This document shows, in pieces, positions 1 through 64,000 of a DNA stretch of 64,000 nucleotides; within the stretch, counting starts at the first letter, position 1; each line of letters begins with the position of its first letter. Made by a program: the position numbers and the translations under genes. Origin of the DNA: Candidatus Omnitrophota bacterium (GTDB lineage Bacteria > Omnitrophota > Gorgyraeia > Gygaellales > Profunditerraquicolaceae). The DNA lies in contig JAQTQC010000005.1 of the NCBI GenBank assembly GCA_028712505.1, positions 7,051 through 71,050 of the forward strand. Reading direction: 5' to 3'. The notes below the pieces were generated by a model. It was not told the origin of the DNA. It did no database searches and was given only the letters and a program-made list of their open reading frames with translations.

Positions 1-3000
1 GCGCCAAACTAACTAGTTACTATTCTTTTACCACTAAAAAGGCTACCGGGGAAGTTAGGGATCAGAATGCCCAGGTGGCTAAGAATACTATTGTAGCCGG
101 TTCCTTGACAAATCTGTCCGCGACTTCCAGTATAACCGAGGTAAGCGAGAGGATAGAATCCTCTCCGTATTTAACACTCAACTTTACATTGGCGCATCAG
201 CTTCCCATCGGAGGGTATGTCAAGATTAGCTTTGATACTGATTATGTATTCCCAACCGATACATTCTGCGTTACTAATGACTATAACTTGTATAGCGATG
301 ATTCAACCAAGATAATGTATCTGCAGAGAGTGAGTTCTCCTGTGGCAGTAGGGGCAACCAGTATACAACTGGCGAACATCAAGAATCCCGCTTATGTGCA
401 GACAACCGGCAATTTCTCAATAACAACCGAGCTTTCCAGCCATGATCCTATAGACACAGGTTCTGCCGGAGGCATTGGTATTGTTGCCGGTTCATTAACT
501 AACGCATCTGTGGCTCCGGTTTCTGATATTGTTAGCGAATTTACAAGTTATACGGTTAATTTTACCAATGACCATATGATAGCTGCAGGGTCTAAAGTAG
601 CTATTACTTTTGATGCTGATTACGGATTTAAGTTATTAGGTAGGTATGCTTGTGTAGCTTCTTTGGCAGACAGCTCGCTTACACTTATGGATATATCTAA
701 TCCTGCTAGCCCCGTGCTTAAGTCTGAAATTTCTGATGAAGCAGGAGGATTTAACAAGCTTGCAGGAGCAAAGTCGGTTTATGTTTCAGGAAGCTATCTC
801 TATGCAGCTTCATCAATAGATAACTCTTTAACCATCATCGATATCTCGAATCCAGCTAGCCCGGTGCTTAAATCCGAGATTTACGATGAAACAGCGGGAT
901 TTACCAAGCTGGCTGGAGCTCAATCCGTATTTGTCTTGGGCAATTATGCCTATGTTGCTTCTTCAACAGATAATGCTTTAACCATCATCGATATCTCGAA
1001 TCCAGCCAGCCCGGTGCTTAAGGCTGAGATTACCGACGGTTCGGGAGGCTTTACTAAATTAGCCGGAGCAAAATCCGTATTTGTCTCGGGCAATTATGCC
1101 TATGTTGCTTCTTCAACAGATAATGCTTTAACCATCATCGATATCTCGAATCCAGCCAGCCCGGTGCTTAAGGCTGAGATTACCGACGGTTCGGGAGGCT
1201 TTACTAAATTAGCCGGAGCAAAATCCGTATTTGTCTTGGGCAATTATGCCTATGTTGCTTCTTCAACAGATAATGCTTTAACCATCATCGATATCTCGAA
1301 TCCAGCCAGCCCGGTGCTTAAGGCTGAGGTATATGATGGGGATGGGGAGTTTAATAGGCTGGCGGGGATTGAGTCTGTTTATGTCTCGGGCAATTATGCC
1401 TATATTACTTCTTCGACTGATAATTCCTTGACAATCATGGATATCTCGGATCCTGCTAACCCGGTGCTTAAATCCGAGGTATATGATGGGGATGGGGAGT
1501 TTAATAGGCTGGCGGGAGCTTATTCAGTTTACGTTTCCGGAAATTACGCCTTTGTTGTATCTTCTGCAGACAGTTCTTTGACAATAATAGACGTAACAAA
1601 TCCGATGAATCCTGCGCTTAAGTCTGAGGCGTATAATGAAGACGGGCAGTTCAATAAGCTAGGCGCGCCGTTTGCAGTTTTTGTATACGGAAATCAGGTT
1701 GTTCCCGGTAATGCGGGCGCGACTGTTGCTGCCAGCGGCAGCGTATTGAACGTTACCTTAGGTTCTCCTATAGGTGCTAATGAAGCTGTTTCTTTGCAAT
1801 TAGATAATATAAGAAATCCCTATTATGTCCAAACTCCGGATGTCTTCCAGGTGCAGACTAAGAATTCCGCCGGAGGGGTGGTAGATCAGAATCTTTCTGT
1901 AGCATCTGTTCCTGTTACAAAAGGAGCCTTTACCGGGTTAAGCGTTACTGCCGCGGATAGGGAAATCAGTAAGTCTGACAATTACACCTTTACGCTTACC
2001 TATAGTCATCCGGTTCCGAAAGACGGATATCTAAAGATTGAATTTGATTCAGATTATGATTTAAGTTCTGCGTACTTGGTCAGCCCCACTGATAGGTATA
2101 CTTATCTGTGGAGTTCAGGATGGAACTATATAGAACTTAAATTGAAAGAAGGAATCATCGCTGATACCTCTGATACTATTGTTTTAGGTTCGGTGAAGAA
2201 TCCAAGTTTTGTCCAGCAGACCAGCGAGCATCGGTTTACAACATTGAGTACTGATGCCACGGGCAATGCTGTTATCGACCAATCCAATCTTACCGGTTTG
2301 ATCATTATCGGTGGAAAACTTACCGGTGTCTCTGTCAGTGCTGCTAATAATATTGTTACCGAGACTACAAATTACACAATCAACCTGACGACGAAAAACC
2401 CGATGTCTCTTAATCCTTCAATTAAAGTCTCGTTTGATCCGGATTATAACGTATCGGGAGCTGCTTTTGTTTCCGGAACAGTTGACGGAGTGGCAATGGT
2501 TACGCAGAATCCGGCGCTTACTATTGATACTAATAATAATGTAGTAACGCTTAATCTGGCTATGGATATCACTAATTCTACAGCCGCGGTATCTTTCGTT
2601 CTCTCGGGTATTGTTAATCCCGGCTATGAGCAGACAGCGGCGTTTGATATAACCACTCAGTATGGCGGTAACGATATTGATATTACTGATCCGGCTGCTA
2701 AACCTTCAGTAGCAATAGCCGCAGGCACAATAACTTCTGCCAGCGTCACTCCTGCGACAACAGAGGTAAGCGAATCCGGAAATTATGTTTTTAATTTTAC
2801 GTTGCCGCATGCTTTAGCTACAGGAAGTTTCTTAAGGATACAATTCGATCCGGATTATGTTTTAACCAATACGAATTGTCAGACCAGCGGTTACTCTTTA
2901 TCAAAAGGTTTAGATTACATCCTTTTGCAAAGGACGGGTGCGCAGTTAACCGGCGCTCAAAGCCTTACCTTGGGTAATGTGAAGAATCCCAGCTTTGTCC

Positions 3001-6000
3001 AGACCACGAGTAACTTTATTATAAAGACAGAAGATTCGGGGAACAATAAGATTGATGGAGCGGAAGTTTCCGGGGTAACTACGACTACTGGTGCATTGAC
3101 CGGTCTTTCGTTAACCCCGCTTGACTATACTGTGGCCAATACCACTGCTTATAACATAGCCTTTACTACGGATCATGCCATAGTCCAGAATGGCAAAATT
3201 GAGGTAACCTTTGATTCAGACTATGCATTAACCGGAGTCGGTAGCGCAGATGTTTCCGGAAATCCCGGTTCAACTGTCGCGGTAAGCGGAAATAAGCTGA
3301 CTATAACTTTGGGTACTGCGATAGCAGCGGCAACTCCTGTGTCTTTGCAGGTAGCTAACATTGTAAATCCGGTGTATGTGAAGACTACCAATAGTTTTGC
3401 TTTCAGGACTATGGATGCTGCTGCCGGCCTGTTGGATCAGGGTACGGCTTCAGGCGTGACTACAGTAGCCGGTACGTTTACTGCCTCCAGCGTAACTTCT
3501 ACATATTACACTACGGGTAAAACCGATGTCTCATATACCTTTAACTTCACTTATGCGCATAACGTACCTCTGGATGGATTTTTGAGGATAGATTTTGATC
3601 CGGATTATGATGTAGCTTCGGTTGCGGTAGCACATGCCAATTACACAAAACAGGAGGCAGGTGCAAATTATGTAATATTAAAACTGCTTGCGGCTAAACC
3701 AAAAGGTACTGTGGAGTCGATAACGTTAAGTAATATTAAGAATCCCGGTTATGCTCAAACCGTAACTTTCGATATCAAGAGTATGAATACAACCGGTTCA
3801 GTTATCGATACTGTTACTACCCCGTCAATCAACATTGTTCCTGCTGCTTTGACTGCGCTTAGCAGGTCATCTAATACGTATATCGCAACCGAGTCGGCCA
3901 GTTATACAATAGGTTTTACTACGGTTAACGCGATTCCTGCAGGAGGCAAGGTTGAAATTACATTTGATCCCGATTATGTTTTGACTTCTGTAGCCAGTGG
4001 TAATGTTTCGGGAAACAGCGGCTCAACTGTTGCAGTAAGTGGCAACACTTTAATTGTGACTTTGGGAACAAATATCCCGGCTTTGACTGCCTCCAGCCTA
4101 GTCATCTCTAATATCAAGAACCCGGGTGCACAGAGTACGGGAAGCTTCTCTTTGTTGACCAAGAATGTTTCCGGATACAGTATTGATCAGGGTACTGTAT
4201 CAGGAGTGACTATTATTACCGGCTCTTTGAGCGGACTTTCTACTGTCCCTGTTCATACCAAGGTAAGCTATAGTACGAACTACACTTTTGGTTTTACTGT
4301 TGCCCATTCCGTTCCTGTGGGCGGATTTATCAAGATACAATTTGATAGTGAGTATGATCTTTCTTCAGCTTTTGTCGTAGGAGACTATACGATATCCAAA
4401 GTGGATAATTATATATATCTACAAAGAAATGTTTCTGCTTTAAGCGGAGCGGTTACAGTAGAACTGAGGAGCATTAAAAATCCTGCTTATGTCCAGAGTA
4501 CCGATACATTTGTTATAACTACAGAGTTATCCAATCATGATCCCATAGATGTAGGGAGTGCGCCTAGCATAGTTACGACCGCAGGTACTTTAACCGCTAC
4601 AAGCGTTGCGCCGGCGACAACCGTGGTGGCAGAGAATACTGCTTATACATTAAATTTCACTACTGAACATGCGATAGCGGTTGGTGGCAAGGTGGAAATT
4701 ACCTTTGATCCTGATTGTGATCTTTCATTGGTTTTCCCGGGAGATGTTTCGGGAAACAGCGACTCAACAGTAGCGGTTTCAGGCAATAAGTTGATTGTCA
4801 CCCTGGGAGAAGCTTTGGATGCGGGAGTCTCGGAAACATTGGTAATTTCCAATATTAAGAATCCTCCGTATGTAAAAGAGACAAATACCTTCTTTGTACA
4901 AACTAAAAATCCTTCCGGAGGGGTTATCGATGAGGTGACTGCTGCCAGTATAACTACTTCTACAGGAGTTTTGGGCTCTCCTGTTATCACTCCGGCTTCC
5001 CTGGTTTCCGGAGCAACAACATCTTATTCGTTTAAATTTACCCCTGCGCATGCAGTTCCTCTTAACGGCTACCTGAGGATTGATTTTGATTCTAGCTATG
5101 ATTTGGCTAGTCCCGGAGCAGTAGTTATGAGCAGCACAACTGCTTGCGACATCACTCTAAGAGGTGCCGGATACCTTTTAATCAAGTTCTCGTCTTCCGG
5201 TTTAAGCGCCGGAGTGGAACAGACGGTGGGGATAGCCAATGTGGTGAACCCGCCAAATGTTAAGAGCCTGGAGTTTACCCTTACGACCAAAGATGCTTCT
5301 TTATATGATATTGATACTGTGAAAATCTCAGGTATTAGTACTACAGCCGGAAGTTTAAGCAGCTCGTCTTTGACCGCGAACACTTATGTCGTTTCAGAAT
5401 ATGCTACTTATACAGCTGTTTTCACTACAGCTAACCCGATAGCTGTCGGAGGCAAGGTTGAAATAAATTTTGATACTGACTATGTCTTGTCGAGCGTAGA
5501 ATCAACAGGGGTTTCCGGTAATCCCGGCTCAACAGTAGCGGTAAGCGGAAGTAAGCTGGTGGTGGCTATCGGTACAGCCATTGCTAAGAATACCCCGGTT
5601 TCTTTAGCCATAGCCAATATCAAGAACCCTGTTTATGTCCAGGCCACGGATTCATTCTTAATTCAGACTAAGACTGTGGATGATGCGATCATCGATACAG
5701 CGACAGCAACATCTATAAATATAACCGCTGGAGCATTAAGCGGTTTGTCGGTAAGCGCTACATCAAAGAAAATCTCAGATATTACCTCTTATACGTTTAA
5801 TTTTACAGCCCAACATGTTATTCCCGCTGATGGCTTTATAAGAATTCAATTTGACAGTAATTATTTATTGGGTAGTGCTTATCTCGATACAGCCAGCTTT
5901 TATAGCTTGGACAGGGGTAGTGATTACCTGAGGTTTAAGACAGTCGCCCAGATAAATGCCGGACAGGCAGTGAGTATTCCTATAAGCACGATTGCTAACC

Positions 6001-9000
6001 CGTCCTACGTATATACCGTAAGTAACTTCCAGGTAAAGACAATGATTGCAGTTGCGGCAACCCAGCAGATAATGGATTCAGGAGAAATTACAGGTGTTAC
6101 CCTGACTCCTGGCACCTTGTCAGATATTTCCGTAACTGCCGCTTCTGCGGAAGTAAGTGCTTTAACGAATTATACATTTGCATTCAAGACAGAAAACAGT
6201 ATTGCTGCCGGTACTGGTAAGGTGGCAATCAGCCTTGATAGCGATTATGATTTAAGCGCCGTAGAGTCAAATAACGTTTCAGGTAATTCCGGAGCTACGG
6301 TAAGCGTAAGCGGTAATACCCTGAGTATAACTTTAGGTACTGCAATTGCCGCCAAGGAATCTGTTTCCTTGACGGTTTCTAATATCAAGAATCCTTCTTA
6401 TGTACAAACTACAGGTAGTGTAACAATCAGCAGTAAAGTTCAAATAAATTCCGTAGATTATGATAAGGACGGCGGAATCCTTGCTTCAGGCCCGGCAATA
6501 ACTTCAGGAGATTTTACTAATGTATCAATAAGCGCTACTTCTCAGATAGCCGGTGAAGATTCAATTTATACCTTTGGATTTACCCCGGGGCATAATGTGT
6601 CCGCAGGAGGGTTTATCTATATTGGTTTTGAAACGGGTTATGATGTATCCGGGGCTTATCTCACTGGCTCAACCGGTTCAGGCGAATATGCTGTTGCCAG
6701 TTTAACTTCTACTCAGGTAGTTTTGAATGTCACGGCGGCGATAGCTAAAGGGGAGGCCCAGACTATCAGCCTAGGCGGCGTAGTCAACCCGCAATTTGTC
6801 AAGGATGTGATTTGTACGCTTAAGAGTGCTAATGCGTCTTCCGGAATAATCGATGAAAGCGATACGCCATCATTAAGCATAACACCTGCTCCATTGGCTG
6901 TTTTATCTATAAGCGGCGCTTCTTATGTCGCCCAGGATGTTACTTCCTATACGATCGCTTTTACAACTGTTAACCCGATTGATCAAAATGGAGAGGTAGA
7001 AGTTGAGTTTGATGCAGATTATGATTTAAGCGCTGTTCAACCAGGTAATGTCACAGGAAATAGCGGTTCAAGCGTATCCGTAAGCGGTTCTAAACTGATT
7101 ATTAATTTGGGTACTGCGGTTGCTTCAGGAGAGCAGGTTTCATTGGTAGTTTCCAATATCAAGAACCCCGGCGTGCAGACAACCGGTAGTTTTAATCTCG
7201 TAACCAGAAATTCCAGTGGCAATTACCTGGATTACGGTGGGGTTGCCGGAACGGCTATCACCGCTGGTTCACTATCCGGACTTTCAGCAACTCCAGGGAC
7301 TACTGAAATCGACGAAAGCACAAGTTATACATTCAATCTTACGCTTGGCCATAGCGTACCTACCAATGGTTATGTAAGGGTTCAATTTGACAATAACTAT
7401 GTCCTGACCAATGCGACGGTAGTTACCAGCGGTTATTCTTTGACTAAAGGTACTAATTATGTTTTGTTGAAGAGGACCGGTTCGGCGCTCTCTGGTGCGA
7501 TTTCCATCCAATTAAATAGCATAATTAATCCTTCTTATGTGTCCAACACTTTAGCCGGTTTTGCCATTCAGACGCAGCTGTCCAATAACCAGGTTATTGA
7601 TACAGGTACGGCAGGAGCGATCACTACAACCGCAGGTGCCTTGTCTGCTGTAACAGCCGTGCCGGCATCCTTGGGAGTAAGTACTCTTACAAGTTATACC
7701 TTTAACTTTACTACAGACCATGCTATACCCTCCGGCGGTAAGGTTCTTATAACTTTTGATTCCGACTATAATTTAACTTCTGTCCAGGAAGGCAATGTCT
7801 CAGGTGTTGCTGATTCAGTTGTTGCAGTTTCCGGCAATGTGCTCACTGTGACTTTAGGCCAGGCTATTGCCGCAAAAACCTCTGCTTCACTGGTTATTTC
7901 CAATATCAGAAATCCGTCTTACGTCCAGACTACAAACAATTTTGCTTTAGAGAGCAGAAACAGCTCTAATGCCTTGATTGACCAGGGTACAGCTGGCGGA
8001 GTGACTACTGTTACCGGTATTGTCACGATTTCTTCAATCACAGCTTCTACTTATGTTGCCGGTAGTACTAATGCTCAATATACCTTTAATTTTGCGCCGA
8101 CCAATGCGGTTGCCGCCGGCGGATATCTAAGGGTAGATTTTGATGTTACTGATAGCGCGTATAATGCTTCCAGCGCTATTGTTTCAGCAGGCGGCTCTAC
8201 CTTTGTTATCCCGCAGGGAGGGGCTAATAAGAATTATGTCAACCTGACTTTTACTCAGAACGTAGATGCAGGAAGCCCGCTTTCTTTGCAGCTTTCAGGT
8301 ATAGTCAATCCTGTTTACGCCAAGAATGTAACTTTCCGGTTGACTACTAATATCTCAACGGGAGAAAAAATAGATACGTCTGATTATGGTCCGGTAGTAA
8401 TCACTCCGGCTCCTTTGGTCGGGACATCTTTAATAATGGGCAGTACTACAGCTCTGGATATCAGTAGACATACATTTAGTTTCACTACTGTCAACGCTAT
8501 TGACGTTGGAGGTAAGGTTGAGATAACTTTTGATTCCGATTATGTGTTGACCGGGGTAGGCTCGGGTAATGTCTCCGGAAATTCCGGCTCAACTGTTGCA
8601 GTAAGCGGCAGCAAGCTTATTGTGACTTTGGGCACAGCGGTTTCTTCTGCAAGCGAAGTTGTCTTAGCCATCGATAATATCAAGAATCCTGGCGCGCAGA
8701 CAACAGATGCTTATGCTATTGTAACTAAGAATTCCGGAGGTTATCAACTGGATCAAGGTAGTGTTGCAGGTAAAACAATTACCGCTGGCGTTTTGACAGT
8801 TTTATCTGCTGACGCCACTACTTATGAGGTGGCTGAAAGCGCAAATTATACAATTAATTTTACGTTGGCGCATAATATACCGATAAATGGTTATGTAAGG
8901 GTGCAGTTTGATGATAACTATACTCTGACCAATGCGACGGTAGCGACCAGCGGGTATGCCTTGACTGGAACCGGAAGTAATTATCTTTTGCTCCGGACGG

Positions 9001-12000
9001 GTTCCGAACGTTCTGGTGCGATTTCCATCCAATTAAATAGCATAATTAATCCTTCTTATGTGTCCAACACTTTAGCCGGTTTTGCCATTCAGACGCAGCT
9101 GTCCAATAACCAGGTTATTGATACAGGTACGGCAGGAGCGATCACTACAACCGCAGGTGCCTTGTCTGCTGTAACAGCCGTGCCGGCATCCTTGGGAGTA
9201 AGTACTCTTACAAGTTATACCTTTAACTTTACTACAGACCATGCTATACCCTCCGGCGGTAAGGTTCTTATAACTTTTGATTCCGACTATAATTTAACTT
9301 CTGTCCAGGAAGGCAATGTCTCAGGTGTTGCTGATTCAGTTGTTGCAGTTTCCGGCAATGTGCTCACTGTGACTTTAGGCCAGGCTATTGCCGCAAAAAC
9401 CTCTGCTTCACTGGTTATTTCCAATATCAGAAATCCGTCTTACGTCCAGACTACAAACAATTTTGCTTTAGAGAGCAGAAACAGCTCTAATGCCTTGATT
9501 GACCAGGGTACAGCTGGCGGAGTGACTACAACCGCTGGCACCTTAACCAGCGTATCCGGAGCTGCCGTTAACTATGCTGCAGGAGCCGAGACACAGTATA
9601 CCTTTAATTTCATGCCTGCCAATGATGTTGTAACAGGAGGCTATGTAAAGATTGAGTTTAATTCTGAATACAATATTACCGGTGCATATCTGATCAGCCC
9701 TTCAGCTAAGTACAGTATTTCTACTAAAACAAATAATATTATTGTACTGAATGTGCTTGCTGATGCATTAGCTTCTAGCTCCCAGAGCATAAGCATCGGC
9801 GGTATAGTTAACCCGGGCCGTGAGAAAACAGGCATTAAATTTACAGTAACCACGCTTACCTCTAATAGTGCCAATATCGATACTGCTCAATCAGCGGCTA
9901 TAAATATAACCGCAGGTGTATTGACTTCGAGCTCCGCCACAGCCAGCACCTATACAACTTATGATTTAGCGTCTTATACATTTAATTTTACTACTGCCAA
10001 TGCCTTGGATGTGGGCGGTAAGGTCGAGATAACTTTTGATGCGGATTATGATGTGTCGGCAGCGGTATTTACTTACGGGAATGATAATTCTACACTTTCA
10101 GTATCTGGACGGGTGGTTACTATCACCTTGGGCACAGCGATAGCCAAGCAGGAAAGCGTAACTCTGACTATATCTGAAATCCGTAACCCGGGAGTCCAAT
10201 CTACAGACAGCTATGCGATAGTTACTAAGGATTCCAGCGCGACAAGAGTAGATACTGGTACGATCTCCGGTAAGGTAATTACCGGAGGCGGAATGAGCGC
10301 TACTTCCGTGACTGCCGGTTCAACTCAGCCGGCTGTTACTACAAATTATACATTTGCCTTTACACCTGACCATATAATTCCTACCGGTGGATATATCAGG
10401 GTTACTTTTGATTCGGATTATGTCTTAGACTATGTTTCTGTGCAGACAGCAGGTTATGCCGCCAGCACCGGACCGGGATACGTGCTTTTAACTAATACCA
10501 GCGGAGGTAATCTGTCTGGTGCGCGCAGTATAGTATTGCTCAATGTCAAGAATCCTGCTTCTGTTAAGGAGCCGACAGGTAATTTCTACATTACAACTAT
10601 GACATCGAATCAGGATACTATAGATACTGCTACTCTTACCGGCATCACTATGACTCCTAGCCCGATAACAGTTTCATCTATTTCAACGGTTTCAGCCGAA
10701 GTCTCGGCGCTTACTTCTTATACCGTCAAGATTACTCCGATACATACTATCCCGATAGGCGGCAAGGTCTTGATCACCTTCGATAGTGATTATAACTTGT
10801 CAAATATCGGTTCCGGAGATGTGTTAGGTAATAGTTCTACTGCCTCTGTAAGCGGTAATATCTTGAGCGTTACCCTGGGCGAGATGGCTTCTCAGGGGAA
10901 TGTGCTTACTTTGGTAATCTCGGATGTGCAGAATCCGTCATATGTGCAGACAACCGGCGTATTCTCAGTAGTGACTAAGGATGCCTCGGGGTATAAATTG
11001 GATTCCGGAGATATAGCTGGTATTTCCATAACTGAAGGCCAGTTGACCAATCTCTCGGCAACTCCGGCAAATACTACTTTGGATACCATAACTAGTTATT
11101 TATTCCAGTTTACTCCGGAGCATACCATACCCTTAAACGGTTATGTCAAGATAACCTTTGATTCTGATTTTGATTTAACCGGTGCTTATAGCGGAACTGG
11201 CAGCTATTCTATTGTCTCTTTGGAGAGCGGTTATATCTTGCTTAAAGCTTTAGCTGAGAAGTCCACTGCTCAAAGCCTGCAGATCCTGAATGTTAAGAAC
11301 CCGTCATATGTCCAGACTACAGACGCTTTTTCAATTACTACACAGGATGCCAACCAAAAGAATATAGACGTGGGTAATGCCTCCGGTATTACTACTACAG
11401 CAGGTGTCCTTTCCGCAGGTTCAGTTAGCCAGACTTCCACGCAGGCAGGTACTACTACGAGTTATACCTTTAACTTTACTACGATCCATGCAGTTGCCGC
11501 CGGAGGCAAGGTTGAAATAACCTTTGATTCGGATTATATCCTGACTTCCGTAACCGCTTATAATGTCTCCGGGATCGCCAATTCCACGGTCGCGGTAAGC
11601 GGAAATAAACTAATCGTTACTACGGGAACAGCAGTTTCCGCCGGGGCTCAAGTTGCGTTGACAATCAGCAATATCAAGAATCCGGCTTATGTGCAGACAA
11701 CTTCCGCTTTTGCAATAGATACTAAGAATGTTTCCGGAGGCTTGTTGGATAGCGGGACCATTCCTGGCATAAACATTACCGCTGGTTCGTTATCGTCGGT
11801 TTCAGCTACGCCGGTTTCTACCGAGGCAGCCAAAAGCACGGATTACACGTTTAACTTTACCACTGAACATAGTTTACCCGCAGATGGGTATGTGCAGATA
11901 GAGTTTGATCCAGCTTATGATTTATCTACTTCTGTAGTCTTGACATCGGGATATGCATTGGTAACCCGGGGCAGCAATTACCTGAAGTTGCAGACTTCTG

Positions 12001-15000
12001 AGATAAGGAGTGGTTCTATCAGTATAGTGTTGAGGAACATAGTCAATCCTCCTTATGTGGCAACGAGTTCAGCCTTTACCGTAATCACGCAGACATCCAC
12101 AGGGGATACCGTTGATATGGGTACTTGCAGCGGTATCACGACTACGCCTGCTGCTTTAACCAGCGCATCTGCGAGCGCTGCTTTGACTGAGGTCAGCAGC
12201 CAGGGTGACTACACCTTTATTGTTACTCCTCAGCATGATATACCTATAGGAGGCAGGATCAGGATAACCTTTGATAATGATTATACTCTCACTAATGTAG
12301 TTTCAGGTAATGTTGCCTGCAGCGGAGGTAATGCCACAGTATCAGTTAGCTCCAAGACCTTAATTATAACATTAGGCTATGAGTTGGTCGGCGGAACAGA
12401 AGAGAGTATAGTTATATCTAATATCAAGAATCCGTCTTTTGCGCAAACCACAAATAATTTTACTATAGTAACAAGGGATGATCAGGACAGGACGATCGAT
12501 CAGGGCGCAGCCAGCGGTGTGGTTATAACTGCCGGGGCGTTGACCGCGATATCTGTAACCGCTGATTCCCTTGTGGCAGGTTATACTTCAGTTTATACCT
12601 TTAACTTTACTCCTGCTCATGCCGTTAATTCCGGAGGTTATGTTGTAATAGATTTTGATTCTGCTTATAATGCGGCATCAGGTTATGTGGTTAGCCCTTT
12701 GAGCACATTCAGCTTATCTTCCAGGTCAGCCAATAGAATAACCCTTAGTGCATTAGAAACTTTGCCGGCTGCTACGGCCCAAAGTGTTACCATCGGCAGT
12801 ATAGTCAACCCGGGTTCCGTAAAACAGGTTACCTTTACTATTAGTACTCAGAATTCTACCCAGAATAATATAGATACGGCTGTTTCTCCGGCTATCAGTA
12901 CACAGGCAGCTCCGATGACGGCTGTTTCGGTAAACGCTGTAAGCAAGATTGCTTTAGACTCGACCTCATACACCTTTGTTTTTACTACCGTCAACTCAAT
13001 AGAGGCCGGAGGTAAGATCGAATTTACCTTTGATTCTGAATATGACCTTACGCAGGCCACATATGCTTCTGGTCTGATCGGTGGCTCAACTGCATTGGGA
13101 GCGACATTGGCTGTAAGCGGCAGTAAATTGATTTTGACTACTACTACCGCAATCAGTACGCAAGCAGGGGTTTCAGTGGTTTTTGCAAATATCAAGAACC
13201 CGGGTGTGCAGACAGTAGATAATTTTGCTATTCTTACGAGAAACTTAAACAATAATGAACTTGATCAGGGTACTGCAACAGGTGTTGCTATAACCGCAGG
13301 TTCCTTGACCGGTTTATCAGTGACTGCCGGTTCAACCGAGATAGGCGCCACTTCAACTTATAGTTTTGGTTTTACAGTAGCTCATACTGTGCCGGTGAAC
13401 GGATATGTGAAGATATCTTTTGATAGCGATTATTCATTCGCCAACGCCAATGTCTTAAGCGAGGCTTATGTAATAACCGATAAACAAAGCAACTTTATCC
13501 TCTTAAGAAGGAGCGCGCAGCTTATCGGGGCAAACACCCTGCAGTTAGGTAATATAGTAAATCCGTCTTATGTTCAGGCTACTGACCCCTTTGTTATTAC
13601 CACCCAGCTTAGTGATAATAAAATAATAGATACAGGAACTACACTGAGCGTAAATATTACTCCTGGTTCCCTGACCCAGTTGTCTGCAAGTGCGGTTAAT
13701 CCGTTAATCAGCGCAGTAAGTTCTTATAGTTTTAGTTTCAAGACTACTCATGCCGTAGAAGCTGGCGGCAAGGTAGTAATTACATTTGATGATGATTACG
13801 ATTTGAGCCTGGTTTCTATAGGTTCTCAGGATATTTCAGGCAGCGGTACTCCAGCGATTGAGTCAAAAGAAGGCAAGAAGCTGAATATCGTTCTTTCTAC
13901 AGGTGTATCAGCTTCTGCGACTGTTTCTTTAAGTATCTCTAATATTACGAACCCCAGATATGTGCAGACTACGTCCTCTTTTGTATTCCAGACTAGAACT
14001 GTTTCAGGAGCAGCTATAGATGAAGGATTGTCCGGCGGCATAACAACTACTGCCGGTACATTAACCGGTATTAATATAGCTTCAGGTAGTGCGATAGCAG
14101 GTGCCAGGACAGATTATACCTTTACTTTTACTCCTGCCCACAGCGTAGAGGCTAATGGTTATTTGAGGATTGACCTGAACTCTCAGTATAATGCAGGCAT
14201 ATCTTATGTGATGAGCCCTACAGCGCTATTTGAAATATCTGATAAAGCTGCTAACTATATTACAGTTAAGGCCCTGTCCGCATTGACCGCTGGGACATCT
14301 TATTCTGTAAGGTTGGGTAATATTGATAACCCCGGGCGTTCAATGGACGTTACATTTACTTTGACTACCAAGACTGCTTCCAGCGCTAATATAGATACAG
14401 GTATTAGTTCAAGCATGCATATCACGCCTGCTCCGATGCAGTCAGCATCCATTTCTTCAAGCAGCTTGATTGCTACGGAGACAGCTACTTATACCTTGAA
14501 TTTTGTGCCGGTAAATACAATAGATGATGGCGGTAGGGTTGAAATTACCTTTGATTCTGATTATGTGCTTACCGGAGTAAATAGTGTTACTGGTTTTGAT
14601 GCCAGCATAGCGGTTTCTGGCAGTGTCCTGATTATTACTTTGAATACCCAGCTGGAAGCAGGGGAAGCCTGTTCTTTTATCATCCCGAATATCAAGAATC
14701 CGGGAGCCCAGACTACCGATGCATTTTCTTTGGTTACTAAGGATTCTACCGGTACCTCTTTGGACGAGGGGACCATAGCCAGCAAGGTTATCCAGGCTGG
14801 CGCATTAGGCAGTCTTTCTGTTTCTGCTGATTCTTACGAGGTAATGGGTACAAGCGAGAGCGCTACCTATACTTTTAATTTTACCTGTGTCCATGCAATC
14901 CCTGCTAACGGCTACATCAGGATAGGTTTTGATACGGATTACTCTTTGGATAATGTAGTCAATTTAAGCTCCGGATATCTGATATCTTCTAAAGGGGCAG

Positions 15001-18000
15001 GATATCTGTTGATCAGGACTACTCAGGAACGCAGTGGAGCCTGTTCCATACAGCTAAGTGGAATAAGGAACCCTTCTTATGTGCAGACAACCGATAATTT
15101 CACAATCGCTACGCAATTAGCTACGCAGCAAAATATTGATACCGGAACTATCGGAGGTATTACTACTACGACCGGCTCTTTAACCGGACTTACGGTATCT
15201 ACGACTAATTCTAAGATTGCTGAATCAGCTGTCTATACTTTTAATTTTACAGCAGACCATGCTGTTGCAGTAGGGGGTAAGGTAGCTATAACCTTTGATG
15301 CTGATTATGACCTGACAGCGGTTACTTCTACCAGTGTTTCCGGTAATTCCGGTTCGACCGTATCGGTCAGCGGTCATGACCTGATAATTACCTTAGGCGA
15401 GCAGATCTTTGCTGCAGGTAACGTGTCTCTGGCTGTATCCAATATAGTTAATCCGGCATATGTCCAGACTTCGGATGCCTTTGTTATTAAGACCAAGAAT
15501 CCTGAAGACGGTTTAATCGATACTGGCAATGCATCCGGGGTGACGCTTGAACCTGGCGTATTGGGCAATGTAAACGTCAGTTCAAACGATTTGCAGGTTA
15601 ATGCCCAATCAATCTATACCTTTGTTTTTACTCCTGCGCATCCAATTCCTGCCAACGGGTATATTAAAATAGACTTGGATAATGACTATGATATAAGCGG
15701 GGCATATCTTTATCTGGTATCAGGCTATTCTTTTGAGAAAAATACGAGCGATGTGTATTTTACATTACAGGCAAATAGCGCTAAACCCGCAGGTACTCCT
15801 TTAACGATATCGATAGCCGGTATTATTAACCCGCCATACAGTCAGACCACGGATAGTTTTATGATTAATACCCAAGCAGCCAATCAAAGCGGTATTGATT
15901 CTGGCTTAGCCAACGGTGTGGAGATTACTGCCGGCCAGCTTTCAGGTGTTTCTGTGGTTTCTGCCGGAAATAACTATGTAGTTGGAAATCAGGTAAATTA
16001 CACTGTAGCCTTTACTACTGTTAATCCTATAGGAGTAGGAGGCCAGGTTAAAGTTACTTTTGACGCAGATTATGGTTTTGCTTTAAATGGCGCTGTATCG
16101 GGTAATGCGGGAGCTACAGCTGCGGTAAATGCGAACGTGGTTACTGTAACTTTAGGTACTGCGGTTGCGGCTAATCAGGCAGTCAGTTTGACCTTGGGCA
16201 CTTTTACTAACCCAGGATATGTGCAAAAAACAGATGAGTTTTTGATCAAGACATTTGATTCGGCGGGATACGCCCTGGATTCAGGCAAGACATTGGGCAA
16301 GGATATAACTACAGGCGCCCTTACCTCTTTAAGCGTAAATTCAAGTTCAGCCAGCGTGCTTAACGCAGATACAAAATTGACCTTTAGTTTTAATGCCCCG
16401 CATGTGATTCCGCTTGATGGTTTCATTAAAATTAACTTAGATAGTGATTATAGCGTGGTGTCGCCTTATATCAAGAGTTCCAGCGGAGCCAGCCTGACTT
16501 TGCTTACGGAGGCTGGAAGCCAGGCCGGATATCTTTTATTTAAACTAAATTCTGCGGCTTCCGGGGCAATAAGCGTGGAAGTCGGAGGTATTACCAATCC
16601 CTCTTATGAGCAGACTACCCAGAATTTTGTGATTACTACCATGTACACCGGAGAAGAAGGTATCGACACCGGTACTATTCCGGGCCTGGTAGTTAATTCC
16701 GGATCCTTGGTCATCAGTTCTGTGGCCTGTTTGGATAATTACGCCGGCGCCACCACGACATATACTGTTAATTTTGCCGCGGTTCATGCTATCGCGGTCA
16801 CGAGTAAGATCGAAATTGTTTTCGATAGTAATTATAATTTAGCCGGTGCCGAATTGAGCAGCCCATCCGGGAGTTTAACTGTTTCAGGAAGTACTTTGAG
16901 CATATCCTTAGAGGCAGAAGCAGCAGCTTCTTCCAATGTAAGTTTGAATATAGCCGGTATAGTCAATCCGGGTTATTCTCAGACAACTGATAACTTCAAG
17001 GTTACAATTAAGGATGTTGGTGGGAATACCGTAGATAAGGGTGAAGGTTCGGGTATTGCTATATTGCCGGCTAGGATAGAGTTTATCACTCCTGCTGCCG
17101 GAGATATTTATTCTGTCGGAGACAGCAAGATCATTAAATGGCAGGTGACCGGAGGTGATATCTCCCGGACCAGCAGCCATTGGTCAGTGCAGTTTGCCTC
17201 GGATACTAATTTCACTTCGCCGATAACCGTACATGAAGGCCTGGCAAGTGTTGATGCAAATAGTAACCTGTATTTTACGTTATCCGTGGATGTGAGTATG
17301 CTTTCAGAGAATGCTTATCTGCGGGTGACTTGTATCGATAATTCATATACGGATGTTACGACAACTTCCGGAAGATTCAGCATAAGGCCGGTTGCCGGGT
17401 TCATAGGCTATATTTCTCCGGCGTCTTCATCCGCGAAATGGGCTATTGGAAGCAGCAGTACGATAGAATGGTCTACGCAAGGGGCGACGAGCAATAATTT
17501 TAAGATTGAATATTTTGCCAAGAATATCTGGACAACTATTTATGAAGAAGGGGTTACTGGTTCAGCGCTGGTTATCAAGAGTGCCGGAGACCATTGGTAT
17601 GAGGATAAGTGGTCCTATAGTTGGGCCATACCTGAAGCAGCTAACTTGCCCGATACCGGCGTGCAGGTCAGGGTTACTAATATAGATAATAATATAATTA
17701 CCGGCACTACCGAGGCCTTCGAGATAGCTACTGCTTATATAGAAATCACCAGCCCGGCAGAAGGGTCTACTTGGGTAAGGAATGAAACTAATAATATCAC
17801 TTGGGAAGGGCAGGGTGAGTCGGGTACTAATTTCAGCATTCAGTATGTTGATTCAACCAATGCGGTTACCGTAGATATCTATAGCGGGACAATAGAAAGA
17901 ACGCTTTCCGAGGGTAAATGGCTGTACAGTTATTCCTGGTTGGTAGGCATAGACCTTGAACCTACGGACACGGCAGTAATAACGATAACTAACCTGGATA

Positions 18001-21000
18001 ACAACAAAATCGTTGATACTTCTTCTGTATTTAGCGTTAATGCCAGCGGTAAGCTGGAGATAACCGCTCCAGTAGAAGGCGGCAGATGGGTTGCCGGAGC
18101 CAGATATACGATAAAATGGAATTCCGAGGGACAGGCGCTCAGTTCATCTTCTTTAAGGATAACCTATACTGCGGATGGTATCAGCGAAACCTTGATCACC
18201 AACTCTACTTCCAATACCGGAAGCAAGGATTTTACCTGCCCATCGACTACGTTAAATAATGTAAAGATTCGTCTTCGTCAGATAAACGGGGATGTTACTG
18301 CTGAGTCCGGAGCTTTCAATATCGTGGCTGTTCCTTCTCTCCAGTTTGTCTCTCCGGCTGCCAACGACAACTGGGTTGCCTCATTCACCAAGGAGATAAA
18401 ATGGAGCGGAGTTGGGGAAGGGCTTACCAAGGACCTGGTGATCAAATACTCAACCGACGGCGGCTCAACCTACGCTAATACAATTTTTAACTATACCACC
18501 GATTCTTTTGATGAAAAGATTTCAGCCGTAACTACAGGTACAGTTACCAATTATACATTATCATGGGTTGTGCCAGTTAATTACAGCAGCAATGTGAAGA
18601 TAAAGATCGAAGATATGGGGATAATGCGTCTAGTTAGCGGAAGTTATACTCCTTTAAGTCTGGTCAGCGGTAAATTCTCCATAACTGCCCCTCTGGCGAC
18701 TATTGTCCAGCCAGCAGGAGGAGAAGAGTGGATATCCGGTACCGAGCATGATATCATCTGGTCGGAAACAGGTTCTTTGGGTAAAGATATCAAGATAAGT
18801 TATTCTGTTGACGGTGGCGCAACCTACCCTTATGTTATTTTCCAGAATTCTTCCGGCGATTCCACGGTGTATGCTAATTATATAACTGTTGCGGATAATT
18901 TATTCAGCTATAAATGGGTGGTTCCGAATACTATTTCCGCCCAATGCCGTATCAAGGTAGAGGGTCTGTCAAATAGCGGAAACGGAACTTCCCTGGCTAA
19001 TTTCTCGATCAAGCTGCCATCTATTACGATAACGTCTCCTGTAGCTACAGATTTGTGGGCAATCTATGATAGCTCTCGGATAATCACTTGGAATACCGTT
19101 GGTAATGTCAGCGAGCATTTAAAGATAGAATATTTCAAAGATGAATCTACTTCCAAGGTCATATTGGAGGATACTAATGGTCCGATGACTTCTTATAGCT
19201 GGGATGTAACCGAGGATTTCATAGATTATGTTTCGCCAAGCGGCTGGATAAAGATTACGGATTTAAATTCTGAGTCTACCTTTGCTCAGAAGGTTACTGC
19301 TGTATCGGAGCAGTTTGAATTGTCTCTGCCAGGATTTGATATCGATGTCCCGGCGGTTCCCTTGATCACGGGAAGTTCTTATACTATAACCTGGCAGGGT
19401 GTTGGTGCTTATTCTGCTTGCAGCAGCGAATCGGGTAATACTGTACGTTTAGAGTATGGCGTCGGGGATAATCCTACCTGGGTTACTATTGCCACATCTA
19501 CGCAGAATGATGGTTCATATGAAAACTGGACGGTACCCGACAGGCATTCCAGCGATGTCAAATTCAGGATCACGAATAACAGGTATTCCTTTATTTCTAC
19601 TGTCTCCAGCGCCTTCAAGATCATGGGGTCATTCTCGGTTACCAGCCCAGCTGCCGCAACCAAGCTTTTTGTGGGCAAGGAACAGATGATCGAATGGAGC
19701 ACTAACGGTACGATTAATAAAGTAAATCTTTATTATTCGAAGAATGGCGGCTCAACCTGGACTACCCTGGCTTCTAACACTACTAATAACGGATTCTATG
19801 TCTGGATAATACCCGACGCGGTACTCATCGACCGTTCGCCTAATCCGAACATCTATTTCAAGATAGAAGACGCTACCGATGCAGCAGTTTATGCCAGCAG
19901 GCAGCTTACGATAAGTTATTATAAGGTTACTTGGAATGTTATCGATGCCGATGGCTTGGTAGGTGATTTGGACGGCTTAAGCGTAAATACCCTTGATGTT
20001 AGCAATGATAACGCGGTATGGGAAGATAGGACAGGTTTGAGCTGTTCTGCTTCCATCCGGAACGCTGGTATTGATGCCGATGATATAGTGCTCTATTATT
20101 ACCCCGGCCATCTTTATCAGACTACCTGGTCAAGAGACGCTTATCTGGATGCTACTGTCCAGCCTTCGCCGTGGACAGCAGATGCCGACGGTAAAGAATT
20201 TACCGTAACCTTGGCTACTATGCTGGTGACGAAAACAAGGACTGTGTATTCTTCTGTGACATATGATGCTTCGGCAGATACCTTAAGTATACAGTGTTGG
20301 CTGCAGGAAGAGGAAAAGTTATTGACTGAGATAGCCGGGTTGCAGGGGGCACTGGTAATTATTTATGATGATGAGGATAACGAGATTAAGACTTTTGAAT
20401 ACACGGCTGCGCAAGCAGATGCCAGCGGTGTCTTCTGGACAAAATGGGTTAATCCCGGCTTGCAAAGAAATAAGTCTTATTTTGCCCGTTTTAGGATCCA
20501 GTTCGAAGGAGCATTCCATTACGGCGGTAAGACATTTGAGATAAGTTCAGCTTCACAGATCGACGATATTGCCGAATCGGTAAGTGCCGGAGTCGTTGCT
20601 ATCACATCGGCAATTGCCGAAAGCTCTCAGGAGATAAAAGAAAAAATAGAAGAGACAGCAACCGAGACGCAAACTAAGGTGGCTCAGGCTGTCAGTACAG
20701 CTCAGGCATCGATAGAGGGCACGGTTACGGTTATCGGTGAGGAAAATAAGGCTGCGATCGGTAGCGCTTCAGCGGCGATAAGAGAAAAAGTCGGGAAAGA
20801 ATCCTCCAGCCGTATATTAAACGGAGAGGCTTTTATTAAATCAGGGAATAAATTAAAGATTCGCTATCAGACTGATTCCAAGTTAGCTCCGGAAATAGAT
20901 GTATATGATCCTAAAAATATTCAGCGTATAACTAAAGGCGTAATGACAGAGGTTGGAGATACGGGTGTTTATGAATATGAGGTCAATTTCTTGAGTGGCT

Positions 21001-22169
21001 GGGGAGAAGGTTCATATTCAATTGTTTGTTCTGAGCCGACCTTGGGGACTATTGATGGCATAACCATAGAAATCGTAAACGCGGATTTGGAAGATATCAA
21101 TAGTGCTGCAGTTGTCTCGATGTCCCAGTTGTCCAATATCGATACCGATGATATGAAGAGTTTGTCTACGAGTATAGGCGTGGTCAGCTCAAGCATCGAG
21201 AAGATCGTCGGTACAATGACTGACCTGGGTTCGATGAGTACTCAGATTTCCGCATTGACCAATGACATCCAGAAGACTGTTTTTGACCAGCTTTCTGTTG
21301 CTTCCGAAAAGATGAGAGAGATAGCTAAGCAGCAAAACGTCAAGATAGACAAGATGATCGATGTGTCTGAGAAGGGTCGGGAAGATGTGGATTATCTTAA
21401 GAAGAAGACTTTGGAGATCAAGGCTACAGCCGAGCTTACCAATGACATAATCACCAGGACAAATGATAAGCCGATAACTAAATCGTGGCTTGAGCCGGGA
21501 AGTATTTTAATGAACGCAGTTGTGGTTAATCCTTCCACCACCAAGAGTCAGACTGCCATGCTTAAAGCTTATCTGCCTGTGGAGAGCAAGCCTGAGGACA
21601 TAGTGGATTTAGGCGATCTTTCTGTAAGTTATGATGTCCAGGAAAATCTTTATTACGTATATAAAGAATTTACCCTTGGCCCTGGTGAAATGGCTAAGCG
21701 TCAGATAGAACTTAAAGATGTGTGGGTAATCCCTGAAAGCGAACTAAACGCGAATATAGAAAGAATAAATGAGATGCTTCAGGATCTTAAGGGGAGCACT
21801 TTCTATAATAGGGCTATGGTTATAAAAGATACTATTCAAACAAGGGTAGCTCAGATCCTGGATGCGCAGAAAAAAGCTATCGATGCCTTGCCTGATGTTC
21901 ATATCGCAGCTTACAGGGCGAATATGAAGATATTAAATACCATCAAAGAAGACTTGGCTAAAGTTGAGGCTATGCTTCTTCAGGCTAAGCCAGCTGTTGG
22001 TTTGGCGTTCAATAAGGTCTTTGTTAAAACCAGCTGGTGGATAATTTTGCTGGTAGTCATTTTCTTGGGTGTACTTTCGTTCGGACTTTTTATCATCTGG
22101 CATAAACAGGCCAAGGCGGCTTTGCTTGAGAAGAAGGCGGATAAGACTGATGAGCCGATAGGTCAATAG
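1..22169 (+). CDS. giant repetitive, tail-anchored cell-surface protein (5'-partial; >7,388 codons inside window)
   Basis: One open frame runs from window position 3 to TAG at 22167-22169. There is no in-frame stop upstream of the GTG at 75, and the upstream in-frame peptide (..SYYSFTTKKATGEVRDQNAQ) looks like the end of another module, so the gene continues 5' of the window. The translation is periodic: LVIVD-type repeats; about 42 modules containing NYTFNFT..H.[IV]P.GG[KY]V.I.FD.DY and ending in [KRI]NP.YVQTT; nine I[TS]SP..G..W..G....I.W..G repeats; an Ala/Glu/Lys/Ile-rich coiled coil; and a C-terminal hydrophobic helix WWIILLVVIFLGVLSFGLFIIW followed by a basic tail. A 22-kb frame with no stop cannot arise by chance. 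Confidence 0.85.
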   Translation, partial: AKLTSYYSFTTKKATGEVRDQNAQVAKNTIVAGSLTNLSATSSITEVSERIESSPYLTLNFTLAHQLPIGGYVKISFDTDYVFPTDTFCVTNDYNLYSDDSTKIMYLQRVSSPVAVGATSIQLANIKNPAYVQTTGNFSITTELSSHDPIDTGSAGGIGIVAGSLTNASVAPVSDIVSEFTSYTVNFTNDHMIAAGSKVAITFDADYGFKLLGRYACVASLADSSLTLMDISNPASPVLKSEISDEAGGFNKLAGAKSVYVSGSYLYAASSIDNSLTIIDISNPASPVLKSEIYDETAGFTKLAGAQSVFVLGNYAYVASSTDNALTIIDISNPASPVLKAEITDGSGGFTKLAGAKSVFVSGNYAYVASSTDNALTIIDISNPASPVLKAEITDGSGGFTKLAGAKSVFVLGNYAYVASSTDNALTIIDISNPASPVLKAEVYDGDGEFNRLAGIESVYVSGNYAYITSSTDNSLTIMDISDPANPVLKSEVYDGDGEFNRLAGAYSVYVSGNYAFVVSSADSSLTIIDVTNPMNPALKSEAYNEDGQFNKLGAPFAVFVYGNQVVPGNAGATVAASGSVLNVTLGSPIGANEAVSLQLDNIRNPYYVQTPDVFQVQTKNSAGGVVDQNLSVASVPVTKGAFTGLSVTAADREISKSDNYTFTLTYSHPVPKDGYLKIEFDSDYDLSSAYLVSPTDRYTYLWSSGWNYIELKLKEGIIADTSDTIVLGSVKNPSFVQQTSEHRFTTLSTDATGNAVIDQSNLTGLIIIGGKLTGVSVSAANNIVTETTNYTINLTTKNPMSLNPSIKVSFDPDYNVSGAAFVSGTVDGVAMVTQNPALTIDTNNNVVTLNLAMDITNSTAAVSFVLSGIVNPGYEQTAAFDITTQYGGNDIDITDPAAKPSVAIAAGTITSASVTPATTEVSESGNYVFNFTLPHALATGSFLRIQFDPDYVLTNTNCQTSGYSLSKGLDYILLQRTGAQLTGAQSLTLGNVKNPSFVQTTSNFIIKTEDSGNNKIDGAEVSGVTTTTGALTGLSLTPLDYTVANTTAYNIAFTTDHAIVQNGKIEVTFDSDYALTGVGSADVSGNPGSTVAVSGNKLTITLGTAIAAATPVSLQVANIVNPVYVKTTNSFAFRTMDAAAGLLDQGTASGVTTVAGTFTASSVTSTYYTTGKTDVSYTFNFTYAHNVPLDGFLRIDFDPDYDVASVAVAHANYTKQEAGANYVILKLLAAKPKGTVESITLSNIKNPGYAQTVTFDIKSMNTTGSVIDTVTTPSINIVPAALTALSRSSNTYIATESASYTIGFTTVNAIPAGGKVEITFDPDYVLTSVASGNVSGNSGSTVAVSGNTLIVTLGTNIPALTASSLVISNIKNPGAQSTGSFSLLTKNVSGYSIDQGTVSGVTIITGSLSGLSTVPVHTKVSYSTNYTFGFTVAHSVPVGGFIKIQFDSEYDLSSAFVVGDYTISKVDNYIYLQRNVSALSGAVTVELRSIKNPAYVQSTDTFVITTELSNHDPIDVGSAPSIVTTAGTLTATSVAPATTVVAENTAYTLNFTTEHAIAVGGKVEITFDPDCDLSLVFPGDVSGNSDSTVAVSGNKLIVTLGEALDAGVSETLVISNIKNPPYVKETNTFFVQTKNPSGGVIDEVTAASITTSTGVLGSPVITPASLVSGATTSYSFKFTPAHAVPLNGYLRIDFDSSYDLASPGAVVMSSTTACDITLRGAGYLLIKFSSSGLSAGVEQTVGIANVVNPPNVKSLEFTLTTKDASLYDIDTVKISGISTTAGSLSSSSLTANTYVVSEYATYTAVFTTANPIAVGGKVEINFDTDYVLSSVESTGVSGNPGSTVAVSGSKLVVAIGTAIAKNTPVSLAIANIKNPVYVQATDSFLIQTKTVDDAIIDTATATSINITAGALSGLSVSATSKKISDITSYTFNFTAQHVIPADGFIRIQFDSNYLLGSAYLDTASFYSLDRGSDYLRFKTVAQINAGQAVSIPISTIANPSYVYTVSNFQVKTMIAVAATQQIMDSGEITGVTLTPGTLSDISVTAASAEVSALTNYTFAFKTENSIAAGTGKVAISLDSDYDLSAVESNNVSGNSGATVSVSGNTLSITLGTAIAAKESVSLTVSNIKNPSYVQTTGSVTISSKVQINSVDYDKDGGILASGPAITSGDFTNVSISATSQIAGEDSIYTFGFTPGHNVSAGGFIYIGFETGYDVSGAYLTGSTGSGEYAVASLTSTQVVLNVTAAIAKGEAQTISLGGVVNPQFVKDVICTLKSANASSGIIDESDTPSLSITPAPLAVLSISGASYVAQDVTSYTIAFTTVNPIDQNGEVEVEFDADYDLSAVQPGNVTGNSGSSVSVSGSKLIINLGTAVASGEQVSLVVSNIKNPGVQTTGSFNLVTRNSSGNYLDYGGVAGTAITAGSLSGLSATPGTTEIDESTSYTFNLTLGHSVPTNGYVRVQFDNNYVLTNATVVTSGYSLTKGTNYVLLKRTGSALSGAISIQLNSIINPSYVSNTLAGFAIQTQLSNNQVIDTGTAGAITTTAGALSAVTAVPASLGVSTLTSYTFNFTTDHAIPSGGKVLITFDSDYNLTSVQEGNVSGVADSVVAVSGNVLTVTLGQAIAAKTSASLVISNIRNPSYVQTTNNFALESRNSSNALIDQGTAGGVTTVTGIVTISSITASTYVAGSTNAQYTFNFAPTNAVAAGGYLRVDFDVTDSAYNASSAIVSAGGSTFVIPQGGANKNYVNLTFTQNVDAGSPLSLQLSGIVNPVYAKNVTFRLTTNISTGEKIDTSDYGPVVITPAPLVGTSLIMGSTTALDISRHTFSFTTVNAIDVGGKVEITFDSDYVLTGVGSGNVSGNSGSTVAVSGSKLIVTLGTAVSSASEVVLAIDNIKNPGAQTTDAYAIVTKNSGGYQLDQGSVAGKTITAGVLTVLSADATTYEVAESANYTINFTLAHNIPINGYVRVQFDDNYTLTNATVATSGYALTGTGSNYLLLRTGSERSGAISIQLNSIINPSYVSNTLAGFAIQTQLSNNQVIDTGTAGAITTTAGALSAVTAVPASLGVSTLTSYTFNFTTDHAIPSGGKVLITFDSDYNLTSVQEGNVSGVADSVVAVSGNVLTVTLGQAIAAKTSASLVISNIRNPSYVQTTNNFALESRNSSNALIDQGTAGGVTTTAGTLTSVSGAAVNYAAGAETQYTFNFMPANDVVTGGYVKIEFNSEYNITGAYLISPSAKYSISTKTNNIIVLNVLADALASSSQSISIGGIVNPGREKTGIKFTVTTLTSNSANIDTAQSAAINITAGVLTSSSATASTYTTYDLASYTFNFTTANALDVGGKVEITFDADYDVSAAVFTYGNDNSTLSVSGRVVTITLGTAIAKQESVTLTISEIRNPGVQSTDSYAIVTKDSSATRVDTGTISGKVITGGGMSATSVTAGSTQPAVTTNYTFAFTPDHIIPTGGYIRVTFDSDYVLDYVSVQTAGYAASTGPGYVLLTNTSGGNLSGARSIVLLNVKNPASVKEPTGNFYITTMTSNQDTIDTATLTGITMTPSPITVSSISTVSAEVSALTSYTVKITPIHTIPIGGKVLITFDSDYNLSNIGSGDVLGNSSTASVSGNILSVTLGEMASQGNVLTLVISDVQNPSYVQTTGVFSVVTKDASGYKLDSGDIAGISITEGQLTNLSATPANTTLDTITSYLFQFTPEHTIPLNGYVKITFDSDFDLTGAYSGTGSYSIVSLESGYILLKALAEKSTAQSLQILNVKNPSYVQTTDAFSITTQDANQKNIDVGNASGITTTAGVLSAGSVSQTSTQAGTTTSYTFNFTTIHAVAAGGKVEITFDSDYILTSVTAYNVSGIANSTVAVSGNKLIVTTGTAVSAGAQVALTISNIKNPAYVQTTSAFAIDTKNVSGGLLDSGTIPGINITAGSLSSVSATPVSTEAAKSTDYTFNFTTEHSLPADGYVQIEFDPAYDLSTSVVLTSGYALVTRGSNYLKLQTSEIRSGSISIVLRNIVNPPYVATSSAFTVITQTSTGDTVDMGTCSGITTTPAALTSASASAALTEVSSQGDYTFIVTPQHDIPIGGRIRITFDNDYTLTNVVSGNVACSGGNATVSVSSKTLIITLGYELVGGTEESIVISNIKNPSFAQTTNNFTIVTRDDQDRTIDQGAASGVVITAGALTAISVTADSLVAGYTSVYTFNFTPAHAVNSGGYVVIDFDSAYNAASGYVVSPLSTFSLSSRSANRITLSALETLPAATAQSVTIGSIVNPGSVKQVTFTISTQNSTQNNIDTAVSPAISTQAAPMTAVSVNAVSKIALDSTSYTFVFTTVNSIEAGGKIEFTFDSEYDLTQATYASGLIGGSTALGATLAVSGSKLILTTTTAISTQAGVSVVFANIKNPGVQTVDNFAILTRNLNNNELDQGTATGVAITAGSLTGLSVTAGSTEIGATSTYSFGFTVAHTVPVNGYVKISFDSDYSFANANVLSEAYVITDKQSNFILLRRSAQLIGANTLQLGNIVNPSYVQATDPFVITTQLSDNKIIDTGTTLSVNITPGSLTQLSASAVNPLISAVSSYSFSFKTTHAVEAGGKVVITFDDDYDLSLVSIGSQDISGSGTPAIESKEGKKLNIVLSTGVSASATVSLSISNITNPRYVQTTSSFVFQTRTVSGAAIDEGLSGGITTTAGTLTGINIASGSAIAGARTDYTFTFTPAHSVEANGYLRIDLNSQYNAGISYVMSPTALFEISDKAANYITVKALSALTAGTSYSVRLGNIDNPGRSMDVTFTLTTKTASSANIDTGISSSMHITPAPMQSASISSSSLIATETATYTLNFVPVNTIDDGGRVEITFDSDYVLTGVNSVTGFDASIAVSGSVLIITLNTQLEAGEACSFIIPNIKNPGAQTTDAFSLVTKDSTGTSLDEGTIASKVIQAGALGSLSVSADSYEVMGTSESATYTFNFTCVHAIPANGYIRIGFDTDYSLDNVVNLSSGYLISSKGAGYLLIRTTQERSGACSIQLSGIRNPSYVQTTDNFTIATQLATQQNIDTGTIGGITTTTGSLTGLTVSTTNSKIAESAVYTFNFTADHAVAVGGKVAITFDADYDLTAVTSTSVSGNSGSTVSVSGHDLIITLGEQIFAAGNVSLAVSNIVNPAYVQTSDAFVIKTKNPEDGLIDTGNASGVTLEPGVLGNVNVSSNDLQVNAQSIYTFVFTPAHPIPANGYIKIDLDNDYDISGAYLYLVSGYSFEKNTSDVYFTLQANSAKPAGTPLTISIAGIINPPYSQTTDSFMINTQAANQSGIDSGLANGVEITAGQLSGVSVVSAGNNYVVGNQVNYTVAFTTVNPIGVGGQVKVTFDADYGFALNGAVSGNAGATAAVNANVVTVTLGTAVAANQAVSLTLGTFTNPGYVQKTDEFLIKTFDSAGYALDSGKTLGKDITTGALTSLSVNSSSASVLNADTKLTFSFNAPHVIPLDGFIKINLDSDYSVVSPYIKSSSGASLTLLTEAGSQAGYLLFKLNSAASGAISVEVGGITNPSYEQTTQNFVITTMYTGEEGIDTGTIPGLVVNSGSLVISSVACLDNYAGATTTYTVNFAAVHAIAVTSKIEIVFDSNYNLAGAELSSPSGSLTVSGSTLSISLEAEAAASSNVSLNIAGIVNPGYSQTTDNFKVTIKDVGGNTVDKGEGSGIAILPARIEFITPAAGDIYSVGDSKIIKWQVTGGDISRTSSHWSVQFASDTNFTSPITVHEGLASVDANSNLYFTLSVDVSMLSENAYLRVTCIDNSYTDVTTTSGRFSIRPVAGFIGYISPASSSAKWAIGSSSTIEWSTQGATSNNFKIEYFAKNIWTTIYEEGVTGSALVIKSAGDHWYEDKWSYSWAIPEAANLPDTGVQVRVTNIDNNIITGTTEAFEIATAYIEITSPAEGSTWVRNETNNITWEGQGESGTNFSIQYVDSTNAVTVDIYSGTIERTLSEGKWLYSYSWLVGIDLEPTDTAVITITNLDNNKIVDTSSVFSVNASGKLEITAPVEGGRWVAGARYTIKWNSEGQALSSSSLRITYTADGISETLITNSTSNTGSKDFTCPSTTLNNVKIRLRQINGDVTAESGAFNIVAVPSLQFVSPAANDNWVASFTKEIKWSGVGEGLTKDLVIKYSTDGGSTYANTIFNYTTDSFDEKISAVTTGTVTNYTLSWVVPVNYSSNVKIKIEDMGIMRLVSGSYTPLSLVSGKFSITAPLATIVQPAGGEEWISGTEHDIIWSETGSLGKDIKISYSVDGGATYPYVIFQNSSGDSTVYANYITVADNLFSYKWVVPNTISAQCRIKVEGLSNSGNGTSLANFSIKLPSITITSPVATDLWAIYDSSRIITWNTVGNVSEHLKIEYFKDESTSKVILEDTNGPMTSYSWDVTEDFIDYVSPSGWIKITDLNSESTFAQKVTAVSEQFELSLPGFDIDVPAVPLITGSSYTITWQGVGAYSACSSESGNTVRLEYGVGDNPTWVTIATSTQNDGSYENWTVPDRHSSDVKFRITNNRYSFISTVSSAFKIMGSFSVTSPAAATKLFVGKEQMIEWSTNGTINKVNLYYSKNGGSTWTTLASNTTNNGFYVWIIPDAVLIDRSPNPNIYFKIEDATDAAVYASRQLTISYYKVTWNVIDADGLVGDLDGLSVNTLDVSNDNAVWEDRTGLSCSASIRNAGIDADDIVLYYYPGHLYQTTWSRDAYLDATVQPSPWTADADGKEFTVTLATMLVTKTRTVYSSVTYDASADTLSIQCWLQEEEKLLTEIAGLQGALVIIYDDEDNEIKTFEYTAAQADASGVFWTKWVNPGLQRNKSYFARFRIQFEGAFHYGGKTFEISSASQIDDIAESVSAGVVAITSAIAESSQEIKEKIEETATETQTKVAQAVSTAQASIEGTVTVIGEENKAAIGSASAAIREKVGKESSSRILNGEAFIKSGNKLKIRYQTDSKLAPEIDVYDPKNIQRITKGVMTEVGDTGVYEYEVNFLSGWGEGSYSIVCSEPTLGTIDGITIEIVNADLEDINSAAVVSMSQLSNIDTDDMKSLSTSIGVVSSSIEKIVGTMTDLGSMSTQISALTNDIQKTVFDQLSVASEKMREIAKQQNVKIDKMIDVSEKGREDVDYLKKKTLEIKATAELTNDIITRTNDKPITKSWLEPGSILMNAVVVNPSTTKSQTAMLKAYLPVESKPEDIVDLGDLSVSYDVQENLYYVYKEFTLGPGEMAKRQIELKDVWVIPESELNANIERINEMLQDLKGSTFYNRAMVIKDTIQTRVAQILDAQKKAIDALPDVHIAAYRANMKILNTIKEDLAKVEAMLLQAKPAVGLAFNKVFVKTSWWIILLVVIFLGVLSFGLFIIWHKQAKAALLEKKADKTDEPIGQ
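640..1700 (+). repeat. array of ~7 LVIVD-type beta-propeller repeats (~50 aa / 150 bp each) inside the giant gene
   Basis: Repeated peptide G(N/S)YAYVASSTDNALTIIDISNPASPVLKAEI.DG.GGF.KLAGAKSV.V matches the LVIVD repeat consensus found in archaeal and bacterial surface proteins. Confidence 0.7.
991..1290 (+). repeat. two tandem 150-bp units, 149/150 identical (single c/t difference at 1087 vs 1237), flanked by further partial copies (935-990, 1291-1328)
   Basis: Direct comparison of 991-1140 with 1141-1290 in the sequence. Confidence 0.9.
7491..8008 (+). repeat. copy A of an exact 518-bp intragenic direct repeat (one full module)
   Basis: 100% identical to 9012-9529 (offset 1521 bp), checked line by line. 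Identity breaks at 8009 (t) vs 9530 (a). Confidence 0.9.
9012..9529 (+). repeat. copy B of the exact 518-bp intragenic direct repeat
   Basis: Identical to 7491-8008. Encodes the same 172 aa (SGAISIQLNSIINPSYVSNTLAGFAIQTQ...DQGTAGGVTT). Confidence 0.9.
17070..19830 (+). repeat. nine ~95-110-aa Trp-containing repeats (I[TS]SP..G..W..G....I.W...G), KNH/Kre9 (GPI-anchored-family)-like
   Basis: Peptides IEFITPAAGDIYSVGDSKIIKWQVTG, YIEITSPAEGSTWVRNETNNITWEGQG, KLEITAPVEGGRWVAGARYTIKWNSEG, SLQFVSPAANDNWVASFTKEIKWSGVG, SITITSPVATDLWAIYDSSRIITWNTVG and others. Confidence 0.6.
22032..22100 (+). other. C-terminal transmembrane anchor of the giant protein (tail anchor), followed by a Lys-rich 24-aa tail
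   Basis: Hydrophobic stretch of about 22 residues WWIILLVVIFLGVLSFGLFIIW, then HKQAKAALLEKKADKTDEPIGQ. Confidence 0.6.
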
Positions 22170-22317
22170 GAGAGAAGTTTGATTGCCTGAGTAAAGGCAA
22201 GTAAGTGTTTTAGTTTCTTAGGGGGTGTTCCGGACAGAGGGGCAGCCCCTATTTAATGTATTTTGTCTAGACCCATAAATTCGGCAGGATTGCGTCAAAA
22301 TAAAATATCTTCTGTTC

Positions 22318-22346
22318 TTGATTTAAAATTTCTAATGTGGTAAAAT
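22318..22346 (+). promoter_or_regulatory. candidate sigma70-type promoter (TTGATT-17-TGgTAAAAT) ending 4 nt before the ATG at 22350, implying a leaderless or near-leaderless mRNA
   Basis: -35 TTGATT at 22318-22323, 17-nt spacer, extended -10 TGGTAAAAT at 22338-22346. Confidence 0.3.
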
Positions 22347-22349
22347 TTT

Positions 22350-23126
22350 ATGATGAAATCCTGGGTTAGCTGGGTGTTATTGAGTTTATTCTTATTGTAT
22401 CCTTTAGAGGCTCCTGGCGCAGATGTTTCCTGGAATAATGTAGAAAAAAGCAAACATTTCCTTATTTATTTTCAGGATGCTCCTGCTGAATATATCAACC
22501 GCCTGGTGCGGGAGGCAGAACGCTCTTACAAGAATATTACCGAGTACCTGGGTTTTGTGAGGTTTGATTTCTGGATCTGGGATAACCGCTGTAAGATTTT
22601 CCTCTATCCCGACGCCGATACCTATCTGAAAACTACCGGAGTTATCGGCTGGTCAAGAGGGCATGTCCAGGTAGTAACAAAAGAGATCAGTACTTATATC
22701 TGGCAGGAAATGTTTTTTGATACGATTCTTCCTCATGAGATCGGGCATATCATCTTCAGGGAATTTGTCGGCTACAGCAAGGTGTTACCTCTCTGGCTTG
22801 ATGAGGGGGTGGCTTGCATGCAGGAGTATGAGAGCAATGAGCGTTTGGCCACCGCTAAATGCCTGGTGAACTTGAAATTATACACGCATTTGGATGATTT
22901 ATCCAAGATTCAGGATTCCGGGGTTATTATACCTTTTATTTTTTATAATGAATCTGCCAGCCTGGTGGATTTTCTCCTGAGGAGATATGGCAGGGGTAAA
23001 TTTGTTGATTTCTGTCGTTCTCTGCGTGATGAGCCTGATTGGAAACAGTCTCTCAGAGGTGTCTATAGATTAAAGAATCTGGATGAACTGGAAAGAAACT
23101 GGGTTATGGACTTAACTGAAAATTAA
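22350..23126 (+). CDS. secreted zinc metallopeptidase, peptidase-MA-like (HEIGH ... WLDEG)
   Basis: N-terminal signal-like segment MMKSWVSWVLLSLFLLYPLEAPGA. HExxH motif HEIGHIIF followed by WLDEGVA, as in Peptidase_MA_2 family proteins. Confidence 0.55.
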   Translation: MMKSWVSWVLLSLFLLYPLEAPGADVSWNNVEKSKHFLIYFQDAPAEYINRLVREAERSYKNITEYLGFVRFDFWIWDNRCKIFLYPDADTYLKTTGVIGWSRGHVQVVTKEISTYIWQEMFFDTILPHEIGHIIFREFVGYSKVLPLWLDEGVACMQEYESNERLATAKCLVNLKLYTHLDDLSKIQDSGVIIPFIFYNESASLVDFLLRRYGRGKFVDFCRSLRDEPDWKQSLRGVYRLKNLDELERNWVMDLTEN

Positions 23127-23144
23127 AGTTGGAGGATTGAATTA

Positions 23145-24059
23145 ATGAGGAATGAGGTAAAAGCCCGTGAATTTAATGTCTTAATTGTTGAGGACGATGA
23201 TAGAACATTTAAAGTTATCAGCGATGGGCTGACGGTTAACCCTGAATATAAGCTGCACCGGGTAACTACCGGGCAGGAAGCGATCAACCTGGCTAAAGAG
23301 GGTTATTTTGTCGCTATTATAACTGAGATGCAGATCGGTGATATGAACGGGATAGAATTAGTCCGCCGGCTTAAGAAAATAGACCAACGAATTAATATTA
23401 TCGGCCTGACTGTCTATGCCTTTGTTAATTTAGGCGTAGAGGCAATGAAGGAAGGGCTTTATGCGTATCTGATGAAGCCGTTAAATACCGAAGAACTGAA
23501 TTTAGTTTTAAGGCGGGCCATCGAAAATACATTTCTTTTGATCCAGGCAGGCCAGAGGAAGTATTATCAGGATATTGCGACAATGGATGGCTTGACCGGT
23601 GTTTATAACCATCGGCATTTCCATGAAATGCTGGATTGGAATATCTCGCATTTAAACCGTTCCCCCCAGGCATTTTCAATATTCATCATTGATATCGATG
23701 ATTTCAAAAAATACAATGATACAAAAGGTCATGTAGAAGGGGACAAGGTATTGCATAACTTCGCGCAGTTATTAGTCAGCTCCACCCGGGATAATGACAT
23801 GGTTTTCCGATACGGAGGAGAAGAGTTCGCTGTAATTTTATCTCAGACAGATCAGTTGAGTGCCCAAAAAGCGGGTGATAGGCTTTTGGCAATAGTAAGA
23901 AGCAGGATGCCTGTGACTATGAGCGTAGGTTTAGCTAGTTTTCCGATGAACGCTCAAATTAAAAGCGATCTTGTTGTGCGCGCTGATAAGGCTCTTTACC
24001 GGGCTAAGAAAACAGGTAAAAACAGGCTGTGTACTTATGATGAGAAGATAGACATATGA
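23145..24059 (+). CDS. response-regulator receiver domain fused to a GGDEF diguanylate cyclase (intact GGEEF and RxxD I-site; Glu in place of the phospho-acceptor Asp)
   Basis: REC-like N-terminus (VLIVEDDD ... LTVYAF ... YLMKP) but FVAIITEMQIGDMNG where LLDLMMPGMDG is expected. C-terminus carries DGLTGVYNHRHF ... RDNDMVFRYGGEEFAVIL ... ALYRAKKTGKNR. RBS GGAGG upstream. The TGA stop overlaps the atpE ATG (ATGA at 24056-24059). Confidence 0.8.
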   Translation: MRNEVKAREFNVLIVEDDDRTFKVISDGLTVNPEYKLHRVTTGQEAINLAKEGYFVAIITEMQIGDMNGIELVRRLKKIDQRINIIGLTVYAFVNLGVEAMKEGLYAYLMKPLNTEELNLVLRRAIENTFLLIQAGQRKYYQDIATMDGLTGVYNHRHFHEMLDWNISHLNRSPQAFSIFIIDIDDFKKYNDTKGHVEGDKVLHNFAQLLVSSTRDNDMVFRYGGEEFAVILSQTDQLSAQKAGDRLLAIVRSRMPVTMSVGLASFPMNAQIKSDLVVRADKALYRAKKTGKNRLCTYDEKIDI

Positions 24060-24268
24060 AAAATCTAACTATTATCCTGATTATGTTGATCAGCACCTTA
24101 GGGCCCTCAGCTGTTATTGCAGCAGTGGGTTTTTCCGGGGTTAAGGCAATCGGAAGAAACCCGTCGGCAGCTCCTAAAATATTAATTTCCATGGTTTTGG
24201 CTTTTATTTTTGCCGAAGCTATAGCTGTAATCGGGCTTTTGGTGGTATATAACTTGTTTGGGCAGTAA
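24056..24268 (+). CDS. atpE: F-type ATP synthase subunit c (proteolipid), 70 aa
   Basis: Two-helix hairpin with the loop GRNPSAAP and the conserved carboxylate in helix 2 (IFAEAIAVIGLL). Confidence 0.8.
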   Translation: MKNLTIILIMLISTLGPSAVIAAVGFSGVKAIGRNPSAAPKILISMVLAFIFAEAIAVIGLLVVYNLFGQ

Positions 24269-24313
24269 ATAAATTCTTAAATTTGTATTCAGTGTTCCCT
24301 CGCTTATACGCTC

Positions 24314-24334
24314 GAAGATTTCTTTGAAATCTTC
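24314..24334 (+). promoter_or_regulatory. perfect 9-bp-stem hairpin GAAGATTTC-TTT-GAAATCTTC in the atpE-atpF spacer
   Basis: Exact palindrome read from the sequence. Candidate mRNA processing or stability element. Confidence 0.4.
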
Positions 24335-24384
24335 TTCGCAAGCTCGGGATTTCGCTAAATAAGAGCATAAGGTGCTCAAATTCG

Positions 24385-24423
24385 CACATTGACTTATGTT
24401 CACTTTGTTCCATAAGTCAAGTG
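24385..24423 (+). promoter_or_regulatory. second hairpin in the atpE-atpF spacer (core TTGACTTATG / CATAAGTCAA, 12-nt loop, CAC/GTG extension with one bulge)
   Basis: Inverted repeat at 24389-24398 and 24411-24420. Lies 22 nt upstream of the atpF RBS AGAGGAG. Confidence 0.4.
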
Positions 24424-24444
24424 CTCATTTAAAGAGGAGTTCAT

Positions 24445-25203
24445 ATGCTGGTATGGCAGATAATCCTTATACAGATCGCTACTTTTACTTTGATTGTTTT
24501 ATTCCTCCGTTGGCTGCTTTACAGCCACATTAGCCGCGCTTTAGACCGCCTGCAAAGATTGAATCAGCAAAACCTGGAAAAAGAAAAAGTGCTCAAGGAA
24601 GAGTTTGAGCGGGCAAGGAAACAGGCAGAGGTTGAGATCCAGCAGGGTAAGCTTGAGGCTGAGAATATAAAAGAGCAAGCTAAGGAAGAAGGTGAGAAGA
24701 CCAGGAGGAACCTGCTTGAGACATCTAAAGAAGAAGCTAAGCGTATTGTTAGCGAGGGGATGAGGGATAGCCAGAGAAAGTACAATGATTTGCTTTTGGA
24801 TATGCAGGATAAGGCGGTGTATCTGGCAGCGGATATCGTAAAATATATTTTTACAGAGAGGATCCGTAAGGTGTTGCATGAGCAAGTAATCGATGAATTG
24901 ATCGATGATGTTTCCGGCTTGGATAAAGAAAAAATACGTGCTCAGGGAGATAAGGCGGAAATCGTCTGCGCTTATTCGCTTGGGGAAGCGCAAAAGCAGA
25001 GATTGCAGCAAGCCTTATCTAATAAGCTAGAACGTAATATTATTATTGAAGAGACGATTGACCCGGAGATTGTCGGGGGTCTGATTATACGCTTAAGCGG
25101 ATTTGTGGTTATTGACGGTAGTATTAGGAATAAGTTCAAGAGGATAGTTCCGATAATGAAGGATAGGGCCAGAGAAGGCATTGGGCAAACAGGGAAGGGC
25201 TGA
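24445..25203 (+). CDS. atpFH: F-type ATP synthase subunit b fused to subunit delta (b-delta fusion)
   Basis: N-terminal TM helix plus b-like LRWLLYSHISRALDRLQRL and a long charged coiled coil. The C-terminus (IIIEETIDPEIVGGLIIRLSGFVVIDGSIRNKFKRI) matches the delta/OSCP C-terminal consensus. Confidence 0.7.
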   Translation: MLVWQIILIQIATFTLIVLFLRWLLYSHISRALDRLQRLNQQNLEKEKVLKEEFERARKQAEVEIQQGKLEAENIKEQAKEEGEKTRRNLLETSKEEAKRIVSEGMRDSQRKYNDLLLDMQDKAVYLAADIVKYIFTERIRKVLHEQVIDELIDDVSGLDKEKIRAQGDKAEIVCAYSLGEAQKQRLQQALSNKLERNIIIEETIDPEIVGGLIIRLSGFVVIDGSIRNKFKRIVPIMKDRAREGIGQTGKG

Positions 25204-26669
25204 TGCAGGAGATTAATTTAAAACCATTAGAAATAAAGGATGTCGGCACAGTCAGGGAGATCAAGGGCGGTGTCATAAAAATAGACGGGCTTGCTTCTTG
25301 CGTGAACGGACAATTGATTGAGCTTGCCCCTGGTCTGATGGGGATGGTTATTGGTTTTACCAAGAAGGACGTCTTGGTCTTAGTGCTTGGCGATGAGAAT
25401 AAGGTGCATATCGGCGATACTGTTTACGGAGAGGAAGGTGTTTTTGAGGTTCCTGTAGGCAGTAACTTTCTTGGCCGGGTGGTCAATACCTTTGGCCAGC
25501 CTCTAGACGGTAAAGGTAAGATCGAGGGTGTGGATACTTATCCGATATTTCGCAATGCTCCCGGGGTGTTGGACAGAGCCCCTATTCTCGAACCTTTTCT
25601 TACTGGAACCAAGATTATCGACACGTGTATACCTTTAGGAAAAGGGCAAAGGGAGCTTATCCTTGGGGACAGGGTTACTGGCAAGACTACCCTGGTTATC
25701 GATGCAATCATCAACCAGAAGGGTAAAGACGTAATTTGCATATATTGCTGGATAGGCGGTAGTCAATCTTCGTTTTTAAAAATCATGGAGCAGTTAAGGC
25801 TAAGCGGAGCTATGGAATGGACTATTGTGGTTACGGCATCCGCTTCAGCTTCTCCCGCAGAGCAATATCTGGTTCCTTATGCAGCTGCTGCCCTGGGTGA
25901 GTATTTTATGGATCATGGCCGGGATGTCTTTTGTGCCTTTGATAATTTAAGCCGGCATGCCTGGATTTATCGCGAGATCTCCCTGCTTTTAGAGAGAAGC
26001 CCGGGTAGAGAGGCTTATCCCGGAGATATGTTTTACACCCATTCACAGCTGATGGAGAGGGCGGGTAAGTTGAATGAAGAAAAAGGCTCAGGTTCAATGA
26101 CATTCCTGCCGATTGTAGAAACCCAGGAAGGTGATATTACCGGACTCATCCAATCCAACCTTGTTTCTATAACTGACGGCCAGATTTATTTAAGCGCCTC
26201 TCTTTTTAATGAAGGTTTTAAGCCGGCTATTGATTTAGGGCTTTCGGTTTCGCGTATCGGAAGCAAGGTACAGTGTGATGCGATAAAGAAGGTAAGCCGT
26301 TCACTAAAAAGAGAATTTGCCCTGGCTAAAGAATTAGCCGCGCTTACTACCATTCGAACCAAATTGTCCGCTGATATCGAACTTAGGCTTAAGCGGGGAC
26401 AGGCTCTGAAAGATTTGCTTATGCAGGATAAGTCAAAGCCTCTTTGCGTAGAGGAGATGATTGTTCTTTTTTACGCATTTAATAAAGACCTGCCTGAGAT
26501 CTTGGAGGAGTCGCAAAGAGAAAACTTTAAGCAGAACATATTCGCTTATTTGCTCAGAGAACATCCGGAATTAGTCGAAGAACTTACTATCCAAAAGCTT
26601 CTTACCGGAGGAATTGAAAGAGGTTTGGATAAGGCGTTTGAGGAATTTTTTGCCGCGGCAAACAATTAA
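25203..26669 (+). CDS. atpA: F-type ATP synthase alpha subunit
   Basis: GDRVTGKTTLVIDAIINQKG Walker A in alpha context, plus the typical alpha C-terminal helical region. Start overlaps the atpFH stop (TGATG). Confidence 0.85.
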   Translation: MQEINLKPLEIKDVGTVREIKGGVIKIDGLASCVNGQLIELAPGLMGMVIGFTKKDVLVLVLGDENKVHIGDTVYGEEGVFEVPVGSNFLGRVVNTFGQPLDGKGKIEGVDTYPIFRNAPGVLDRAPILEPFLTGTKIIDTCIPLGKGQRELILGDRVTGKTTLVIDAIINQKGKDVICIYCWIGGSQSSFLKIMEQLRLSGAMEWTIVVTASASASPAEQYLVPYAAAALGEYFMDHGRDVFCAFDNLSRHAWIYREISLLLERSPGREAYPGDMFYTHSQLMERAGKLNEEKGSGSMTFLPIVETQEGDITGLIQSNLVSITDGQIYLSASLFNEGFKPAIDLGLSVSRIGSKVQCDAIKKVSRSLKREFALAKELAALTTIRTKLSADIELRLKRGQALKDLLMQDKSKPLCVEEMIVLFYAFNKDLPEILEESQRENFKQNIFAYLLREHPELVEELTIQKLLTGGIERGLDKAFEEFFAAANN

Positions 26670-26685
26670 GTTTTAAGGAGTAAAA

Positions 26686-27576
26686 ATGATTCCATTAGTC
26701 GTATTACGCAAGGATTTGGCGTTTAATAAGGTAATGGAAAGCATCATTGAGGTGTTAAAGGGCGTCGCTGCCACTGAGTATTTTCATCTTCAGGGTAAAA
26801 GAAGGAGTTTTGATGAGTTTGAGGGTTATTTAAGAGACCTGTTTGCCCAGGTAGATGTCGGTGATTTCAAACATCCGTTCTTGAACTCTGAGCCTTCTGC
26901 GAAAAATATTGTCTTAATAACTTCCGATTCCGGTTTTCTCGGGGAGCTTAATATGTCGGTAGTAAATTATGGTTTAAGCCAATATCAGAGTGGCGATTTA
27001 CTGACGGTTGTGGGCAAAGAAGGAACAAGATATATCAGCGAGGATGATTATAAGTACACAAGTTTTCCGGGTATTGACGATGATATTTCTTATAGCGGGG
27101 TAATCAGATTAAGAGATCATATCATAAAGGAATTCTTTAGTAAAAAGCTGAGCGGCACGGTTATAGTCTATCCGCATTTTGTTTCTTTTTCTGTGCAGAA
27201 GATAGAACAGTTTCAGTTGTTCCCTTGCAGGTTTTTATTCCCCCAGGAATCCGGTGTCCCGGGTGACAGTAAGGCAAAGTTCTGGGAGTCCGGAACCGAT
27301 GAAAAGATAATCCTGGACTCATCATTAAAAACAACGGTGGAATATTTAGTCAGGATTTGGATCGGTCAGTTAATTAATCTTATATATTGGGAAAGTAAGC
27401 TTTCTGAATGGGCAGCGCGGGTGATGCATCTGGAAAGAAGTACCAATGAACTTAGGAACCAGCAGAAGAAGATGCGTTTACAGTATTTCCGCACTATGCA
27501 CGAGCGAAGTGATAAAAATACCCGGGAAATCTTTGTCAGCCGTATGGCTTTGATCAAGACCGGGGCTGTATCTTAA
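26686..27576 (+). CDS. atpG: F-type ATP synthase gamma subunit (divergent)
   Basis: Position between alpha and beta, size 296 aa, gamma-like N- and C-terminal helices. Assignment rests mainly on synteny. Confidence 0.6.
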
Positions 27577-27590
27577 GAAAGAGGAGCTTT

Positions 27591-29000
27591 ATGCAGGAAG
27601 GCAAGATAGTCTCAGTCCAGGGGCCAATCGTAGATGTGGAGTTTCCCGCGGATGTATTATTCCCGGCTATATACGATGTTATTGAGACCGAGACTTTTGA
27701 CGGTCACCGGATAGTGCTTGAGGTGGTAGAATATTTGAGTAAATCTGATTCGGATAAGACAAATACCATGAGGTGTATTTGTTTAAATCCGAATTTTGGT
27801 TTGCGTAGGAACGCCCGGGCAATTGCCAAAGGCTCAACTATCAGTGTACCCGTAGGAGAAGCAACCTGTTCCCGGATATTGAACGTTTTGGGTGAACCGG
27901 TAGATAAGAAAGGGCCAGTTAATGTCGGCCCGGATAAGATCAGGCCCACACATAGAAAACAGCAGATAGCTACCGTTGATACCGGGGATGGCAAAGAGAA
28001 GAAGTTTGAGGTTATGCAAACAGGCATAAAGATGTTCGATCTCCTGTTTCCTCTAATTAAAGGTTCCCGGAACGGTATCCTAGGAGGCGCAGCTTGCGGC
28101 AAGAGTGTAATCATCTTAGAGCTTATGCATAACATTATCAAGATGCAGAAAGGCTATTGTGTTTTTACGGGAGCAGGAGAGCGGACCAGGGAAGGTAATG
28201 AGTTATATTATGAACTGGAGAAACAGGATATCTTGAATAGGTCATCTTTGGTATTTGGGCAGATGAACGAATCTCCCGGAGCCAGATTTGAAATAGTAAA
28301 CACAGGTTTGACTATCGCGGAGAATTTTGCCGAAGAAGGGGATGATGTTCTGTTGTTTGTGGATAACGTATACAGGTTTGCCCAGGCAGGTACAGAGTTG
28401 TCTACCCTTTTAGGCAGGATTCCTTCCGAGACAGGTTATCAACCTACGTTGCCTTCAGAGATGGCTGAATTTCAGGAGAGGATTCGTTCAGTCGGACAGG
28501 CTTCAATTACGGCAATGGAAGCAGTTTATGTGCCCTCCGATGATTTAACTGATCCGGCAGTAGTCTGTATATTCAGTTATTTGGATTCTATAGTTATCTT
28601 GAGCCGGCGTTATGTTCAGTTAGGCTTATTCCCTGCTATCGATGCCTTGACTTCGTCTTGCGCCTTTCTTGATCCGATGATTATCGGAAAAAGGCATTTC
28701 AAGACTGCTCAGGATGTTTTAAGAATCCTTAACCGGTATGAGGAGCTCAGGCGTATTGTTGCTATTGTAGGGGTAGAAGAACTTTCTCAAGGGGATAGGA
28801 CTATATTCGAAAGAGCAGCTAAGCTGCAGAATTTTCTTACCCAGCCGTTTTTTTGCGCCGAGGCTTATACAGGAAGAAAAGGAGAATATGTCCCTTTAGA
28901 GGCGACTTTAGAGGGTTGTGAAAGGATAGTTTCCGGCCAGGTGGATAAAGTTCAGGCGGAAAAATTTTATATGATTGGCGCACTGCTAAATGACATTTAA
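27591..29000 (+). CDS. atpD: F-type ATP synthase beta subunit (Walker A GGAACGKS; DELSEED replaced by EELSQGD)
   Basis: [20 protein letters not shown]-terminus. Catalytic GERTREG motif, [11 protein letters not shown], and P-loop [11 protein letters not shown]. Confidence 0.85.
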
Positions 29001-29020
29001 ATTTTAGGGGAGACTAAAAA

Positions 29021-30748
29021 ATGTTAATTAAAATTGGGCAGATGTTGATTAACAAGAAATTGATTACCTCTGAGCAGTTAGAAGAGGCGCTTACCGAGCA
29101 GACCAGGACGGGTGAGCTCTTGGGGGTGATTTTGATCAAGAAAGGCTTCTTGAACCAGGAGGATTTTTTAAAAGTACTTTCGGAGCAATTTAATGTGCCT
29201 TTCATAAAGTTAAAAGAAACTACCATTGATCCTTTGGCGATCAAGAAAGTCCCTGCCAAGTTCGCCTGGTATTACAAGGTTATGCCGGTAAAGTTTGTAG
29301 ATAATAAATTACTGATTGCTTCTTCCGATCCTTTACGTTCCCTGGATGACTTGAGAATATTTTTAGGTTATGATTTAAAGCCTGCCCTGGCTGAAGAAAC
29401 TGAAATTATGGAAGCGATTAAAGAGCATTATGGTGTAGGAGCCGAGACCGTAGAGGGGATTATTGCTAAGGCGCCCAAGGATGTCAGAGTTCCAGACGCC
29501 TCAAAAGAAACAGGCAGGATCGAGGATATTGAAAAGTTAGCCGAAGATGCCTCAGTGGTCAAACTGGTAAATCAGATTATCTTGGAGGCTTATCAAAAAA
29601 GAGCTACTGATATCCATATTGAGCCATTCAGAGGCAAGATGAGTATAAGGTATCGTATCGACGGTGTACTTTATAACGCGAATGTACCGGCGGATATTGA
29701 GCGGTTTTTCCTGGCCATTATTTCGCGTATAAAGATAATGTCCAGGCTGAATATCGTAGAACGCCGGCTTCCCCAGGATGGCCGCGCCGTGATAAAGATA
29801 GGTAAGGAAGAACTGGATCTGAGGATCTCGATTATACCCACGCGTTATGGCGAGGGCATGGTAATAAGGATCCTCCCTATGAGCATGCTTTTTAGTTTGG
29901 AAAGACTGGGACTAGCGCCTGAAGATTTAGAGCTCTTGGCAAAATTGATCAAGAAGCCCCATGGCATAATCCTGGTGACCGGCCCGACGGGAAGCGGTAA
30001 GAGTACCACTTTGTATGGATGTTTGAATGATATAAAAAGCAGCAGGAATAAGATAATTACCATTGAAGATCCTATCGAGTATGAGTTGGAAGGTATAACT
30101 CAGATTCAGGTGGTTCCTGAAATAGGCTTTACTTTTGCTCAAGGTTTAAGAAGTATCTTAAGGCATGACCCGGATATAATGATGGTTGGAGAGATCCGGG
30201 ATTTTGAGACCGCTGAGCTGGCAATCCGTAGTGCCTTGACCGGCCATCTAGTTTTCTCTACCATCCACACCAATGATGCCGCAGGCGCAGTTGCCCGTCT
30301 CTTAAATATCGGTATTGAGCCGTATCTGGCGGCTTCTTCAGTTGAGGCATTTATTGCTCAAAGGCTGGTGCGCTTAATCTGCCCTGACTGCAAGAAAATC
30401 GATACTGACGTACCGGATAATTTCAGGTCATTGATCGGTCAGGATATAGCCAGGAGTGGTGGAGGATTGCAACACTTGAAACCGGAAGAGATCAAGATTT
30501 ATAAAGGCCAGGGTTGCAAGGAGTGTAATTTTACCGGCTATAAGGGCAGGACTGCAATCCATGAAATATTAGTAGTGGATAAGGGGATACGGGAGCTGAT
30601 GCTCAGAAAAGCCTCAACCGATGAATTGCGGGATAAGGCGGTCAGTGCCGGCATGAAAACATTGCGTCTATGCGGATGGAAAAAAGTTATTGACGGTTTG
30701 ACTACCCCTGAAGAGATATTGAGGGTAACCCAGGCAGAGGAGTATTAA
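29021..30748 (+). CDS. gspE: T2SS/T4P assembly ATPase GspE/PilB family (N-terminal GspE_N/MshEN-like domain, Walker A GPTGSGKST, tetra-Cys zinc motif)
   Basis: Motifs GPTGSGKSTTLY, DPIEYEL, MVGEIRD, CPDCKK...CKECNFTGYKGR. N-terminal KIGQMLINKKLITSEQLEEALTEQ. Confidence 0.85.
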   Translation: MLIKIGQMLINKKLITSEQLEEALTEQTRTGELLGVILIKKGFLNQEDFLKVLSEQFNVPFIKLKETTIDPLAIKKVPAKFAWYYKVMPVKFVDNKLLIASSDPLRSLDDLRIFLGYDLKPALAEETEIMEAIKEHYGVGAETVEGIIAKAPKDVRVPDASKETGRIEDIEKLAEDASVVKLVNQIILEAYQKRATDIHIEPFRGKMSIRYRIDGVLYNANVPADIERFFLAIISRIKIMSRLNIVERRLPQDGRAVIKIGKEELDLRISIIPTRYGEGMVIRILPMSMLFSLERLGLAPEDLELLAKLIKKPHGIILVTGPTGSGKSTTLYGCLNDIKSSRNKIITIEDPIEYELEGITQIQVVPEIGFTFAQGLRSILRHDPDIMMVGEIRDFETAELAIRSALTGHLVFSTIHTNDAAGAVARLLNIGIEPYLAASSVEAFIAQRLVRLICPDCKKIDTDVPDNFRSLIGQDIARSGGGLQHLKPEEIKIYKGQGCKECNFTGYKGRTAIHEILVVDKGIRELMLRKASTDELRDKAVSAGMKTLRLCGWKKVIDGLTTPEEILRVTQAEEY

Positions 30749-30752
30749 GCAG

Positions 30753-30992
30753 ATGTTCAAGGTTTCGGTGCTGGACATAAAGACCGCTTCATCTATATTC
30801 CAGGAGTTGGTTTCTCAGGTTGTGCTGCCTGGTGAGGAGGGGGAGTTGTCGATTATGGATTTTCATCAGCCGATTATCTCCTGTCTTAAGGATGGGTTAA
30901 TCCGGATAGATAATACCCCGCCTATATTTATTAAAAGCGGGATTGCCAGTATGCAAGATAATGAGCTAGTGGTATTGGTGGAGAAAAAATAA
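30753..30992 (+). CDS. atpC: F-type ATP synthase epsilon subunit, beta-sandwich N-terminal domain only (79 aa, no C-terminal helical domain)
   Basis: VVLPGEEGELSIMDFHQPIISCLKDGLIRI and FIKSGIASMQDNELVVLVE align with the epsilon NTD (E. coli [28 protein letters not shown]). RBS GAGGAG upstream. Sits 4 nt after the gspE stop and 1 nt before gspF. Confidence 0.7.
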   Translation: MFKVSVLDIKTASSIFQELVSQVVLPGEEGELSIMDFHQPIISCLKDGLIRIDNTPPIFIKSGIASMQDNELVVLVEKK

Positions 30993-30993
30993 T

Positions 30994-32226
30994 ATGCCGA
31001 TATTTGTTTATCAGGCGAAAAAAGGCCCGCAGGAAATTATCGATGGTACGGTGGAAGCCGCAACCAAGGAAGCGGCTGTCAGTAAAATAGAGCAGATGGG
31101 CTATATGCCTATCAGGCTTAGCCTTAAGGAAGGGTCGGCTGTTGGCAATACCGGTAATCTTCAGGGAAATAGGGCCTTTAGTTTCTTTGACCGGATAAGC
31201 TCCCGCGATCTGAATGTTTTTACCGACCAGCTGGCTACTCTGGTTAAGTCTAAAGTGCCGCTTTTTGAAGCAATCAATATACTTTCTTCTCAGACGGAGA
31301 ATCCCAAATTAAAACAAATAATAATCGCCATATCCGGGCAGCTAAAAGACGGCAAGACTCTTTCTGAGGCTTTGAGCAAGTATCCTAAGGTTTTCCCCCT
31401 TCTTTATGTGAATATGGTTCATTCCGGGGAATCCGGAGGGGTATTAGATGAGACTCTGACCCGGTTGGCTAAATTCCGCGAAGAGCAGGAAGAGGTGAGG
31501 GCTAATATAAGCTCAGCCTTGGCATATCCGATATTTATATCAATAGTTGGATTGATTACCGTCATTATCCTGCTTACTTTCGGTATTCCGCGTTTAGCCT
31601 CCATGTTCAGCGAAAATAAACAAGCCCTGCCCTTACCGACTAAGTTCTTGATTTCAATGAGCAGCGGGATCAGGAATTACTGGTATCTCGGGGTTATATT
31701 CATAGGCTTGGCTGTTTTTATACTGCGGCAAAAACAGGCAATTGAAAAGAATAAGGCTGCGATTGATAAATTTATATTAAAGTTGCCCCTGATCGGGAAT
31801 TTTAGCAAGAAGGCGATGCTGGCGGAATTTACCCGGACATTTGCCTTACTTCTGGCTAATGGGGTGCCGGTGCTTGAGGCCTTGCAGATAACCGTGCCGA
31901 CAATTAATAACGAAATGTTCAGGATAGAATTGGAGAAGGTGCATAGTGATATTGTCGTGGGTACCCCCCTTTCCCAAAGTATGAAGAAATCCAGCTGGTT
32001 TCCTCCTTTTCTGACCAATATGATTGCGGTCGGAGAAAGAGGGGGGAATTTGCAGGAGGTATTATTGGAAGTGGCGGTTTTTTACGAACGCGAAGTAAGA
32101 AAAATAAACAAGATAATGACTTCTTTGCTTGAGCCGGCGATAATTTTGATCATGGGCTTAATCGTAGGGTTTATCGTTATAGCAATGCTCCTGCCTATTT
32201 TTGAAATAAATATGGCGGTACAATAA
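30994..32226 (+). CDS. gspF: T2SS/T4P inner-membrane platform protein GspF/PilC family
   Basis: MPIFVYQAKKGPQEIIDGTVEAATKEAAVSKIEQMGYMPI N-terminus. Two GspF repeats with three TM segments. Confidence 0.85.
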   Translation: MPIFVYQAKKGPQEIIDGTVEAATKEAAVSKIEQMGYMPIRLSLKEGSAVGNTGNLQGNRAFSFFDRISSRDLNVFTDQLATLVKSKVPLFEAINILSSQTENPKLKQIIIAISGQLKDGKTLSEALSKYPKVFPLLYVNMVHSGESGGVLDETLTRLAKFREEQEEVRANISSALAYPIFISIVGLITVIILLTFGIPRLASMFSENKQALPLPTKFLISMSSGIRNYWYLGVIFIGLAVFILRQKQAIEKNKAAIDKFILKLPLIGNFSKKAMLAEFTRTFALLLANGVPVLEALQITVPTINNEMFRIELEKVHSDIVVGTPLSQSMKKSSWFPPFLTNMIAVGERGGNLQEVLLEVAVFYEREVRKINKIMTSLLEPAIILIMGLIVGFIVIAMLLPIFEINMAVQ

Positions 32227-32241
32227 TTAAGGGGGATTCAA

Positions 32242-32658
32242 ATGAGGGCAAAAAGCGGTTTTACACTTATAGAATTAATGTTGGTAGTCATAATTCTTGG
32301 TGTCTTAGCAGCGATGGTGATGCCCAGACTGTCCGGACGTTCAGAGCAGGCCAAGGTTGCGGTGGCCAAGACAGATATCAGCGCTAATATAGCGACTGCG
32401 CTTGATCTTTATGAACTGGATAACGGCCGTTATCCGACTACGGAACAGGGTTTGGCTGCCTTATCGACAAAACCGGGAGATCTTTCTGAGGGGGCGAACT
32501 GGAATGGACCGTACATCAAGAAAGAGTCGCAAGACCCCTGGAATAAAGAATATCAATATAAATATCCCGCTACACATGAAGGCCAGGATTATGATTTGTA
32601 TTCTTTGGGTCCGGACGGCATAGAGAGCGAAGATGATATCGGTAACTGGCAAAAATGA
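32242..32658 (+). CDS. gspG: major pseudopilin GspG (T2SS type)
   Basis: Prepilin leader plus GFTLIELM. YELDNGRYPTTEQGLAAL, DPWNKEYQY and DLYSLGPDG closely match the GspG consensus. Confidence 0.85.
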   Translation: MRAKSGFTLIELMLVVIILGVLAAMVMPRLSGRSEQAKVAVAKTDISANIATALDLYELDNGRYPTTEQGLAALSTKPGDLSEGANWNGPYIKKESQDPWNKEYQYKYPATHEGQDYDLYSLGPDGIESEDDIGNWQK

Positions 32659-33100
32659 AGCCTTGGATCTTTTAAACTGTAAGGCGGATGCTGAGCGGCC
32701 AATTCTTCGGCCGCGAACGCATAAAGGTTTTACGTTAATTGAGATAATGATTAGCGTGTCTATCCTTTCCTTGGGGCTTATCCTGATCATGCAGGGGCTT
32801 GCTAAATGTGTAAATATTTTGCGTATTTCCCAGAGCAACCTGGCGGCAACCTTATTGGCCGAGGATAAGATGGCCGAGATGGAAATAGCAGCCAAGCAGG
32901 ATGGTGCAAAGGCATTTCTTGGCGATACAAGCGGGGAAGAGAAATCCGGTAATCTGGAGCTCAATTGGCAGATACGCCTGACTCCGGATGAGGAATACGA
33001 GAATCTAAACCGGATTTTGGCTACTGTCCGTTGGAAAGATGGCCGTAATAACGGCTCAAGTGTTCTTAGCACCTATTTGACGATTTTTAATGATAAATAA
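32633..33100 (+). CDS. minor pseudopilin (GspH/GspI-like); true start uncertain
   Basis: KGFTLIEIMISVSILSLGLILIM prepilin-type N-terminus. The annotated ATG gives an unusually long 31-aa leader. Confidence 0.6.
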   Translation: MISVTGKNEALDLLNCKADAERPILRPRTHKGFTLIEIMISVSILSLGLILIMQGLAKCVNILRISQSNLAATLLAEDKMAEMEIAAKQDGAKAFLGDTSGEEKSGNLELNWQIRLTPDEEYENLNRILATVRWKDGRNNGSSVLSTYLTIFNDK

Positions 33101-33707
33101 AAGAAATAAGAGAATAAAACCCGCAGGGTTTACTCTGGTTGAGTTGATTATCAGCGGAGCGATAATCTTATTGGTTTCGGTAACTGTCTATTCCGTTTTT
33201 GCCAGCGGTATAAATGTTTGGAGAAAGGCAAATCAGTTCCAGGGTAAAGGTCATGCCCTAAGGTTGGTTGTTGAGAAGATGAGCAGGGAGATAAGGAATA
33301 CGTTTAGGTTTTCTACTATTCCTTTTGAAGGCAGCGAGAGTATTGTCTATTTTCCTCAGATCGTTGACAGCCAGCTCAGCAGGGTTATTTATTTTGTTGA
33401 TGAAAAGGAGAATTTTTGCCGCAGGACCCAGAGTTATCCTGAAGTTTTTGAGAAGGGGGAGTCTGGAAAATGTGATATACTGCTTCCCGGGTTGAAAAAG
33501 TTGAGATTTGAATACTGTTATCTTGATAATGCCAGCGGGGAATATGAATGGAAGGATAAATGGGTTAAGGAGGAGCAGGATACTATCCCCCAGGCAATCA
33601 AAGCAGAGTTTACTTTTGAGGGGCAGAACGGAGAAGAGCTAAAGTTTGCTAAGACAGTATTTATCCCCATTGGTACCGGAGAGCAAAAAATAGAACTTAT
33701 CCAGTAA
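33090..33707 (+). CDS. minor pseudopilin (GspJ-like)
   Basis: MINKRNKRIKPAGFTLVELIISGAIILLV prepilin N-terminus, 205 aa. Confidence 0.6.
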   Translation: MINKRNKRIKPAGFTLVELIISGAIILLVSVTVYSVFASGINVWRKANQFQGKGHALRLVVEKMSREIRNTFRFSTIPFEGSESIVYFPQIVDSQLSRVIYFVDEKENFCRRTQSYPEVFEKGESGKCDILLPGLKKLRFEYCYLDNASGEYEWKDKWVKEEQDTIPQAIKAEFTFEGQNGEELKFAKTVFIPIGTGEQKIELIQ

Positions 33708-33714
33708 GGTATTT

Positions 33715-34734
33715 ATGTCCAGGAATGGTATTTATTCTCGCGCAAGTGTATTGATTATTACTCTCTGGGTTTTAGGTTTCTTGACCATCCTGGTGGTTAA
33801 CCTGGGGTTTATGGTGAGGAGCCAGCTGCAATTTGCCGATCACTTTCAAGATAGGTTGAAAATGTATTACCTGGCCCGCGCGGGCATAGAAAGAGCGGTT
33901 GCTGAATTGTATGTAGATGATACTGAAAGCACCGACGCCCTGAATGAATCATGGGCGAATAAGGAAGAATTTTTTAAAGACTTGGCTTTTGGGGGCGGTT
34001 TTATCAGCGTTAGCTATAAGATGAATGACAAAGAAGACCAGGATGAAATAACCTTGTACGGGGTAATGGATGAGGCAAGCAGGATAGATATAAATAACGC
34101 ACCCTCTGAGGTATTGGTGACCTTGTTGGAAAATATCGGTGGAGTAGAAACAGAAGAGGCGATAGATATTGCCGCTGCCATTGTTGATTGGAGGGATAAG
34201 GATGTTGCGCTTTCTACTGGCGGGGCGGAAAGCGATTATTATAAAGGGTTGTCGCCGGGCTATGATTGCAAGAATGGAAATTTTCAGGTGGCCGAAGAGT
34301 TGTTGCTGGTTAAAGGTATGACTGCAGAGATTTTTTCCAAAATCAAGAACCTGATCACTGTCTACGGTACAGTCCAGGTGAATATCAATACTGCAGGTTT
34401 TAACTGTTTTTATGCCTTAGGTTTGAACAGCGACCTTTGCGATAAAATAATTAAATTCCGCCAGGGCAGCGATGAATTATCCGGTACTGAGGATGATTAT
34501 GTTTTTAACGCACCCGTGGAATTGATGAATGTCGGATCTTTGTTTACCAAGGAGGCTACACAGATAAACACCCTGATTTCCAGGAATATGCTTAAGGTAA
34601 AATCCGATATCTTCAGGATTAGCTCCTTAGGTATACTCAAGAATGCCAGGGGAGAGCGTTCCCGCGGGATTGTTTGCGTTTTAAAGCGTCAAAAGGATAA
34701 AAACCCTAAATTATTATATTGGCATGAAAATTAA
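33715..34734 (+). CDS. gspK: GspK-like large minor pseudopilin
   Basis: SRASVLIITLWVLGFLTILVVNL N-terminal segment, about 340 aa, plus MYYLARAGIERAVAEL, typical of GspK. Confidence 0.6.
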   Translation: MSRNGIYSRASVLIITLWVLGFLTILVVNLGFMVRSQLQFADHFQDRLKMYYLARAGIERAVAELYVDDTESTDALNESWANKEEFFKDLAFGGGFISVSYKMNDKEDQDEITLYGVMDEASRIDINNAPSEVLVTLLENIGGVETEEAIDIAAAIVDWRDKDVALSTGGAESDYYKGLSPGYDCKNGNFQVAEELLLVKGMTAEIFSKIKNLITVYGTVQVNINTAGFNCFYALGLNSDLCDKIIKFRQGSDELSGTEDDYVFNAPVELMNVGSLFTKEATQINTLISRNMLKVKSDIFRISSLGILKNARGERSRGIVCVLKRQKDKNPKLLYWHEN

Positions 34735-36226
34735 CTTAGCGGATTTATTTAAGAAACCGGAACAGAGCACAACTGTCTTCCAGATAGATAATAACTGGTT
34801 GAGGTTGATTCAGATAAGGGAGCTTAAGCGGGAGAAAAAGGTCTCGGCGATTAAGGCCATAGAGATCACCAATCTATCCGACGAGCAGATTGCGCTTAAG
34901 ATTTCCGGTTTGGCTGCGGAGCTGAAGATAAACTCGCGGTCTCTTGTGCTTTCCATACCGCGCCATCAGACGACTACCAGGAATCTTGATTTACCTTCGG
35001 CAAATCCGCTCGAGATAAAAGATATGATCGAACTTCAGATCGGCAAGCAGACGCCTTATGCCAGCGATGAGGTGATTAAGGATTACCAGATTTTGGGTAG
35101 TAATGCGGAAGGTTACAGCAAAGTGCTTTTGGTTATTGTCCACCGGGATATTGTCGGCAGGTATTTTAAGGTAATCGAATCAGCAGGGCTAAAAGTGCAG
35201 AAGGTAAGTTTTAGTTCCGAAGGTTTATTGAATTGGAGAAGCCTGGTTTACCGGCAGAAGATAGCGGCTGAAAAGGTACAGATCTTGATCGAGGTTGATT
35301 ATGACGCAAGCGATTTTGAGGTTGTCCTTAATGATCGGTTAGTTTTTGGCAGGAGTATTTCGTTAGGCTTCTCGCAGTTTCCCGGTCAGCTTGATCTTTG
35401 GCAGAAGAAATTTATTGAAGAGGTAAATCACTCGATTTACGCTTACCAGAATGAAATAATCGGTAAGGAGATCGGTAAAATTATAATCAGCCGCCCAAGA
35501 TTAGTGGGGGACAGTTTGGATAAAGAACTCCTGGAAAAGGAGTTCGGTTCGTCAGTGGAGATTATCGATCAGTTTAAAGATATTCCTTTTACCGATGAAG
35601 GCTTGAATTCTTATAATAACTTGGTCAGGACGGATCTATCCTTTGCCGGGCTTCTCGGTTTAGGGTTGCCTGTCACTGAACATAAAATTGACCTTATTCC
35701 CCAGGAGCACCAGATAGGTAAGGCAGTAAAAGAAAAGGGAAAAGATCTTTATCTTATGGGCATATTGCTGGTGTTTATACTGGTTGCAGTCTCCGGAGTA
35801 TTCCTGGGAAGGATGTATAACAAGGAACGTTATCTCGGTCAGCTAAAGCAACGTCTTACTGAGATCCAGGATAAGACTAAGGAATTAAATAATATGGTCC
35901 GGGGCATAGAGACGATAAAAGACCGGGTTTATACAAGGGGGATGTCGCTAAATCTTCTTTATGAGGTGCATAAGGCGATCACACCTGAAATGCATTTGGT
36001 TTCGATGAGTTTTGACGGTAAAGAAACCCTGACCTTGCGTGGACAGTCTAATGAAATGTCGGAGGTTTTTAGCTTTGTAAATAAACTTGAAGAATCCAGC
36101 TATTTTCAGAACGTGAAGATAAAATACGCCACTAAACGCAAAGAAGGGGATAAGGAAATCACGGATTTTGAAATTTCCTGTCCTTTGGCGGACAAATACA
36201 AGGTTGCGGAGAAGTATAAATTATAA
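34724..36226 (+). CDS. GspL-like / PilM-PilN fusion (cytoplasmic actin-like domain, single TM, periplasmic domain)
   Basis: 500 aa with one TM helix (LYLMGILLVFILVAVSGVFLG) near residue 350 and a PilN/GspL-like C-terminal domain. Sits within the gsp gene order. Confidence 0.55.
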   Translation: MKINLADLFKKPEQSTTVFQIDNNWLRLIQIRELKREKKVSAIKAIEITNLSDEQIALKISGLAAELKINSRSLVLSIPRHQTTTRNLDLPSANPLEIKDMIELQIGKQTPYASDEVIKDYQILGSNAEGYSKVLLVIVHRDIVGRYFKVIESAGLKVQKVSFSSEGLLNWRSLVYRQKIAAEKVQILIEVDYDASDFEVVLNDRLVFGRSISLGFSQFPGQLDLWQKKFIEEVNHSIYAYQNEIIGKEIGKIIISRPRLVGDSLDKELLEKEFGSSVEIIDQFKDIPFTDEGLNSYNNLVRTDLSFAGLLGLGLPVTEHKIDLIPQEHQIGKAVKEKGKDLYLMGILLVFILVAVSGVFLGRMYNKERYLGQLKQRLTEIQDKTKELNNMVRGIETIKDRVYTRGMSLNLLYEVHKAITPEMHLVSMSFDGKETLTLRGQSNEMSEVFSFVNKLEESSYFQNVKIKYATKRKEGDKEITDFEISCPLADKYKVAEKYKL

Positions 36227-36228
36227 AT

Positions 36229-36762
36229 ATGGACTTTTTATCCAGGTTATCTAAAAAAGAAAGACGACTGTTTTATATCACGGTTGCGGTAGTGGCCATT
36301 GTATTCTTGGACAGGGTGGTATTTAAGCCGGTGATTAATAAGCTGGAAAGCTTCAACGGGAAGATTTCCTTAGAGGAGAAAAAGCTGGAGAAATCGATGC
36401 TCATCCTGGCGCAGGAGCAGGCTATAAACAACGAATACAAGAAATTTGCCGAGAATATAAAACAGTCACAGTCGGAAGAAGAGGTAATTGCCGGCCTCTT
36501 AAGCAGTATAGAGAAAATGGCCAATAGTGTTTCTGTCTTTATCTTGGATATGAAGCCCGGGCCGGTGGACAAGAGCGAGTTCTATAAGAAATACAGCGTT
36601 AAAGTGGAAGCTGAAGCAAAGATCAATAACTTATCGGATTTTATTTATCAACTGGAAAATTCTCCAAAGCTGCTCAGGGTATCTGATTTTCGCCTGACCC
36701 CCCAGAAAAAAGAGACTGTCCTTAAAGTCAGCATGACAGTTACAGAGGTCTTGATCAACTAA
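36229..36762 (+). CDS. GspM/PilO-like bitopic assembly protein
   Basis: N-terminal TM (FYITVAVVAIVFLDRVVF), a coiled coil, 177 aa. Last gene of the gsp block. Confidence 0.5.
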   Translation: MDFLSRLSKKERRLFYITVAVVAIVFLDRVVFKPVINKLESFNGKISLEEKKLEKSMLILAQEQAINNEYKKFAENIKQSQSEEEVIAGLLSSIEKMANSVSVFILDMKPGPVDKSEFYKKYSVKVEAEAKINNLSDFIYQLENSPKLLRVSDFRLTPQKKETVLKVSMTVTEVLIN

Positions 36763-36790
36763 TCAACCTTATAGAGTACATATTCCCCCG

Positions 36791-37897
36791 ATGAAAGTAT
36801 TAACTCAATTTGAGAAAAGCGAGTGTTTCTTTTCTAATCCTGAGTTTATTATATCTTGTTTTGACCCTTCTTTAATGGCTGCTTGTTTTGAAGAGATGGA
36901 ACAGGCGCTCTCCCGCGGTCATTATCTGGCTGGCTTCCTTTCATATGAGGCGGGGTATTCTTTTGAAGAAAAGTTTTTTCCTTCCAAGACATATGATTTC
37001 CCGCTTCTTTATTTCGGAGTTTATAAAAAACCGCAGAGACATATAACCGGGCTAGCAGGTCATCGTCTTCAACAATTTCCGGAGAATCTGCGTTTAGATA
37101 TTAAATACGACGAGTATTCTTTAAATATAAATACCATCCGTGATTATATTGCTAAAGGCGATGTCTATCAGATTACGTATTGTATAAAACTGTTGTTTGA
37201 TTTCTGCGGCCCGGCATTTTCCCTCTATAAACAACTTTTAAAAGAACAACTAGTACCCTATCCCGCTTATATCCAGACTGAAGATTTCAACATCCTTTCT
37301 TTATCTCCCGAGCTTTTCCTTAAAAAGGAGTCTACTCGTATAATGACCAGGCCAATGAAGGGGACCTGGGCTAGAGGTCAGGGTATGTTTTCCGATCTGG
37401 TGTCTCCTTTACGTTTAAAATATGATTTAAAAAACCGGGCGGAAAACGTGATGATCGCTGATCTTTTAAGGAATGATTTGGGCAGGCTTGCGCTTGATAT
37501 CAAAGCTCCCCGGTTGTTTGAGGTGGCCAGGTATAAGACTCTTTGCCAGATGACTTCTACTGTTACAGCTAAGATAGATAGGGATATCTCTATCTACAGG
37601 CTTTTTGCGTCGCTTTTCCCCTCGGGTTCGGTCAGCGGAGCGCCGAAGATACGCGCTATGCAGATAATCAGGGAATTAGAAAAAGAAGAGCGCAAGATCT
37701 ATACCGGGGCTATTGGCTATATTACTCCTGGAAAAGACATGTTTTTTAATATTCCTATCCGTACGTTATTAATCCGGGGAAATTGCGGTCAGATGGGTAT
37801 AGGTGGAGGCATAGTCTGGGATTCGACATCGGATGGAGAGTGGAATGAGGGGCTGCTCAAAGCAAAATTTCTTACTGATCTTGTAAAAAATGATTAG
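36791..37897 (+). CDS. pabB: chorismate-binding enzyme, aminodeoxychorismate/anthranilate synthase component I family
   Basis: SPELFLK...TRPMKGT, LLRNDLGRLA, SVSGAPKIRAMQIIRELE, YTGAIGYI, GGGIVWDS. Confidence 0.65.
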   Translation: MKVLTQFEKSECFFSNPEFIISCFDPSLMAACFEEMEQALSRGHYLAGFLSYEAGYSFEEKFFPSKTYDFPLLYFGVYKKPQRHITGLAGHRLQQFPENLRLDIKYDEYSLNINTIRDYIAKGDVYQITYCIKLLFDFCGPAFSLYKQLLKEQLVPYPAYIQTEDFNILSLSPELFLKKESTRIMTRPMKGTWARGQGMFSDLVSPLRLKYDLKNRAENVMIADLLRNDLGRLALDIKAPRLFEVARYKTLCQMTSTVTAKIDRDISIYRLFASLFPSGSVSGAPKIRAMQIIRELEKEERKIYTGAIGYITPGKDMFFNIPIRTLLIRGNCGQMGIGGGIVWDSTSDGEWNEGLLKAKFLTDLVKND

Positions 37898-37955
37898 CTT
37901 TGAGGGCTAAGTAGAAGTATAATTTGTAACAAGAGGATAGTTTATATTTAAAATC

Positions 37956-39413
37956 ATGCCAGAAAAAACATCTGAAAATCTAAGTTTGATTAACTTTATC
38001 GAGCGTAACCACGATGGCATCATCATCGTGGATAGGGCCGGTCTTGTTCTTTTTGCCAATCTTGCCGCAACCAAAATCTTTAACCGCTCCCGGCAGCAAC
38101 TATGCGGAAAGCAATTTGAATTTCCTCTCCCGGGAGACAAGACGATTGAGATTAATATACCCGGGAAAAGCAAGGAATTCGGCGTGGCCCGCATGCAGCA
38201 GATGCCGATAGAGTGGCTGGGTAAGCGGGCCGTTGTTTTATTGGTGCATGACATTTCTGATCTTAAGAAAACAGAAATGCTTAAAAGCGCCATCGATGAG
38301 CGCAGACGTATTGACCGGATAAAGAATGAGTTTATTTCCAATGTTTCCCATGAATTACGCACTCCGCTTACTTCTGTGAGGGAAGGGATAAGCCAGATAC
38401 TAGAGGGGTTCTTAGGCAAGACCACTGTGGGGCAAAAAAAGTTTTTGTCAATGTGTCTTGAAGATATTGACCGGCTTTCCAGGATTATCGATGGGCTCCT
38501 GGATATTTCAAGGATTGAATCCGGTAAGATTATCTTGAAGAAAGAAACACTGGATATTGTGGATTTAGCAAAAAGCGCGGTAAGCTCTCTTTCGGTTAAG
38601 ATAAAAAATAAAAGGTTGGAACTGATCGAGGATTACCCTAAAGAAAAAACAGAAATTTATGTGGATAGGGATAGGATTATCGAGGTGTTTGTCAATCTGC
38701 TGGGTAATGCCATTAAATTTACCGATAAAGGCCATATAGGTATTTCTATAAAGAATAAACCTAAAATGGTTGAGTGCTGCATCGAGGATACCGGCAGGGG
38801 GATAGCTAAAAAAGACCTGTCCAGGGTTTTTGTCAGATTTCAGCAGTTTGGTCGTGTTTTCGGCCCGGGAGAGAAAGGGACCGGCCTGGGTTTATCTATT
38901 GTTAAAAGCATTATTGAATTACATAAAGGGCAGATCCGGGTAGAGAGTAAATTGAACAAGGGAACCAGGTTTATTTTTACCTTGTTTAAGTACACTTCCA
39001 AGGAGTTGTTCAGGCAATATATAGTTGATAGCTTAAGAGAGGCAGTGCATAATGATGAGCCGCTTTCAATCTTTCTTTTTTATATTGATGATCTGGCGCT
39101 TGTCAGGAAGGAGTTTGAAAGCCAGAAGATCACTTCATTGATGAATAAATTCTATGAAATAGTCGGTGGGCACTTGCGCAGGCAGGCAGACCTGGCGGTT
39201 AAAGATGATAGCGCTATCCTATTGGTACTTCCGGTTACTAAGAATGAATATATCGAGAGTATTCAGTTGAGGTTGAAACAGGCGCTCGAAGAATATCTGA
39301 CTAAAGAAGGTCTGGACAAGAAAATCAAGATAGGGTGCAGGACAGCCGGTTTCCCCCGGGACGGCTCAAGCGCAGATGTTTTATTTGATAAGATACAAGA
39401 GGTGCTTAATTAG
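37956..39413 (+). CDS. sensor histidine kinase (PAS, HisKA, HATPase_c) with a C-terminal degenerate GGDEF-like extension
   Basis: H-box [13 protein letters not shown] boxes LLGNAIKFT and [10 protein letters not shown]. Then about 140 extra residues (IFLFYIDDLALVRK ... QADLAVKDDSAILLVLPV) resembling an inactive GGDEF domain. Confidence 0.75.
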   Translation: MPEKTSENLSLINFIERNHDGIIIVDRAGLVLFANLAATKIFNRSRQQLCGKQFEFPLPGDKTIEINIPGKSKEFGVARMQQMPIEWLGKRAVVLLVHDISDLKKTEMLKSAIDERRRIDRIKNEFISNVSHELRTPLTSVREGISQILEGFLGKTTVGQKKFLSMCLEDIDRLSRIIDGLLDISRIESGKIILKKETLDIVDLAKSAVSSLSVKIKNKRLELIEDYPKEKTEIYVDRDRIIEVFVNLLGNAIKFTDKGHIGISIKNKPKMVECCIEDTGRGIAKKDLSRVFVRFQQFGRVFGPGEKGTGLGLSIVKSIIELHKGQIRVESKLNKGTRFIFTLFKYTSKELFRQYIVDSLREAVHNDEPLSIFLFYIDDLALVRKEFESQKITSLMNKFYEIVGGHLRRQADLAVKDDSAILLVLPVTKNEYIESIQLRLKQALEEYLTKEGLDKKIKIGCRTAGFPRDGSSADVLFDKIQEVLN

Positions 39414-39429
39414 TCAGGAGGATAAAGAG

Positions 39430-39795
39430 ATGGCTAAAAAGATATTATTGGTTGATGATGAACCGCATATAATTATGATGTTGGAAAATAGGATGAAGCA
39501 TGCCGGTTATGATGTAATTACTGCTTGCGATGGCCAGGAGGCTCTTACCAAGGCGCAGAAAGAAAAACCCGACCTGATTATCTTGGATTTAATGCTTCCT
39601 AAATTAGACGGCTATAAAGTATGCCGGATGCTCAAGTTTGATGAAAAATATAAACATATACCGATAATTATGCTTTCCGCCCGGGCACAGGAAGCAGACA
39701 AAAAAATGGGGGAGGCTGTAGGGGCAGATGGTTATGTGACCAAACCTTTTGAGCCGCAGGTATTGTTGGGTAAGGTAAAAGATCTGCTGGGGTAA
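39430..39795 (+). CDS. single-domain CheY-like response-regulator receiver
   Basis: KILLVDDEP, DLIILDLMLPKLDGY, IIMLSA, YVTKPFEP. RBS AGGAGG 8 nt upstream of the ATG at 39430. About 65% identical to the receiver at 60997-61371. Confidence 0.8.
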   Translation: MAKKILLVDDEPHIIMMLENRMKHAGYDVITACDGQEALTKAQKEKPDLIILDLMLPKLDGYKVCRMLKFDEKYKHIPIIMLSARAQEADKKMGEAVGADGYVTKPFEPQVLLGKVKDLLG

Positions 39796-39805
39796 AGTAT
39801 TATGT

Positions 39806-39833
39806 TTGACATTTGCAATTAAAGTGGTATAAT
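39806..39833 (+). promoter_or_regulatory. near-consensus sigma70 promoter TTGACA - 16 nt - TGgTATAAT
   Basis: -35 TTGACA at 39806-39811; extended -10 TGGTATAAT at 39825-39833. Confidence 0.6.
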
Positions 39834-39863
39834 AAACCAAAGATTAGGAATCATTCAGTTCAG

Positions 39864-39901
39864 GCCGCAAAGAGAGGGCAACTAACCTTTGCGGCTTTTT
39901 T
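39864..39901 (+). terminator. intrinsic terminator: 9-bp GC-rich stem GCCGCAAAG/CTTTGCGGC followed by TTTTTT
   Basis: Stem at 39864-39872 and 39887-39895, T-run at 39896-39901. Only about 25 nt downstream of the predicted +1 of the promoter above. Confidence 0.6.
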
Positions 39902-40082
39902 GGGTCTATCACCTGGTCTAGGAGGTATCTATCAAAAAGGTAAAGACTTCGCTTAAAGGAAGGAAGTGCAAATACTTGCACTGTAAACATATATTAAGTA
40001 TTTATAATCACGAAGATTATTGCCATATCCATCTTGGTTTACTGGCTTATGGTAATAAGGTTAAGACAAGTAAGGATACTTG

Positions 40083-41381
40083 ATGAATAAAACAATAATT
40101 ACAAATGACCCTGCTCCGGTAAACGCGGATTTTTTTGGTTTGGGTATTGCCCCGAAAATCCTGGATATCTTAGAGGGTTTGAAGTTCAAGACTCCGACGC
40201 CTATCCAGTTAAAGGCTATTCCTTTGGCTATCGAAGGCAAAGATATTGTGGGTATTGCCCAGACAGGAACCGGCAAGACGCATTCGTTTGCCATCCCCAT
40301 GGTCCAACGCCTAGTGCAGAAAAAGGGTATAGGATTGGTTCTTGCTCCGACAAGGGAATTGGCCATCCAGATAGATGAATCTGCCCGGGTACTTGCGCAT
40401 GCCTTTGGTATGAAGACCGCCTGCCTTATTGGCGGAGCGCCTATGGAGCCTCAGGTACAGGCATTACGAAAAGATCCCCGCTTAGTAATTGCTACTCCGG
40501 GGAGGCTGATTGATCATATGTCGCAGTGGAATTTTCTGCCTGATAGCGTAGTTATGCTGGTACTTGATGAGGCGGATCGTATGCTGGATATGGGGTTTGC
40601 TCCTCAAATAGAGAAGATATTACGCTTCCTGCCTAAAGAAAGGCAGACGATGCTTTTTTCAGCTACTATGCCTAAAGAGATCATGAGTATTGCTGCTAAA
40701 TATATGAAATTGCCTTTGAGTGTTGAGATAGCTCCTCCGGGGACGACCTCTGAAAAGGTTACCCAGGAGTTATTTATCGTAAAGAAAGAGTCAAAGACTC
40801 AGTTGCTTAAGAAACTGCTTGCGCAATATCACGGAACAGTACTTTTATTCTCGCGTACTAAACATAATGCTAAGAAGATCGTCAGGTCAATCCGGGATAT
40901 GGGGCATTCTGCCGCGGAGATCCATTCCAACCGTTCTCTCAGTCAACGCCGGGAGGCCTTAGAGGGTTTTAAATCCGGGAAATACAAAGTTTTAGTTGCT
41001 ACTGATATTGCTTCCCGGGGGATTGATGTTACCGGGATTGAGCTGGTAATAAACTATGATCTGCCTGAGGATGCGGAGAATTATGTGCATCGTATAGGCA
41101 GGACTGCCCGCGCAGGACATAAAGGCCATGCTATTTCTTTTGCTACGCCGGATCAAGGGCATGATGTACGCGATATTGAGAAACTTATTAAAGCTACCCT
41201 GCCTGTATCTAAACATGCTGAGTTGACTCTTGATAAGTTTAGTGAATCCAATAGTTCTAACCATAATCCCGGCCGTTCTTTTGGCCGCCAGTCTAACCAC
41301 GGGCACTCAGGACATGGCCAGGCAAACCATGGCCAGGCCAAGAAGCCTTATAAATACCCCAAACCTAAATTTTACCGTTAG
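40083..41381 (+). CDS. DEAD-box ATP-dependent RNA helicase with Gly/His/basic C-terminal tail
   Basis: Q-motif, AQTGTGKT, PTRELA, DEAD (LDEADRMLDMGF), SAT, HRIGRTARAG. The ATG at 40083 is preferred over the TTG at 40080. Confidence 0.85.
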   Translation: MNKTIITNDPAPVNADFFGLGIAPKILDILEGLKFKTPTPIQLKAIPLAIEGKDIVGIAQTGTGKTHSFAIPMVQRLVQKKGIGLVLAPTRELAIQIDESARVLAHAFGMKTACLIGGAPMEPQVQALRKDPRLVIATPGRLIDHMSQWNFLPDSVVMLVLDEADRMLDMGFAPQIEKILRFLPKERQTMLFSATMPKEIMSIAAKYMKLPLSVEIAPPGTTSEKVTQELFIVKKESKTQLLKKLLAQYHGTVLLFSRTKHNAKKIVRSIRDMGHSAAEIHSNRSLSQRREALEGFKSGKYKVLVATDIASRGIDVTGIELVINYDLPEDAENYVHRIGRTARAGHKGHAISFATPDQGHDVRDIEKLIKATLPVSKHAELTLDKFSESNSSNHNPGRSFGRQSNHGHSGHGQANHGQAKKPYKYPKPKFYR

Positions 41382-41409
41382 TCAAAAGTTAAGTCTTATC
41401 TTAAGAATC

Positions 41410-41437
41410 TTGCCAAACAGGAGAATTCTTCTATAAT
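41410..41437 (+). promoter_or_regulatory. candidate sigma70 promoter TTGCCA-16-TATAAT upstream of the MFS gene
   Basis: -35 at 41410-41415; -10 at 41432-41437. Confidence 0.45.
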
Positions 41438-41467
41438 ATTGTTGTATCTTAAAATAATGCCTTGTTT

Positions 41468-42691
41468 ATGATGAACAATCAAAAGAAGACTGCATTCCAG
41501 ATCATTTTTCTTTTTGGGTTGGTTAGCCTCTTCGGTGATATAGTTTATGAGGGGGCACGCAGTGTTAACGGCCCGTACCTTAAGACTTTGGGAGCAAATG
41601 CTGCAATTGTAGGTTTAGCCGCAGGGTTTGCCGAGTTCTTAGGTTATGCCATCCGTCTGTTTTCTGGATATTTTGCCGATAAGACAAAAGCCTATTGGTT
41701 ATTTACTTTTATCGGTTATGGTTTATTGATCAGCGTGCCTTTGCTTGCTTTAACCGGTATCTGGCAGGTTGCGGTTGCTTTTATCATTATTGAAAGATTA
41801 GGCAAAGCCCTGCGCAGCCCGGCAAAAGATACCATTCTTTCTCAGGCTACCAAACAAGTAGGGACAGGAATTGGTTTTGCCATCGCTGAGGTACTTGATC
41901 AAATCGGGGCTATTTCCGGGCCGCTTATCTTTACTGTACTTTTTCTGCTTTTAGGTAAAGGCAACAGGTCTTTGACGGATTATCAATTTGGCTATTCGTT
42001 GCTCTGGATTCCTTTGGCCCTGGTCATGTTTTGTATTATTATTGCCCATCGTCGCCTGCCTAATCCGGAAGTCCTGGAGCCTCCTCCGGCTAAAAATCAA
42101 CCAACAGATAAGTTAGGCAAGGTCTTCTGGATTTATACGATCTTCACTTTTATAACTACTCTGGGTTTTGCTAATTTTGCTTTAATCGGCTATCACTTTA
42201 AGATTAAACATGTCTTAACCGATGCACAGATTCCTTTGTTTTATGCTTTGGCTATGGGGGTAGATGCCCTGGCAGCTTTGGTTATCGGCAGGACTTATGA
42301 TATTTTTAAGACCAGGCATGATAATGAAAAAGCCGGTCTGATTACTTTGATTGCTATTCCGGTTTTCTCATTATTTATCCCGGTGCTTGTTTTTTCTCTC
42401 AAGTTTTCATTTGTTTTAGCTGGCGCAATTATCTGGGGGATTGTTATGGGAGCGCATGAAACAGTGATGAAATCTGCGATTGCCGATTTGACTCCCCTGA
42501 AGAAGAGGGGGACGGGTTATGGGGTATTTAATACTGCCTATGGCTTGGCGATATTCATCGGTAGCGCACTTACCGGCCTGCTTTATGACTATTCCATAAC
42601 CACGGTTATAATATTAAGCATCTTCATGGAAATAGCGGCTATTGGGGTATTCTTTGCCTTAAAAAAAGAGGCCTTGACAGCCGATCTCTAA
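41468..42691 (+). CDS. major facilitator superfamily transporter (12 TM)
   Basis: Alternating hydrophobic segments, MFS loop motif RLGKALRSPAKD. The ATG at 41468 is preferred over the TTG at 41462. Confidence 0.7.
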   Translation: MMNNQKKTAFQIIFLFGLVSLFGDIVYEGARSVNGPYLKTLGANAAIVGLAAGFAEFLGYAIRLFSGYFADKTKAYWLFTFIGYGLLISVPLLALTGIWQVAVAFIIIERLGKALRSPAKDTILSQATKQVGTGIGFAIAEVLDQIGAISGPLIFTVLFLLLGKGNRSLTDYQFGYSLLWIPLALVMFCIIIAHRRLPNPEVLEPPPAKNQPTDKLGKVFWIYTIFTFITTLGFANFALIGYHFKIKHVLTDAQIPLFYALAMGVDALAALVIGRTYDIFKTRHDNEKAGLITLIAIPVFSLFIPVLVFSLKFSFVLAGAIIWGIVMGAHETVMKSAIADLTPLKKRGTGYGVFNTAYGLAIFIGSALTGLLYDYSITTVIILSIFMEIAAIGVFFALKKEALTADL

Positions 42692-42693
42692 GA

Positions 42694-42718
42694 TGTTACT
42701 ATTTTTAAATCAGTAACA
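42694..42718 (+). promoter_or_regulatory. palindromic operator TGTTACT-N11-AGTAACA 18 bp upstream of nikR (candidate NikR autoregulatory site)
   Basis: Exact 7-bp inverted repeat read from the sequence. A half-site AGTAACA recurs at 43167-43173, upstream of the OMP gene. Confidence 0.45.
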
Positions 42719-42735
42719 CTTAATCTGGGGAAATT

Positions 42736-43146
42736 ATGACTTTGATCCGTTTTGGGGTTTCGATAGATAAAGAGCTTTTATTAAAGTTTGACCGCCTGAT
42801 CAAGGATAAAAAATACACCAATCGTTCTGAGGCCTTCCGTGATTTGATCCGCCAGGAGCTTATCCAGAAACAATGGCAGGGTGACCTTGAGGTTGCCGGT
42901 GCGATTACCCTGGTTTACAATCATCACAAGCGGGAGCTGGTAAATAAACTTATGGATATCCAGCATGACTTTGGAGATCTGATAATCTCATCTCAGCATA
43001 TCCACTTAGATCATAACAATTGTTTAGAGATAATCGCAGTAAAGGGTAATCCTAAAGAGGCGCTCAACCTATCAGATTCCCTGAAATCAGTCAAAGGGGT
43101 AAACCATGCCACCTTGAGCATGTCTAGCGCCGGTAAAGAGATTTAA
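42736..43146 (+). CDS. nikR: nickel-responsive transcriptional regulator NikR (ribbon-helix-helix plus metal-binding domain)
   Basis: MTLIRFGVSIDKELLLKFDRLIKDKKYTNRSEAFRDLIRQEL N-terminus. His-rich metal site (VYNHHKRE ... SSQHIHLDHNNCLEII). Confidence 0.8.
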   Translation: MTLIRFGVSIDKELLLKFDRLIKDKKYTNRSEAFRDLIRQELIQKQWQGDLEVAGAITLVYNHHKRELVNKLMDIQHDFGDLIISSQHIHLDHNNCLEIIAVKGNPKEALNLSDSLKSVKGVNHATLSMSSAGKEI

Positions 43147-43202
43147 AATTTATTTTTTGGTTTACCAGTAACACGAAATATCTATTAATAGCACAGGGAG
43201 GA

Positions 43203-44117
43203 GTGGGAATGTCGCGTTTGATTTTGATCACAATGGTTTTATTGAGCTTTTTTAATGTTTTTTCTTATGCGCAAGATGAAGCGGCGCAGGAGGAGTGGAA
43301 TCCTGTTTCGGCAGGGACACTTACTACTTGGACAGCTCCGCTTTGCGCTAAAGGAGAGATCGTGATCCAGCCATTCTTTTTTTACAACCGGACCAGGGGC
43401 AGTTTTGATGCAGACGGTAAATATCATAGCCTAAATAAAGGGGATAGGCAGTATCAATATCAGGAACAGTTATTTATGCAATATGGTCTTACCGATAGGT
43501 TAGAGATCGATGCCCAGGCGGTTTATCAGCAGAATCGCGCCAGGGTAGATGGTAGTAGTGCCAGTAAGAGCGGTTTTGGGGACAGTTATCTATTCCTGCG
43601 TTATTGTGCTTTGGAGGAAAAAGGATGGATTCCCCATTTAGTGGGTATGTTCCAGCTTAAGATGCCTACCGGCAAATATCAACATTTAAATGCGGATAAA
43701 CTAGGAACTGATTCTATGGGTAGCGGTTCCTGGGATCCCGGGTTTGGTTTTAACCTGACCAAGAAACTTAAGCCTTTTGTATTCCATGCCGATGCTATCT
43801 TTAGTTTTCCGCAAAAGGTAATGGTTGATGGAGTAAAGACAAAATACGCCAGTTATACTAATTATGATGTGGGGGTAGAATATTTCTTGCCTAAAGGTTT
43901 TAACCTGATGCTGGAGGCGAATGGGTATGTACAGGGGGATACCTGGCAGGATGGGGAGAGGGTAGCATCAACAGACTCTAGATATCTGACTATATCTCCA
44001 GGTATCGGCTGGTCGTGTGATAAAGTGCAGTTTTTGTTGGCATATCAGAGAGTGGTGTGCGGAATCAACACAGATGCCAATGATTCTGTGGTTTTAACCG
44101 GAGTATATACTTTTTAA
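43203..44117 (+). CDS. outer-membrane beta-barrel protein (signal peptide; alternating amphipathic strands; C-terminal Phe)
   Basis: MGMSRLILITMVLLSFFNVFSYAQD leader. Ends ...VLTGVYTF, typical of an OMP C-terminal signature. Confidence 0.5.
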   Translation: MGMSRLILITMVLLSFFNVFSYAQDEAAQEEWNPVSAGTLTTWTAPLCAKGEIVIQPFFFYNRTRGSFDADGKYHSLNKGDRQYQYQEQLFMQYGLTDRLEIDAQAVYQQNRARVDGSSASKSGFGDSYLFLRYCALEEKGWIPHLVGMFQLKMPTGKYQHLNADKLGTDSMGSGSWDPGFGFNLTKKLKPFVFHADAIFSFPQKVMVDGVKTKYASYTNYDVGVEYFLPKGFNLMLEANGYVQGDTWQDGERVASTDSRYLTISPGIGWSCDKVQFLLAYQRVVCGINTDANDSVVLTGVYTF

Positions 44118-44127
44118 GGAGGGACAA

Positions 44128-44811
44128 ATGCATATCCCAGACGGGTATCTTGGACCGGGAACTTGTGGGTTGTTTTATTTAATCATGCTCCCGATATGGA
44201 CAGCTGCTTCGCGGATTGTCAGAAAAACTCTTAATGCCAGACAAGTCCCATTGTTGGCTATCGGTGCGGCATTCAGTTTTGTGATTATGATGTTTAATGT
44301 GCCGATACCCGGGGGCACTACCGGCCATGCTGTGGGCGGGGTGCTTGTGGCGATTCTTCTCGGACCATGGGCTGCATGTATTGCTATTACAGTAGCGCTG
44401 GTTATCCAGGCCTTGTTATTCGGAGATGGCGGCATAACTGCTATAGGCGCAAACTGTTTTAACATGGCGGTTGTTCTTCCTTTTTCCGGATATTATATCT
44501 ATAAGGCGATCAGCCGTAGTTCTCCTATAAATTCAAAGAGGAGGGTTATTGCCGCAGGTATTGCCGGTTATATAGCGCTTAATATTGCCGCAGTTATTAC
44601 CGGTTTTATGTTTGGTGTCCAACCTTTATTGTATAAGACTGCAAGCGGGGTGTCGCTCTATTGCCCTTATGGTTTAAATGTTGCTTTACCTGTGATGTTA
44701 GGAGAACATCTTTTGGTTTTTGGGTGGGTAGAAGCGATTGTAACTGCTCTGGTCGTAAGATATCTGCAAAGCCACTCTCCGGAGCTTTTGGTGGAAGGGG
44801 GGAAATCCTGA
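44128..44811 (+). CDS. cbiM: ECF-type Ni/Co transporter substrate-capture subunit CbiM/NikM
   Basis: Canonical N-terminus MHIPDGYL, about 7 TM helices. Confidence 0.8.
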   Translation: MHIPDGYLGPGTCGLFYLIMLPIWTAASRIVRKTLNARQVPLLAIGAAFSFVIMMFNVPIPGGTTGHAVGGVLVAILLGPWAACIAITVALVIQALLFGDGGITAIGANCFNMAVVLPFSGYYIYKAISRSSPINSKRRVIAAGIAGYIALNIAAVITGFMFGVQPLLYKTASGVSLYCPYGLNVALPVMLGEHLLVFGWVEAIVTALVVRYLQSHSPELLVEGGKS

Positions 44812-45140
44812 TGAAGATTATTTCCAAATTTTGGATTTTTATCTGTGGATTAATCGTTTTGTCTCCTTTAGGTCTTTTACTGCCCGATCATTTTAAGGCC
44901 GGTTCTGCCTGGGGTGAGTGGGGGCTGGATGAGATGGAACAACTGGTTGGGTATATCCCGCGAGGTCTGGAAAAGCTCTCGAACCTTTGGAGTGCGCCAT
45001 TTCCCGACTATGCCTTTAAAGGTTGGGAGGATAAGGGGTTATTTTTCTTGAGTTCTGCTTATATCATATCAGCGATATTGGGAGTGCTGGTTATTGTCTT
45101 GGTTGTTATGGGTATCGGGAAGTTTATTGCAAATAAGTAA
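44811..45140 (+). CDS. CbiN/NikL-like small membrane subunit (PDGLE-type; two TM helices)
   Basis: MKIISKFWIFICGLIVLSPLGLLLPDHF ... C-terminal TM. Start overlaps the cbiM stop (TGATG). Confidence 0.55.
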   Translation: MKIISKFWIFICGLIVLSPLGLLLPDHFKAGSAWGEWGLDEMEQLVGYIPRGLEKLSNLWSAPFPDYAFKGWEDKGLFFLSSAYIISAILGVLVIVLVVMGIGKFIANK

Positions 45141-45148
45141 AATATGTT

Positions 45149-46018
45149 ATGAATTTTCGTGAGAAATTGCAGGCCGGTGCGTTTACTGTAACCGCCGAGA
45201 TCGGGCCGCCTAAAGGGATAGAGACCAGCCGTATCCTGGAGGAAGCAGAGCTTATCCGCGGAAGAATCGATGCAATTAGCGTAACGGACTTGCAAAGTTC
45301 CGTGATGCGGCTGGGGGCATTAGCCGTCTGCATTTTGCTTAAACAAAATCATTTCGAATTGATTTATCAAATCACCTGCAGGGACAGGAATCGCCTTGCT
45401 TTGCAATCAGATCTACTTTCTGCTGCTGTGTTTAATATCGAGAATATCCTTATCTTGACCGGTGATCATCCGATGTTAGGCGACCATCCTGAGGCAAAAC
45501 CTGTCTTCGACTTGGATTCCGTACATTTATTGAGGGTCGCTGGAGATTTGCAAAAAGGCAAGGATATGAAAGGTAACCGGTTGGCCGGTGAAGCTCCTTA
45601 TTTCTACCCGGGAGCTGTTGTTAATCCTGGTGCCGAACCAATAGAGCCGGAAATTATCAAAATGGAGAAGAAGATTGCTGCTGGAGCGAAATTCTTTATA
45701 ACCCAGGCTGTTTATGATATTAAAGTTCTCGAAAAGTTCCTTCAGAGGACGAGGTATCTTAAGATTCCGATAATCGCCGGGATTATTATGCTTAAATCCA
45801 GCGTTATGGCTTATCATTTAAAAGCGAAGATTCCCGGTGTTTTTGTTCCTGATTCCCTGGTCCGGGAGATGGAAAATACCAAGGATAGATATAAACAATC
45901 CATTGAAATTACCGGTCGTTTAATTCGGCAATTCAGGCGGGTATGCCACGGTGTCCATATCATGCCTATTGGTTGGAACAGATTTTTGCCGCAAGTCTTG
46001 GAAGAGGGAGGATTATGA
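45149..46018 (+). CDS. metF: methylenetetrahydrofolate reductase-like (MetF family)
   Basis: FTVTAEIGPPKG, ITCRDRNR, LTGDHPMLGDHP motifs. Confidence 0.6.
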   Translation: MNFREKLQAGAFTVTAEIGPPKGIETSRILEEAELIRGRIDAISVTDLQSSVMRLGALAVCILLKQNHFELIYQITCRDRNRLALQSDLLSAAVFNIENILILTGDHPMLGDHPEAKPVFDLDSVHLLRVAGDLQKGKDMKGNRLAGEAPYFYPGAVVNPGAEPIEPEIIKMEKKIAAGAKFFITQAVYDIKVLEKFLQRTRYLKIPIIAGIIMLKSSVMAYHLKAKIPGVFVPDSLVREMENTKDRYKQSIEITGRLIRQFRRVCHGVHIMPIGWNRFLPQVLEEGGL

Positions 46019-46983
46019 TTGTTCTAACTGGCGGGGCGGGTTTTATCGGTAGTTGTTTTCTTGCCAAGCTTAACAGCAAGGGCATAGACGATATTATTAT
46101 TGTAGACAGTCATCTTAATAGTAAAGGAAAATGGCGCAACCTTCTGGGTAAGCGTTTCACTGATTATATCCCAAAAGAAAAATTCCTAAACTTGTTGGAG
46201 AATAACCGTCTTTCTAAGCTGAAGCATATTATCCATCTGGGTGCCTGTAGTTCTACCTTGGTTATTGATCGCGATTACCTGATGAACAATAATTATGAGT
46301 ATTCCAGGAGGGTTTGTTCCTGGGCGTTTAAGCATCATGTTGCCTTTATCTACGCCTCGAGTGCCGCGACATACGGTGACGGTTCTTTCGGTTATGATGA
46401 CAGCGATAAAAATACCTTGCGTTTAAAACCACTTAACCTTTATGGTTTGTCAAAACAGCTTTTTGACCTTTGGCTGCTTAAGAACACTAATGAAAAGACT
46501 CCGGCAGTAGGCTTGAAGTTTTTTAATGTTTTTGGTCCTAATGAATACCATAAAGAAGAGATGATGAGCGTAATTTGTAAGCAGTTCAATGATATCAAAG
46601 AAGGCAGGCCGATGCTCCTTTTTAAATCATATCGGGATGATTATGTGGATGGCGGGCAGAAAAGAGATTTCATTTACGTCAAAGACGCAGTCGAGGTGAT
46701 CTGCTATTTTTATGATAATCCCCGGAAAGCAGGTATTTATAATTTAGGTACGGGCCTGGCGCGCAGTTGGAATGAACTGGCATCGGCAATGTTTTCTGCG
46801 ATGGGGATAGAGCCGAAAATAGAATATATTGAGATGCCTGAGCAGATAAAATCGAAATATCAATACTTTACAGAAGCGAAAATGGATAAATTGAGGGCTG
46901 CTGGATGCCAGCATCAATTCCTGCCTCTTGAAGAGGCTGTGAAGGATTATGCGGCATACCTGTGCAGCAGAGAGTATCTATAA
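46015..46983 (+). CDS. hldD: ADP-L-glycero-D-manno-heptose-6-epimerase
   Basis: MIVLTGGAGFIGS ... DSHLNSKGKW, YxxxK SDR core. ATGA overlap with metF. Confidence 0.75.
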   Translation: MIVLTGGAGFIGSCFLAKLNSKGIDDIIIVDSHLNSKGKWRNLLGKRFTDYIPKEKFLNLLENNRLSKLKHIIHLGACSSTLVIDRDYLMNNNYEYSRRVCSWAFKHHVAFIYASSAATYGDGSFGYDDSDKNTLRLKPLNLYGLSKQLFDLWLLKNTNEKTPAVGLKFFNVFGPNEYHKEEMMSVICKQFNDIKEGRPMLLFKSYRDDYVDGGQKRDFIYVKDAVEVICYFYDNPRKAGIYNLGTGLARSWNELASAMFSAMGIEPKIEYIEMPEQIKSKYQYFTEAKMDKLRAAGCQHQFLPLEEAVKDYAAYLCSREYL

Positions 46984-46995
46984 CAGGGGGATCCA

Positions 46996-47337
46996 ATGCA
47001 TGATTTATGGTTTGCCGGTAAAATAGCCGTATTGCTGAAAGAAAAAATAGATGAAGGCGCTGGATTAAAGCAGATAACCGTCAATATTACCCTGGGTCCT
47101 TTTACCCATGTTACCGAGAAGAGCCTGCTTGCTGCTTTTAATATGCTTGCGGAGAAAGAGGGTTTTAAAAACGTTTCCCTTAATGTAAGAAAGAATAAGG
47201 CTGTTATTAGATGTAATAAATGCATGACATCTACTGAAGTCGTAAAACCGGTTGCAAAATGTCCGAAATGCGGCTGTAGCGATTTTGAAATAGGCAATAC
47301 CGAAGAATTTGTGATTGACTCGATCGAGATGATTTGA
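46996..47337 (+). CDS. hypA: hydrogenase/urease nickel-incorporation metallochaperone HypA
   Basis: MHD N-terminal Ni site. Zinc finger CNKC ... CPKCGC. 113 aa. Confidence 0.75.
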   Translation: MHDLWFAGKIAVLLKEKIDEGAGLKQITVNITLGPFTHVTEKSLLAAFNMLAEKEGFKNVSLNVRKNKAVIRCNKCMTSTEVVKPVAKCPKCGCSDFEIGNTEEFVIDSIEMI

Positions 47338-47422
47338 TTTTTTTTGTTTTCAAAAAGCCCAATTTGAGGTATTATATAAGTCAATATAATACTTATTAAT
47401 CCCGCAAGGAACACAATACTAA

Positions 47423-48532
47423 ATGATAGATTCTCAGGGACTCAAAGATACACCTCTTTTGGCTAGCCATAAAGAGCTTGGTGCTAAACTTGCCCCTTTT
47501 GGCGGATGGCTTATGCCTATTCAATACAGCGGCATTGTAGAAGAGCACAATTGGGTACGTAAAAGCGCCGGGTTATTCGATATCTGCCATATGGGAGAGT
47601 TCATGATCCAGGCGGAGCCCTCCAGGGGTAATCTTGGTAATTTATTGACGATCAACCTTGAGAAGATGCCGGAAGGCGCCTGCCGCTATGGGTTTATGCT
47701 TGATGAACAGGGTGGGATTATTGATGACCTGCTTGTTTATAGGATTGATAACTCTGGGTGGATGATTGTAGTAAATGCCGCTACTTCCGAAGGAGATTTT
47801 GAACATTTTGAAAAACACTTAACCGGCGCAACAACCCTTGAAAATGTTTCGCAGTCGTTGGGTAAACTTGATCTGCAAGGTCCGCTTTCAACAGATGTGT
47901 TGGAGAACCTGCTTGGTCCGGGTATCAGGGGATTACGGTATTATACTTTCAGTTATTTTAATCTTTTAGGCGAAAGAATTATTATCAGCCGTACGGGTTA
48001 CACCGGAGAGCTAGGGTATGAATTGTATATGCCGAATGATAAGATCCCGCAGTTATGGGGAAAGTTGCTTAATGATCAGCGGGTCAAACCGATAGGCCTT
48101 GGTGCGCGTGATACTTTGCGTCTGGAGATGAGTTATAGCCTTTATGGCCAGGATATAGATAAGGATACTACGCCGCTTGAGGCGGGTTTAGGTAATTTTA
48201 TAGATTGGAATAAAGAGTTTATCGGAAAGAACAGTCTTTTGAAACAAAAGCAGAGCGGAGTTTTTCGTAGAATGACCTGTTTTCTAGCGGATTCCCGGCG
48301 TTCGCCCCGACATAATTACCGCATAATCTATAAAGGACAGGATGTCGGAGCAGTAACCAGTGGCTCGTTTTCCCCCAGCCTGGGGATAGGTATTGGTATG
48401 GGCTATGTTAAAGATCAGATTGCTTTAGGCGAGCAAGTTGTTCTTAGCGGGGGCTCAATTTCTATAAATGCGAAAGTTACGAGTAAGCCTTTCTATAAAA
48501 ACGGCAGCGCAAAATCAGGAGAAATAAAATGA
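47423..48532 (+). CDS. gcvT: glycine cleavage system T protein (aminomethyltransferase)
   Basis: GcvT family motifs (TPL...HKELGAKL, MPIQY, GYTGELGYE). Confidence 0.85.
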   Translation: MIDSQGLKDTPLLASHKELGAKLAPFGGWLMPIQYSGIVEEHNWVRKSAGLFDICHMGEFMIQAEPSRGNLGNLLTINLEKMPEGACRYGFMLDEQGGIIDDLLVYRIDNSGWMIVVNAATSEGDFEHFEKHLTGATTLENVSQSLGKLDLQGPLSTDVLENLLGPGIRGLRYYTFSYFNLLGERIIISRTGYTGELGYELYMPNDKIPQLWGKLLNDQRVKPIGLGARDTLRLEMSYSLYGQDIDKDTTPLEAGLGNFIDWNKEFIGKNSLLKQKQSGVFRRMTCFLADSRRSPRHNYRIIYKGQDVGAVTSGSFSPSLGIGIGMGYVKDQIALGEQVVLSGGSISINAKVTSKPFYKNGSAKSGEIK

Positions 48533-48918
48533 ACATACCGGAAAACCTTCTTTATACTAAGGACCATGAGTGGGTGAAAATTGAAGGGGATAGGGCAACT
48601 ATCGGAATCACCGATTTCGCTCAGCATTCCTTAGGGGATATTACTTTTATAGACCTGCCGAAACCAGGGGCGAAGGTGGAGCAATCTAAATGGTGCGCGA
48701 CAGTCGAATCAGTAAAGGCTGCTTCAGATGTTTACGCCCCGCTCTCAGGTGAGGTGCTTGAGGCGAATACGGAATTAACCGATCATCCGGAGCTTATAAA
48801 CAAATCTGCTTATGATACAGGGTGGTTTGCGCTGATTAAAATCGCCGATTTAGGAGAAAAGAGCAGGCTTATGAATTCTGTCCAATATAAAGAATACGTA
48901 CAGGGTCTGTCTAAATGA
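48529..48918 (+). CDS. gcvH: glycine cleavage system H protein
   Basis: YTKDHEWV, lipoyl-Lys context ESVKAASD. Confidence 0.85.
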   Translation: MNIPENLLYTKDHEWVKIEGDRATIGITDFAQHSLGDITFIDLPKPGAKVEQSKWCATVESVKAASDVYAPLSGEVLEANTELTDHPELINKSAYDTGWFALIKIADLGEKSRLMNSVQYKEYVQGLSK

Positions 48919-50252
48919 ATTATATACCGCACACAGAATTAGAGAAAAAAGAGATGCTTAAAAGCATCGGAGTATCAGGAGTCGATGAACTTTTTAAGCA
49001 TATCCCCAAAGAACTGCGGCCAAGGTCATTTAACATTCCCGAAGGCAAGTCTGAATTTGAGGTGATCGAGTATTTAAAACTGCTTAGCCGTAAGAATGCT
49101 ACTAATCTTACAAATTTTGTGGGCGGAGGTTTTTACGATCATTATATCCCGGCAGCGGTTGATGCTTTAGCAGGCCGCTCGGAATTTTATACTGCATATA
49201 CGCCTTATCAACCTGAGTGTTCGCAAGGCTGGTTGCAGGCGATTTACGAATACCAAACAGTAATCTGTGAATTAACCGGATTAGATGTCTCCAATGCCTC
49301 TCTTTATGACGGCGGTACCGCGCTTTATGAGGCGGCGATGATGGCAGTAAGGCTTACCGGAAGAAAGAAGATAATTGTAGATAGCGGGGTAAATTTGATT
49401 TACCGCACTATGCTTTATGCTTATACTTCCAATCTTTCTATCGAATTTATAGAGACTCCGGTAGTGCATGGCCAGGCTTGCCGGGAGGATATCTATAAAC
49501 ACTTGGATGATCAGACTGCGGCGGTGATTGTGCAAAACCCTAATTTCTTCGGAGCGGTGGATGATTTTTCCGATATTGTCCAGCAGGTGCATAAATACGG
49601 GGCGCTGGCAATTGCTTCGGTATATCCGGTTTCTTTAGGGATGTTGAAACCTCCGGCAGAGATGGGCATGGATATTGCAACTGGAGAAGGTCAAAGTTTA
49701 GGCATACCTCTATCTTTTGGCGGACCATATCTGGGTTTTATCGCGGTAAAAAAAGAGCATATGCGTCAGTTGCCTGGCAGGATTGTGGGCGCAACAGTGG
49801 ATAAGGATGATAAAAGAGGTTTTGTTTTGACTCTTCAGGCACGTGAACAGCATATCCGCAGAGAGCGGGCGACTTCTAATATTTGTTCTAATGAGGCGCT
49901 TTGTGCTTTGCGGGCTTTGATCTATACTTCACTTTTAGGTAAAGCGGGTTTTCAGAAATTAGCCAAATTGAATTACCAGAAAGCAGAATTTGCCAAGTCG
50001 GCATTAGATAAGGTGAGTGGGGTAAAAGTCAAGCGTAGTGCGCCGACATTCAATGAATTTACTGTTTGCCTGCCTAAGAATGCCGATGAAGTAGTCTGCC
50101 GGATGATCAATAAAGGGTTTGCCTGCGGTTTCCCGTTGGGTAGATTTTATAAAGGATTAGATAACTATCTTTTGGTTACGGTTACGGAAAAACGCACTAA
50201 AGAAGAAATCCTGCAATTTGCTAACAGCCTGGAGGCAGCACTATGCAGTTAA
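48915..50252 (+). CDS. gcvPA: glycine dehydrogenase (decarboxylating) subunit 1
   Basis: GcvPA family; follows gcvH with a 4-nt overlap. Confidence 0.8.
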   Translation: MNYIPHTELEKKEMLKSIGVSGVDELFKHIPKELRPRSFNIPEGKSEFEVIEYLKLLSRKNATNLTNFVGGGFYDHYIPAAVDALAGRSEFYTAYTPYQPECSQGWLQAIYEYQTVICELTGLDVSNASLYDGGTALYEAAMMAVRLTGRKKIIVDSGVNLIYRTMLYAYTSNLSIEFIETPVVHGQACREDIYKHLDDQTAAVIVQNPNFFGAVDDFSDIVQQVHKYGALAIASVYPVSLGMLKPPAEMGMDIATGEGQSLGIPLSFGGPYLGFIAVKKEHMRQLPGRIVGATVDKDDKRGFVLTLQAREQHIRRERATSNICSNEALCALRALIYTSLLGKAGFQKLAKLNYQKAEFAKSALDKVSGVKVKRSAPTFNEFTVCLPKNADEVVCRMINKGFACGFPLGRFYKGLDNYLLVTVTEKRTKEEILQFANSLEAALCS

Positions 50253-51694
50253 TCTTTGAGAAAAGCCGTCCCGGAAGAGAAGGTTTTAAATTACCTGAGA
50301 TAGATATTCCGATTGCTTCAGATATGCCTGCCAAATATTGTCGCGAGCAACCAGCTTCTCTGCCGGAAGTATCTGAATTAGATGTGGTGCGCCATTTCTC
50401 CAATTTAAGCCGCCTGAACTTTTCAGTGGATACGAATTTTTATCCCCTTGGTTCATGTACCATGAAATATAATCCTAAATTTACGGAAAAGGTTGCTTCT
50501 CTTGAAGGTTTTAGCGATCTACATCCTTTATTGCCTCAGTTGCTGGGAGGCGGGATGCTTGCTCAGGGTTCTTTGGAAGTATTGTATAATATCGAGAAAT
50601 TACTCAGTGAGATTACCGGAATGTCCGCTTTTACTACTCAGCCGCTTGCCGGAGCCCACGGTGAATTAACCGGGGTGATGCTGATTGCTGCATACCACAA
50701 GCATAACGGAGAGCAAAGAAAACATGTAATTATTCCGGATTCCGCGCATGGGACTAATCCGGCTAGTGCCGCGATTGCCGGATATAAAGTGGTAGTTATT
50801 CCTACGGATAAAGATGGTTTTCTGGATCTGCAGGCATACAAAAAGGCCTTAAACCAGGAAACTGCCGCGGTGATGCTTACTTGTCCGGATACGCTTGGGC
50901 TTTTTAATCCCAAAATAAAAGAGATTGCGGATTTAGCGCATGGAGTAGGGGCGCTGATGTATTATGACGGAGCCAATCTTAACGCGATATTAGGAAAATG
51001 CCGGCCGGGGGATATTGGTTTTGATGTCATGCATATTAACCTGCATAAAACTTTTGCTACTCCGCACGGTGGAGGCGGACCGGGAGCAGGGCCGGTGGGA
51101 GTATGCGAGAAACTGGTGGATTTTCTTCCCATATCCCGAGTTATCCGCCGGGCCGATGGGACATTCGCCTTAGATTATCGTAAGCATAAATCTATCGGTT
51201 ATATCGCCCCTTTTTATGGTAATTTTGGAGTAATCTTAAAGGCTTACGCGTATATATTGAGCTTGGGAAAAAGTGGTCTTGTTGAAGCCAGCGAAAACGC
51301 GGTATTAAGCGCAAATTATTGCCTGGAGCGTTTAAAAAATTATTATGCCCCTGCTTACGGCAAGAGCTGTATGCATGAATGTGTGTTATCGGCGGAAAAA
51401 CAGTTGGAGCAGGGAGTGCACGCTTTAGACATCGCCAAATACTTGATTGATAGGGGATTTCACCCGCCGACAATTTATTTCCCGATGATTGTAAAAGAAG
51501 CGATGATGGTTGAGCCGACAGAGACTGAGAGCAAGGAAACACTGGATGCCTTTATTGAGGCGATGATTGAGGCGGCTGTGCTTGCTCAGACTAACCCTGA
51601 GGTTTTACATCAGGCTCCGCTTTCTATGCCGATTAAACGGCTTGATGAAACAAAAGCCGCCCGAGAACCGAATCTGCGTTGGCAGTCAAAGTAA
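50243..51694 (+). CDS. gcvPB: glycine dehydrogenase (decarboxylating) subunit 2
   Basis: PLP-dependent fold, HINLHKTF region. Confidence 0.8.
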   Translation: MQLIFEKSRPGREGFKLPEIDIPIASDMPAKYCREQPASLPEVSELDVVRHFSNLSRLNFSVDTNFYPLGSCTMKYNPKFTEKVASLEGFSDLHPLLPQLLGGGMLAQGSLEVLYNIEKLLSEITGMSAFTTQPLAGAHGELTGVMLIAAYHKHNGEQRKHVIIPDSAHGTNPASAAIAGYKVVVIPTDKDGFLDLQAYKKALNQETAAVMLTCPDTLGLFNPKIKEIADLAHGVGALMYYDGANLNAILGKCRPGDIGFDVMHINLHKTFATPHGGGGPGAGPVGVCEKLVDFLPISRVIRRADGTFALDYRKHKSIGYIAPFYGNFGVILKAYAYILSLGKSGLVEASENAVLSANYCLERLKNYYAPAYGKSCMHECVLSAEKQLEQGVHALDIAKYLIDRGFHPPTIYFPMIVKEAMMVEPTETESKETLDAFIEAMIEAAVLAQTNPEVLHQAPLSMPIKRLDETKAAREPNLRWQSK

Positions 51695-51700
51695 GAAATC

Positions 51701-52417
51701 ATGAAGACATTCAGGCTTATCCGTTCCCAAGCGTCTGACGCCGAATACAATATGGCGTTAGATAAAAGGATATTCTGCCGTTATCTTGAAGAAGGTGTTC
51801 CTGTCTTACGGATATACGGCTGGCAGTTTCCTTCTATGACTTATGGTATTTCGCAAAAGCCCGAAGAACATATTGATTTAAATAAATGCCAGCGCGACGG
51901 AGTCCAGGTCTCCCAGAGGATTACCGGCGGCGGGGTGCTTTTTCATAATCATGAGATTACCTATAGCCTGGTTTGTGCAAAAGAGGATATCGGAGAAGAA
52001 AGAAAAGTTTTTGTTTCCTATCGTAATATCTGCAGTTTTTTGATGCATTTTTATGAATCGCTGGGGTTAAATGTGTCTTTTGCGCTTGAGGCGGTTGGTT
52101 TTAAGAATAGAAGCCAGCCGCATGAATTATGCAGTGCTTCTCATGAGAAATATGATATTGTTATCGGCTCAAGAAAAATCGGCGGGAATGCCCAGAAACG
52201 TGTTCGTCAGGCGATATTTCAGCATGGCTCTATTCCTTTGAGTATTGATTGGGATTTTTTGCGCCGTTATGTTTACTCTTTACCGGATAACATCTCTTTG
52301 TTAGCTACGGCATTAGGCGAGGAATTGGCAGTGCTTCCGGAAAAACAAATTCTTGAGCAGAAGCTTATCGATGCTTTTGCATATACGTACGGAGTAGGTT
52401 TTATAGAGGAAAAATAA
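51701..52417 (+). CDS. lipoate-protein ligase / octanoyltransferase family (BPL_LplA_LipB domain)
   Basis: SRKIGGNAQKR motif. Lies between gcvP and lipA. Confidence 0.6.
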   Translation: MKTFRLIRSQASDAEYNMALDKRIFCRYLEEGVPVLRIYGWQFPSMTYGISQKPEEHIDLNKCQRDGVQVSQRITGGGVLFHNHEITYSLVCAKEDIGEERKVFVSYRNICSFLMHFYESLGLNVSFALEAVGFKNRSQPHELCSASHEKYDIVIGSRKIGGNAQKRVRQAIFQHGSIPLSIDWDFLRRYVYSLPDNISLLATALGEELAVLPEKQILEQKLIDAFAYTYGVGFIEEK

Positions 52418-52509
52418 TTGTTATCCTGGTTCCTCGAAGAAAGTTTCGAGGTTCGGGATTTTGCTGGATTAAATGATTTTTAGATATCAGTTTAGGCGGG
52501 TGCTCAAAT

Positions 52510-53355
52510 ATGATCAAGCCGGCGTGGCTTAATAAAAAGATTTCACTCAGGGATTGCAGCCAGGTCAAGGGTATGCTTAAGGATTTGCAGCTGCATACTG
52601 TTTGTGAAGAAGCGCTTTGCCCGAATATGGGCGAATGTTTTAACCAGCGCCAGGCGACATTTATTATCCTTGGGGATATTTGTACTCGCGGTTGTCGTTT
52701 TTGCGGAGTAACCAAAGGAAAGCCGTCTGCCCTCGATACTGATGAGCCAAGGCGTATTGCCGAGGCTGTGAAAAAGTTAGGATTGATGCATGTGGTGATT
52801 ACCAGCGTTACCCGGGATGATCTGCCTGATGGAGGTGCTTTGACATTTGCGGAAACAATTTCTTCTTTGCGTGCCATAGGCAACAAGATCTCAATTGAAA
52901 CACTGATTCCGGATTTTAACGCTAACCAAGAGTCTTTGCGGATTATTGCGGATGCGCGGCCAGATATCATCGCCCATAACATAGAAACAGTACCAAGCCT
53001 GTATAAAGAAGTAAGGCCGAGTGGGGCTTCTTACCAGCGCTCATTAGGGGTATTGCGTAGTTTAAAAGATCTTGCTCCTGAGATTGCCCTTAAATCCGGA
53101 TTAATGCTGGGATTGGGTGAGAAGAGGGATGAAGTTCTCGCGGTATTTAATGACCTTATCCAGGCAGGTTGTATGTTTTTGAGCATCGGCCAATATCTCG
53201 CGCCAAGCCTGAATCATTATCCGGTAAGAGAGTATGTAAGCCCGTTTCAATTCCTCCGCTATAAAGAAGAGGGGGAAAGGCTGGGTTTTGCCCATATTGA
53301 GAGCGGCCCGTACGTTAGAAGTTCATATAAGGCTAAGGATTATTTAACTCTATAG
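52510..53355 (+). CDS. lipA: lipoyl synthase
   Basis: CPNMGEC ... CTRGCRFCGV cysteine clusters. Confidence 0.85.
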   Translation: MIKPAWLNKKISLRDCSQVKGMLKDLQLHTVCEEALCPNMGECFNQRQATFIILGDICTRGCRFCGVTKGKPSALDTDEPRRIAEAVKKLGLMHVVITSVTRDDLPDGGALTFAETISSLRAIGNKISIETLIPDFNANQESLRIIADARPDIIAHNIETVPSLYKEVRPSGASYQRSLGVLRSLKDLAPEIALKSGLMLGLGEKRDEVLAVFNDLIQAGCMFLSIGQYLAPSLNHYPVREYVSPFQFLRYKEEGERLGFAHIESGPYVRSSYKAKDYLTL

Positions 53356-53378
53356 ATAAAACATAGACGGATACATCG

Positions 53379-54311
53379 ATGCGGATATTTATTACCGGAG
53401 CAACCGGGTTTATCGGCAGGTCTCTTGTTGATGAGCTTATTTCTCGCGGACATAGCGAAATAACCGCGTTGACGCGCAAGACATCAGATACCGAATTTTT
53501 GAGAAACAGGGATATCAAGATAGTTTATGGAGATGTGACGGATAAAACTTGTTTAAAGCTTGTCGAGGGAGATTACGATGTTTTGTTCCATTGCGCGGGG
53601 TTAGTTACAAATCGCGATAAAAGGATGTTGCATGAAGTTAACGTAGCCGGGACGGAGAATATATGCCGTTGGGCTGCTGAGCGCAATATGAAGAAAGTGA
53701 TCTATGTCAGTTCCGTATCGGTAAATTCAGGCAACCCGGTCGATATGCTTACCGAGGATCATCCCTACTCTGCAACAAATCCTTATGGTGTTTCAAAGCT
53801 GGAAGCTGAGAAAATGGCTGTAAAGTTTCGCGATGCCGGACTCCCCATGGTTATTGTCCGTCCCTGTATTGTCTATGGCGAGGGAGAGCCGCATTGGATG
53901 CCATTTTTATCAAGGCTTATGCGCCTGAGGCTTTGTGTCATTCCTGCCTGTGGGGATAGATTGTTGCATATGGTTTCTGTCCGCAATCTGGCTGTTTGTC
54001 TTGTGCGTTGTTTCGAGGATAACCGTGCCCTGGGAGGGGTATTTAATATCGCTGATAACAATGTCCTTACTATTCGGGAGGTTCTTAAGGTTATCTCTAA
54101 AAGTTTACATGTTCCCATGCCTGTAACATTTCCCCGTTTTCTTAAAAATGTCGCCTCCCGTCTTCCTGTTATAGGTAAGCGTATCAGGTTCTTTGATAAA
54201 GACCGTGTTTATAGTATAAGAAAGTTAAAAGAAACAATTGATTTTTCGCCTCCACATGATGTAATAGTAGAGCTTATGTTTGCCGCGTTGTCTTTACGTG
54301 CGCATAAATGA
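53379..54311 (+). CDS. NAD-dependent epimerase/dehydratase family protein
   Basis: ITGATGFIGRSLV Rossmann motif, YGVSK. Confidence 0.7.
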   Translation: MRIFITGATGFIGRSLVDELISRGHSEITALTRKTSDTEFLRNRDIKIVYGDVTDKTCLKLVEGDYDVLFHCAGLVTNRDKRMLHEVNVAGTENICRWAAERNMKKVIYVSSVSVNSGNPVDMLTEDHPYSATNPYGVSKLEAEKMAVKFRDAGLPMVIVRPCIVYGEGEPHWMPFLSRLMRLRLCVIPACGDRLLHMVSVRNLAVCLVRCFEDNRALGGVFNIADNNVLTIREVLKVISKSLHVPMPVTFPRFLKNVASRLPVIGKRIRFFDKDRVYSIRKLKETIDFSPPHDVIVELMFAALSLRAHK

Positions 54312-54327
54312 TATTCTGATAGTTTGA

Positions 54328-55101
54328 TTGTCCAGTGTTGAAATAGGAAAGGAGAGTATTTTGCCTAAAGCAACTTTGAATGTTAAGTTATTGGATGTAA
54401 CCGAGAACGCCCTGGCGTTGATATATTCCGCCTGCCGGCAGTGTTATGCCGAAGAGTTTGCCGGAGATATCTACGAAAAGATAAAAGATGATGATGTCAA
54501 ACAAGCCGCATTCATCAAAAAAATAATTGCTTCAGGTCATGAAAGTCCTTTAGAGCATGTAAAATTCACTTTTGCCATTGAAGGCGTTTCCCGGGCGTTG
54601 ACTCATCAGCTTGTGCGGCATCGCCTGGCTTCATACTCCCAGCAGAGCCAGCGTTATGTCAAGGAGAGCGATTTTGATTATATCATTCCGCCGTCTATTG
54701 AAGCAAACCCTTTGGCAAAAAAGGAGTTTGAAAGAATAATGGCTTTGATCCAGGAAAGTTATACCAGGATATCTGAGGTTTTGTCAGAGAAAGGGCTAAG
54801 TGGAGAGACAGCCAACCAGGATGCGCGTTTTGTCCTGCCTCAGGCTGCAGAGACGAAGATCATCGTTACCATGAATTGTCGTGAACTGTTGCATTTTTTC
54901 AAGCATCGTTGTTGTTTTCGCGCGCAATGGGAAATCCGCAAGCTGGCAGAGAAGATGCTGTTGGATTGCAAAAAATGTCTTCCCTTGCTATTTTCTAAGG
55001 CAGGAGCCAAATGCATCTCTCTTGGATTTTGTCCTGAAGGAGCGCGTTTTTCTTGCGGCAGGTTTCCGGTGAAAGAAGAAAATGCAAAAGAAGGTAAATG
55101 A
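54328..55101 (+). CDS. thyX: flavin-dependent thymidylate synthase
   Basis: ThyX signature RHRLASYSQQSQRY. Confidence 0.8.
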   Translation: MSSVEIGKESILPKATLNVKLLDVTENALALIYSACRQCYAEEFAGDIYEKIKDDDVKQAAFIKKIIASGHESPLEHVKFTFAIEGVSRALTHQLVRHRLASYSQQSQRYVKESDFDYIIPPSIEANPLAKKEFERIMALIQESYTRISEVLSEKGLSGETANQDARFVLPQAAETKIIVTMNCRELLHFFKHRCCFRAQWEIRKLAEKMLLDCKKCLPLLFSKAGAKCISLGFCPEGARFSCGRFPVKEENAKEGK

Positions 55102-55904
55102 AAAATAGCAACCTGTTATCGTTTCTCAAAGATTCCTTATTTTCCGAGGAATATGCTTTAAAGGCTGGCTTTATGCAATCCTTGGATCCGAGGATAAAGG
55201 CATTAAGCTGTGCATTTTTTATCATAGCAACGTTATTCACAAAGAGCATCCCGGTTATTTTATCCTTATATCTGCTGTGTTTGTTTCTTGCCTGTGTTTC
55301 TAAGATTAGCTTAGGTTTCTTCTTAAAGCGAACCTGGATATTCATTCCTTTGTTTTCATTGTTCATCGGGCTTCCGGCGTTATTCAGTAATTTTACCCCC
55401 GGGGAAGAATTGTTCAGTTTTAAAGTCGCGGGGTTGATGTTGGTAGTCACTTCTTCTGGAGTCATTACCTTTTTATTATTTGTTTTACGGGTTAGCACTA
55501 CGGTGTCTTTTGCCGTACTCTTAAGCGTTACTACCCGGAATTTTGAACTGCTAAAAGTTTTAAGGATTTTTAGCATTCCGCAGGCATTTGTAATGGTTTT
55601 GGGAATATGCTACCGCTATCTTTATCTTTTTATCGAGATGATCGAGAATACCGGTCTTGCCATCAAAAGCAGGGTGGGGAGAATTGGGCATTATAAAAAA
55701 GGCCAGCAGATAGTTGGATGGAGTATCGCTTTCCTTTGGATGCGTTCATATCAGTTAAGCGGGGATGTATATAAAGCCATGCTCTCTCGCGGATACAGCG
55801 GAGAGTCTTATGTCCTGGATAATTTTAAGACGGATTTTAAGGATTGGCTGTGGTTGGTGCTGACAGGAGTAATCCTAATATGGGTAATCCGGTTTTCTCA
55901 TTAA
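55098..55904 (+). CDS. cbiQ: ECF transporter transmembrane (T) component CbiQ family
   Basis: 5-6 TM helices and CbiQ-like topology, directly upstream of the ECF ATPase. Confidence 0.6.
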   Translation: MKNSNLLSFLKDSLFSEEYALKAGFMQSLDPRIKALSCAFFIIATLFTKSIPVILSLYLLCLFLACVSKISLGFFLKRTWIFIPLFSLFIGLPALFSNFTPGEELFSFKVAGLMLVVTSSGVITFLLFVLRVSTTVSFAVLLSVTTRNFELLKVLRIFSIPQAFVMVLGICYRYLYLFIEMIENTGLAIKSRVGRIGHYKKGQQIVGWSIAFLWMRSYQLSGDVYKAMLSRGYSGESYVLDNFKTDFKDWLWLVLTGVILIWVIRFSH

Positions 55905-56698
55905 AGAATATTTGTTTTTCCTACCTGGGGAGATTCCCAGCTTTAGTTGCTGTGGATATCGACATTAACTCAGGCGAGAAGATTTCTGTTATCGGTGCTA
56001 ACGGTTCAGGCAAATCAACGTTACTGCATTTGCTTGATGGACTGATTTTTGCGGACAGCGGAAAGCTGGATTTCTCCGGAAGGGCTCTGGATGAATTGAG
56101 TTTTAAGGATGATAAATTCAGCCGGGATTTCCGGCGCAAGGTGGGGTTTGTTTTTCAGAACCCGGATGTGCAGTTGTTTTGTCCGACTGTTAAAGAAGAT
56201 ATCGTTTTTGGTCCGCTGCATCTGGGGTTTGGCAGGGAAGAAATCGGAAAACGGCTGGAGAAAGTAATTTGCGTTTTAGATATAAGCGGATTGCTGGATA
56301 GATCTCCCCATCAGTTAAGTGTAGGCGAGAAGCGTAAAGTGGCTATTGCCTCAACACTGATCATCGAACCGGATATTATTATCCTGGATGAGCCTACTGC
56401 CGGGCTTGACCCGCAGACCTCCCGAAAGATAATCGATCTGTTGATTCAGGAAAATTTAAACGGTAAAACAGTGATTACTTCTACGCATGATTTGCATATA
56501 GTGGAGGAGATATCGGATACGGTTTATGTGTTTGGGCAGGAAAAAAGGATAATTAAATCCGGCAGCCCGGATTCTATATTAGCTGATGTTCCTCTGCTTA
56601 CCGAGAATAACCTTGTGCATGTCCATAGCCACAGACATAAGGATAAGGTGCATGTCCACCCTCATGTGCATTTGGAGCATCACGCGCAGGATATTTAG
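55880..56698 (+). CDS. cbiO: ECF/ABC transporter ATPase (CbiO family) with His-rich C-terminal tail
   Basis: Walker A GANGSGKST, ABC signature LSVGEKRK, Walker B IIILDEPT. Tail HVHSHRHKDKVHVHPHVHLEHH. Start taken at MGNPVFSL. Confidence 0.75.
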   Translation: MGNPVFSLKNICFSYLGRFPALVAVDIDINSGEKISVIGANGSGKSTLLHLLDGLIFADSGKLDFSGRALDELSFKDDKFSRDFRRKVGFVFQNPDVQLFCPTVKEDIVFGPLHLGFGREEIGKRLEKVICVLDISGLLDRSPHQLSVGEKRKVAIASTLIIEPDIIILDEPTAGLDPQTSRKIIDLLIQENLNGKTVITSTHDLHIVEEISDTVYVFGQEKRIIKSGSPDSILADVPLLTENNLVHVHSHRHKDKVHVHPHVHLEHHAQDI

Positions 56699-56730
56699 TC
56701 GGCTGATTCTTAAAAAGAAAGGCTTGGATT

Positions 56731-57057
56731 ATGCGTAAAGAGAAATTTCTTTCTATTAAGTTAAGGGGAGGGCAAAGGTTTGTCCGTTTGCTCGGCGATT
56801 CAACCAAGCTGAAGGGTTTGTGCAGTGGGCTGGTGGCTTTGCAGCCGGGAGACTCAATTGGAGAGCATAAAACTGAGAACAAAGAAGAAGTGCTCGTTAT
56901 CATTAAAGGCAATGCTACTGTATATTATAGTAAGGATAAAAGTATAAAAGCCGGTCCAAATACTTTTATATATATCCCTCCGGAAACCGTGCATAATGTA
57001 AAGAATTCTGGCAGTAAGATTCTGCGCTATGTCTACATAACCTCCAAGATTAATTAA
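56731..57057 (+). CDS. cupin-domain protein (108 aa)
   Basis: Cupin_2-like motifs GDSIGEHKTE and PPETVHNVKN. Confidence 0.5.
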   Translation: MRKEKFLSIKLRGGQRFVRLLGDSTKLKGLCSGLVALQPGDSIGEHKTENKEEVLVIIKGNATVYYSKDKSIKAGPNTFIYIPPETVHNVKNSGSKILRYVYITSKIN

Positions 57058-57159
57058 AACACGTTTATTTTGTAACTCTATGAAATTAAATTAGTTGTAT
57101 ACATTGTCCGCCTGCCTTATTTTGCTTGCATTGTAATATTATTATTGTAGAATAAGCTT

Positions 57160-60100
57160 ATGCAGTCATTTTTTAAGTCCCAGATGGATTATATCTTCTT
57201 CATCTACGGGATGAGCTTCTTTATTCTCGCCGTCACCTGCCTGCTATTAATAAATACTGAAGAGAAAAAAATACCCTGGTTTTGGCTGGGGTTATTCGGT
57301 GTTGCCCACGCGATTAATGAATGGCTGGATTTGTGGGCTTTGTCCATCGGGGATACCTTTTTTTTCAGGTTAGCGCGCTTGGCGATACTGGCATTATCCT
57401 TTATTTTCCTGGCAGAATTCTCCCGTGTTTCTTTCTTGGTTTTGAAAGAGAAGTCCTTAAGCCGGTGGTTTTTTATTCCCTGGTTGATATTAGTCTATTT
57501 GGGGTGGTATTTTGGCGAAGATAATGGCCTTAACTTTACCTGTCGTTATTTTCTGGGTTTTGTCAGCGCTTTTAGCGCAGGGGCCATCTTAGTATTTTAT
57601 GCCTTAAAATTAAAGAATCCTCAGAGGCGCTTGATCGTTTATCTAGGCCTTTTTATTACAGCCTATTCTTTTACTCAGCTGGTAATCGCCAACCCTCCGT
57701 TTTTACTCAAACATACTTTATTCAACCAGGATAATTTCACCCGGTTTCTAGGTTTCCCCGTACAGTTACTGCGTTCTGTATTGGCTATGTGTATCGCCTT
57801 TACCATACTGACATACTGGTATTTTGTGCAAGGATGGCTGTATGGGGACAGGCCAGGAAAAGAGCGAAAAAAAGGACTTTTGTCAATAGGATTGATCTAC
57901 TTAATTTTGATAATCCTTGGCTGGTTGTTTGCCTATGAAACCGGTATTTATTTTCAAAAGTTGAATGCAGATGAACTCTCGGCTAAGGCTAAGACTGCAT
58001 CTTCGGCAATTAATTTCCGCCGCGTAGAAACACTTACTGCAACGCCGGCGGATATCGCTACTCCTAATTACCAGCGTCTCAAAGAGCAGCTCAGAGCGAT
58101 AAATGAGGCTAATGTTGAAATAAGCTATGTTTATTTAATTCGTTTTGACAACGGAAGGATAACTTTTCTTGTAGATTCGGAGCCGGATTCATCCGGCAAT
58201 AATTCTCCTCCGGGCCAGGTCTATGCAGAAGCGCCGCCGGAATTAAAGAATAAGTTTTTTAGCCAGCGGACTTTTGTCATTGATTCTTATATTGATAGAT
58301 GGGGTAATTGGGTCTCTGCTTTTTCCCCGGTCATTGACTTAGAAAGCAACAAAACAATTGCTTTAATCGGCATGGACGTGGATGCTAAGATCTGGCAGCA
58401 AAAGATGTTTGAGCATCGCCTGTTTGGTATCTTGGTTGATTTATGTGTATTCCTTTTGTTTTCCACTATTTTCATTATCTATCAGGTCAGCCGGGCTACT
58501 AATGAGAAAATAGCTGATTCCCAAAGGCACTTGCAGACATTGATCGATAATATCCCCAGTCCGGTTTTTTACAAAAATATCCAAGGTGTTTATCTAGGAT
58601 GTAATTTTGCTTTTGCGCAGTTCTTTGGATTAACAAAAAAAGACATAATCGGCAAGACTTTATTTGATTTTAACCCCTTGAATCAGGCAGAACTTAACCG
58701 CCGGGTGGATTTAGAGTTGTTTGGCCTGCATGATGGCGGCTCTAAGTCTTATGAAGCTGAATTGACAGATGCGCAAGGCAAGCAGCATATCATATTCTTA
58801 AATAAATCCACCTATCCTGGACCGGAGGGAAAGGTTGCCGGCTTGGTAGGGGTGATGCAGGATATTACCGAACGGATTAGGGCTGATGAGCGTATACAGA
58901 AGTTAACTAAAATTCAGTCTGCTCTGTTTAATCCGGGAAAGCTGGAAGATAAACTTAGGATAATCACGGATAATGTGGTGGATATCTTTCAGGCTGATTT
59001 CTCGCGCATCTGGCTGATGGAGCCGGCAGACCGGTGTAATTCAGGGTGCCCGCATGCTGCAGTTACAGAAGGGCCGCATATTTGCCTCAACCGGAAACAA
59101 TGTTTGCATTTAGTTGCCAGCTCGGGGCGTTATACACATATTGATGGAGGAGCGCATTCACGGGTCCCTTTTGGCTGCTATAAGATTGGCGGCATAGCAT
59201 CTGGAGAGTATCCTTCCTTTTTGACTAATGATGTAGCACATGATCTAAGGGTTCATAACCACAAATGGGCAGATCAATTGGGCTTGGTTTCTTTTGCTGG
59301 TTTCAGGCTGGGATTATCTGCCAGTGAAACAATTGGAGTATTGGCGCTTTTTTCAAAACAAACCATATCCCCCGATGAATATGCATTGATGAAGGTTATC
59401 AGTAATTTGACGATTCGGGTAATCAAGGCGTCGCAGGCAGAGGAGGGATTAAAGAAAAGCGAGGCGTGGTTTTCTACTACTTTGACTAGCATCGGAGATG
59501 CAGTAATTACTGTTGATACGGCTGGTCTAATAACTTTTATCAATCCTGTGGCTGAGAAATTAACCGGTTGGTTAAAATCCGAGGCTATAGGCAGATATAT
59601 AGATGATGTGTTTGTGATTAAGCAGGAAGATACGGGCGAAAAGGCTGCTAACCCTGTTCTAGAGGTTTTAAATAATGTCCGGATAGTGAATTTAGCTAGT
59701 CATGCTGTTTTGATATCTAAAGATGGGGGCAGGTGTGCGATTGACGATAGTGCTGCACCGATTAAAAGTGTAAATAGCCAAGAAGCTATAGGGGTGGTTT
59801 TGGTTTTTCGCGATGTTACTCAGAGGAATAAGATGGAAAATGAGTTGCGTGAGCTTTCCGTTGCTGTGGAACAAAGCCCTACCTGCGTAGTTATTACTGA
59901 TTTAAAGGGGGATATCCAGTATATCAATCCTAAGTTTACACAGATCACAGGTTATACTTCTGCCGAGGTTATTGGTAAAAATCCGCGCATATTGAAATCG
60001 GGAGGACAATCAGCCGAATTTTATAAGAATTTGTGGGATACAATCGTCTCAGGTAGGGAATGGCGGGGAGAGTTCCGTAATAAGAGGAAGAATGGCGAGC

Positions 60101-60930
60101 TTTATTGGGAAGAGGCATTTATATCTTCAATACGCAATCGCGAAGGAGTAATCACTAATTTTATTGCGGTTAAAGAAGATATCACTGAACGCAAGAAGAT
60201 GACACAAGAGTTAAAGCAGAAAAATATCGCGTTAGAGAAATTGGATCAGTTAAAGTCGGATTTTGTCTCTACTGTTTCTCATGAGTTACGTACGCCGCTT
60301 TCTATAACTAAAGAGGGGATTAGCCTGATTTTAGACGGCGTGATCGGGAGCATTAATCCTAGGCAAGAGAAGATCCTGACAACCTCAAAGAATAATATTG
60401 ACCGTTTAGCCAGGATTATTAATAACTTGTTGGATATATCTAAAATTGAGTCTGGAAAAATAGAGCTTAAAAAGAAGGATACCGATGTTATAGCCTTGAT
60501 CAACAATACGTTTGTTGCGTTTGAGAATAAGGCTAAAGAGAAAGGATTGGAGCTGAGGGTAAATTTGCCTAAGGGGCAAAGGTGCTTGTCTTTATATATT
60601 GATGAAGACAAGGTAATTCAGGTCTTTACTAATTTGATCGACAATGCTATTAAATTTACTGAAAAGGGGCATATCGGTGTTTCTCTGACGGAGAGGGAAA
60701 GTGAAGTGGAATTTGTTATCAACGATACAGGTATCGGCATCGCTGAAGAAGAACTGCCAAAAGTATTTAATAAGTTTTTACAATTCGGACGCACTGACGG
60801 AGGAGGAGAAAAGGGCACCGGATTGGGCCTTTCTATCGCCAAGGGGTTAATAGAATTGCATGGCGGTAAAATCCGGATAGAGAGTGAATTTGGCAAGGGG
60901 ACGAAGTTTATTTTTACCCTGCCTAAATGA
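57160..60930 (+). CDS. large hybrid-architecture sensor histidine kinase (7-8 TM N-domain, periplasmic Cache-like domain, multiple PAS/GAF domains, HisKA, HATPase_c)
   Basis: H-box [16 protein letters not shown] and G boxes [21 protein letters not shown]. The kinase core is paralogous to the kinase at 37956-39413. Confidence 0.8.
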
Positions 60931-60996
60931 TTTTACTTATTTTAACTTTAAGCTATACTGATAAAATAAGCTGATCTTTTGAAGGAGTAGCCTAAG

Positions 60997-61371
60997 ATGA
61001 AGAATGATAACGCTAAAATACTGGTCATTGATGATGAGCCGGATCTTGTTGAAATGGTCACCTTGAGGCTGGAGGTAAACGGTTATCAGGTTATCTCTGC
61101 TTATGACGGCCAAGAGGGTCTGGCTAAGGCCCGGAATGAGAATCCGGATTTAATTATTCTTGACCTTATGCTTCCTAAAATAGACGGCTATAAAGTTTGC
61201 CGTCTGCTGAAATTTGACGAAAAATATAAAAAGATACCGATAATACTTTTTACCGCCCGCGCCCAGGAATCTGATATAAAAGTAGGTGAAGATGTAGGGG
61301 CGGATTCCTATTTAACTAAACCGTTTGAGCCGGATGTGCTTTTGGTTAAGGTAGCTCAACTATTGAAATAA
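60997..61371 (+). CDS. single-domain CheY-like response-regulator receiver (paralog of 39430-39795)
   Basis: KILVIDDEP, DLIILDLMLPKIDGY, LTKPFEP. Confidence 0.8.
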   Translation: MKNDNAKILVIDDEPDLVEMVTLRLEVNGYQVISAYDGQEGLAKARNENPDLIILDLMLPKIDGYKVCRLLKFDEKYKKIPIILFTARAQESDIKVGEDVGADSYLTKPFEPDVLLVKVAQLLK

Positions 61372-61374
61372 TAA

Positions 61375-61713
61375 ATGAATGGCGGAGAAGTAAACAGAAA
61401 AGCTAAAAGAAAAGATTTTTCCTGCGAGATCAAGGTCCGTTTTCCCGGCCAGGATAGCTATACTGTTTTAGCGGTTAAAGATATCAGCGCATCAGGCGCC
61501 AGGGTCATCATCACCAGGTTAGTTAAGCCGGGGGATTCTTTTGAAATAAGAATGTGCATCAACGGCCGGGATATCCAGTGCCGGGGCAAGGTTGCCTGGG
61601 CTCTGCTATTGCGGCCGGGTTTCGGCAGGATAAATTCTTTTGATGCCGGGGTAGAATTTTTTGAAATAAGCCCGCAGGATAAGGATTTTTTGGCAAAATT
61701 AACCGAGCAATAG
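61375..61713 (+). CDS. PilZ-domain c-di-GMP receptor
   Basis: RKAKR (RxxxR) and DISASG (DxSxxG) motifs. Confidence 0.65.
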   Translation: MNGGEVNRKAKRKDFSCEIKVRFPGQDSYTVLAVKDISASGARVIITRLVKPGDSFEIRMCINGRDIQCRGKVAWALLLRPGFGRINSFDAGVEFFEISPQDKDFLAKLTEQ

Positions 61714-61741
61714 AAGTTGCTGGTTTCAAATCGGAGTTAAA

Positions 61742-63397
61742 ATGGAAATAATCGATCTATTATTAAAACAAAACCTGATTACCCAGGCGCAGGTGGATAA
61801 GGCTAGGGACGAGGTAAAACGCACCGGGATCAAGCTTGAAAAGGCGCTGGAAAAGCTGGGTTTTATCTCGGAGGAGGATATCGCCGAGGCCCGGGCGAAT
61901 GCCTTGGGTTTTTTGTATATGAATTTGGAGGATTATGTCATTGACGCTGAGCTCACCAAGCTTATCCCGGAGAATGTCGCTATCAAATATAAAGCGGTTC
62001 CGCTTTTTAAGATTATGGATGCTTTGACAGTGGCAATGACCGATCCTAGCGATATAGAGGCCCTGGATCATATCCGCAGGATCAGCAAGGCTGGATCCGT
62101 CGATCCGGTGTTGGTTTCTGCCAAGAGCATCGAGAAGATCCTGGATTCTTATTATGGCCAGGGTAACTCTGTTGAAGAGATTGTCAAAACCTTTGAAAGC
62201 AAAAAGCTGTTGGTTGATAAAGGCGCCTTGACTGAAGCTGCGGAAGAACCTCCGATAATAAAATTAGTGAATATCCTGATTTCCGAAGCAGTTAAGGATC
62301 GTGTTTCGGATATCCATATTGAGCCGGAGGCGGCAGTTCTGCGCGTGCGCTACCGTATTGACGGGATCTTGCATGAGGTGCATTCTTTGCCGAAGAAGCT
62401 GCAAAATTCGGTTATCTCGAGGATCAAGATCCTGGCGAATATGGATATCGCAGAGAATAGAAGACCGCAGGACGGAAAGATCAGCGTGAAATTGGAGAAT
62501 AAGGATTTGGATATCAGGGTCTCTACTTTTCCTACTGTCCACGGAGAGAATGTGGTGATGCGTTTGCTGGACCGTTCCTCTATTTTGTTAGGATTGAAGG
62601 ATCTAGGTTTTAGCGAGGAAAATCTGGATGTTTTCGCTAAAATGATCCTCCAGCCAAACGGGATCATCCTGGTTACCGGGCCCACCGGCAGCGGAAAAAC
62701 AACCACGCTTTATTCCGCCTTAAGCACAATCAGTTCTATGGAAAAAAATATCATCACTATTGAAGATCCGGTTGAGTATGAATTACCTTTGATCCGCCAG
62801 ACTCAGGTTAACCCTAAGGCAGATATCACTTTTGCCAATGGCCTGCGTTCAATCCTGCGCCAGGACCCGGATGTGATCATGGTCGGTGAAATCCGCGACA
62901 AGGAAACTGCTGAGGTAGCAATACAGGCATCTTTAACCGGCCACTTGGTTTTTTCCACGTTACACACCAATGATGCCCCCAGTTCGCTGACGCGTTTGAT
63001 TGATATGGGCCTTGAACCATTTTTAATCTCGAGTTCATTAATCCTGATTGTTGCTCAAAGGTTAGTACGCCAGATCTGTCCTAAATGTAAAGAAGAATAT
63101 TCTCCTACGCCTGCTGCTCTGCAGAATTTAGGCCTGGATACCAATACGAGATTTTTCCGCGGTAAAGGATGTCCTGCCTGTAAAAATACCGGATTTCTTG
63201 GCCGCATCGGGATATTTGAAATATTAGTGCTTAATGAGGTTATCCGTAAAATGGTCGAGGAAAGAAAATCTGCGGATGCGATAAAAAAGAAGGCGATTGA
63301 ATTGGGGATGAAGACTTTGCGTGAAGATGGCTTGGATAAGGCAAGACAGGGCTTGACTACTATTGAGGAGATATTAAGGGTAACTGAAATAGAATAA
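61742..63397 (+). CDS. second GspE/PilB-family assembly ATPase
   Basis: GPTGSGKTTTLY, MVGEIRD, CPKCKEEY ... CPACKNTGFLGR. Confidence 0.85.
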   Translation: MEIIDLLLKQNLITQAQVDKARDEVKRTGIKLEKALEKLGFISEEDIAEARANALGFLYMNLEDYVIDAELTKLIPENVAIKYKAVPLFKIMDALTVAMTDPSDIEALDHIRRISKAGSVDPVLVSAKSIEKILDSYYGQGNSVEEIVKTFESKKLLVDKGALTEAAEEPPIIKLVNILISEAVKDRVSDIHIEPEAAVLRVRYRIDGILHEVHSLPKKLQNSVISRIKILANMDIAENRRPQDGKISVKLENKDLDIRVSTFPTVHGENVVMRLLDRSSILLGLKDLGFSEENLDVFAKMILQPNGIILVTGPTGSGKTTTLYSALSTISSMEKNIITIEDPVEYELPLIRQTQVNPKADITFANGLRSILRQDPDVIMVGEIRDKETAEVAIQASLTGHLVFSTLHTNDAPSSLTRLIDMGLEPFLISSSLILIVAQRLVRQICPKCKEEYSPTPAALQNLGLDTNTRFFRGKGCPACKNTGFLGRIGIFEILVLNEVIRKMVEERKSADAIKKKAIELGMKTLREDGLDKARQGLTTIEEILRVTEIE

Positions 63398-63400
63398 CTA

Positions 63401-64000
63401 ATGCCTAATTTTCAGTATAAAAGCAGGGATAAATTTGGTAAGGAGGCCCGCGGCAGGATGGAGGGCTTTGACGAAAATTCCGTAGCCCAAAAGTTGATCC
63501 AGATGGGTTTTACCCCTGTTTCTATTAAAGAGGCAAAGGAAGCTATCCGCAGTTCCAAATTATCAGGTTCTTCGATGAGGATCAAATTCTCTGAGTTGAA
63601 TATGTTTACCCGTCAGCTTGCCACCCTGCAGAGGGCTGGCCTGCCGATCTTGCTTTCCTTGAATGCCTTGCGTGAACAATCCCAGGATAAAACTTTCAAA
63701 GAGGTTATCAGTCAGATAATCCGGGATATTGAATCAGGCTCAAGTTTATCCGGGGCATTAGAGAAATACCCAAAGATATTTAACAGCCTTTATTTGAATA
63801 TGGTTGCTTCCGGTGAAGCCAGCGGACGGCTGGATGAGGTTTTGGAAAGGCTGGCAACTTTGAGCGAGCATGATGAGACTATCCGGCTGCGGATTAAATC
63901 CGCAACCCGTTATCCTATTATCGTAGTAGTTGCGATGGTTATTGGTTTTGTGGTGTTGACTGTTTTAGTGGTTCCGCGCTACGCGAAGATTTATGAACAG
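63401..64000 (+). CDS. second GspF/PilC-family platform protein (3'-partial, runs off window)
   Basis: MPNFQYKSRDKFGKEARGRMEGFDENSVAQKLIQMGFTPVSI N-terminus. Open frame to the window end. Confidence 0.8.
   Translation, partial: MPNFQYKSRDKFGKEARGRMEGFDENSVAQKLIQMGFTPVSIKEAKEAIRSSKLSGSSMRIKFSELNMFTRQLATLQRAGLPILLSLNALREQSQDKTFKEVISQIIRDIESGSSLSGALEKYPKIFNSLYLNMVASGEASGRLDEVLERLATLSEHDETIRLRIKSATRYPIIVVVAMVIGFVVLTVLVVPRYAKIYEQ

Follow-up and report, generated by a model that had tools for sequence, protein, structure and literature searches.

The window, a stretch of 64,000 nucleotides from an Omnitrophota contig, begins within a giant open reading frame on the plus strand. This frame is free of stop codons from nt 3 (the ORF listing gives 75..22169), and the N-terminus of the protein, hence any signal peptide, lies beyond the window. 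In the encoded protein, the N-terminus outside the window is followed by 42 fibre modules, nine Kre9_KNH-type domains, a region of about 700 residues, a transmembrane (TM) helix and a Lys-rich tail. The Ser/Thr content is high throughout, at 24-25%. Antisense ORFs reach at most 97 aa, an Rfam search returned no match, and dN/dS of the giant ORF against eight orthologues is 0.04-0.16. We take the product to be a giant protein of an uncultured Omnitrophota bacterium, probably located at the cell surface. Its features are the following:

3..22169, plus strand: giant ORF, at least 7,388 aa visible, 5' end beyond the window edge, stop codon at 22167-22169
81..17048, plus strand: fibre region without any Trp, made of 42 beta-sandwich units (~125 aa each) in tandem, weakly similar to DUF2808
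735..1673, plus strand: LVIVD beta-propeller repeats inserted in fibre unit 2 (PF08309, E 5.7e-70, seven stretches)
17070..17396, plus strand: R1, 109 aa, more divergent than any other copy, first Trp replaced by Tyr and third by Phe; PF10342 E 0.051 (model positions 1-94); leave-one-out score 39 bits
17397..17732, plus strand: R2, 112 aa; leave-one-out score 56.9 bits
17733..18047, plus strand: R3, 105 aa; PF10342 E 0.04 over the full model length
18048..18332, plus strand: R4, 95 aa; PF10342 E 0.0029; external-profile HMM 53 bits
18333..18689, plus strand: R5, 119 aa; Asp-box STDGGSTY
18690..19016, plus strand: R6, 109 aa; Asp-box SVDGGATY; the copy used for the structure model
19017..19328, plus strand: R7, 104 aa, from HMM segmentation
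19329..19625, plus strand: R8, 99 aa; best PF10342 match of any single repeat (E 0.00044, 21.4 bits)
19626..19913, plus strand: R9, 96 aa; Asp-box SKNGGSTW; external-profile HMM 63.9 bits
19914..22034, plus strand: region between repeats and anchor, 707 aa (aa 6638-7344), the most conserved part among orthologues (80-84% identity)
22035..22100, plus strand: single predicted TM helix, WWIILLVVIFLGVLSFGLFIIW
22101..22166, plus strand: C-terminal tail, 22 aa, Lys-rich, HKQAKAALLEKKADKTDEPIGQ

The propeller insertion splits the fibre-unit HMM: model positions 1-55 fall on aa 157-244, and the match resumes with positions 62-122 on aa 558-632. Trp is absent from the entire 5,048-aa upstream fibre region, whereas it makes up 3.2% of the nine repeats. 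The label "Trp-marked", which a preliminary description of this DNA had given to the repeats, is therefore fair.

HMM segmentation places nine consecutive repeats of 95-119 aa each at aa 5690-6637 (nt 17070-19913). Since only 0-2 residues separate successive HMM envelopes, the repeats stand head to tail without linkers. The nine copies and the start at 17070 given in the preliminary description proved exact, with segmentation, leave-one-out scores, external profile and decoys all in agreement, but the array extends 83 nt beyond the proposed end at 19830. Leave-one-out HMMs, built from eight repeats and run against the ninth, score 36-57 bits. An external HMM, trained solely on 83 domains from non-Omnitrophota proteins, recovers all nine repeats at 13-64 bits and nothing further across the 7,388 aa, while shuffled decoys of the repeat region (n=200) reach a maximum of 5.5 bits. 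The motif I[TS]SP..G..W..G....I.W...G, said to recur nine times, stands as a consensus; taken literally, it has zero matches. Together with the Ser/Thr-rich composition, this could suggest that the recurrence reflects chance or low complexity rather than an array of domains. The probability of such an origin is negligible, as it is refuted by the leave-one-out scores, the excess of the external profile over the decoys, a confident AlphaFold model and the retention of nine copies in eight genomes.

The only residues invariant in all nine repeats are P8, I20, W22 and G26 (R8 numbering). The first Trp is present in six of the nine (otherwise Tyr or Leu), the second in every copy and the third in seven (otherwise Phe). 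Across 91 domains, the second Trp is at least 90% conserved, and a conserved Ile lies two positions before it on the same strand face (I-x-W). Replacement by Leu, Phe or Tyr, or alternation with conserved aliphatics, indicates core-like behavior. We propose that the conserved Trp residues would lie in the hydrophobic core of the sandwich, making no ligand contacts. Additionally, R5, R6 and R9 contain an Asp-box (S-x-D/N-G-G-x-T-W/Y) in the hairpin after the third strand.

Profile comparisons support assigning the repeats to PF10342, the domain type called Kre9_KNH in Pfam. The PF10342 search proposed in the preliminary description gave a mixed result, and direct support is marginal: five of the nine single repeats match over the full length at 14.8-21.4 bits, none reaches the cut-off of 24.6, and a scan of only the 948-aa region gives 26.6 bits (E 1e-5). 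PF10342 is not listed when the repeat region is scanned within a 1,889-aa segment. When 91 domains from the wider family are scanned singly, PF10342 matches 44, more than any other family, and Reelin_subrepeat-B and Big_7 match 19 and 13, respectively. Alignment of the nine-repeat profile by hhalign with the domains of P0016, a Fibrobacteres protein scoring 176.6 bits on PF10342, gives a probability of 98.1% (E 1.1e-13, 92 columns). The corresponding value for the yeast Kre9 N-domain is 0.2%, a comparison without power because a strong PF10342 member itself reaches just 0.45% there.

Alternatively, the repeats may be ordinary bacterial Ig-like domains outside PF10342 (e.g., Big_7 or Fn3-like) to which the Kre9_KNH label attaches through a weak chance match. 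The sub-threshold single repeats, the absence of PF10342 from the segment scan, the matches to other families and the low value against yeast Kre9 point in this direction. However, PF10342 is the most frequent family, the alignment to P0016 covers the full length, the yeast test lacks power, and the Reelin and CHB_HEX_C matches are confined to the Asp-box hairpin, which makes this assignment very improbable. The AlphaFold model of R6 is all beta (pLDDT 96.5, pTM 0.88); on this model, each repeat is an individually folded, generic Ig-like beta-sandwich. The opposition between a Kre9/KNH fold and an ordinary Fn3 or Ig fold, drawn in the preliminary description, is thus a false dichotomy, as the Pfam name of PF10342 is itself "Kre9/KNH-like N-terminal Ig-like domain".

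The domain profile matches 49,002 protein-cluster representatives at E <= 1e-3, of which 25,747 also pass E <= 1e-10. The largest arrays contain 59 copies, and the proteins reach ~6,900 aa. Named carriers belong to Ignavibacteria, Bacteroidota, Fibrobacteres and Omnitrophota, and many are Bacteroidota or Ignavibacteria proteins of the type IX secretion system (T9SS). The nine repeats are therefore copies of a very common bacterial Ig-like module, and the finding is ordinary, contrary to the earlier view that such use in a bacterial giant protein is unusual.

The family name invites a functional analogy with fungal Kre9/Knh1 in beta-1,6-glucan assembly, by which the repeats would be glycan- or cell-wall-binding modules tethering the protein to peptidoglycan or to its own or a host polysaccharide. 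The proteins that gave the family its name function at the cell wall of fungi (PMC13604645), the repeats are Trp-rich, and the Asp-box hairpins of R5, R6 and R9 recur in reelin and chitobiase-type sandwiches. Conversely, neither any single repeat nor the whole region matches a carbohydrate-binding-module family in Pfam-type profile scans, the fungal-specific Kre9_KNH1_C (PF05390) is absent from the protein segment and region scanned, and the Trp residues vary as core residues would. For Kre9/Knh1 themselves, the biochemical role is undefined and glycan binding has not been demonstrated (PMC13604645). The suggested cell-wall or glycan binding thus finds no support, and we consider it unlikely.

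The fungal Kre9/Knh1 and Ser-Thr-rich GPI-anchored proteins and the repeats both match one Pfam model from end to end (46.7 bits for yeast Kre9, 26.6 for the nine-repeat region) and share the N-terminal motif I-x-S-P...V/I-x-W...G; the fungal proteins are extracytoplasmic, as the repeats probably are. Direct similarity to yeast Kre9 is undetectable, in a comparison of low power. The fungal proteins carry a single N-terminal copy and Kre9_KNH1_C, and are GPI-anchored or secreted, whereas the protein studied here has a nine-copy array, no PF05390 and a TM helix; bacteria have no counterpart of the fungal role in beta-1,6-glucan assembly. The likeness of R5, R6 and R9 to reelin subrepeat B and the chitobiase C-terminal domain is limited to the Asp-box hairpin of ~20 residues, with the remainder of the domain unaligned. 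Against the PDB, reelin is matched by this hairpin on its own.

Downstream of the repeats, the 707-aa region has no significant Pfam, NCBIfam or PDB match and appears, from its sequence, to alternate beta-rich and helical stretches. The predicted helix after it is the sole stretch of the 7,388 aa in which a 19-residue window has a mean Kyte-Doolittle value above 2.0, and the positive-inside rule would place the Lys-rich tail in the cytoplasm. The repeats had been termed membrane-proximal, which holds only in a relative sense: the helix does lie near the C-terminus, but 707 residues separate it from R9.

Omnitrophota MAGs contain eight full orthologues, and every one has nine repeats whose lengths (107/111/104/94/119/109/104/99/98) match position by position. 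Identity is 69-78% between orthologous repeats and averages ~27% between repeats within the protein, and no DNA-level tandem repeat was found. The constant number of copies, the far higher identity between orthologues than between neighbors, a low dN/dS (~0.04-0.13) and the absence of a DNA-level repeat indicate that the array is ancient and that each position has its own identity. Genes for GspE, F, J and K and PilM, N and O lie 7-14 kb downstream, and synteny out to GspE/F is kept in eight genomes.

We propose that the nine PF10342-type Ig-like domains, close to where the protein is anchored, act as a semi-rigid stalk whose length is fixed, an interpretation we favor with moderate confidence. 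The matching lengths of the nine repeats in eight orthologues, the contrast in identities and the lack of linkers point to it. The block joins the 42 fibre modules to the ~700-aa region ending in the TM helix. An Ig-like domain is ~4 nm long, from which the block would measure ~35-40 nm, and it may hold the long distal fibre and its propeller away from the anchored end.

It is also possible, though improbable, that the domains mediate protein-protein contacts, each position with its own partner surface, through lateral self-association into a coat or lattice or by docking to partners such as the neighboring T2SS/T4P-like machinery. The excess of orthologue over neighbor identity is consistent with this, as are the conserved synteny with secretion and pilus genes and two proteins, P0004 and P0006, which are headless and consist almost wholly of these domains and a T9SS sorting domain. 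However, conservation is lower in the repeats than in the 700-aa region, contrary to what is predicted for a set of specific interfaces, and the S-layer match does not stand out among hundreds of other Ig-like ones. Against the stalk, the array of P0004 and P0006 may do the work of these proteins with its own surface instead of serving as a passive spacer, and the position-specific conservation of each repeat would also fit nine distinct binding surfaces.

The closest relatives of the array are the T9SS-sorted arrays of Bacteroidota, Ignavibacteria and Fibrobacteres (P0004-P0016), built from the same domain. P0004-P0010 and P0012 share 25-28% identity with the query at 57-97% coverage, and P0016 is weaker (22%, 32% of the query). 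These arrays are likewise head-to-tail without linkers, with 5-14 copies in the first matches and up to 59 elsewhere, and Asp-box hairpins are frequent in them. P0013 follows the same positional logic, its array (561-1037) lying between a reprolysin peptidase head (212-416) and a T9SS sorting domain (1332-1411). In contrast, the protein studied here has a C-terminal TM helix in place of a sorting domain, is much larger, and comes from another phylum. Its copies diverge far more from each other and are longer (95-119 versus ~93 aa) because of loop insertions.

A similar arrangement is found in the stalks of bacterial fibrillar or giant adhesins made of tandem Ig-like domains (e.g., the Big-type arrays of RTX adhesins), where a long string of non-catalytic beta-sandwich modules lies between the envelope anchor and distal domains. 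Such adhesins are anchored differently, through LPXTG or through an N-terminal retention module in combination with T1SS, and strains usually differ in how many of the near-identical repeats they carry, whereas the nine copies here are old, each distinct from the others, and do not change in number over eight species.

Among the long proteins of Omnitrophota, a class of tandem-repeat scaffolds encoded beside T2SS/T4P genes has been described (West-Roberts et al. 2023, 10.1101/2023.11.21.568195; Nielsen & Lui 2026, 10.64898/2026.06.07.730766). Neither report mentions Kre9/KNH, LVIVD or DUF2808. In West-Roberts et al. the secretion genes lie upstream, whereas here they lie downstream, and at least 7,388 visible residues is a modest length within the class. 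The protein described here shares with these scaffolds the phylum, a repeat-dominated architecture, a membrane anchor and T2SS/T4P-type neighbors.

The plus strand of the window carries a giant open reading frame (ORF) that is already open at the 5' edge and ends with a stop codon at 22167–22169, leaving at least 7,388 residues visible. When the translation is cut at the recurring I-x-[ST]-P, nine consecutive segments of 95–119 aa are obtained (R1–R9; aa 5690–6637, nt 17070–19913). The preliminary description had placed nine repeats at 17070–19830; the start and the count are exact, but the end lies 83 nt too early. Besides the giant ORF, no ORF longer than 97 aa overlaps that interval on either strand, and the whole window gave no Rfam match. 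The proposed motif does recur nine times as a consensus, but as a literal pattern it matches 0 times; therefore, HMMs were used in its place.

Only P8, I20, W22, and G26 are invariant in the nine-way alignment, and the mean pairwise identity among the repeats is approximately 27%. Each left-out repeat was nevertheless scored at 36–57 bits by an HMM built from the other eight. An HMM derived from 83 non-Omnitrophota domains picked out exactly these nine segments within the 7,388 aa, at 13–64 bits, and in this external-domain test the shuffled region (n = 200) never exceeded 5.5 bits. The recurrence is far beyond chance. The term "Trp-marked" is apt as well, with 30 Trp (3.2%) in the repeats versus 0 in the 5,048-aa region upstream. 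Tandem Repeats Finder detected no DNA-level tandem repeat among the nine copies, which are therefore old; a recent expansion is ruled out, as the copies have no DNA similarity to each other.

The direct match to the Pfam family PF10342 (Kre9_KNH, currently named "Kre9/KNH-like N-terminal Ig-like domain"; 94-position model, gathering cut-off of 24.6 bits) is less decisive. Scanned singly, five of the nine repeats gave matches below this cut-off (14.8–21.4 bits, E 0.00044–0.051), and four gave none. The matches extend over the whole model rather than a fragment, covering positions 1–94 in R1 and R3, 2–92 in R4, 10–94 in R8, and 1–83 in R9. The nine-repeat region alone (948 aa) reached 26.6 bits (E 1e-5). 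Since a scan of a longer segment (1,889 aa) that includes the region does not list PF10342 at E <= 0.01, the direct match is marginal.

The indirect evidence, drawn from homologous sequences, argues strongly for membership in PF10342. Distant homologues from Bacteroidota, Ignavibacteriales, and metagenomes, several of which carry T9SS sorting domains, align over most of the array or its full length at 25–28% identity. The repeats are homologous to sequences that pass the PF10342 threshold on their own: the array-wide homologues P0005–P0012 score 35–83 bits, and P0016, a Fibrobacteres protein, scores 176.6 bits with four individually significant stretches. Comparison of the nine-repeat profile with five P0016 domains in hhalign gave 98.1% probability (E 1.1e-13, 92 columns). 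In addition, when 91 single domains of the wider family were scanned, PF10342 was matched more often than any other Pfam family (44 of 91, best E 5e-6). The Kre9/KNH resemblance pointed out previously is thus right at the level of the Pfam domain, although it is the region as a whole, not any single repeat, that exceeds the cut-off. The weaker Pfam matches (Reelin_subrepeat-B, CHB_HEX_C, and BNR) arise from a short Asp-box hairpin alone, which is canonical in R5 (STDGGSTY), R6 (SVDGGATY), and R9 (SKNGGSTW). Neither the repeats nor the fibre nor the C-terminal region had an NCBIfam match, and a homologue search with the domain alignment returned only seven short proteins.

An AlphaFold2 model of R6, computed with the 91-domain alignment, is an all-beta sandwich (pLDDT 96.5, pTM 0.88) and has the Ig-like fold of PF10342. 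In structural comparison, this model scored 7.9 with the Fn3-like modules of CbhA and 7.7 with a haloarchaeal S-layer domain, while Foldseek returned only antibody V domains (E ~1e-4, TM ~0.5). Searches of PDB sequences with the nine-repeat and 91-domain profiles gave only a reelin Asp-box piece and noise-level Ig matches; by these searches, the repeats have no solved homologue. The preliminary description had called for a predicted structure and had taken an ordinary Ig or Fn3 fold as evidence against KNH. An Ig-like sandwich was indeed obtained, but the opposition is a false dichotomy because Pfam itself classes PF10342 as Ig-like.

The domain had also been regarded as unusual in a bacterial giant protein. 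This is wrong, because the 91-domain profile matched 49,002 proteins at E <= 1e-3 among 1.84 billion cluster representatives (25,747 at <= 1e-10 and 7,148 at <= 1e-30), and its best matches contain 10–59 tandem copies in proteins of 1,300–6,900 aa. Named examples come from Ignavibacteriaceae and Bacteroidia. R1–R9 belong to a kind of Ig-like stalk domain that is very common in bacteria. Two Bacteroidota-type proteins, P0004 and P0006, consist only of 12–14 copies of the domain and a T9SS sorting domain. Judging from this composition, the array itself, with no head domain, must presumably act as the functional surface element in these two proteins.

Upstream of the repeats, HMM segmentation resolves a fibre of 42 tandem units of ~125 aa (aa 27–5682). 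Two further parts of the host protein are as follows.

735–1673, within 471–1898, plus strand: LVIVD beta-propeller repeats (PF08309, E 6e-70)
19914–22034, plus strand: region of 707 aa from R9 to the transmembrane helix; no match in Pfam, NCBIfam, or PDB

One fibre unit, modelled with its 40 paralogues, gave a pLDDT of 97.1; both unit types, repeat and fibre, are thus modelled as beta-sandwiches (pLDDT 96.5–97.1). The fibre unit has a weak DUF2808 match in Pfam and none in a PDB sequence search. Only 7 residues separate the last fibre unit from R1, and 0–2 residues separate successive envelopes of R1–R9, so that the 42 fibre units and nine repeats form a tandem beta-sandwich array without long linkers. 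The propeller lies inside the second fibre unit, with positions 1–55 of the unit HMM before it and 62–122 after it, and is a domain-in-domain insertion, not a separate N-terminal head. Within the fibre, a tract of ~500 nt is 100% identical between ~7495–8000 and ~9016–9521. The offset of 1,521 nt corresponds to four fibre units, and two units are consequently identical at the protein level. The identity may stem from gene conversion or duplication that took place recently within the fibre, or it may be an artefact of assembly. The ancient nine repeats, by contrast, show no DNA similarity to one another.

The visible protein has a single strongly hydrophobic segment, a helix at aa 7345–7366 that would anchor it in the cell envelope. 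By the positive-inside rule, the Lys-rich tail that follows is probably cytoplasmic, and everything else would lie outside the cytoplasmic membrane. A C-terminal sorting signal of the sortase, PEP-CTERM, or T9SS type was ruled out, given no NCBIfam or Pfam match and a tail that is too long. The 707-aa region, in which beta-rich and long helical stretches alternate (by eye, from the sequence), is the truly membrane-proximal module, not the nine repeats.

The closest relatives of the repeat region are partial proteins of Candidatus Omnitrophica/Omnitrophota MAGs, at 69–75% identity. With the C-terminal 751 aa as the query, nine loci at 61–87% identity were located in a set of genomes representing each GTDB species once, all in Omnitrophota MAGs or in MAGs labelled "uncultured Planctomycetales/Planctomycetia". 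The window is accordingly assigned to an uncultured member of the Omnitrophota. The related loci include 10 kb of sequence upstream of the C-terminal region, over which the architecture was compared in eight species. Exactly nine repeats, with equal lengths at each position, are present in all eight full orthologous loci. Each repeat shares on average 69–78% identity with its orthologous repeat versus 18–38% with its neighbours. The dN/dS of the repeats is ~0.04–0.13, with dS near saturation. Their conservation is similar to that of the last fibre units (72%) and below that of the membrane-adjacent 707-aa region, where the protein is most conserved in the eight orthologues (80–84% identity, dN/dS 0.04–0.08). 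The architecture is thus stable and under purifying selection in the examined 10 kb of the eight species.

Downstream of the giant gene, the gene order is identical in all eight loci, which end at GspF:

22350–32226: secreted Peptidase_MA_2-like protein, then response-regulator GGDEF diguanylate cyclase, then ATP-synthase-like b, alpha, gamma, and beta, then GspE, then GspF

In the window, GspF is followed by T2SS-J, T2SS-K, PilM/N, and PilO genes at 33090–36762. The four ATP-synthase-like genes lie after the giant gene and before the secretion genes. Giant genes of Omnitrophota have been described as encoding repeat-dominated, membrane-anchored long proteins beside T2SS/T4P genes (10.1101/2023.11.21.568195; 10.64898/2026.06.07.730766); neither paper mentions a PF10342-type domain.

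We propose that the nine-domain block probably serves as a fixed-length, semi-rigid stalk that holds the distal fibre and propeller off the anchored end. This reading is favoured because the sandwiches follow one another without linkers, because repeat number and lengths are constant across species under moderate purifying selection, and because the block has a long distal array on one side and the anchored end on the other. Moreover, the homologue P0013 carries the domain between a reprolysin peptidase head and a surface-sorting signal. An Ig-like domain spans ~4 nm, and the nine domains would accordingly form a stalk of ~35–40 nm.

The conserved Trp residues bear on the earlier suggestion that the domains bind glycan or the cell wall. 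They look like core residues, because the invariant Trp shares a strand with a conserved Ile located two positions before it, and because only Y, L, or F substitutes for Trp at the other two positions. The case for binding is circumstantial and finds no echo at the family level, as Pfam scans of every single repeat and of the region returned no CBM family match. Binding of this kind is therefore not supported, and we consider it unlikely. That every repeat position has an identity of its own could instead fit protein–protein or self-association surfaces, as could the relatives made solely of the domain and a sorting signal (P0004 and P0006); such a role also has a low probability. Less probable still, the nine domains could act as a molecular ruler of fixed length (~35–40 nm) and, with the 700-aa region, bridge the entire envelope of an ultra-small Omnitrophota cell, between an anchor in the inner membrane and the exterior. 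If true, this would be a new way for a diderm cell to mount a fibre of >5,000 aa, whose export might proceed through the T2SS/T4P-like system encoded beside the giant gene.

The observation of nine repeats is confirmed, while the claims made for their function and rarity are unsupported, and the finding opens no long-standing question. With the stalk as the preferred reading, the result provides a clear map of the domains in one conserved Omnitrophota family (42 fibre modules, an inserted LVIVD propeller, nine stalk domains, a conserved region, and a TM anchor), which is useful for expressing or imaging these giant proteins. The label "Kre9/KNH" (formerly "Ser-Thr-rich GPI-anchored") is an annotation trap, as it sounds fungal and hints at cell-wall chemistry. 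Among the Ig-like building blocks from which large surface proteins of prokaryotes are made, the domain so labelled is one of the commonest; therefore, no function should be transferred from yeast Kre9.

The yeast Kre9 sequence used for comparison was confirmed by Pfam and by a 99% match to the database protein P0185. As a positive control, it scored 166.2 bits on Kre9_KNH1_C (PF05390) and 46.7 bits on PF10342. In hhalign, the repeat profiles matched its N-domain with only 0.1–0.2% probability; this comparison has no power, because the strong PF10342 member P0016 likewise reached only 0.45%. A yeast Kre9 query retrieved two proteins, from which a diverse fungal profile could not be constructed. 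Pfam scans found the fungal-specific PF05390 nowhere in the giant protein. There is also no distinct Ser/Thr-rich stalk, since S+T is 23.9% in the repeats, no higher than in the fibre region (25.5%). The C-terminus has no GPI anchor signal and consists of a 22-residue TM helix followed by the 22-aa Lys-rich tail. Compared with fungal Kre9/Knh1, the giant protein thus shares a Pfam domain family, but it lacks PF05390 and has a TM helix in place of the GPI signal. By these sequence criteria, its repeats belong to the same domain family as Kre9, within a protein that is not a Kre9/Knh1 protein.

Follow-up and report, generated by a model that had tools for sequence, protein, structure and literature searches.

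A gene for a predicted diguanylate cyclase lies directly before the gene for an F-type ATPase c subunit in the 64,000-nucleotide stretch of Candidatus Omnitrophota DNA that was analysed (contig JAQTQC010000005.1; hereafter the window), and its receiver domain carries Glu where a phosphorylatable Asp is expected. The locus raises the questions of whether such an enzyme works without a kinase, whether its place before the ATPase genes is a trait of the family and what in the same cluster might read its product.

Architecture and catalytic sites of the cyclase

The cyclase gene and its parts were located as follows.

23145..24059, + strand: Rec–long helix–GGDEF diguanylate cyclase, 304 residues (Pfam REC, 2.3e-18; GGDEF, 1.5e-40)
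23172..23552, + strand: receiver domain, residues 10-136, (beta-alpha)5 fold whose elongated alpha5 spans 22 residues (115-136)
23325..23327, + strand: Glu61 codon, GAG, at the phospho-acceptor position directly after beta3, placed by alignment to solved receivers
23577..24026, + strand: GGDEF catalytic domain, residues 145-294, spanning 1-161 of the 161 positions of the Pfam model and beginning with a DxLT-type 'DGLT'
23787..23798, + strand: RxxD I-site (R215-D-N-D218; RDND) for predicted allosteric product inhibition, five residues upstream of GGEEF
23814..23828, + strand: active-site motif GGEEF, residues 224-228, invariant among 121 sequences except for one GGDEF variant

The Pfam Response_reg match extended over residues 12-120. 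In the AF2 model of the cyclase (pLDDT 82.6), five strands (residues 10-15, 35-40, 55-59, 84-89 and 107-110) alternated with five helices (19-29, 43-50, 69-79, 91-102 and 115-136), as in the CheY-like (beta-alpha)5 fold, and the best solved-structure match of the receiver was NtrC1 (6e-16). The 'DGLT' sequence (residues 148-151) followed helix 115-136 in the arrangement of DgcR, in which alpha5 continues for about three turns before DxLT. The protein aligned over its full length with PleD, WspR and DgcR, by sequence as well as in Foldseek comparisons of fold (E 1e-19 to 5e-21), and full-length matches included 6zxm by sequence (7.6e-26) and 3bre and 6zxb by fold. Because the Pfam matches, the alignments to PDB sequences and folds, and the AF2 model all point the same way, the gene product is identified as a small Rec–coiled-coil–GGDEF diguanylate cyclase like DgcR or WspR, predicted to be active and product-inhibited. 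PleD of Caulobacter (Rec-Rec'-GGDEF), likewise a GGDEF cyclase with an I-site, was the best full-length PDB sequence match (~2e-28). The Rec' adaptor of PleD is a receiver without the acceptor Asp; PleD retains a first, phosphorylatable receiver (D53), whereas the window cyclase has an aspartate-less receiver alone. With DgcR of Leptospira biflexa, for which a register-switch mechanism has been described (PMC8041772), and with Rrp1 and WspR, the window cyclase shares length, architecture, an alpha5 extension of about 10 residues, the DxLT sequence and the I-site.

The original prediction had called the GGDEF domain fully canonical, including its I-site, and this was borne out. Thus, the GG(D/E)EF sequence was accompanied by the metal- and substrate-binding residues of PF00990 cyclases, D183, D185, N191, D192, H196, K288 and G291 being invariant in the 121 aligned sequences, and GGEEF was retained in every locus from a metagenome scan seeded with the cluster-specific c subunit (the scan loci). 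R215 and D218 of the I-site were also invariant (121/121 sequences and all scan loci), and the five-residue spacing between I-site and GGEEF was the same in the sequence of PleD.

Glutamate at the phospho-acceptor position

The claim that Glu replaces the phosphorylatable Asp, and the alignment against the PleD receiver proposed beforehand as its check, both held. In HMMER alignments against solved receivers, Glu61 (within AIITEMQIGDMNG) fell opposite PleD D53, the conserved Asp of the NtrC1 'LLDLLLPDVNG' loop and the equivalent Asp of Spo0F and 3jte, and in a MAFFT alignment opposite CheY D57; no true Asp occupied the acceptor site. Glu61 was present in 120 of 120 homologues at identities down to 54%, and in every one of the 31 cluster-linked REC-GGDEF genes that were retrieved independently from metagenome loci, at identities down to 36%. 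Codon 61 was GAG in 20 cases and GAA in 12, with neither GAT nor GAC found. Since Glu61 is invariant and encoded by both Glu codons, although Asp is a single third-position change away, it is evidently selected. The remaining receiver pocket was intact, as had also been claimed: the acidic pair E16/D17 was conserved (E16 in 118 and D17 in 107 of the 121 aligned sequences; Glu-Asp in all scan loci), as were T89 (107/121), Y108 and K111-P112 (121/121 each), and the Glu-Asp pair is that of DgcR (E12/D13). Lacking the canonical acceptor Asp of CheY-like receivers (PF00072), the protein is not to be filed as a phosphorylatable response regulator; with a receiver fold and a non-Asp residue at the acceptor position, it belongs with the aspartate-less receivers (ALRs).

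The cluster-linked cyclases formed one clade in a rough NJ tree. A single cluster-linked member (P0140/L179) had Asp at the acceptor position; Gly-Gly replaces its acidic pair, and so it too is not phosphorylatable. Another sequence within the clade (P0152) carried Ala at this position. The nearest Asp-type relative (P0124) came from contigs of about 1.2 kb. Two E-type relatives (P0135 and P0141) were located outside clusters of the kind described below, and one close relative was fused to a PilZ domain.

In DgcR, Rrp1 and WspR, a kinase or BeF3 acts as the switch on a phosphorylatable Asp (D56 in DgcR), whereas the window cyclase has an invariant Glu and no linked cognate kinase. No histidine kinase was found within 10 kb in the five relatives with fully annotated flanks. 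The fixed Glu of the whole family, together with this result, strongly suggests that the cyclase is independent of kinases, as originally proposed. Glu-type ALRs on GGDEF domains are a class already known: ALRs occur disproportionately often with GGDEF outputs, and Glu, at 26%, is the residue that most often takes the place of the Asp in them (PMC4395418). ChxR, CmrT (E53), AtvR and the laboratory variant NtrC D54E share the acceptor Glu, a likeness from which constitutive, kinase-independent activity may be inferred. The characterised Glu-type ALRs are transcription factors, whereas the window family drives a cyclase tied to a single gene cluster; its retention of both acidic residues together with Thr, Tyr and Lys is also unusual among ALRs.

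By analogy with these proteins, a phosphomimetic and constitutively active receiver is plausible. Glu61 could equally lock the receiver in an inactive or intermediate state, since Asp-to-Glu replacement, which activates NtrC (D54E), is insufficient by itself in CheY, PhoB and Spo0A (PMC4395418). The retained acidic pair, Thr, Tyr and Lys suggest, moreover, that the switch machinery is still in use in a domain that is regulated rather than locked. It is possible, though in our view doubtful, that the receiver remains a switch driven without phosphotransfer, in which case the cyclase would be conditional and not constitutive. The trigger might be a protein encoded in the cluster (from the stator or the pilus platform, for instance), the binding of a small ligand or divalent cation within the acidic pocket, or methylation or another modification of Glu61; Glu methylation has been suggested for ALRs (PMC4395418). 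Consistent with this possibility, E16, D17, T89, Y108 and K111 are as strongly conserved as in phosphorylatable receivers, the second acidic residue is kept here but in just 29% of ALRs generally (PMC4395418), and a conserved D66 and 'DMNG' loop resemble the NtrC1 receiver. On the other hand, no partner, methyltransferase or sensor co-varied with the cyclase gene in the loci examined, and the chemistry of the pocket seems non-essential, given that the Gly-Gly pocket and the acceptor Ala are tolerated within the clade.

Conservation and organisation of the gene cluster

The genes around the cyclase, all on the + strand, were assigned as follows.

22350..23126, + strand: secreted MA-clan metallopeptidase-like protein, 258 residues, with signal peptide and HEIGH motif (Peptidase_MA_2, 1.4e-6, below the curated cut-off)
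24056..24059, + strand: ATGA, shared by the stop codon of the cyclase and the start codon of the c subunit, read directly
24056..24268, + strand: F-type ATPase c subunit, 70 residues (Pfam ATP-synt_C, 2.1e-7), with RNP loop and helix 2 carboxylate Glu ('AFIFAEAIA')
24269..24444, + strand: intergenic stretch of 176 nt with a strong fold (MFE -55.1 kcal/mol, z -4.45)
24445..29000, + strand: b/delta fusion (24445-25203), alpha (25203-26669), gamma (26686-27576) and beta (27591-29000), by Pfam
29021..30748, + strand: GspE/PilB-type assembly ATPase, 575 residues (Pfam T2SSE, 5.5e-128; MshEN, 9.3e-18)
29030..29188, + strand: tandem 24-residue MshEN/GSPII-type motif of this ATPase, residues 4-56, by motif match
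30753-30992, + strand: ATPase epsilon N-domain, 79 residues (Pfam ATP-synt_DE_N, 3.7e-14)
30994-32226, + strand: GspF platform protein (Pfam T2SSF, 1.4e-68)

The window is almost certainly one of the 'non-respiratory' F-type ATPase/pilus loci of Omnitrophota, whose linkage of ATPase and pilus genes was published by Seymour et al. (2023; PMC10066038). [quoted passage not shown] Term searches of the main text of that paper found nothing on diguanylate cyclases, c-di-GMP or the a subunit, and no mention of the cyclase was found in the Omnitrophota literature searched. The order of the cluster (giant surface protein, MA-type peptidase, cyclase and ATPase genes for c, b/delta, alpha, gamma, beta and epsilon, interleaved with a T2SS/T4P-like apparatus) was the same, at cyclase identities of 36-92%, in ten related loci (L001, L004, L005, L007, L009, L089, L090, L092, L178 and L179) and 31 scan loci. 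A separate profile scan of genome contigs with the cyclase alignment returned mostly unrelated cyclases, L009 alone being orthologous, and was not used for synteny statistics. The cyclase stood directly upstream of the ATPase genes in about two thirds of evaluable clusters. About 15 of some 50 evaluable clusters had no cyclase, and it is therefore not obligatory; these clusters still kept the GspE motif described below. In L154 and in L164/L166/L167, a different GGDEF protein occupied the cyclase slot, and in some related clusters epsilon, rather than c, followed the cyclase. Apparent cyclase–epsilon fusions in L124, L169 and L172 were artefacts of ORF extension, an in-frame stop separating the two genes. 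Judged from this synteny, the cyclase is a dedicated component and the conserved first gene of an ATPase-plus-pilus cluster in uncultured Omnitrophota.

Direct reading of the junction between cyclase and c-subunit gene confirmed the predicted stop/start overlap (TGA at 24057-24059, ATG at 24056-24058). The same 4-nt overlap was seen in 14 of the 22 scan loci in which the c gene directly follows the cyclase, the other 8 having gaps of +3 to +106 nt, and in L004, L005/L006 and L009, but not in L007/L008 (+88 nt). Thus, the overlap is common but not universal. Upstream, the peptidase-like gene ended 19 nt before the cyclase and preceded it likewise in L001, L004, L007, L179 and many scan loci. 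Within the window, the cyclase shares a strand and tight packing with the ATPase and gsp genes, with no convincing intrinsic terminator between them. Terminator-like sites were weak (6 against 2.9 ± 2.0 expected), the sole candidate between genes being a 5-bp stem inside atpE, and hence gave no evidence of a transcript boundary, while promoter-like sites did not exceed their frequency in shuffled sequences (6 found, 6.9 expected). The 176-nt stretch after the c-subunit gene was strain-specific, being found in identical contigs only, and had no U-tract terminator; no + strand terminator was called in it, and an Rfam search of 22100-24500 gave no match, with no riboswitch or other known RNA in the gap between atpE and b/delta. 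From the spacing of the genes, and from this only, we infer that the cyclase is probably co-transcribed with the ATPase and gsp genes.

A candidate receptor and the proposed working of the module

The most informative link between the cyclase and its neighbours, a predicted c-di-GMP-binding motif in the cluster GspE, had no place in the original prediction. This motif (KIGQMLINKKLITSEQLEEALTEQ-TRTGE-LLGVILIKKGFLNQEDFLKVLSEQ) was defined as two copies of (R/K/L)LGxx(L/V/I)(L/V/I)xxG(L/V/I)(L/V/I)xxxxLxxxLxxQ with a 5-residue joiner, and residues 4-56 of GspE showed one mismatch per half to the relaxed form. The deviations were I5 for Leu, K13 for Gly (position 10 of motif 1) and F49 for Leu; Q27 and Q56 were kept. 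The first residues, K4 and L33, are those of PilF GSPII-B, which was the best solved match of the GspE N-domain and whose Lys/Leu motif variant binds c-di-GMP with an affinity of 6 nM. In its tandem 24-residue layout, 5-residue spacer and terminal Gln residues, the motif resembles those of V. cholerae MshE and T. thermophilus PilF GSPII-B, whereas the Lys at position 10 of motif 1 and the position of the gene between F-type beta and epsilon set the cluster GspE apart from both. The motif was retained in nearly all GspE orthologues of the clusters and was absent from the second T2SSE ATPase of the window; in L005, both of its Gly residues were replaced. In every related cluster, the gspE gene itself was found after beta and before epsilon/gspF. 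Retention of the motif did not separate clusters with a cyclase from those without, both of which keep it. On this evidence, the cluster GspE is a probable c-di-GMP receptor, and cyclase and GspE motif would form a coherent module of synthase and receptor, with binding predicted.

With moderate confidence, we favour the reading that an active, kinase-uncoupled Glu61 cyclase is dedicated to the ATPase–pilus cluster and that its c-di-GMP is read by the cluster GspE. Canonical use of Glu61 by a histidine kinase is impossible, so that the cyclase would be uncoupled from two-component phosphotransfer. The receiver would instead serve as a dimerisation module, in which Glu61, held by Glu16/Asp17, Thr89, Tyr108 and Lys111, may fix a single, probably active-like conformation that sets the extended alpha5 helices in the register at which two GGDEF domains meet. 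The level of output would follow from expression of the cyclase together with the machine, whose genes share its strand and lie close by (19 nt from the gene upstream, a 4-nt overlap with the one downstream), and would be capped by binding of c-di-GMP to the invariant I-site. Close to its source, the product would then be recognised by the MshEN/GSPII-B-type motif at the N terminus of the GspE/PilB-like ATPase, and GspE with c-di-GMP bound would license assembly of a pseudopilus or pilus, as MshE and PilF do, for which the signalling logic from cyclase to pilus ATPase is established. The signal that turns on the pilus motor of the cluster thus probably comes from the cyclase.

It is improbable that the F1-like alpha3beta3 ATPase is the main target of c-di-GMP, with a binding site like the allosteric one of FliI and HrcN, both F1-beta homologues, through which c-di-GMP would tune a rotary motor working together with the pilus apparatus. 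Such a route would be compatible with one through GspE, and the gene that the cyclase always immediately precedes is the first of the ATPase genes (c or epsilon) and not gspE; in FliI, HrcN and ClpB2, the c-di-GMP site also lies between subunits, at an interface that was modelled on F1 (PMC4591828). However, binding to true F1 was not found in the same paper, and it is GspE that carries an explicit c-di-GMP motif of an experimentally validated type.

GGDEF domains that act only as sensors are usually degenerate at the A-site. In the window family, by contrast, the catalytic residues of the A-site (GGEEF, D183, D185, N191, D192 and K288) were invariant across more than 150 sequences, a pattern typical of active cyclases, and we regard a locked-off or non-catalytic GGDEF domain, serving as an I-site-based c-di-GMP sensor or scaffold, as very improbable in spite of the inactivity of CheY with Asp-to-Glu (PMC4395418) and the invariance of the I-site.

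By Pfam, the c, b, delta, alpha, gamma, beta and epsilon subunits were all present in the window, b and delta being fused. The c subunit was aligned with seven cluster orthologues and with its counterparts from E. coli and Bacillus PS3. The a subunit was not found: among window ORFs of at least 120 aa there was no Pfam ATP-synt_A match, and in 759 kb comprising the window and 88 related loci there was no tblastn match below E = 2.6 and no R-x-x-G-N motif. The marginal match at that value, in L090, was noise, with no membrane ORF at the site, and the 258-residue upstream protein was ruled out as a divergent a subunit by its single N-terminal hydrophobic segment, HEIGH zinc-peptidase motif and Peptidase_MA_2 match. 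Clusters without the cyclase also had no atpB. Because of these absences, and because gspE lies between beta and epsilon, the locus is not a normal operon from which atpB was displaced. The original statement that the cyclase sits where atpB or atpI normally lie is thus correct as to position only, the genes belonging to a distinct F-type family without an a subunit and with T2SS/T4P-like genes interleaved, and the annotation 'ATP synthase operon' is corrected for this locus. An ordinary respiratory atp operon in which the cyclase replaced atpB/atpI by chance, as a neighbour of no functional consequence, would account for the canonical F-type order of the genes and the closeness of alpha and beta to true F1 subunits, but has next to no probability given the missing a subunit, the conservation of the arrangement with gspE and gspF over deep divergence, the replacement of the c-ring carboxylate by Gln in one lineage and the classification of such clusters as non-respiratory (PMC10066038).

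Alpha and beta matched solved F1 subunits at 1e-130 to 1e-144, and beta matched the Mycoplasma G1-ATPase beta at 9e-90. The Mycoplasma type 2/3 F1-like (gliding) ATPases have divergent alpha and beta paralogues and are not known to include c, b, delta or epsilon, and the window ATPase, with c, b/delta and epsilon present, does not belong among them. Seymour et al. liken the ATPase of their loci to the Mycoplasma types (PMC10066038), whereas the window has these subunits and a beta far nearer to true F1 beta (~1e-134).

An extension of the favoured reading, which we consider unlikely, is a hybrid machine in which an F1Fo-like ATPase without an a subunit is physically coupled to the GspE/GspF platform and, licensed by the cyclase, deploys or works the giant surface protein on hosts. 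If so, the location of gspE between beta and epsilon and of gspF after epsilon would reflect a shared assembly and not two neighbouring systems, the machine would be of a previously uncharacterised kind, its rotary ATPase having a c-ring and b/delta stalk but, in one lineage, no c-ring carboxylate, and the cyclase would be a built-in regulator, with c-di-GMP from a kinase-independent, Glu-locked enzyme as the licence signal.

For two-component biology, the family is a natural instance of Asp-to-Glu replacement, conserved over deep divergence, in a receiver that has kept its entire switch apparatus, and would be a good system for the role of Glu in Rec-GGDEF proteins. Omnitrophota are uncultured, ultra-small and probably host-dependent, and their giant genes and ATPase/pilus loci are the main candidates for attachment to, or attack on, hosts. 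A cyclase with a fixed, non-phosphorylatable receiver at the head of many of these clusters, together with a GspE that carries a motif of the high-affinity type, provides a concrete regulatory hypothesis for these loci.

The cyclase and its acceptor position

The cyclase gene and the gene for the F-type ATPase c subunit that follows it are:
23145-24059, + strand: cyclase ORF, 304 aa (ORF call and Pfam)
24056-24268, + strand: c-subunit ORF (atpE), 70 aa (Pfam ATP-synt_C match)

The cyclase TGA is shared with the c-subunit ATG in the sequence ATGA. The cyclase start lies 8 nt behind the Shine-Dalgarno sequence GGAGGA and 19 nt behind a gene for a secreted MA-type metallopeptidase-like protein (22350-23126). 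Residues 12-120 were identified by Pfam as Response_reg (2.3e-18) and residues 145-294 as GGDEF (1.5e-40), and the nearest solved proteins over the full length were WspR, PleD and DgcR (Foldseek and sequence searches). In an AlphaFold model (pLDDT 82.6), the receiver was a regular (beta-alpha)5 fold with Glu61 directly behind beta3 (55-59), beta4 ending at T89 and K111 behind beta5, and a 22-residue alpha5 (115-136) ran into 'DGLT' at the start of the GGDEF domain. The original prediction of a canonical GGDEF domain with an RxxD I-site was borne out by the presence of GGEEF, of the metal-binding and substrate-binding residues and of RxxD 5 residues before GGEEF; the protein has all sequence features of an active, I-site-regulated cyclase.

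Replacement of the acceptor Asp by Glu, which had also been predicted, was confirmed by alignment to solved receivers. Thus, in every HMMER alignment, Glu61 (AIITEMQIGDMNG) fell on the acceptor Asp, i.e., D53 of PleD, the loop Asp of NtrC1 ('LLDLLLPDVNG') and its counterparts in Spo0F and 3jte; in a MAFFT alignment it fell on D57 of CheY. A search among 5.8 billion proteins identified a tight orthologous cyclase family, several members of which are named Omnitrophica or Omnitrophota (including 'Ca. Orphnella occulta'), with Glu61 in 120 of 120 members at identities down to 54% and with E16, Y108, K111, P112, R215, D218 and GGEEF invariant or nearly so. After clustering of the library at 50% identity, a single representative stood for the entire family and the next matches were at most 43% identical; among 65 small Rec-GGDEF representatives, the acceptor was Asp in 49 and Glu in 12. 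A metagenome scan seeded with the adjoining c-subunit gene rather than the cyclase returned 80 loci, and Glu was present in all 31 that contained a readable Rec-GGDEF gene (cyclase identity 36-92%). Codons GAG and GAA both occurred at this position, GAT or GAC never. The sole cluster-linked protein with an acceptor Asp (P0140, from 6001-6879 of related locus L179) has Gly-Gly instead of the acidic pair, so that the catalytic metal would not be bound either, and would represent an alternative route to a non-phosphorylatable receiver. In a rough neighbour-joining tree, the cluster-linked proteins all fell in one clade and Glu-type proteins from other contexts (P0135 and P0141) in a separate one, and no complete phospho-acceptor site was noted among the inspected sequences of the cluster-linked clade. 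Taken together, the conservation across family and scan loci, the codon usage, P0140 and the tree argue that Glu61 is an old and clearly selected feature. As read from its sequence, the receiver cannot be phosphorylated in the canonical manner.

Place of the cyclase in the ATPase/pilus cluster

Comparison of gene order showed that the cyclase belongs to this cluster as a conserved component. In the window, the c gene is followed by genes for a b/delta fusion, alpha, gamma, beta, a GspE/PilB-type ATPase, an epsilon N-domain and GspF and then by GspG, I, J, K, a PilM-PilN fusion and PilO; gspE separates beta from epsilon, and gspF immediately follows epsilon (24056-32226). The order giant or large protein, peptidase-like protein, cyclase, ATPase genes, gspE and gspF was kept in three loci with cyclases of 54-60% identity (L004, L005 and L007), and UBA6249 (L009) has the same cluster order. 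It was also kept in five loci with cyclases of approximately 34-42% identity (L089, L090, L092, L178 and L179), where epsilon is shifted to directly behind the cyclase; in this deeper branch epsilon precedes c instead of following gspE. Foreign genes were noted within two clusters: in L005 (12250-12609), b/delta is separated from alpha by a 23S_rRNA_IVP/bAvd-type gene, and in L154 (5862-6773), b/delta is separated from c by an IS200-type transposase gene. The giant repeat protein upstream (window 75-22169; L001, 1-9025) is 7364 aa long as encoded within the window and 10,933 aa long when read from the full contig L001. It terminates with a coiled, low-complexity stretch and a C-terminal transmembrane anchor ('...IFLGVLSFGLFIIWHKQ'); the anchor is kept in a 1948-aa protein at the equivalent position of L090 (17-5863). 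Between giant protein and cyclase, the secreted HExxH (HEIGH) metallopeptidase-like protein of 22350-23126, which recurs at the same site in many clusters, cyclase-less ones among them, may process the giant protein.

The original view of the cyclase as standing in place of atpB was misleading, since the cluster order recurs in relatives and an a subunit was not found in 759 kb. Thus, none is encoded in the 64-kb window, and none was detected in the window plus 88 related loci (including L004, L005, L007, L009, L089, L090, L092 and L096-L175) by tblastn with two a-subunit queries or by scanning for the conserved arginine motif. The c subunit of L090 (8453-8662) has Gln for the ion-binding carboxylate Glu ('AFVFAQAIA'), which would abolish proton or sodium binding. 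By eye, alpha and beta look catalytically competent, with P-loops and, in beta, a GERTREGN segment present; both are very close to true F1 subunits (matches of 1e-130 to 1e-144), and the match to the beta subunit of Mycoplasma G1-ATPase was only 9e-90.

Among scan loci with at least approximately 900 nt 5' of the first ATPase gene, counted without dereplication, this slot held a Glu-type Rec-GGDEF protein in 31, another GGDEF protein in 4 and no cyclase in about 15, where a peptidase-like or unannotated protein lies directly before the ATPase genes. The four other proteins were a 609-aa GGDEF protein before the ATPase genes (L154, 2953-4782) and, 5' of epsilon, a membrane-anchored coiled-coil GGDEF protein with RxxD and GGDEF (L164, L166 and L167). 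The occurrence of different cyclases in the same slot suggests that its conserved function is c-di-GMP synthesis rather than the receiver. In P0025, a close relative at 73% identity, a c-di-GMP receptor domain (PilZ, 346-438) is joined to the cyclase family to give a Rec-GGDEF-PilZ fusion.

Translational coupling to atpE, as originally proposed, holds for the lineage of the window but not as a general trait: the 4-nt ATGA overlap was present in 14 of the 22 loci with c directly behind the cyclase, and in the others 3-106 nt separate the two genes. With epsilon behind the cyclase, spacing ranged from an 8-nt overlap to a 75-nt gap, three ORF-extension artefacts being left out. Tight same-strand packing is thus the rule and the exact overlap a lineage feature. 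A consensus scan of the + strand found no terminator at the peptidase-cyclase junction or in the atpE-b/delta gap, the sole call between the genes being a weak 5-bp stem within atpE, and promoter-like sites were at chance level. Cotranscription of the cyclase with the ATPase genes is likely. The 176-nt gap between atpE and b/delta (24269-24444) folds far better than shuffled sequences (z -4.45), matches nothing in Rfam and lacks a U-tract; its sequence was limited to contigs that are identical with the window and is therefore strain-specific. In relatives at 85-92%, the c-b/delta spacing, taken from tblastn match positions only, looks shorter and variable.

A probable c-di-GMP motif in GspE

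Residues 4-56 of the cluster's GspE (KIGQMLINKKLITSEQLEEALTEQ-TRTGE-LLGVILIKKGFLNQEDFLKVLSEQ) correspond to the tandem 24-residue MshEN motif with its 5-residue spacer, each half departing at one position from the relaxed pattern given by Wang et al. [quoted passage not shown] These authors attributed the high affinity in part to a Lys in motif 1 and a Leu in motif 2, which replace the arginines of MshE, and widened the consensus to (R/K/L)LG.... The window GspE shares exactly this Lys/Leu pair (K4 and L33) and both terminal glutamines (Q27 and Q56); its turn glycine is replaced by K13. Nearly all cluster GspE orthologues keep the motif with 1-4 mismatches. The pilus ATPase of the cluster carries a probable c-di-GMP motif of a validated type and is a predicted receptor here.

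The window also encodes a second T2SSE-family ATPase (61742-63397), which differs from the motif at 9 positions and, despite a Pfam MshEN match, is without the N-terminal c-di-GMP motif. Ahead of it in the region 57160-63397 lie a multi-PAS histidine kinase of 1256 aa and a single-domain receiver, the acceptor of which is presumably normal.

Proposed signalling and relation to published work

Glu61 may keep the receiver in an active-like state, in which case output would track expression and product inhibition, and GspE would be the target of c-di-GMP. The phosphomimetic effect of Glu has a real precedent in NtrC D54E but is not general, as seen from CheY, PhoB and Spo0A (Maule et al., PMC4395418). 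For CmrT and AtvR, Glu phosphomimicry was inferred, and the constitutive activity of ChxR is independent of its Glu. The acidic pair, Thr, Tyr and Lys are retained to an unusually full extent, which leaves room for the main alternative, a receiver that responds to a non-phosphoryl input. c-di-GMP may also act directly on the F1-like ATPase, in the manner known from FliI and HrcN (PMC4591828), and this would be compatible with the route through GspE.

Seymour et al. 2023 (PMC10066038) described a 'non-respiratory' F-type ATPase beside type-4a pilus genes in many Omnitrophota, the two lying no more than 10 kb apart in 57 of 66 contigs, and tied these loci to giant ORFs and a symbiotic lifestyle; West-Roberts et al. 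noted T2SS-like loci and pilZ genes close to giant genes. Term searches of both papers and of a 2026 complete-genome preprint found no diguanylate cyclase or c-di-GMP tied to ATPase genes, and those of Seymour et al. and the preprint no mention of the a subunit. Thus, the ATPase-pilus cluster was already known, and the cyclase as one of its components appears to be previously undescribed. Aspartate-less receivers are enriched on GGDEF outputs (Maule et al.), and the cyclase is a new, well-defined family in a known class, that of aspartate-less Glu-type receivers on such outputs. The novelty lies in its fixed position at the front of an Omnitrophota ATPase/pilus cluster apparently without an a subunit, together with the matching, predicted c-di-GMP receptor motif of that cluster. 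These known parts make up a signalling module that is coherent and can be tested, in a phylum that is still poorly understood.

Follow-up and report, generated by a model that had tools for sequence, protein, structure and literature searches.

The F-type ATPase genes of the Omnitrophota contig analysed here are strung together with the genes of a type II secretion-like pseudopilus machine, and the locus belongs to the 'symbiotic' F-type ATPase/pilus loci of Omnitrophota, whose linkage is real, conserved and was reported in 2023. The window, that is, the whole stretch of 64,000 nucleotides, encodes a diguanylate cyclase, an alpha3-beta3 head with intact catalytic motifs, gamma, a short epsilon, c and a reduced b/delta stalk; an a subunit is missing. 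GspE, F, G, I, J, K, PilMN and PilO are encoded there as well, and the string lies directly 3' of the gene for a giant membrane-anchored surface protein. On balance we lean towards reading the enzyme as an accessory rotary motor that hydrolyses ATP under the control of c-di-GMP and is linked to the pseudopilus and giant-adhesin apparatus.

A preliminary description of this DNA had taken the arrangement to be undescribed. This does not stand, since the available passages of Seymour et al. 2023 (Nat Microbiol, PMC10066038) already report F-type ATPase and type-4a-pilus genes within 10 kb of each other on 57 of 66 contigs, and such loci in every Omnitrophota class. According to those passages, the enzyme is non-respiratory and its phylogeny separates it from the respiratory F-ATPases of Omnitrophota. 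The present locus shares with the published ones the host phylum, alpha and beta directly beside GspE/PilB-type genes (within 10 kb of T4P/T2SS-class genes), giant open reading frames nearby and a role, as proposed, in attaching to host cells or moving on them. What the passages cover is co-location within 10 kb and the alpha phylogeny; they do not mention a missing a subunit alongside a retained c (with invariant Glu54) and b stalk, the loss of the delta N-domain and epsilon C-domain, the position of epsilon, the GGDEF regulator and giant surface-protein gene upstream, or the GGDEF/MshEN/PilZ c-di-GMP layer with its beta-MshEN fusions. Furthermore, they label the machine a type 4a pilus, whereas Gsp-type pseudopilins (G, I, J and K) give the better scores for the genes here.

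Composition of the gene string

Open reading frames, Pfam and NCBIfam place c, a b/delta fusion, alpha, gamma, beta, GspE, epsilon and GspF in this order between 24056 and 32226, with all eight products passing Pfam thresholds, and bear out every gene identity and the order first given for the atp and gsp genes (Table 1). The co-directional string begins before c, with the response regulator-GGDEF gene at 23145, and extends past GspF through GspG/I/J/K and PilMN to the end of PilO at 36762. Spacers had been described as 1-20 nt long; this holds for gspE-epsilon (4 nt) and epsilon-gspF (1 nt), and gspE starts at 29021 after beta ends at 29000, but c and b are 176 nt apart. The c-b spacer is highly structured (minimum free energy -50.1 kcal/mol, z = -5.9 against shuffles) and has no Rfam match; its hairpin modules vary in presence among close relatives. 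Terminator-like hairpins are absent from the + strand intergenic spacers of the string, as had been claimed, and promoter-like sites number 31, no excess over the 30.6 expected from shuffles.

Table 1. Features of the window, with the profile matches on which their assignments rest
Feature	Position	Strand	Evidence or remark
Giant surface-protein gene, 3' part	1..22169	+	Open at window start; no in-frame stop before position 75
Putative secreted zincin peptidase, Peptidase_MA_2-like, HEIGH motif	22350..23126	+	Pfam 28.7 vs cutoff 32.4
Response regulator-GGDEF diguanylate cyclase	23145..24059	+	PF00072 66.8 bits; PF00990 139 bits
F-type c subunit, 70 aa	24056..24268	+	PF00137 31.5 bits vs cutoff 24
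c-b spacer, structured, hairpin modules	24269..24444	+	176 nt
b/delta peripheral-stalk protein	24445..25203	+	PF00430 + PF00213
F1 alpha	25203..26669	+	TIGR00962 536.6 bits vs 484.45
F1 gamma, divergent	26686..27576	+	PF00231 95.1 bits
F1 beta	27591..29000	+	TIGR01039 534.4 bits vs 462.85
GspE/PilB-type assembly ATPase	29021..30748	+	PF00437 427 bits; PF05157 64 bits
F1 epsilon, 79 aa	30753..30992	+	PF02823 52.9 bits vs cutoff 27
GspF/PilC platform protein	30994..32226	+	PF00482 229 bits; TIGR02120 377 vs cutoff 424
Pseudopilin block, four genes	32242..34734	+	Pfam T2SSG, T2SSI, T2SSJ, T2SSK_1st, N_methyl
GspG	32242-32658	+	Pfam
GspI-like	32633-33100	+	T2SSI 24.9 vs cutoff 25
GspJ	33090-33707	+	Pfam
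GspK	33715-34734	+	Pfam
PilM-PilN fusion	34724-36226	+	Pfam PilM_2, PilN
PilO/GspM	36229-36762	+	Pfam PilO, T2SSM_b

Both alpha and beta exceed the equivalog cutoffs of atpA and atpD, as expected of a canonical F1Fo enzyme, and among solved structures canonical bacterial F1 comes closest; the best PDB matches of alpha are canonical bacterial alpha subunits, and the P-loop, Walker B region and EELSQGD motif of beta are intact and align to solved F1 beta. Gamma reaches 66 bits with TIGR01146, against a cutoff of 194. In alignments with solved c rings, the membrane carboxylate of c, Glu54, takes the position of the ion-binding Glu; it is invariant across the clade, where c, at 64-96% identity, is the best-conserved protein of the cluster, above beta.

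Other parts of the enzyme are reduced. Alpha lacks about 14 N-terminal residues (its residue 8 aligns to residue 22 of the PDB chain). The 79-aa frame is epsilon, as first proposed, with PF02823 at nearly twice its cutoff, and consists of the N-terminal beta-sandwich domain alone, the C-terminal inhibitory helices being absent. The gene first labelled atpF/H does encode b, as a transmembrane helix and coiled coil (PF00430 over residues 7-133), but delta is represented by its C-terminal domain only (PF00213 over residues 169-234, equivalent to positions 103-168 of 172 in the OSCP profile); its PDB matches likewise cover b and the C-terminal part of delta. The full-length delta and two-domain epsilon of a canonical F1Fo are thus not found. 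Compared with the canonical atpIBEFHAGDC operon, the locus retains c, b, part of delta, alpha, gamma, beta and epsilon with catalytic and c-ring residues intact; a and AtpI are absent, as are the N-domain of delta, the N-terminal tail of alpha and the C-domain of epsilon, while gspE is inserted after beta and the string is flanked by c-di-GMP and secretion genes. The joint loss of these delta, alpha and epsilon regions argues for an accessory motor, as do the firm family assignments and the alignment of the beta catalytic motifs and c-ring Glu with solved enzymes.

The secretion part comprises the core set GspE, F, G, I, J and K, with Pfam domains mostly over cutoff, although GspE stays below its equivalog model (TIGR02533, 571 vs 630) and the PilB model (553.7 vs 675.65). 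The PilM-PilN fusion and PilO/GspM (34724..36762) make up the alignment complex. Of the type IVa pilus genes, PilM-N and PilO are present, the cluster has no PilT, PilP or PilQ, and its pilins are of the Gsp type by score. Pfam detected no secretin GspD, GspC or prepilin peptidase between 22350 and 41381; a secretin is assigned to a second system farther downstream (L105).

Upstream of the string, the giant surface protein carries LVIVD repeats (235 bits) and ends in a single transmembrane helix; in the JGI annotation of this sequence the gene call runs to at least 10,933 aa. Its C-terminal part is found 5' of the ATPase genes in 50 related loci, and the putative zincin peptidase gene keeps its position in many of them. 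The diguanylate cyclase has a GGEEF motif, its stop overlaps the c start by 4 nt, and 44 related loci have a GGDEF gene upstream.

A c-di-GMP-binding motif of the MshE type (MshEN) is predicted at the N-terminus of the window's GspE (NF053729, 65.1 bits vs cutoff 38). GspE with this motif and an upstream diguanylate cyclase gene resemble c-di-GMP-activated ATPases of the MshE/GspE type, but here the motif also occurs on F1 beta: in two related loci (L016 and L017) beta is fused to four copies (245.7 and 243.7 bits, same cutoff), and the C-terminal extensions of beta in two others (L075 and L099) match this repeat region by BLASTP. In addition, GspE of locus L102 has an extra PilZ domain. To our knowledge, neither an MshEN motif fused to F1 beta nor direct binding of c-di-GMP to the F1 head has been reported before. 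That beta of some lineages bears the same predicted module as GspE supports the ATPase-pilus linkage, and MshEN on both proteins, PilZ in L102 and the upstream GGDEF genes together argue for the c-di-GMP-controlled accessory motor.

Conservation of the gene order and search for the a subunit

The source of the window is a metagenome-assembled genome, and its adjoining giant repeat-rich gene is hard to assemble, so that an assembly chimera or a functionally meaningless chance juxtaposition had to be considered. However, 98 independent contigs, which stem from many samples and many assemblers and include some of 277-923 kb, show the same order, at identities down to 31-58% (56-58% for beta and about 31% for gamma in divergent relatives). 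This conservation refutes a chimera or chance, whose probability we regard as negligible; the atp-gsp arrangement is neither accidental nor an artefact. Relatives with 82-98% beta identity are all Omnitrophota/Omnitrophica MAGs, and the NCBI names of the identical b/delta protein are concordant.

Among the 98 related loci, gspE lies immediately 3' of beta in all 37 that are informative. The interleaving of epsilon is more restricted: it sits between gspE and gspF in 19 loci, all of the window's subclade, and 5' of c in 47 others. Of the interleaving first described, the beta-gspE junction is therefore conserved in every informative locus, while the exact position of epsilon is a derived gene order of a single subclade and not a general feature. 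The relocation of epsilon from 5' of c to the gspE-gspF junction left the string unbroken, which is a further argument for an accessory motor. Conservation across divergent relatives supports co-expression and a functional linkage of the atp and gsp genes. The linkage is also supported by the move of epsilon into the gspE-gspF junction and by the predicted c-di-GMP-binding module that beta of some lineages shares with GspE; the ATPase and the pilus may also be energetically coupled.

Is there an a subunit nearby? ATP-synt_A (PF00119) was not found by Pfam in the large open reading frames of the 64-kb window, nor did E. coli a as query find it in the six-frame ORFs, a search that did detect a in the outgroup loci L020 and L021. 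By phmmer, BLAST and motif, a was found neither in the window nor, within 10 kb, in any of the 98 loci. The claimed absence of a and atpI accordingly holds for the locus, and that of a also for the rest of the window and, in the relatives, for 10 kb on either side. The complete subunit set of a canonical F1Fo, including a, is found neither in the window nor in the 98 loci. The clusters also hold no other conserved polytopic membrane protein able to act as stator. The constant beta-gspE adjacency combined with the lack of a near any of these loci favours an accessory motor.

It is possible, if rather unlikely, that the enzyme translocates ions as any ordinary F1Fo ATPase or synthase does, with its a subunit encoded at another place in the genome, and that clustering with gsp genes reflects co-regulation only, for example in supplying membrane potential or ATP homeostasis during secretion activity. 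Split atp operons are known in other bacteria, which would accommodate a distant a gene. Alpha and beta above their equivalog cutoffs and intact catalytic residues fit this explanation, and so does c, since the most conserved protein of the cluster, with an invariant membrane Glu, is expected to form a ring that meets an Arg-bearing stator and moves ions; this counts against an accessory motor. On the other hand, c, b, alpha, gamma, beta and epsilon remain together over large divergence while a is absent within 10 kb in every locus. Identities of about 31-48% show gamma, b/delta and epsilon to be fast-evolving, and predicted c-di-GMP-binding repeats on beta in several lineages suit an accessory machine governed by signalling better than a housekeeping enzyme. 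Members of class Gorgyraeia commonly have V/A-type ATPase subunits (preprint 10.64898/2026.06.07.730766), and such enzymes being usual in these genomes speaks for an accessory role of the F-type one. The published association and the separation from respiratory F-ATPases, as given in the passages of PMC10066038, point the same way. The KO table of that study, as far as available, lists K02111, K02112 and gsp genes and not K02108 for genome 221, which also favours an accessory motor; the evidence is weak, since KofamScan missed c and b too, assuming this cluster type in the MAG.

Comparison with known rotary ATPases

Several rotary ATPases share features with the locus. N-ATPases are real ion pumps; their b subunit is long and delta-like at its C-terminus, a separate delta is lacking, and the operon runs atpDCQRBEFAG. 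The Omnitrophota enzyme resembles them in this b subunit and, on the reading favoured here, in being a second, accessory F-type enzyme. The best NCBIfam match of b/delta is the N-ATPase b model TIGR03321; this match and the type of b subunit favour an ordinary ion pump. N-ATPases, however, have a, AtpQ, AtpR and a different order, whereas the order here is c-b-alpha-gamma-beta without a. Membership was rejected, with scores far under cutoff for TIGR03324 (494.8 vs 750.5), TIGR03305 (463 vs 752) and TIGR03321 (60.8 vs 224.7).

The second comparison is with FliI-FliH-FliJ of type III secretion and flagellar export, which are homologous to alpha/beta, b plus delta, and gamma. Both are rotary-ATPase-derived modules on an export or filament machine, with a b-like and delta-like stalk and no a. 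FliI, by contrast, is a homohexamer without c ring or epsilon, whereas the heteromeric F1, epsilon and c are all kept here, and the partner is a type II/type IV pilus-class machine that already owns an ATPase. Could the F-type complex itself be a structural or energetic part of the pseudopilus machine, with the rotating c ring or gamma/epsilon directly driving or gating either the GspF/PilMN platform or the steps by which the giant protein is exported and anchored? If so, export machines would have recruited a rotary ATPase twice and independently, the other case being FliI/FliH/FliJ, and we consider this improbable. The invariant beta-gspE adjacency, epsilon set between gspE and gspF, and the receptor module common to beta and GspE would suit it. 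With the domain limits computed here, the fusion of b with the delta C-terminal domain follows the domain logic of FliH/YscL. The unusually conserved surface of c suggests an extra membrane partner, and the clusters offer no other conserved polytopic protein as stator. Yet the basis of this proposal is genomic association, GspE already provides the canonical assembly ATPase, and we know of no T2SS or T4P that requires a second motor.

Mycoplasma F1-like X0 ATPases of Types 2 and 3 serve surface machines, namely the gliding legs and the MIB-MIP antibody-cleavage system (Beven et al. 2012, PMC3369863; Berlureau et al. 2026, PMC12994834). They are needed by these machines and give precedent for an accessory motor in Omnitrophota: in both cases an accessory F1-derived ATPase of host-dependent bacteria is encoded beside a surface machine without a recognisable a. 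The Mycoplasma clusters lack recognisable c or b/delta as well, whereas the Omnitrophota locus keeps c and b with the delta C-terminal domain. The seven-gene Mycoplasma cluster encodes alpha-, beta-, gamma- and epsilon-like subunits together with three unique proteins, of which two are membrane proteins that have 3 and 12 transmembrane helices (PMC3369863); no such conserved polytopic extra protein was found in the Omnitrophota clusters. Type 2/Type 3 membership was rejected, as the models NF045863/NF045936 and NF045858/NF045934 were not reached (score/cutoff 395.7/600, 309.7/520, 380.8/850 and 377.4/570). By HMM score alpha is nearer to canonical atpA than to the Mycoplasma types, and the closeness of alpha and beta to canonical F1 weighs against an accessory motor.

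Proposed mechanism and meaning

For the accessory motor that we favour, distinct from the chemiosmotic ATP synthase of the cell, ATP hydrolysis would make the c ring rotate together with gamma and epsilon relative to the b/delta stator, and the output would be passed to the co-encoded pseudopilus and giant-adhesin apparatus for attaching to or attacking host or prey cells. The upstream GGDEF protein would supply the c-di-GMP that activates GspE through its MshEN motif, and in lineages with MshEN repeats on beta this c-di-GMP might also act directly on the F1 head. At a more tentative level still, the a-less enzyme with its constrained c ring may be a c-di-GMP-gated mechanical or energetic module of the pseudopilus/giant-adhesin machine, a second and independent recruitment to export or fibre assembly. 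By analogy, and just as tentatively, such a recruitment might be a living counterpart of the step that yielded FliI/FliH/FliJ of type III secretion.

The beta-MshEN fusions predict direct binding of c-di-GMP to the F1 head, which is biochemically testable without culture. If atpB lies elsewhere in the genome, the locus would be an ordinary, oddly split atp operon co-regulated with secretion. If a is truly missing and the enzyme serves the pilus and adhesin, it would be a rotary ATPase in conversion from an ion-coupled enzyme to a surface-machine motor, more complete than the F1-like motors of Mycoplasma since c ring, stalk, gamma and epsilon are kept. It would then bear on the origin of type III secretion ATPases from F/V-type ancestors and on how ultra-small predatory or epibiotic bacteria power attachment.

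Gene organization of the locus

ORF calling, followed by assignment with Pfam and NCBIfam, places the ATPase genes in one + strand gene string that runs from the 3' part of a giant gene through PilO and ends at 36762. The giant ORF carries many repeats of about 190 aa in addition to LVIVD, and the same sequence occurs on a JGI contig with a gene call of at least 10,933 aa. The gene list, order and junction distances of the preliminary description were correct except for two points. Its spacing of 1-20 nt does not hold between c and b, where the spacer is 176 nt (with this exception, spacers in the string range from -26 to +28 nt). Furthermore, the gene it named 'atpF/H' does encode the transmembrane helix and coiled coil of b, but these are fused to the C-terminal domain of delta only.

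Genes of the + strand string, in window coordinates
Feature	Position	Strand	Assignment or remark
Giant surface-protein gene, 3' 22 kb	1-22169	+	open at window start; LVIVD repeats; single C-terminal transmembrane helix
Peptidase_MA_2-like gene (below Pfam cutoff)	22350-23126	+	Pfam
Response-regulator-GGDEF gene (GGEEF diguanylate cyclase)	23145-24059	+	4-nt overlap with c
c	24056-24268	+	Pfam
b/delta fusion	24445-25203	+	Pfam
alpha	25203-26669	+	NCBIfam
gamma	26686-27576	+	Pfam
beta	27591-29000	+	NCBIfam
GspE/PilB with MshEN N-domain	29021-30748	+	Pfam, NCBIfam
epsilon, 79 aa	30753-30992	+	Pfam
GspF	30994-32226	+	Pfam
GspG, GspI-like, GspJ, GspK, PilM-PilN fusion, PilO (3' of GspF)	to 36762	+	Pfam

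A scan of the string found promoter-like sites at the level of shuffled sequence and no terminator-like hairpin in the + strand intergenic spacers. Neither an Rfam gathering search of the whole window nor an E-value search of 22100-24500 gave a match, and thus no c-di-GMP riboswitch. The spacer between c and b (24269-24444) has a predicted fold of -50.1 kcal/mol, well below that of shuffled sequence (z = -5.9), and likewise matches no Rfam family. Close relatives either have or lack the hairpin modules of which it is made, and in the related loci L002, L004 and L009 it is only 12-24 nt long. One possible role is that of a transcript-stabilising or processing element which boosts the output of the c subunit.

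Some 25 kb further downstream, the genes of a second complete pseudopilus system come after those of a PAS histidine kinase and a response regulator (window 61742-64000, continued at L105:9634-20760). They encode PilZ, a MshEN-bearing GspE paralogue, GspF, four or five pilins, PilM and a secretin, with no ATPase genes among them. No secretin belonging to the ATPase-linked pseudopilus system was found.

Conservation and origin of the interleaved order

A scan with beta, using one genome per species, returned 23 loci, and the 13 closest of these, all Omnitrophota MAGs, share the gene order of the window, down to the placing of epsilon between gspE and gspF. In four more distant loci (L016-L019) the ATPase genes are followed directly by gspE and pseudopilus genes, with epsilon 5' of c in L016 and L019. 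Here no protein of the cluster is as well conserved as c, with 66-75% identity to the window protein, compared with 56-58% for beta, about 31-38% for gamma and about 33% for b/delta. For L016, L017 and L019 taken by themselves, the values are 64-75% for c, 56-58% for beta and about 31-35% for gamma. In the fragment L015 (beta 61%), gspE again comes after beta. When metagenomes were scanned with an alignment of c subunits, at least 295 relatives came up, and 80 of them were retrieved. Over 98 loci, beta is followed by gspE in 37 of 37 informative cases, an upstream GGDEF gene is found in 44, and the giant protein's C-terminal part is encoded upstream in 50. Many relatives encode the last ~250-480 aa of this protein as a gene of its own, immediately upstream of epsilon or c.

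The beta-gspE adjacency is thus conserved in synteny, whereas the position of epsilon varies: it follows gspE in 19 of the 98 loci and precedes c in 47. These positions indicate that the interleaving is derived: epsilon was transposed inside an ATPase-gspE operon that is itself older and conserved. An assembly artefact is rejected by the recurrence of the same order in many related loci, and the interleaved ATPase/secretion string, first noticed by eye in the gene order, is confirmed by ORF calling, Pfam, NCBIfam and conservation. The transposition inside a conserved operon is good evidence that the ATPase and gsp gene sets are read together, as had been proposed; the interpretation given in the preliminary description is in part supported.

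Two cluster-bearing contigs, L016 (CAZSHZ010000071.1) and L017 (DATECO010000165.1), were deposited as Nitrospirota or Nitrospiria MAGs. Either the cluster was transferred outside Omnitrophota, or these labels reflect a binning or labelling error.

State of the ATPase subunits and the missing a subunit

Alpha and beta score above the NCBIfam equivalog cutoffs for atpA (536.6 bits against 484.45) and atpD (534.4 against 462.85), and among solved structures they come closest to ordinary F1 subunits of bacteria. Aligned to solved beta, the window protein retains the P-loop GGAACGKS, the catalytic GERTREGNE stretch, the Walker B region and a DELSEED-like EELSQGD; alpha retains SVSRIG, which we take to be the motif holding the arginine finger. 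Tandem alpha paralogues, two each, occur in four related loci (L065:10952-13900, L076:6768-9744, L096:4449-7371 and L067). The second copy has SVSIIG or SLSIVG instead of SVSRIG and hence no longer carries the putative arginine finger, suggesting an alpha ring of mixed composition.

Other subunits of the window are reduced or divergent. Alpha lacks about 14 N-terminal residues; in canonical enzymes, this tail binds the delta N-domain. Epsilon consists of the beta-sandwich only, without the C-terminal helices that inhibit hydrolysis in many bacteria, and gamma is divergent (66 bits against an NCBIfam cutoff of 194). In c, LGPSxVIAAVG stands in place of the glycine motif of helix 1, and Glu54 aligns with the ion-binding Glu of solved c rings.

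The absence of the a subunit from the locus, claimed in the preliminary description, is borne out by Pfam, phmmer, BLASTP and motif searches. Pfam detected no ATP-synt_A domain among 41 large ORFs from the 64-kb window (the 40 largest + strand ORFs of at least 120 aa and one - strand ORF). A phmmer search of all six-frame ORFs with E. coli AtpB found no a subunit in the window or in L001-L019, and the same search recovered it in the outgroup loci L020 and L021, which served as positive control. The 80 further metagenome loci also gave none, and none of the 98 loci has an a subunit. The L020 and L021 a subunits, used as BLASTP queries, had no match in the window, L001-L019 or L025-L104, and in the same set of six-frame ORFs the motif R-[LF]-x-G-N matched only a GspF loop and a 61-aa ORF. 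Nor was a substitute stator found, in the form of a conserved polytopic membrane protein inside the clusters. ORFs with 8 to 11 transmembrane segments are sporadic insertions in two related clusters (L044:7321-8649 and L096:12763-14058, the latter on the - strand), that of L044 occupying the expected gamma position.

The main rival to a motor function is that the complex would be an ordinary ion pump or synthase, its atpB lying in another part of the genome; we consider this possible but rather unlikely. The strongest point in its favour is the conservation of c, which exceeds that of every other protein in the cluster, together with the invariance of Glu54 in related loci, since a free-spinning ring would not obviously need this residue. 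In ordinary F-ATPases, it is usually beta that is best conserved. Gene calls in published genomes lend indirect support to a missing a subunit. In the KO table of Seymour et al. 2023 (PMC10066038), where genomes 58, 221 and 231 are the informative ones among those listed, the MAG of genome 221 has K02111, K02112 and gsp genes without K02108, weak evidence given that KofamScan missed c and b there too, assuming that this MAG has such a cluster. Among 176 complete Omnitrophota genomes, alpha and beta were called in 125 and gamma in only 30, and subunits of V/A-type ATPases are common in class Gorgyraeia (preprint 10.64898/2026.06.07.730766).

The relevant passages of Seymour et al. place alpha with the Mycoplasma Type 2/3 ATPases (PMC10066038). 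HMM tests do not support membership of the window proteins in that family: four family models score far below cutoff and the canonical models are matched. Moreover, the Mycoplasma clusters have no recognisable c and b homologues, whereas the window cluster has both. The resemblance is functional, not familial. N-ATPase membership is likewise rejected, with N-ATPase models below cutoff and a gene order of c-b-alpha-gamma-beta without a.

c-di-GMP modules and proposed role

In the window, a GGEEF diguanylate cyclase gene precedes c, and the MshE-type c-di-GMP motif NF053729 is present in GspE (65.1 bits, cutoff 38). In L016 and L017, beta itself is 735-743 aa long (L016:4083-6311, L017:3378-5582), and the extra C-terminus consists of four NF053729 copies predicted to bind c-di-GMP (245.7 and 243.7 bits, cutoff 38). 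To our knowledge, no c-di-GMP receptor module has been reported on the catalytic subunit of a rotary ATPase. Shorter C-terminal extensions are present on the 531-aa beta of L075:10142-11737 and L099:13369-14964; they match the L016/L017 repeat region by BLASTP only and show an RLGxxL motif. In addition, the GspE of L102 (L102:8645-10876) has a C-terminal PilZ domain (31.7 bits, cutoff 22.5) beside MshEN, and thus two different predicted c-di-GMP receptor modules. In L081:2-1729 and L091:958-3054, the diguanylate cyclase encoded upstream of the ATPase genes has an extracytoplasmic module instead of a response regulator: a region resembling the giant-protein C-terminus, then a transmembrane helix, then GGDEF. 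Judged from their domain predictions, such fusions link F1 head, pilus ATPase and giant protein within a single signalling system.

The arrangement is not undescribed, as had been supposed, but has been in the literature since 2023. The passages of Seymour et al. on these loci report a non-respiratory F-type ATPase homologue adjoining type-4a pilus clusters in many Omnitrophota, including V. archaeovorus LiM and every class of the phylum, with both gene sets within 10 kb on 57 of 66 contigs (PMC10066038). Those of West-Roberts et al. 2023 (bioRxiv 10.1101/2023.11.21.568195) report Omnitrophota giant genes adjoining type II secretion-like loci, so the ATPase/pilus/giant-gene association is already published. 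Loss of a with c and b kept, truncated delta and epsilon, epsilon transposition and beta-MshEN fusions do not appear in these passages of either paper. Novelty is limited to such anatomical details and the c-di-GMP fusions, the kind of locus being already known.

The encoded parts suffice for ATP to drive gamma, epsilon and the c ring round against a stator anchored by b; the epsilon brake is absent, and the locus has no half-channel subunit, the part through which rotation is turned into a flux of ions. In mitochondria without mtDNA, F1-c-ring-stalk assemblies form and hydrolyse ATP without subunit a, which makes an a-less complex physically plausible. In a bolder version of the motor reading, the ring or rotor would physically engage the GspF/PilMN platform, in parallel to FliI/FliH/FliJ of type III secretion. 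The b/delta-CTD fusion, with its FliH-like domain logic, speaks for such engagement, which we nevertheless regard as improbable.

For the complex as a whole, we are inclined to infer an accessory, c-di-GMP-gated, ATP-hydrolysing motor for the co-encoded pseudopilus/giant-adhesin system. Hydrolysis would turn gamma, epsilon and the c ring against the b-anchored stator, and the gated motor would work with the pseudopilus and the giant adhesin, an unusual and little-explored biology.
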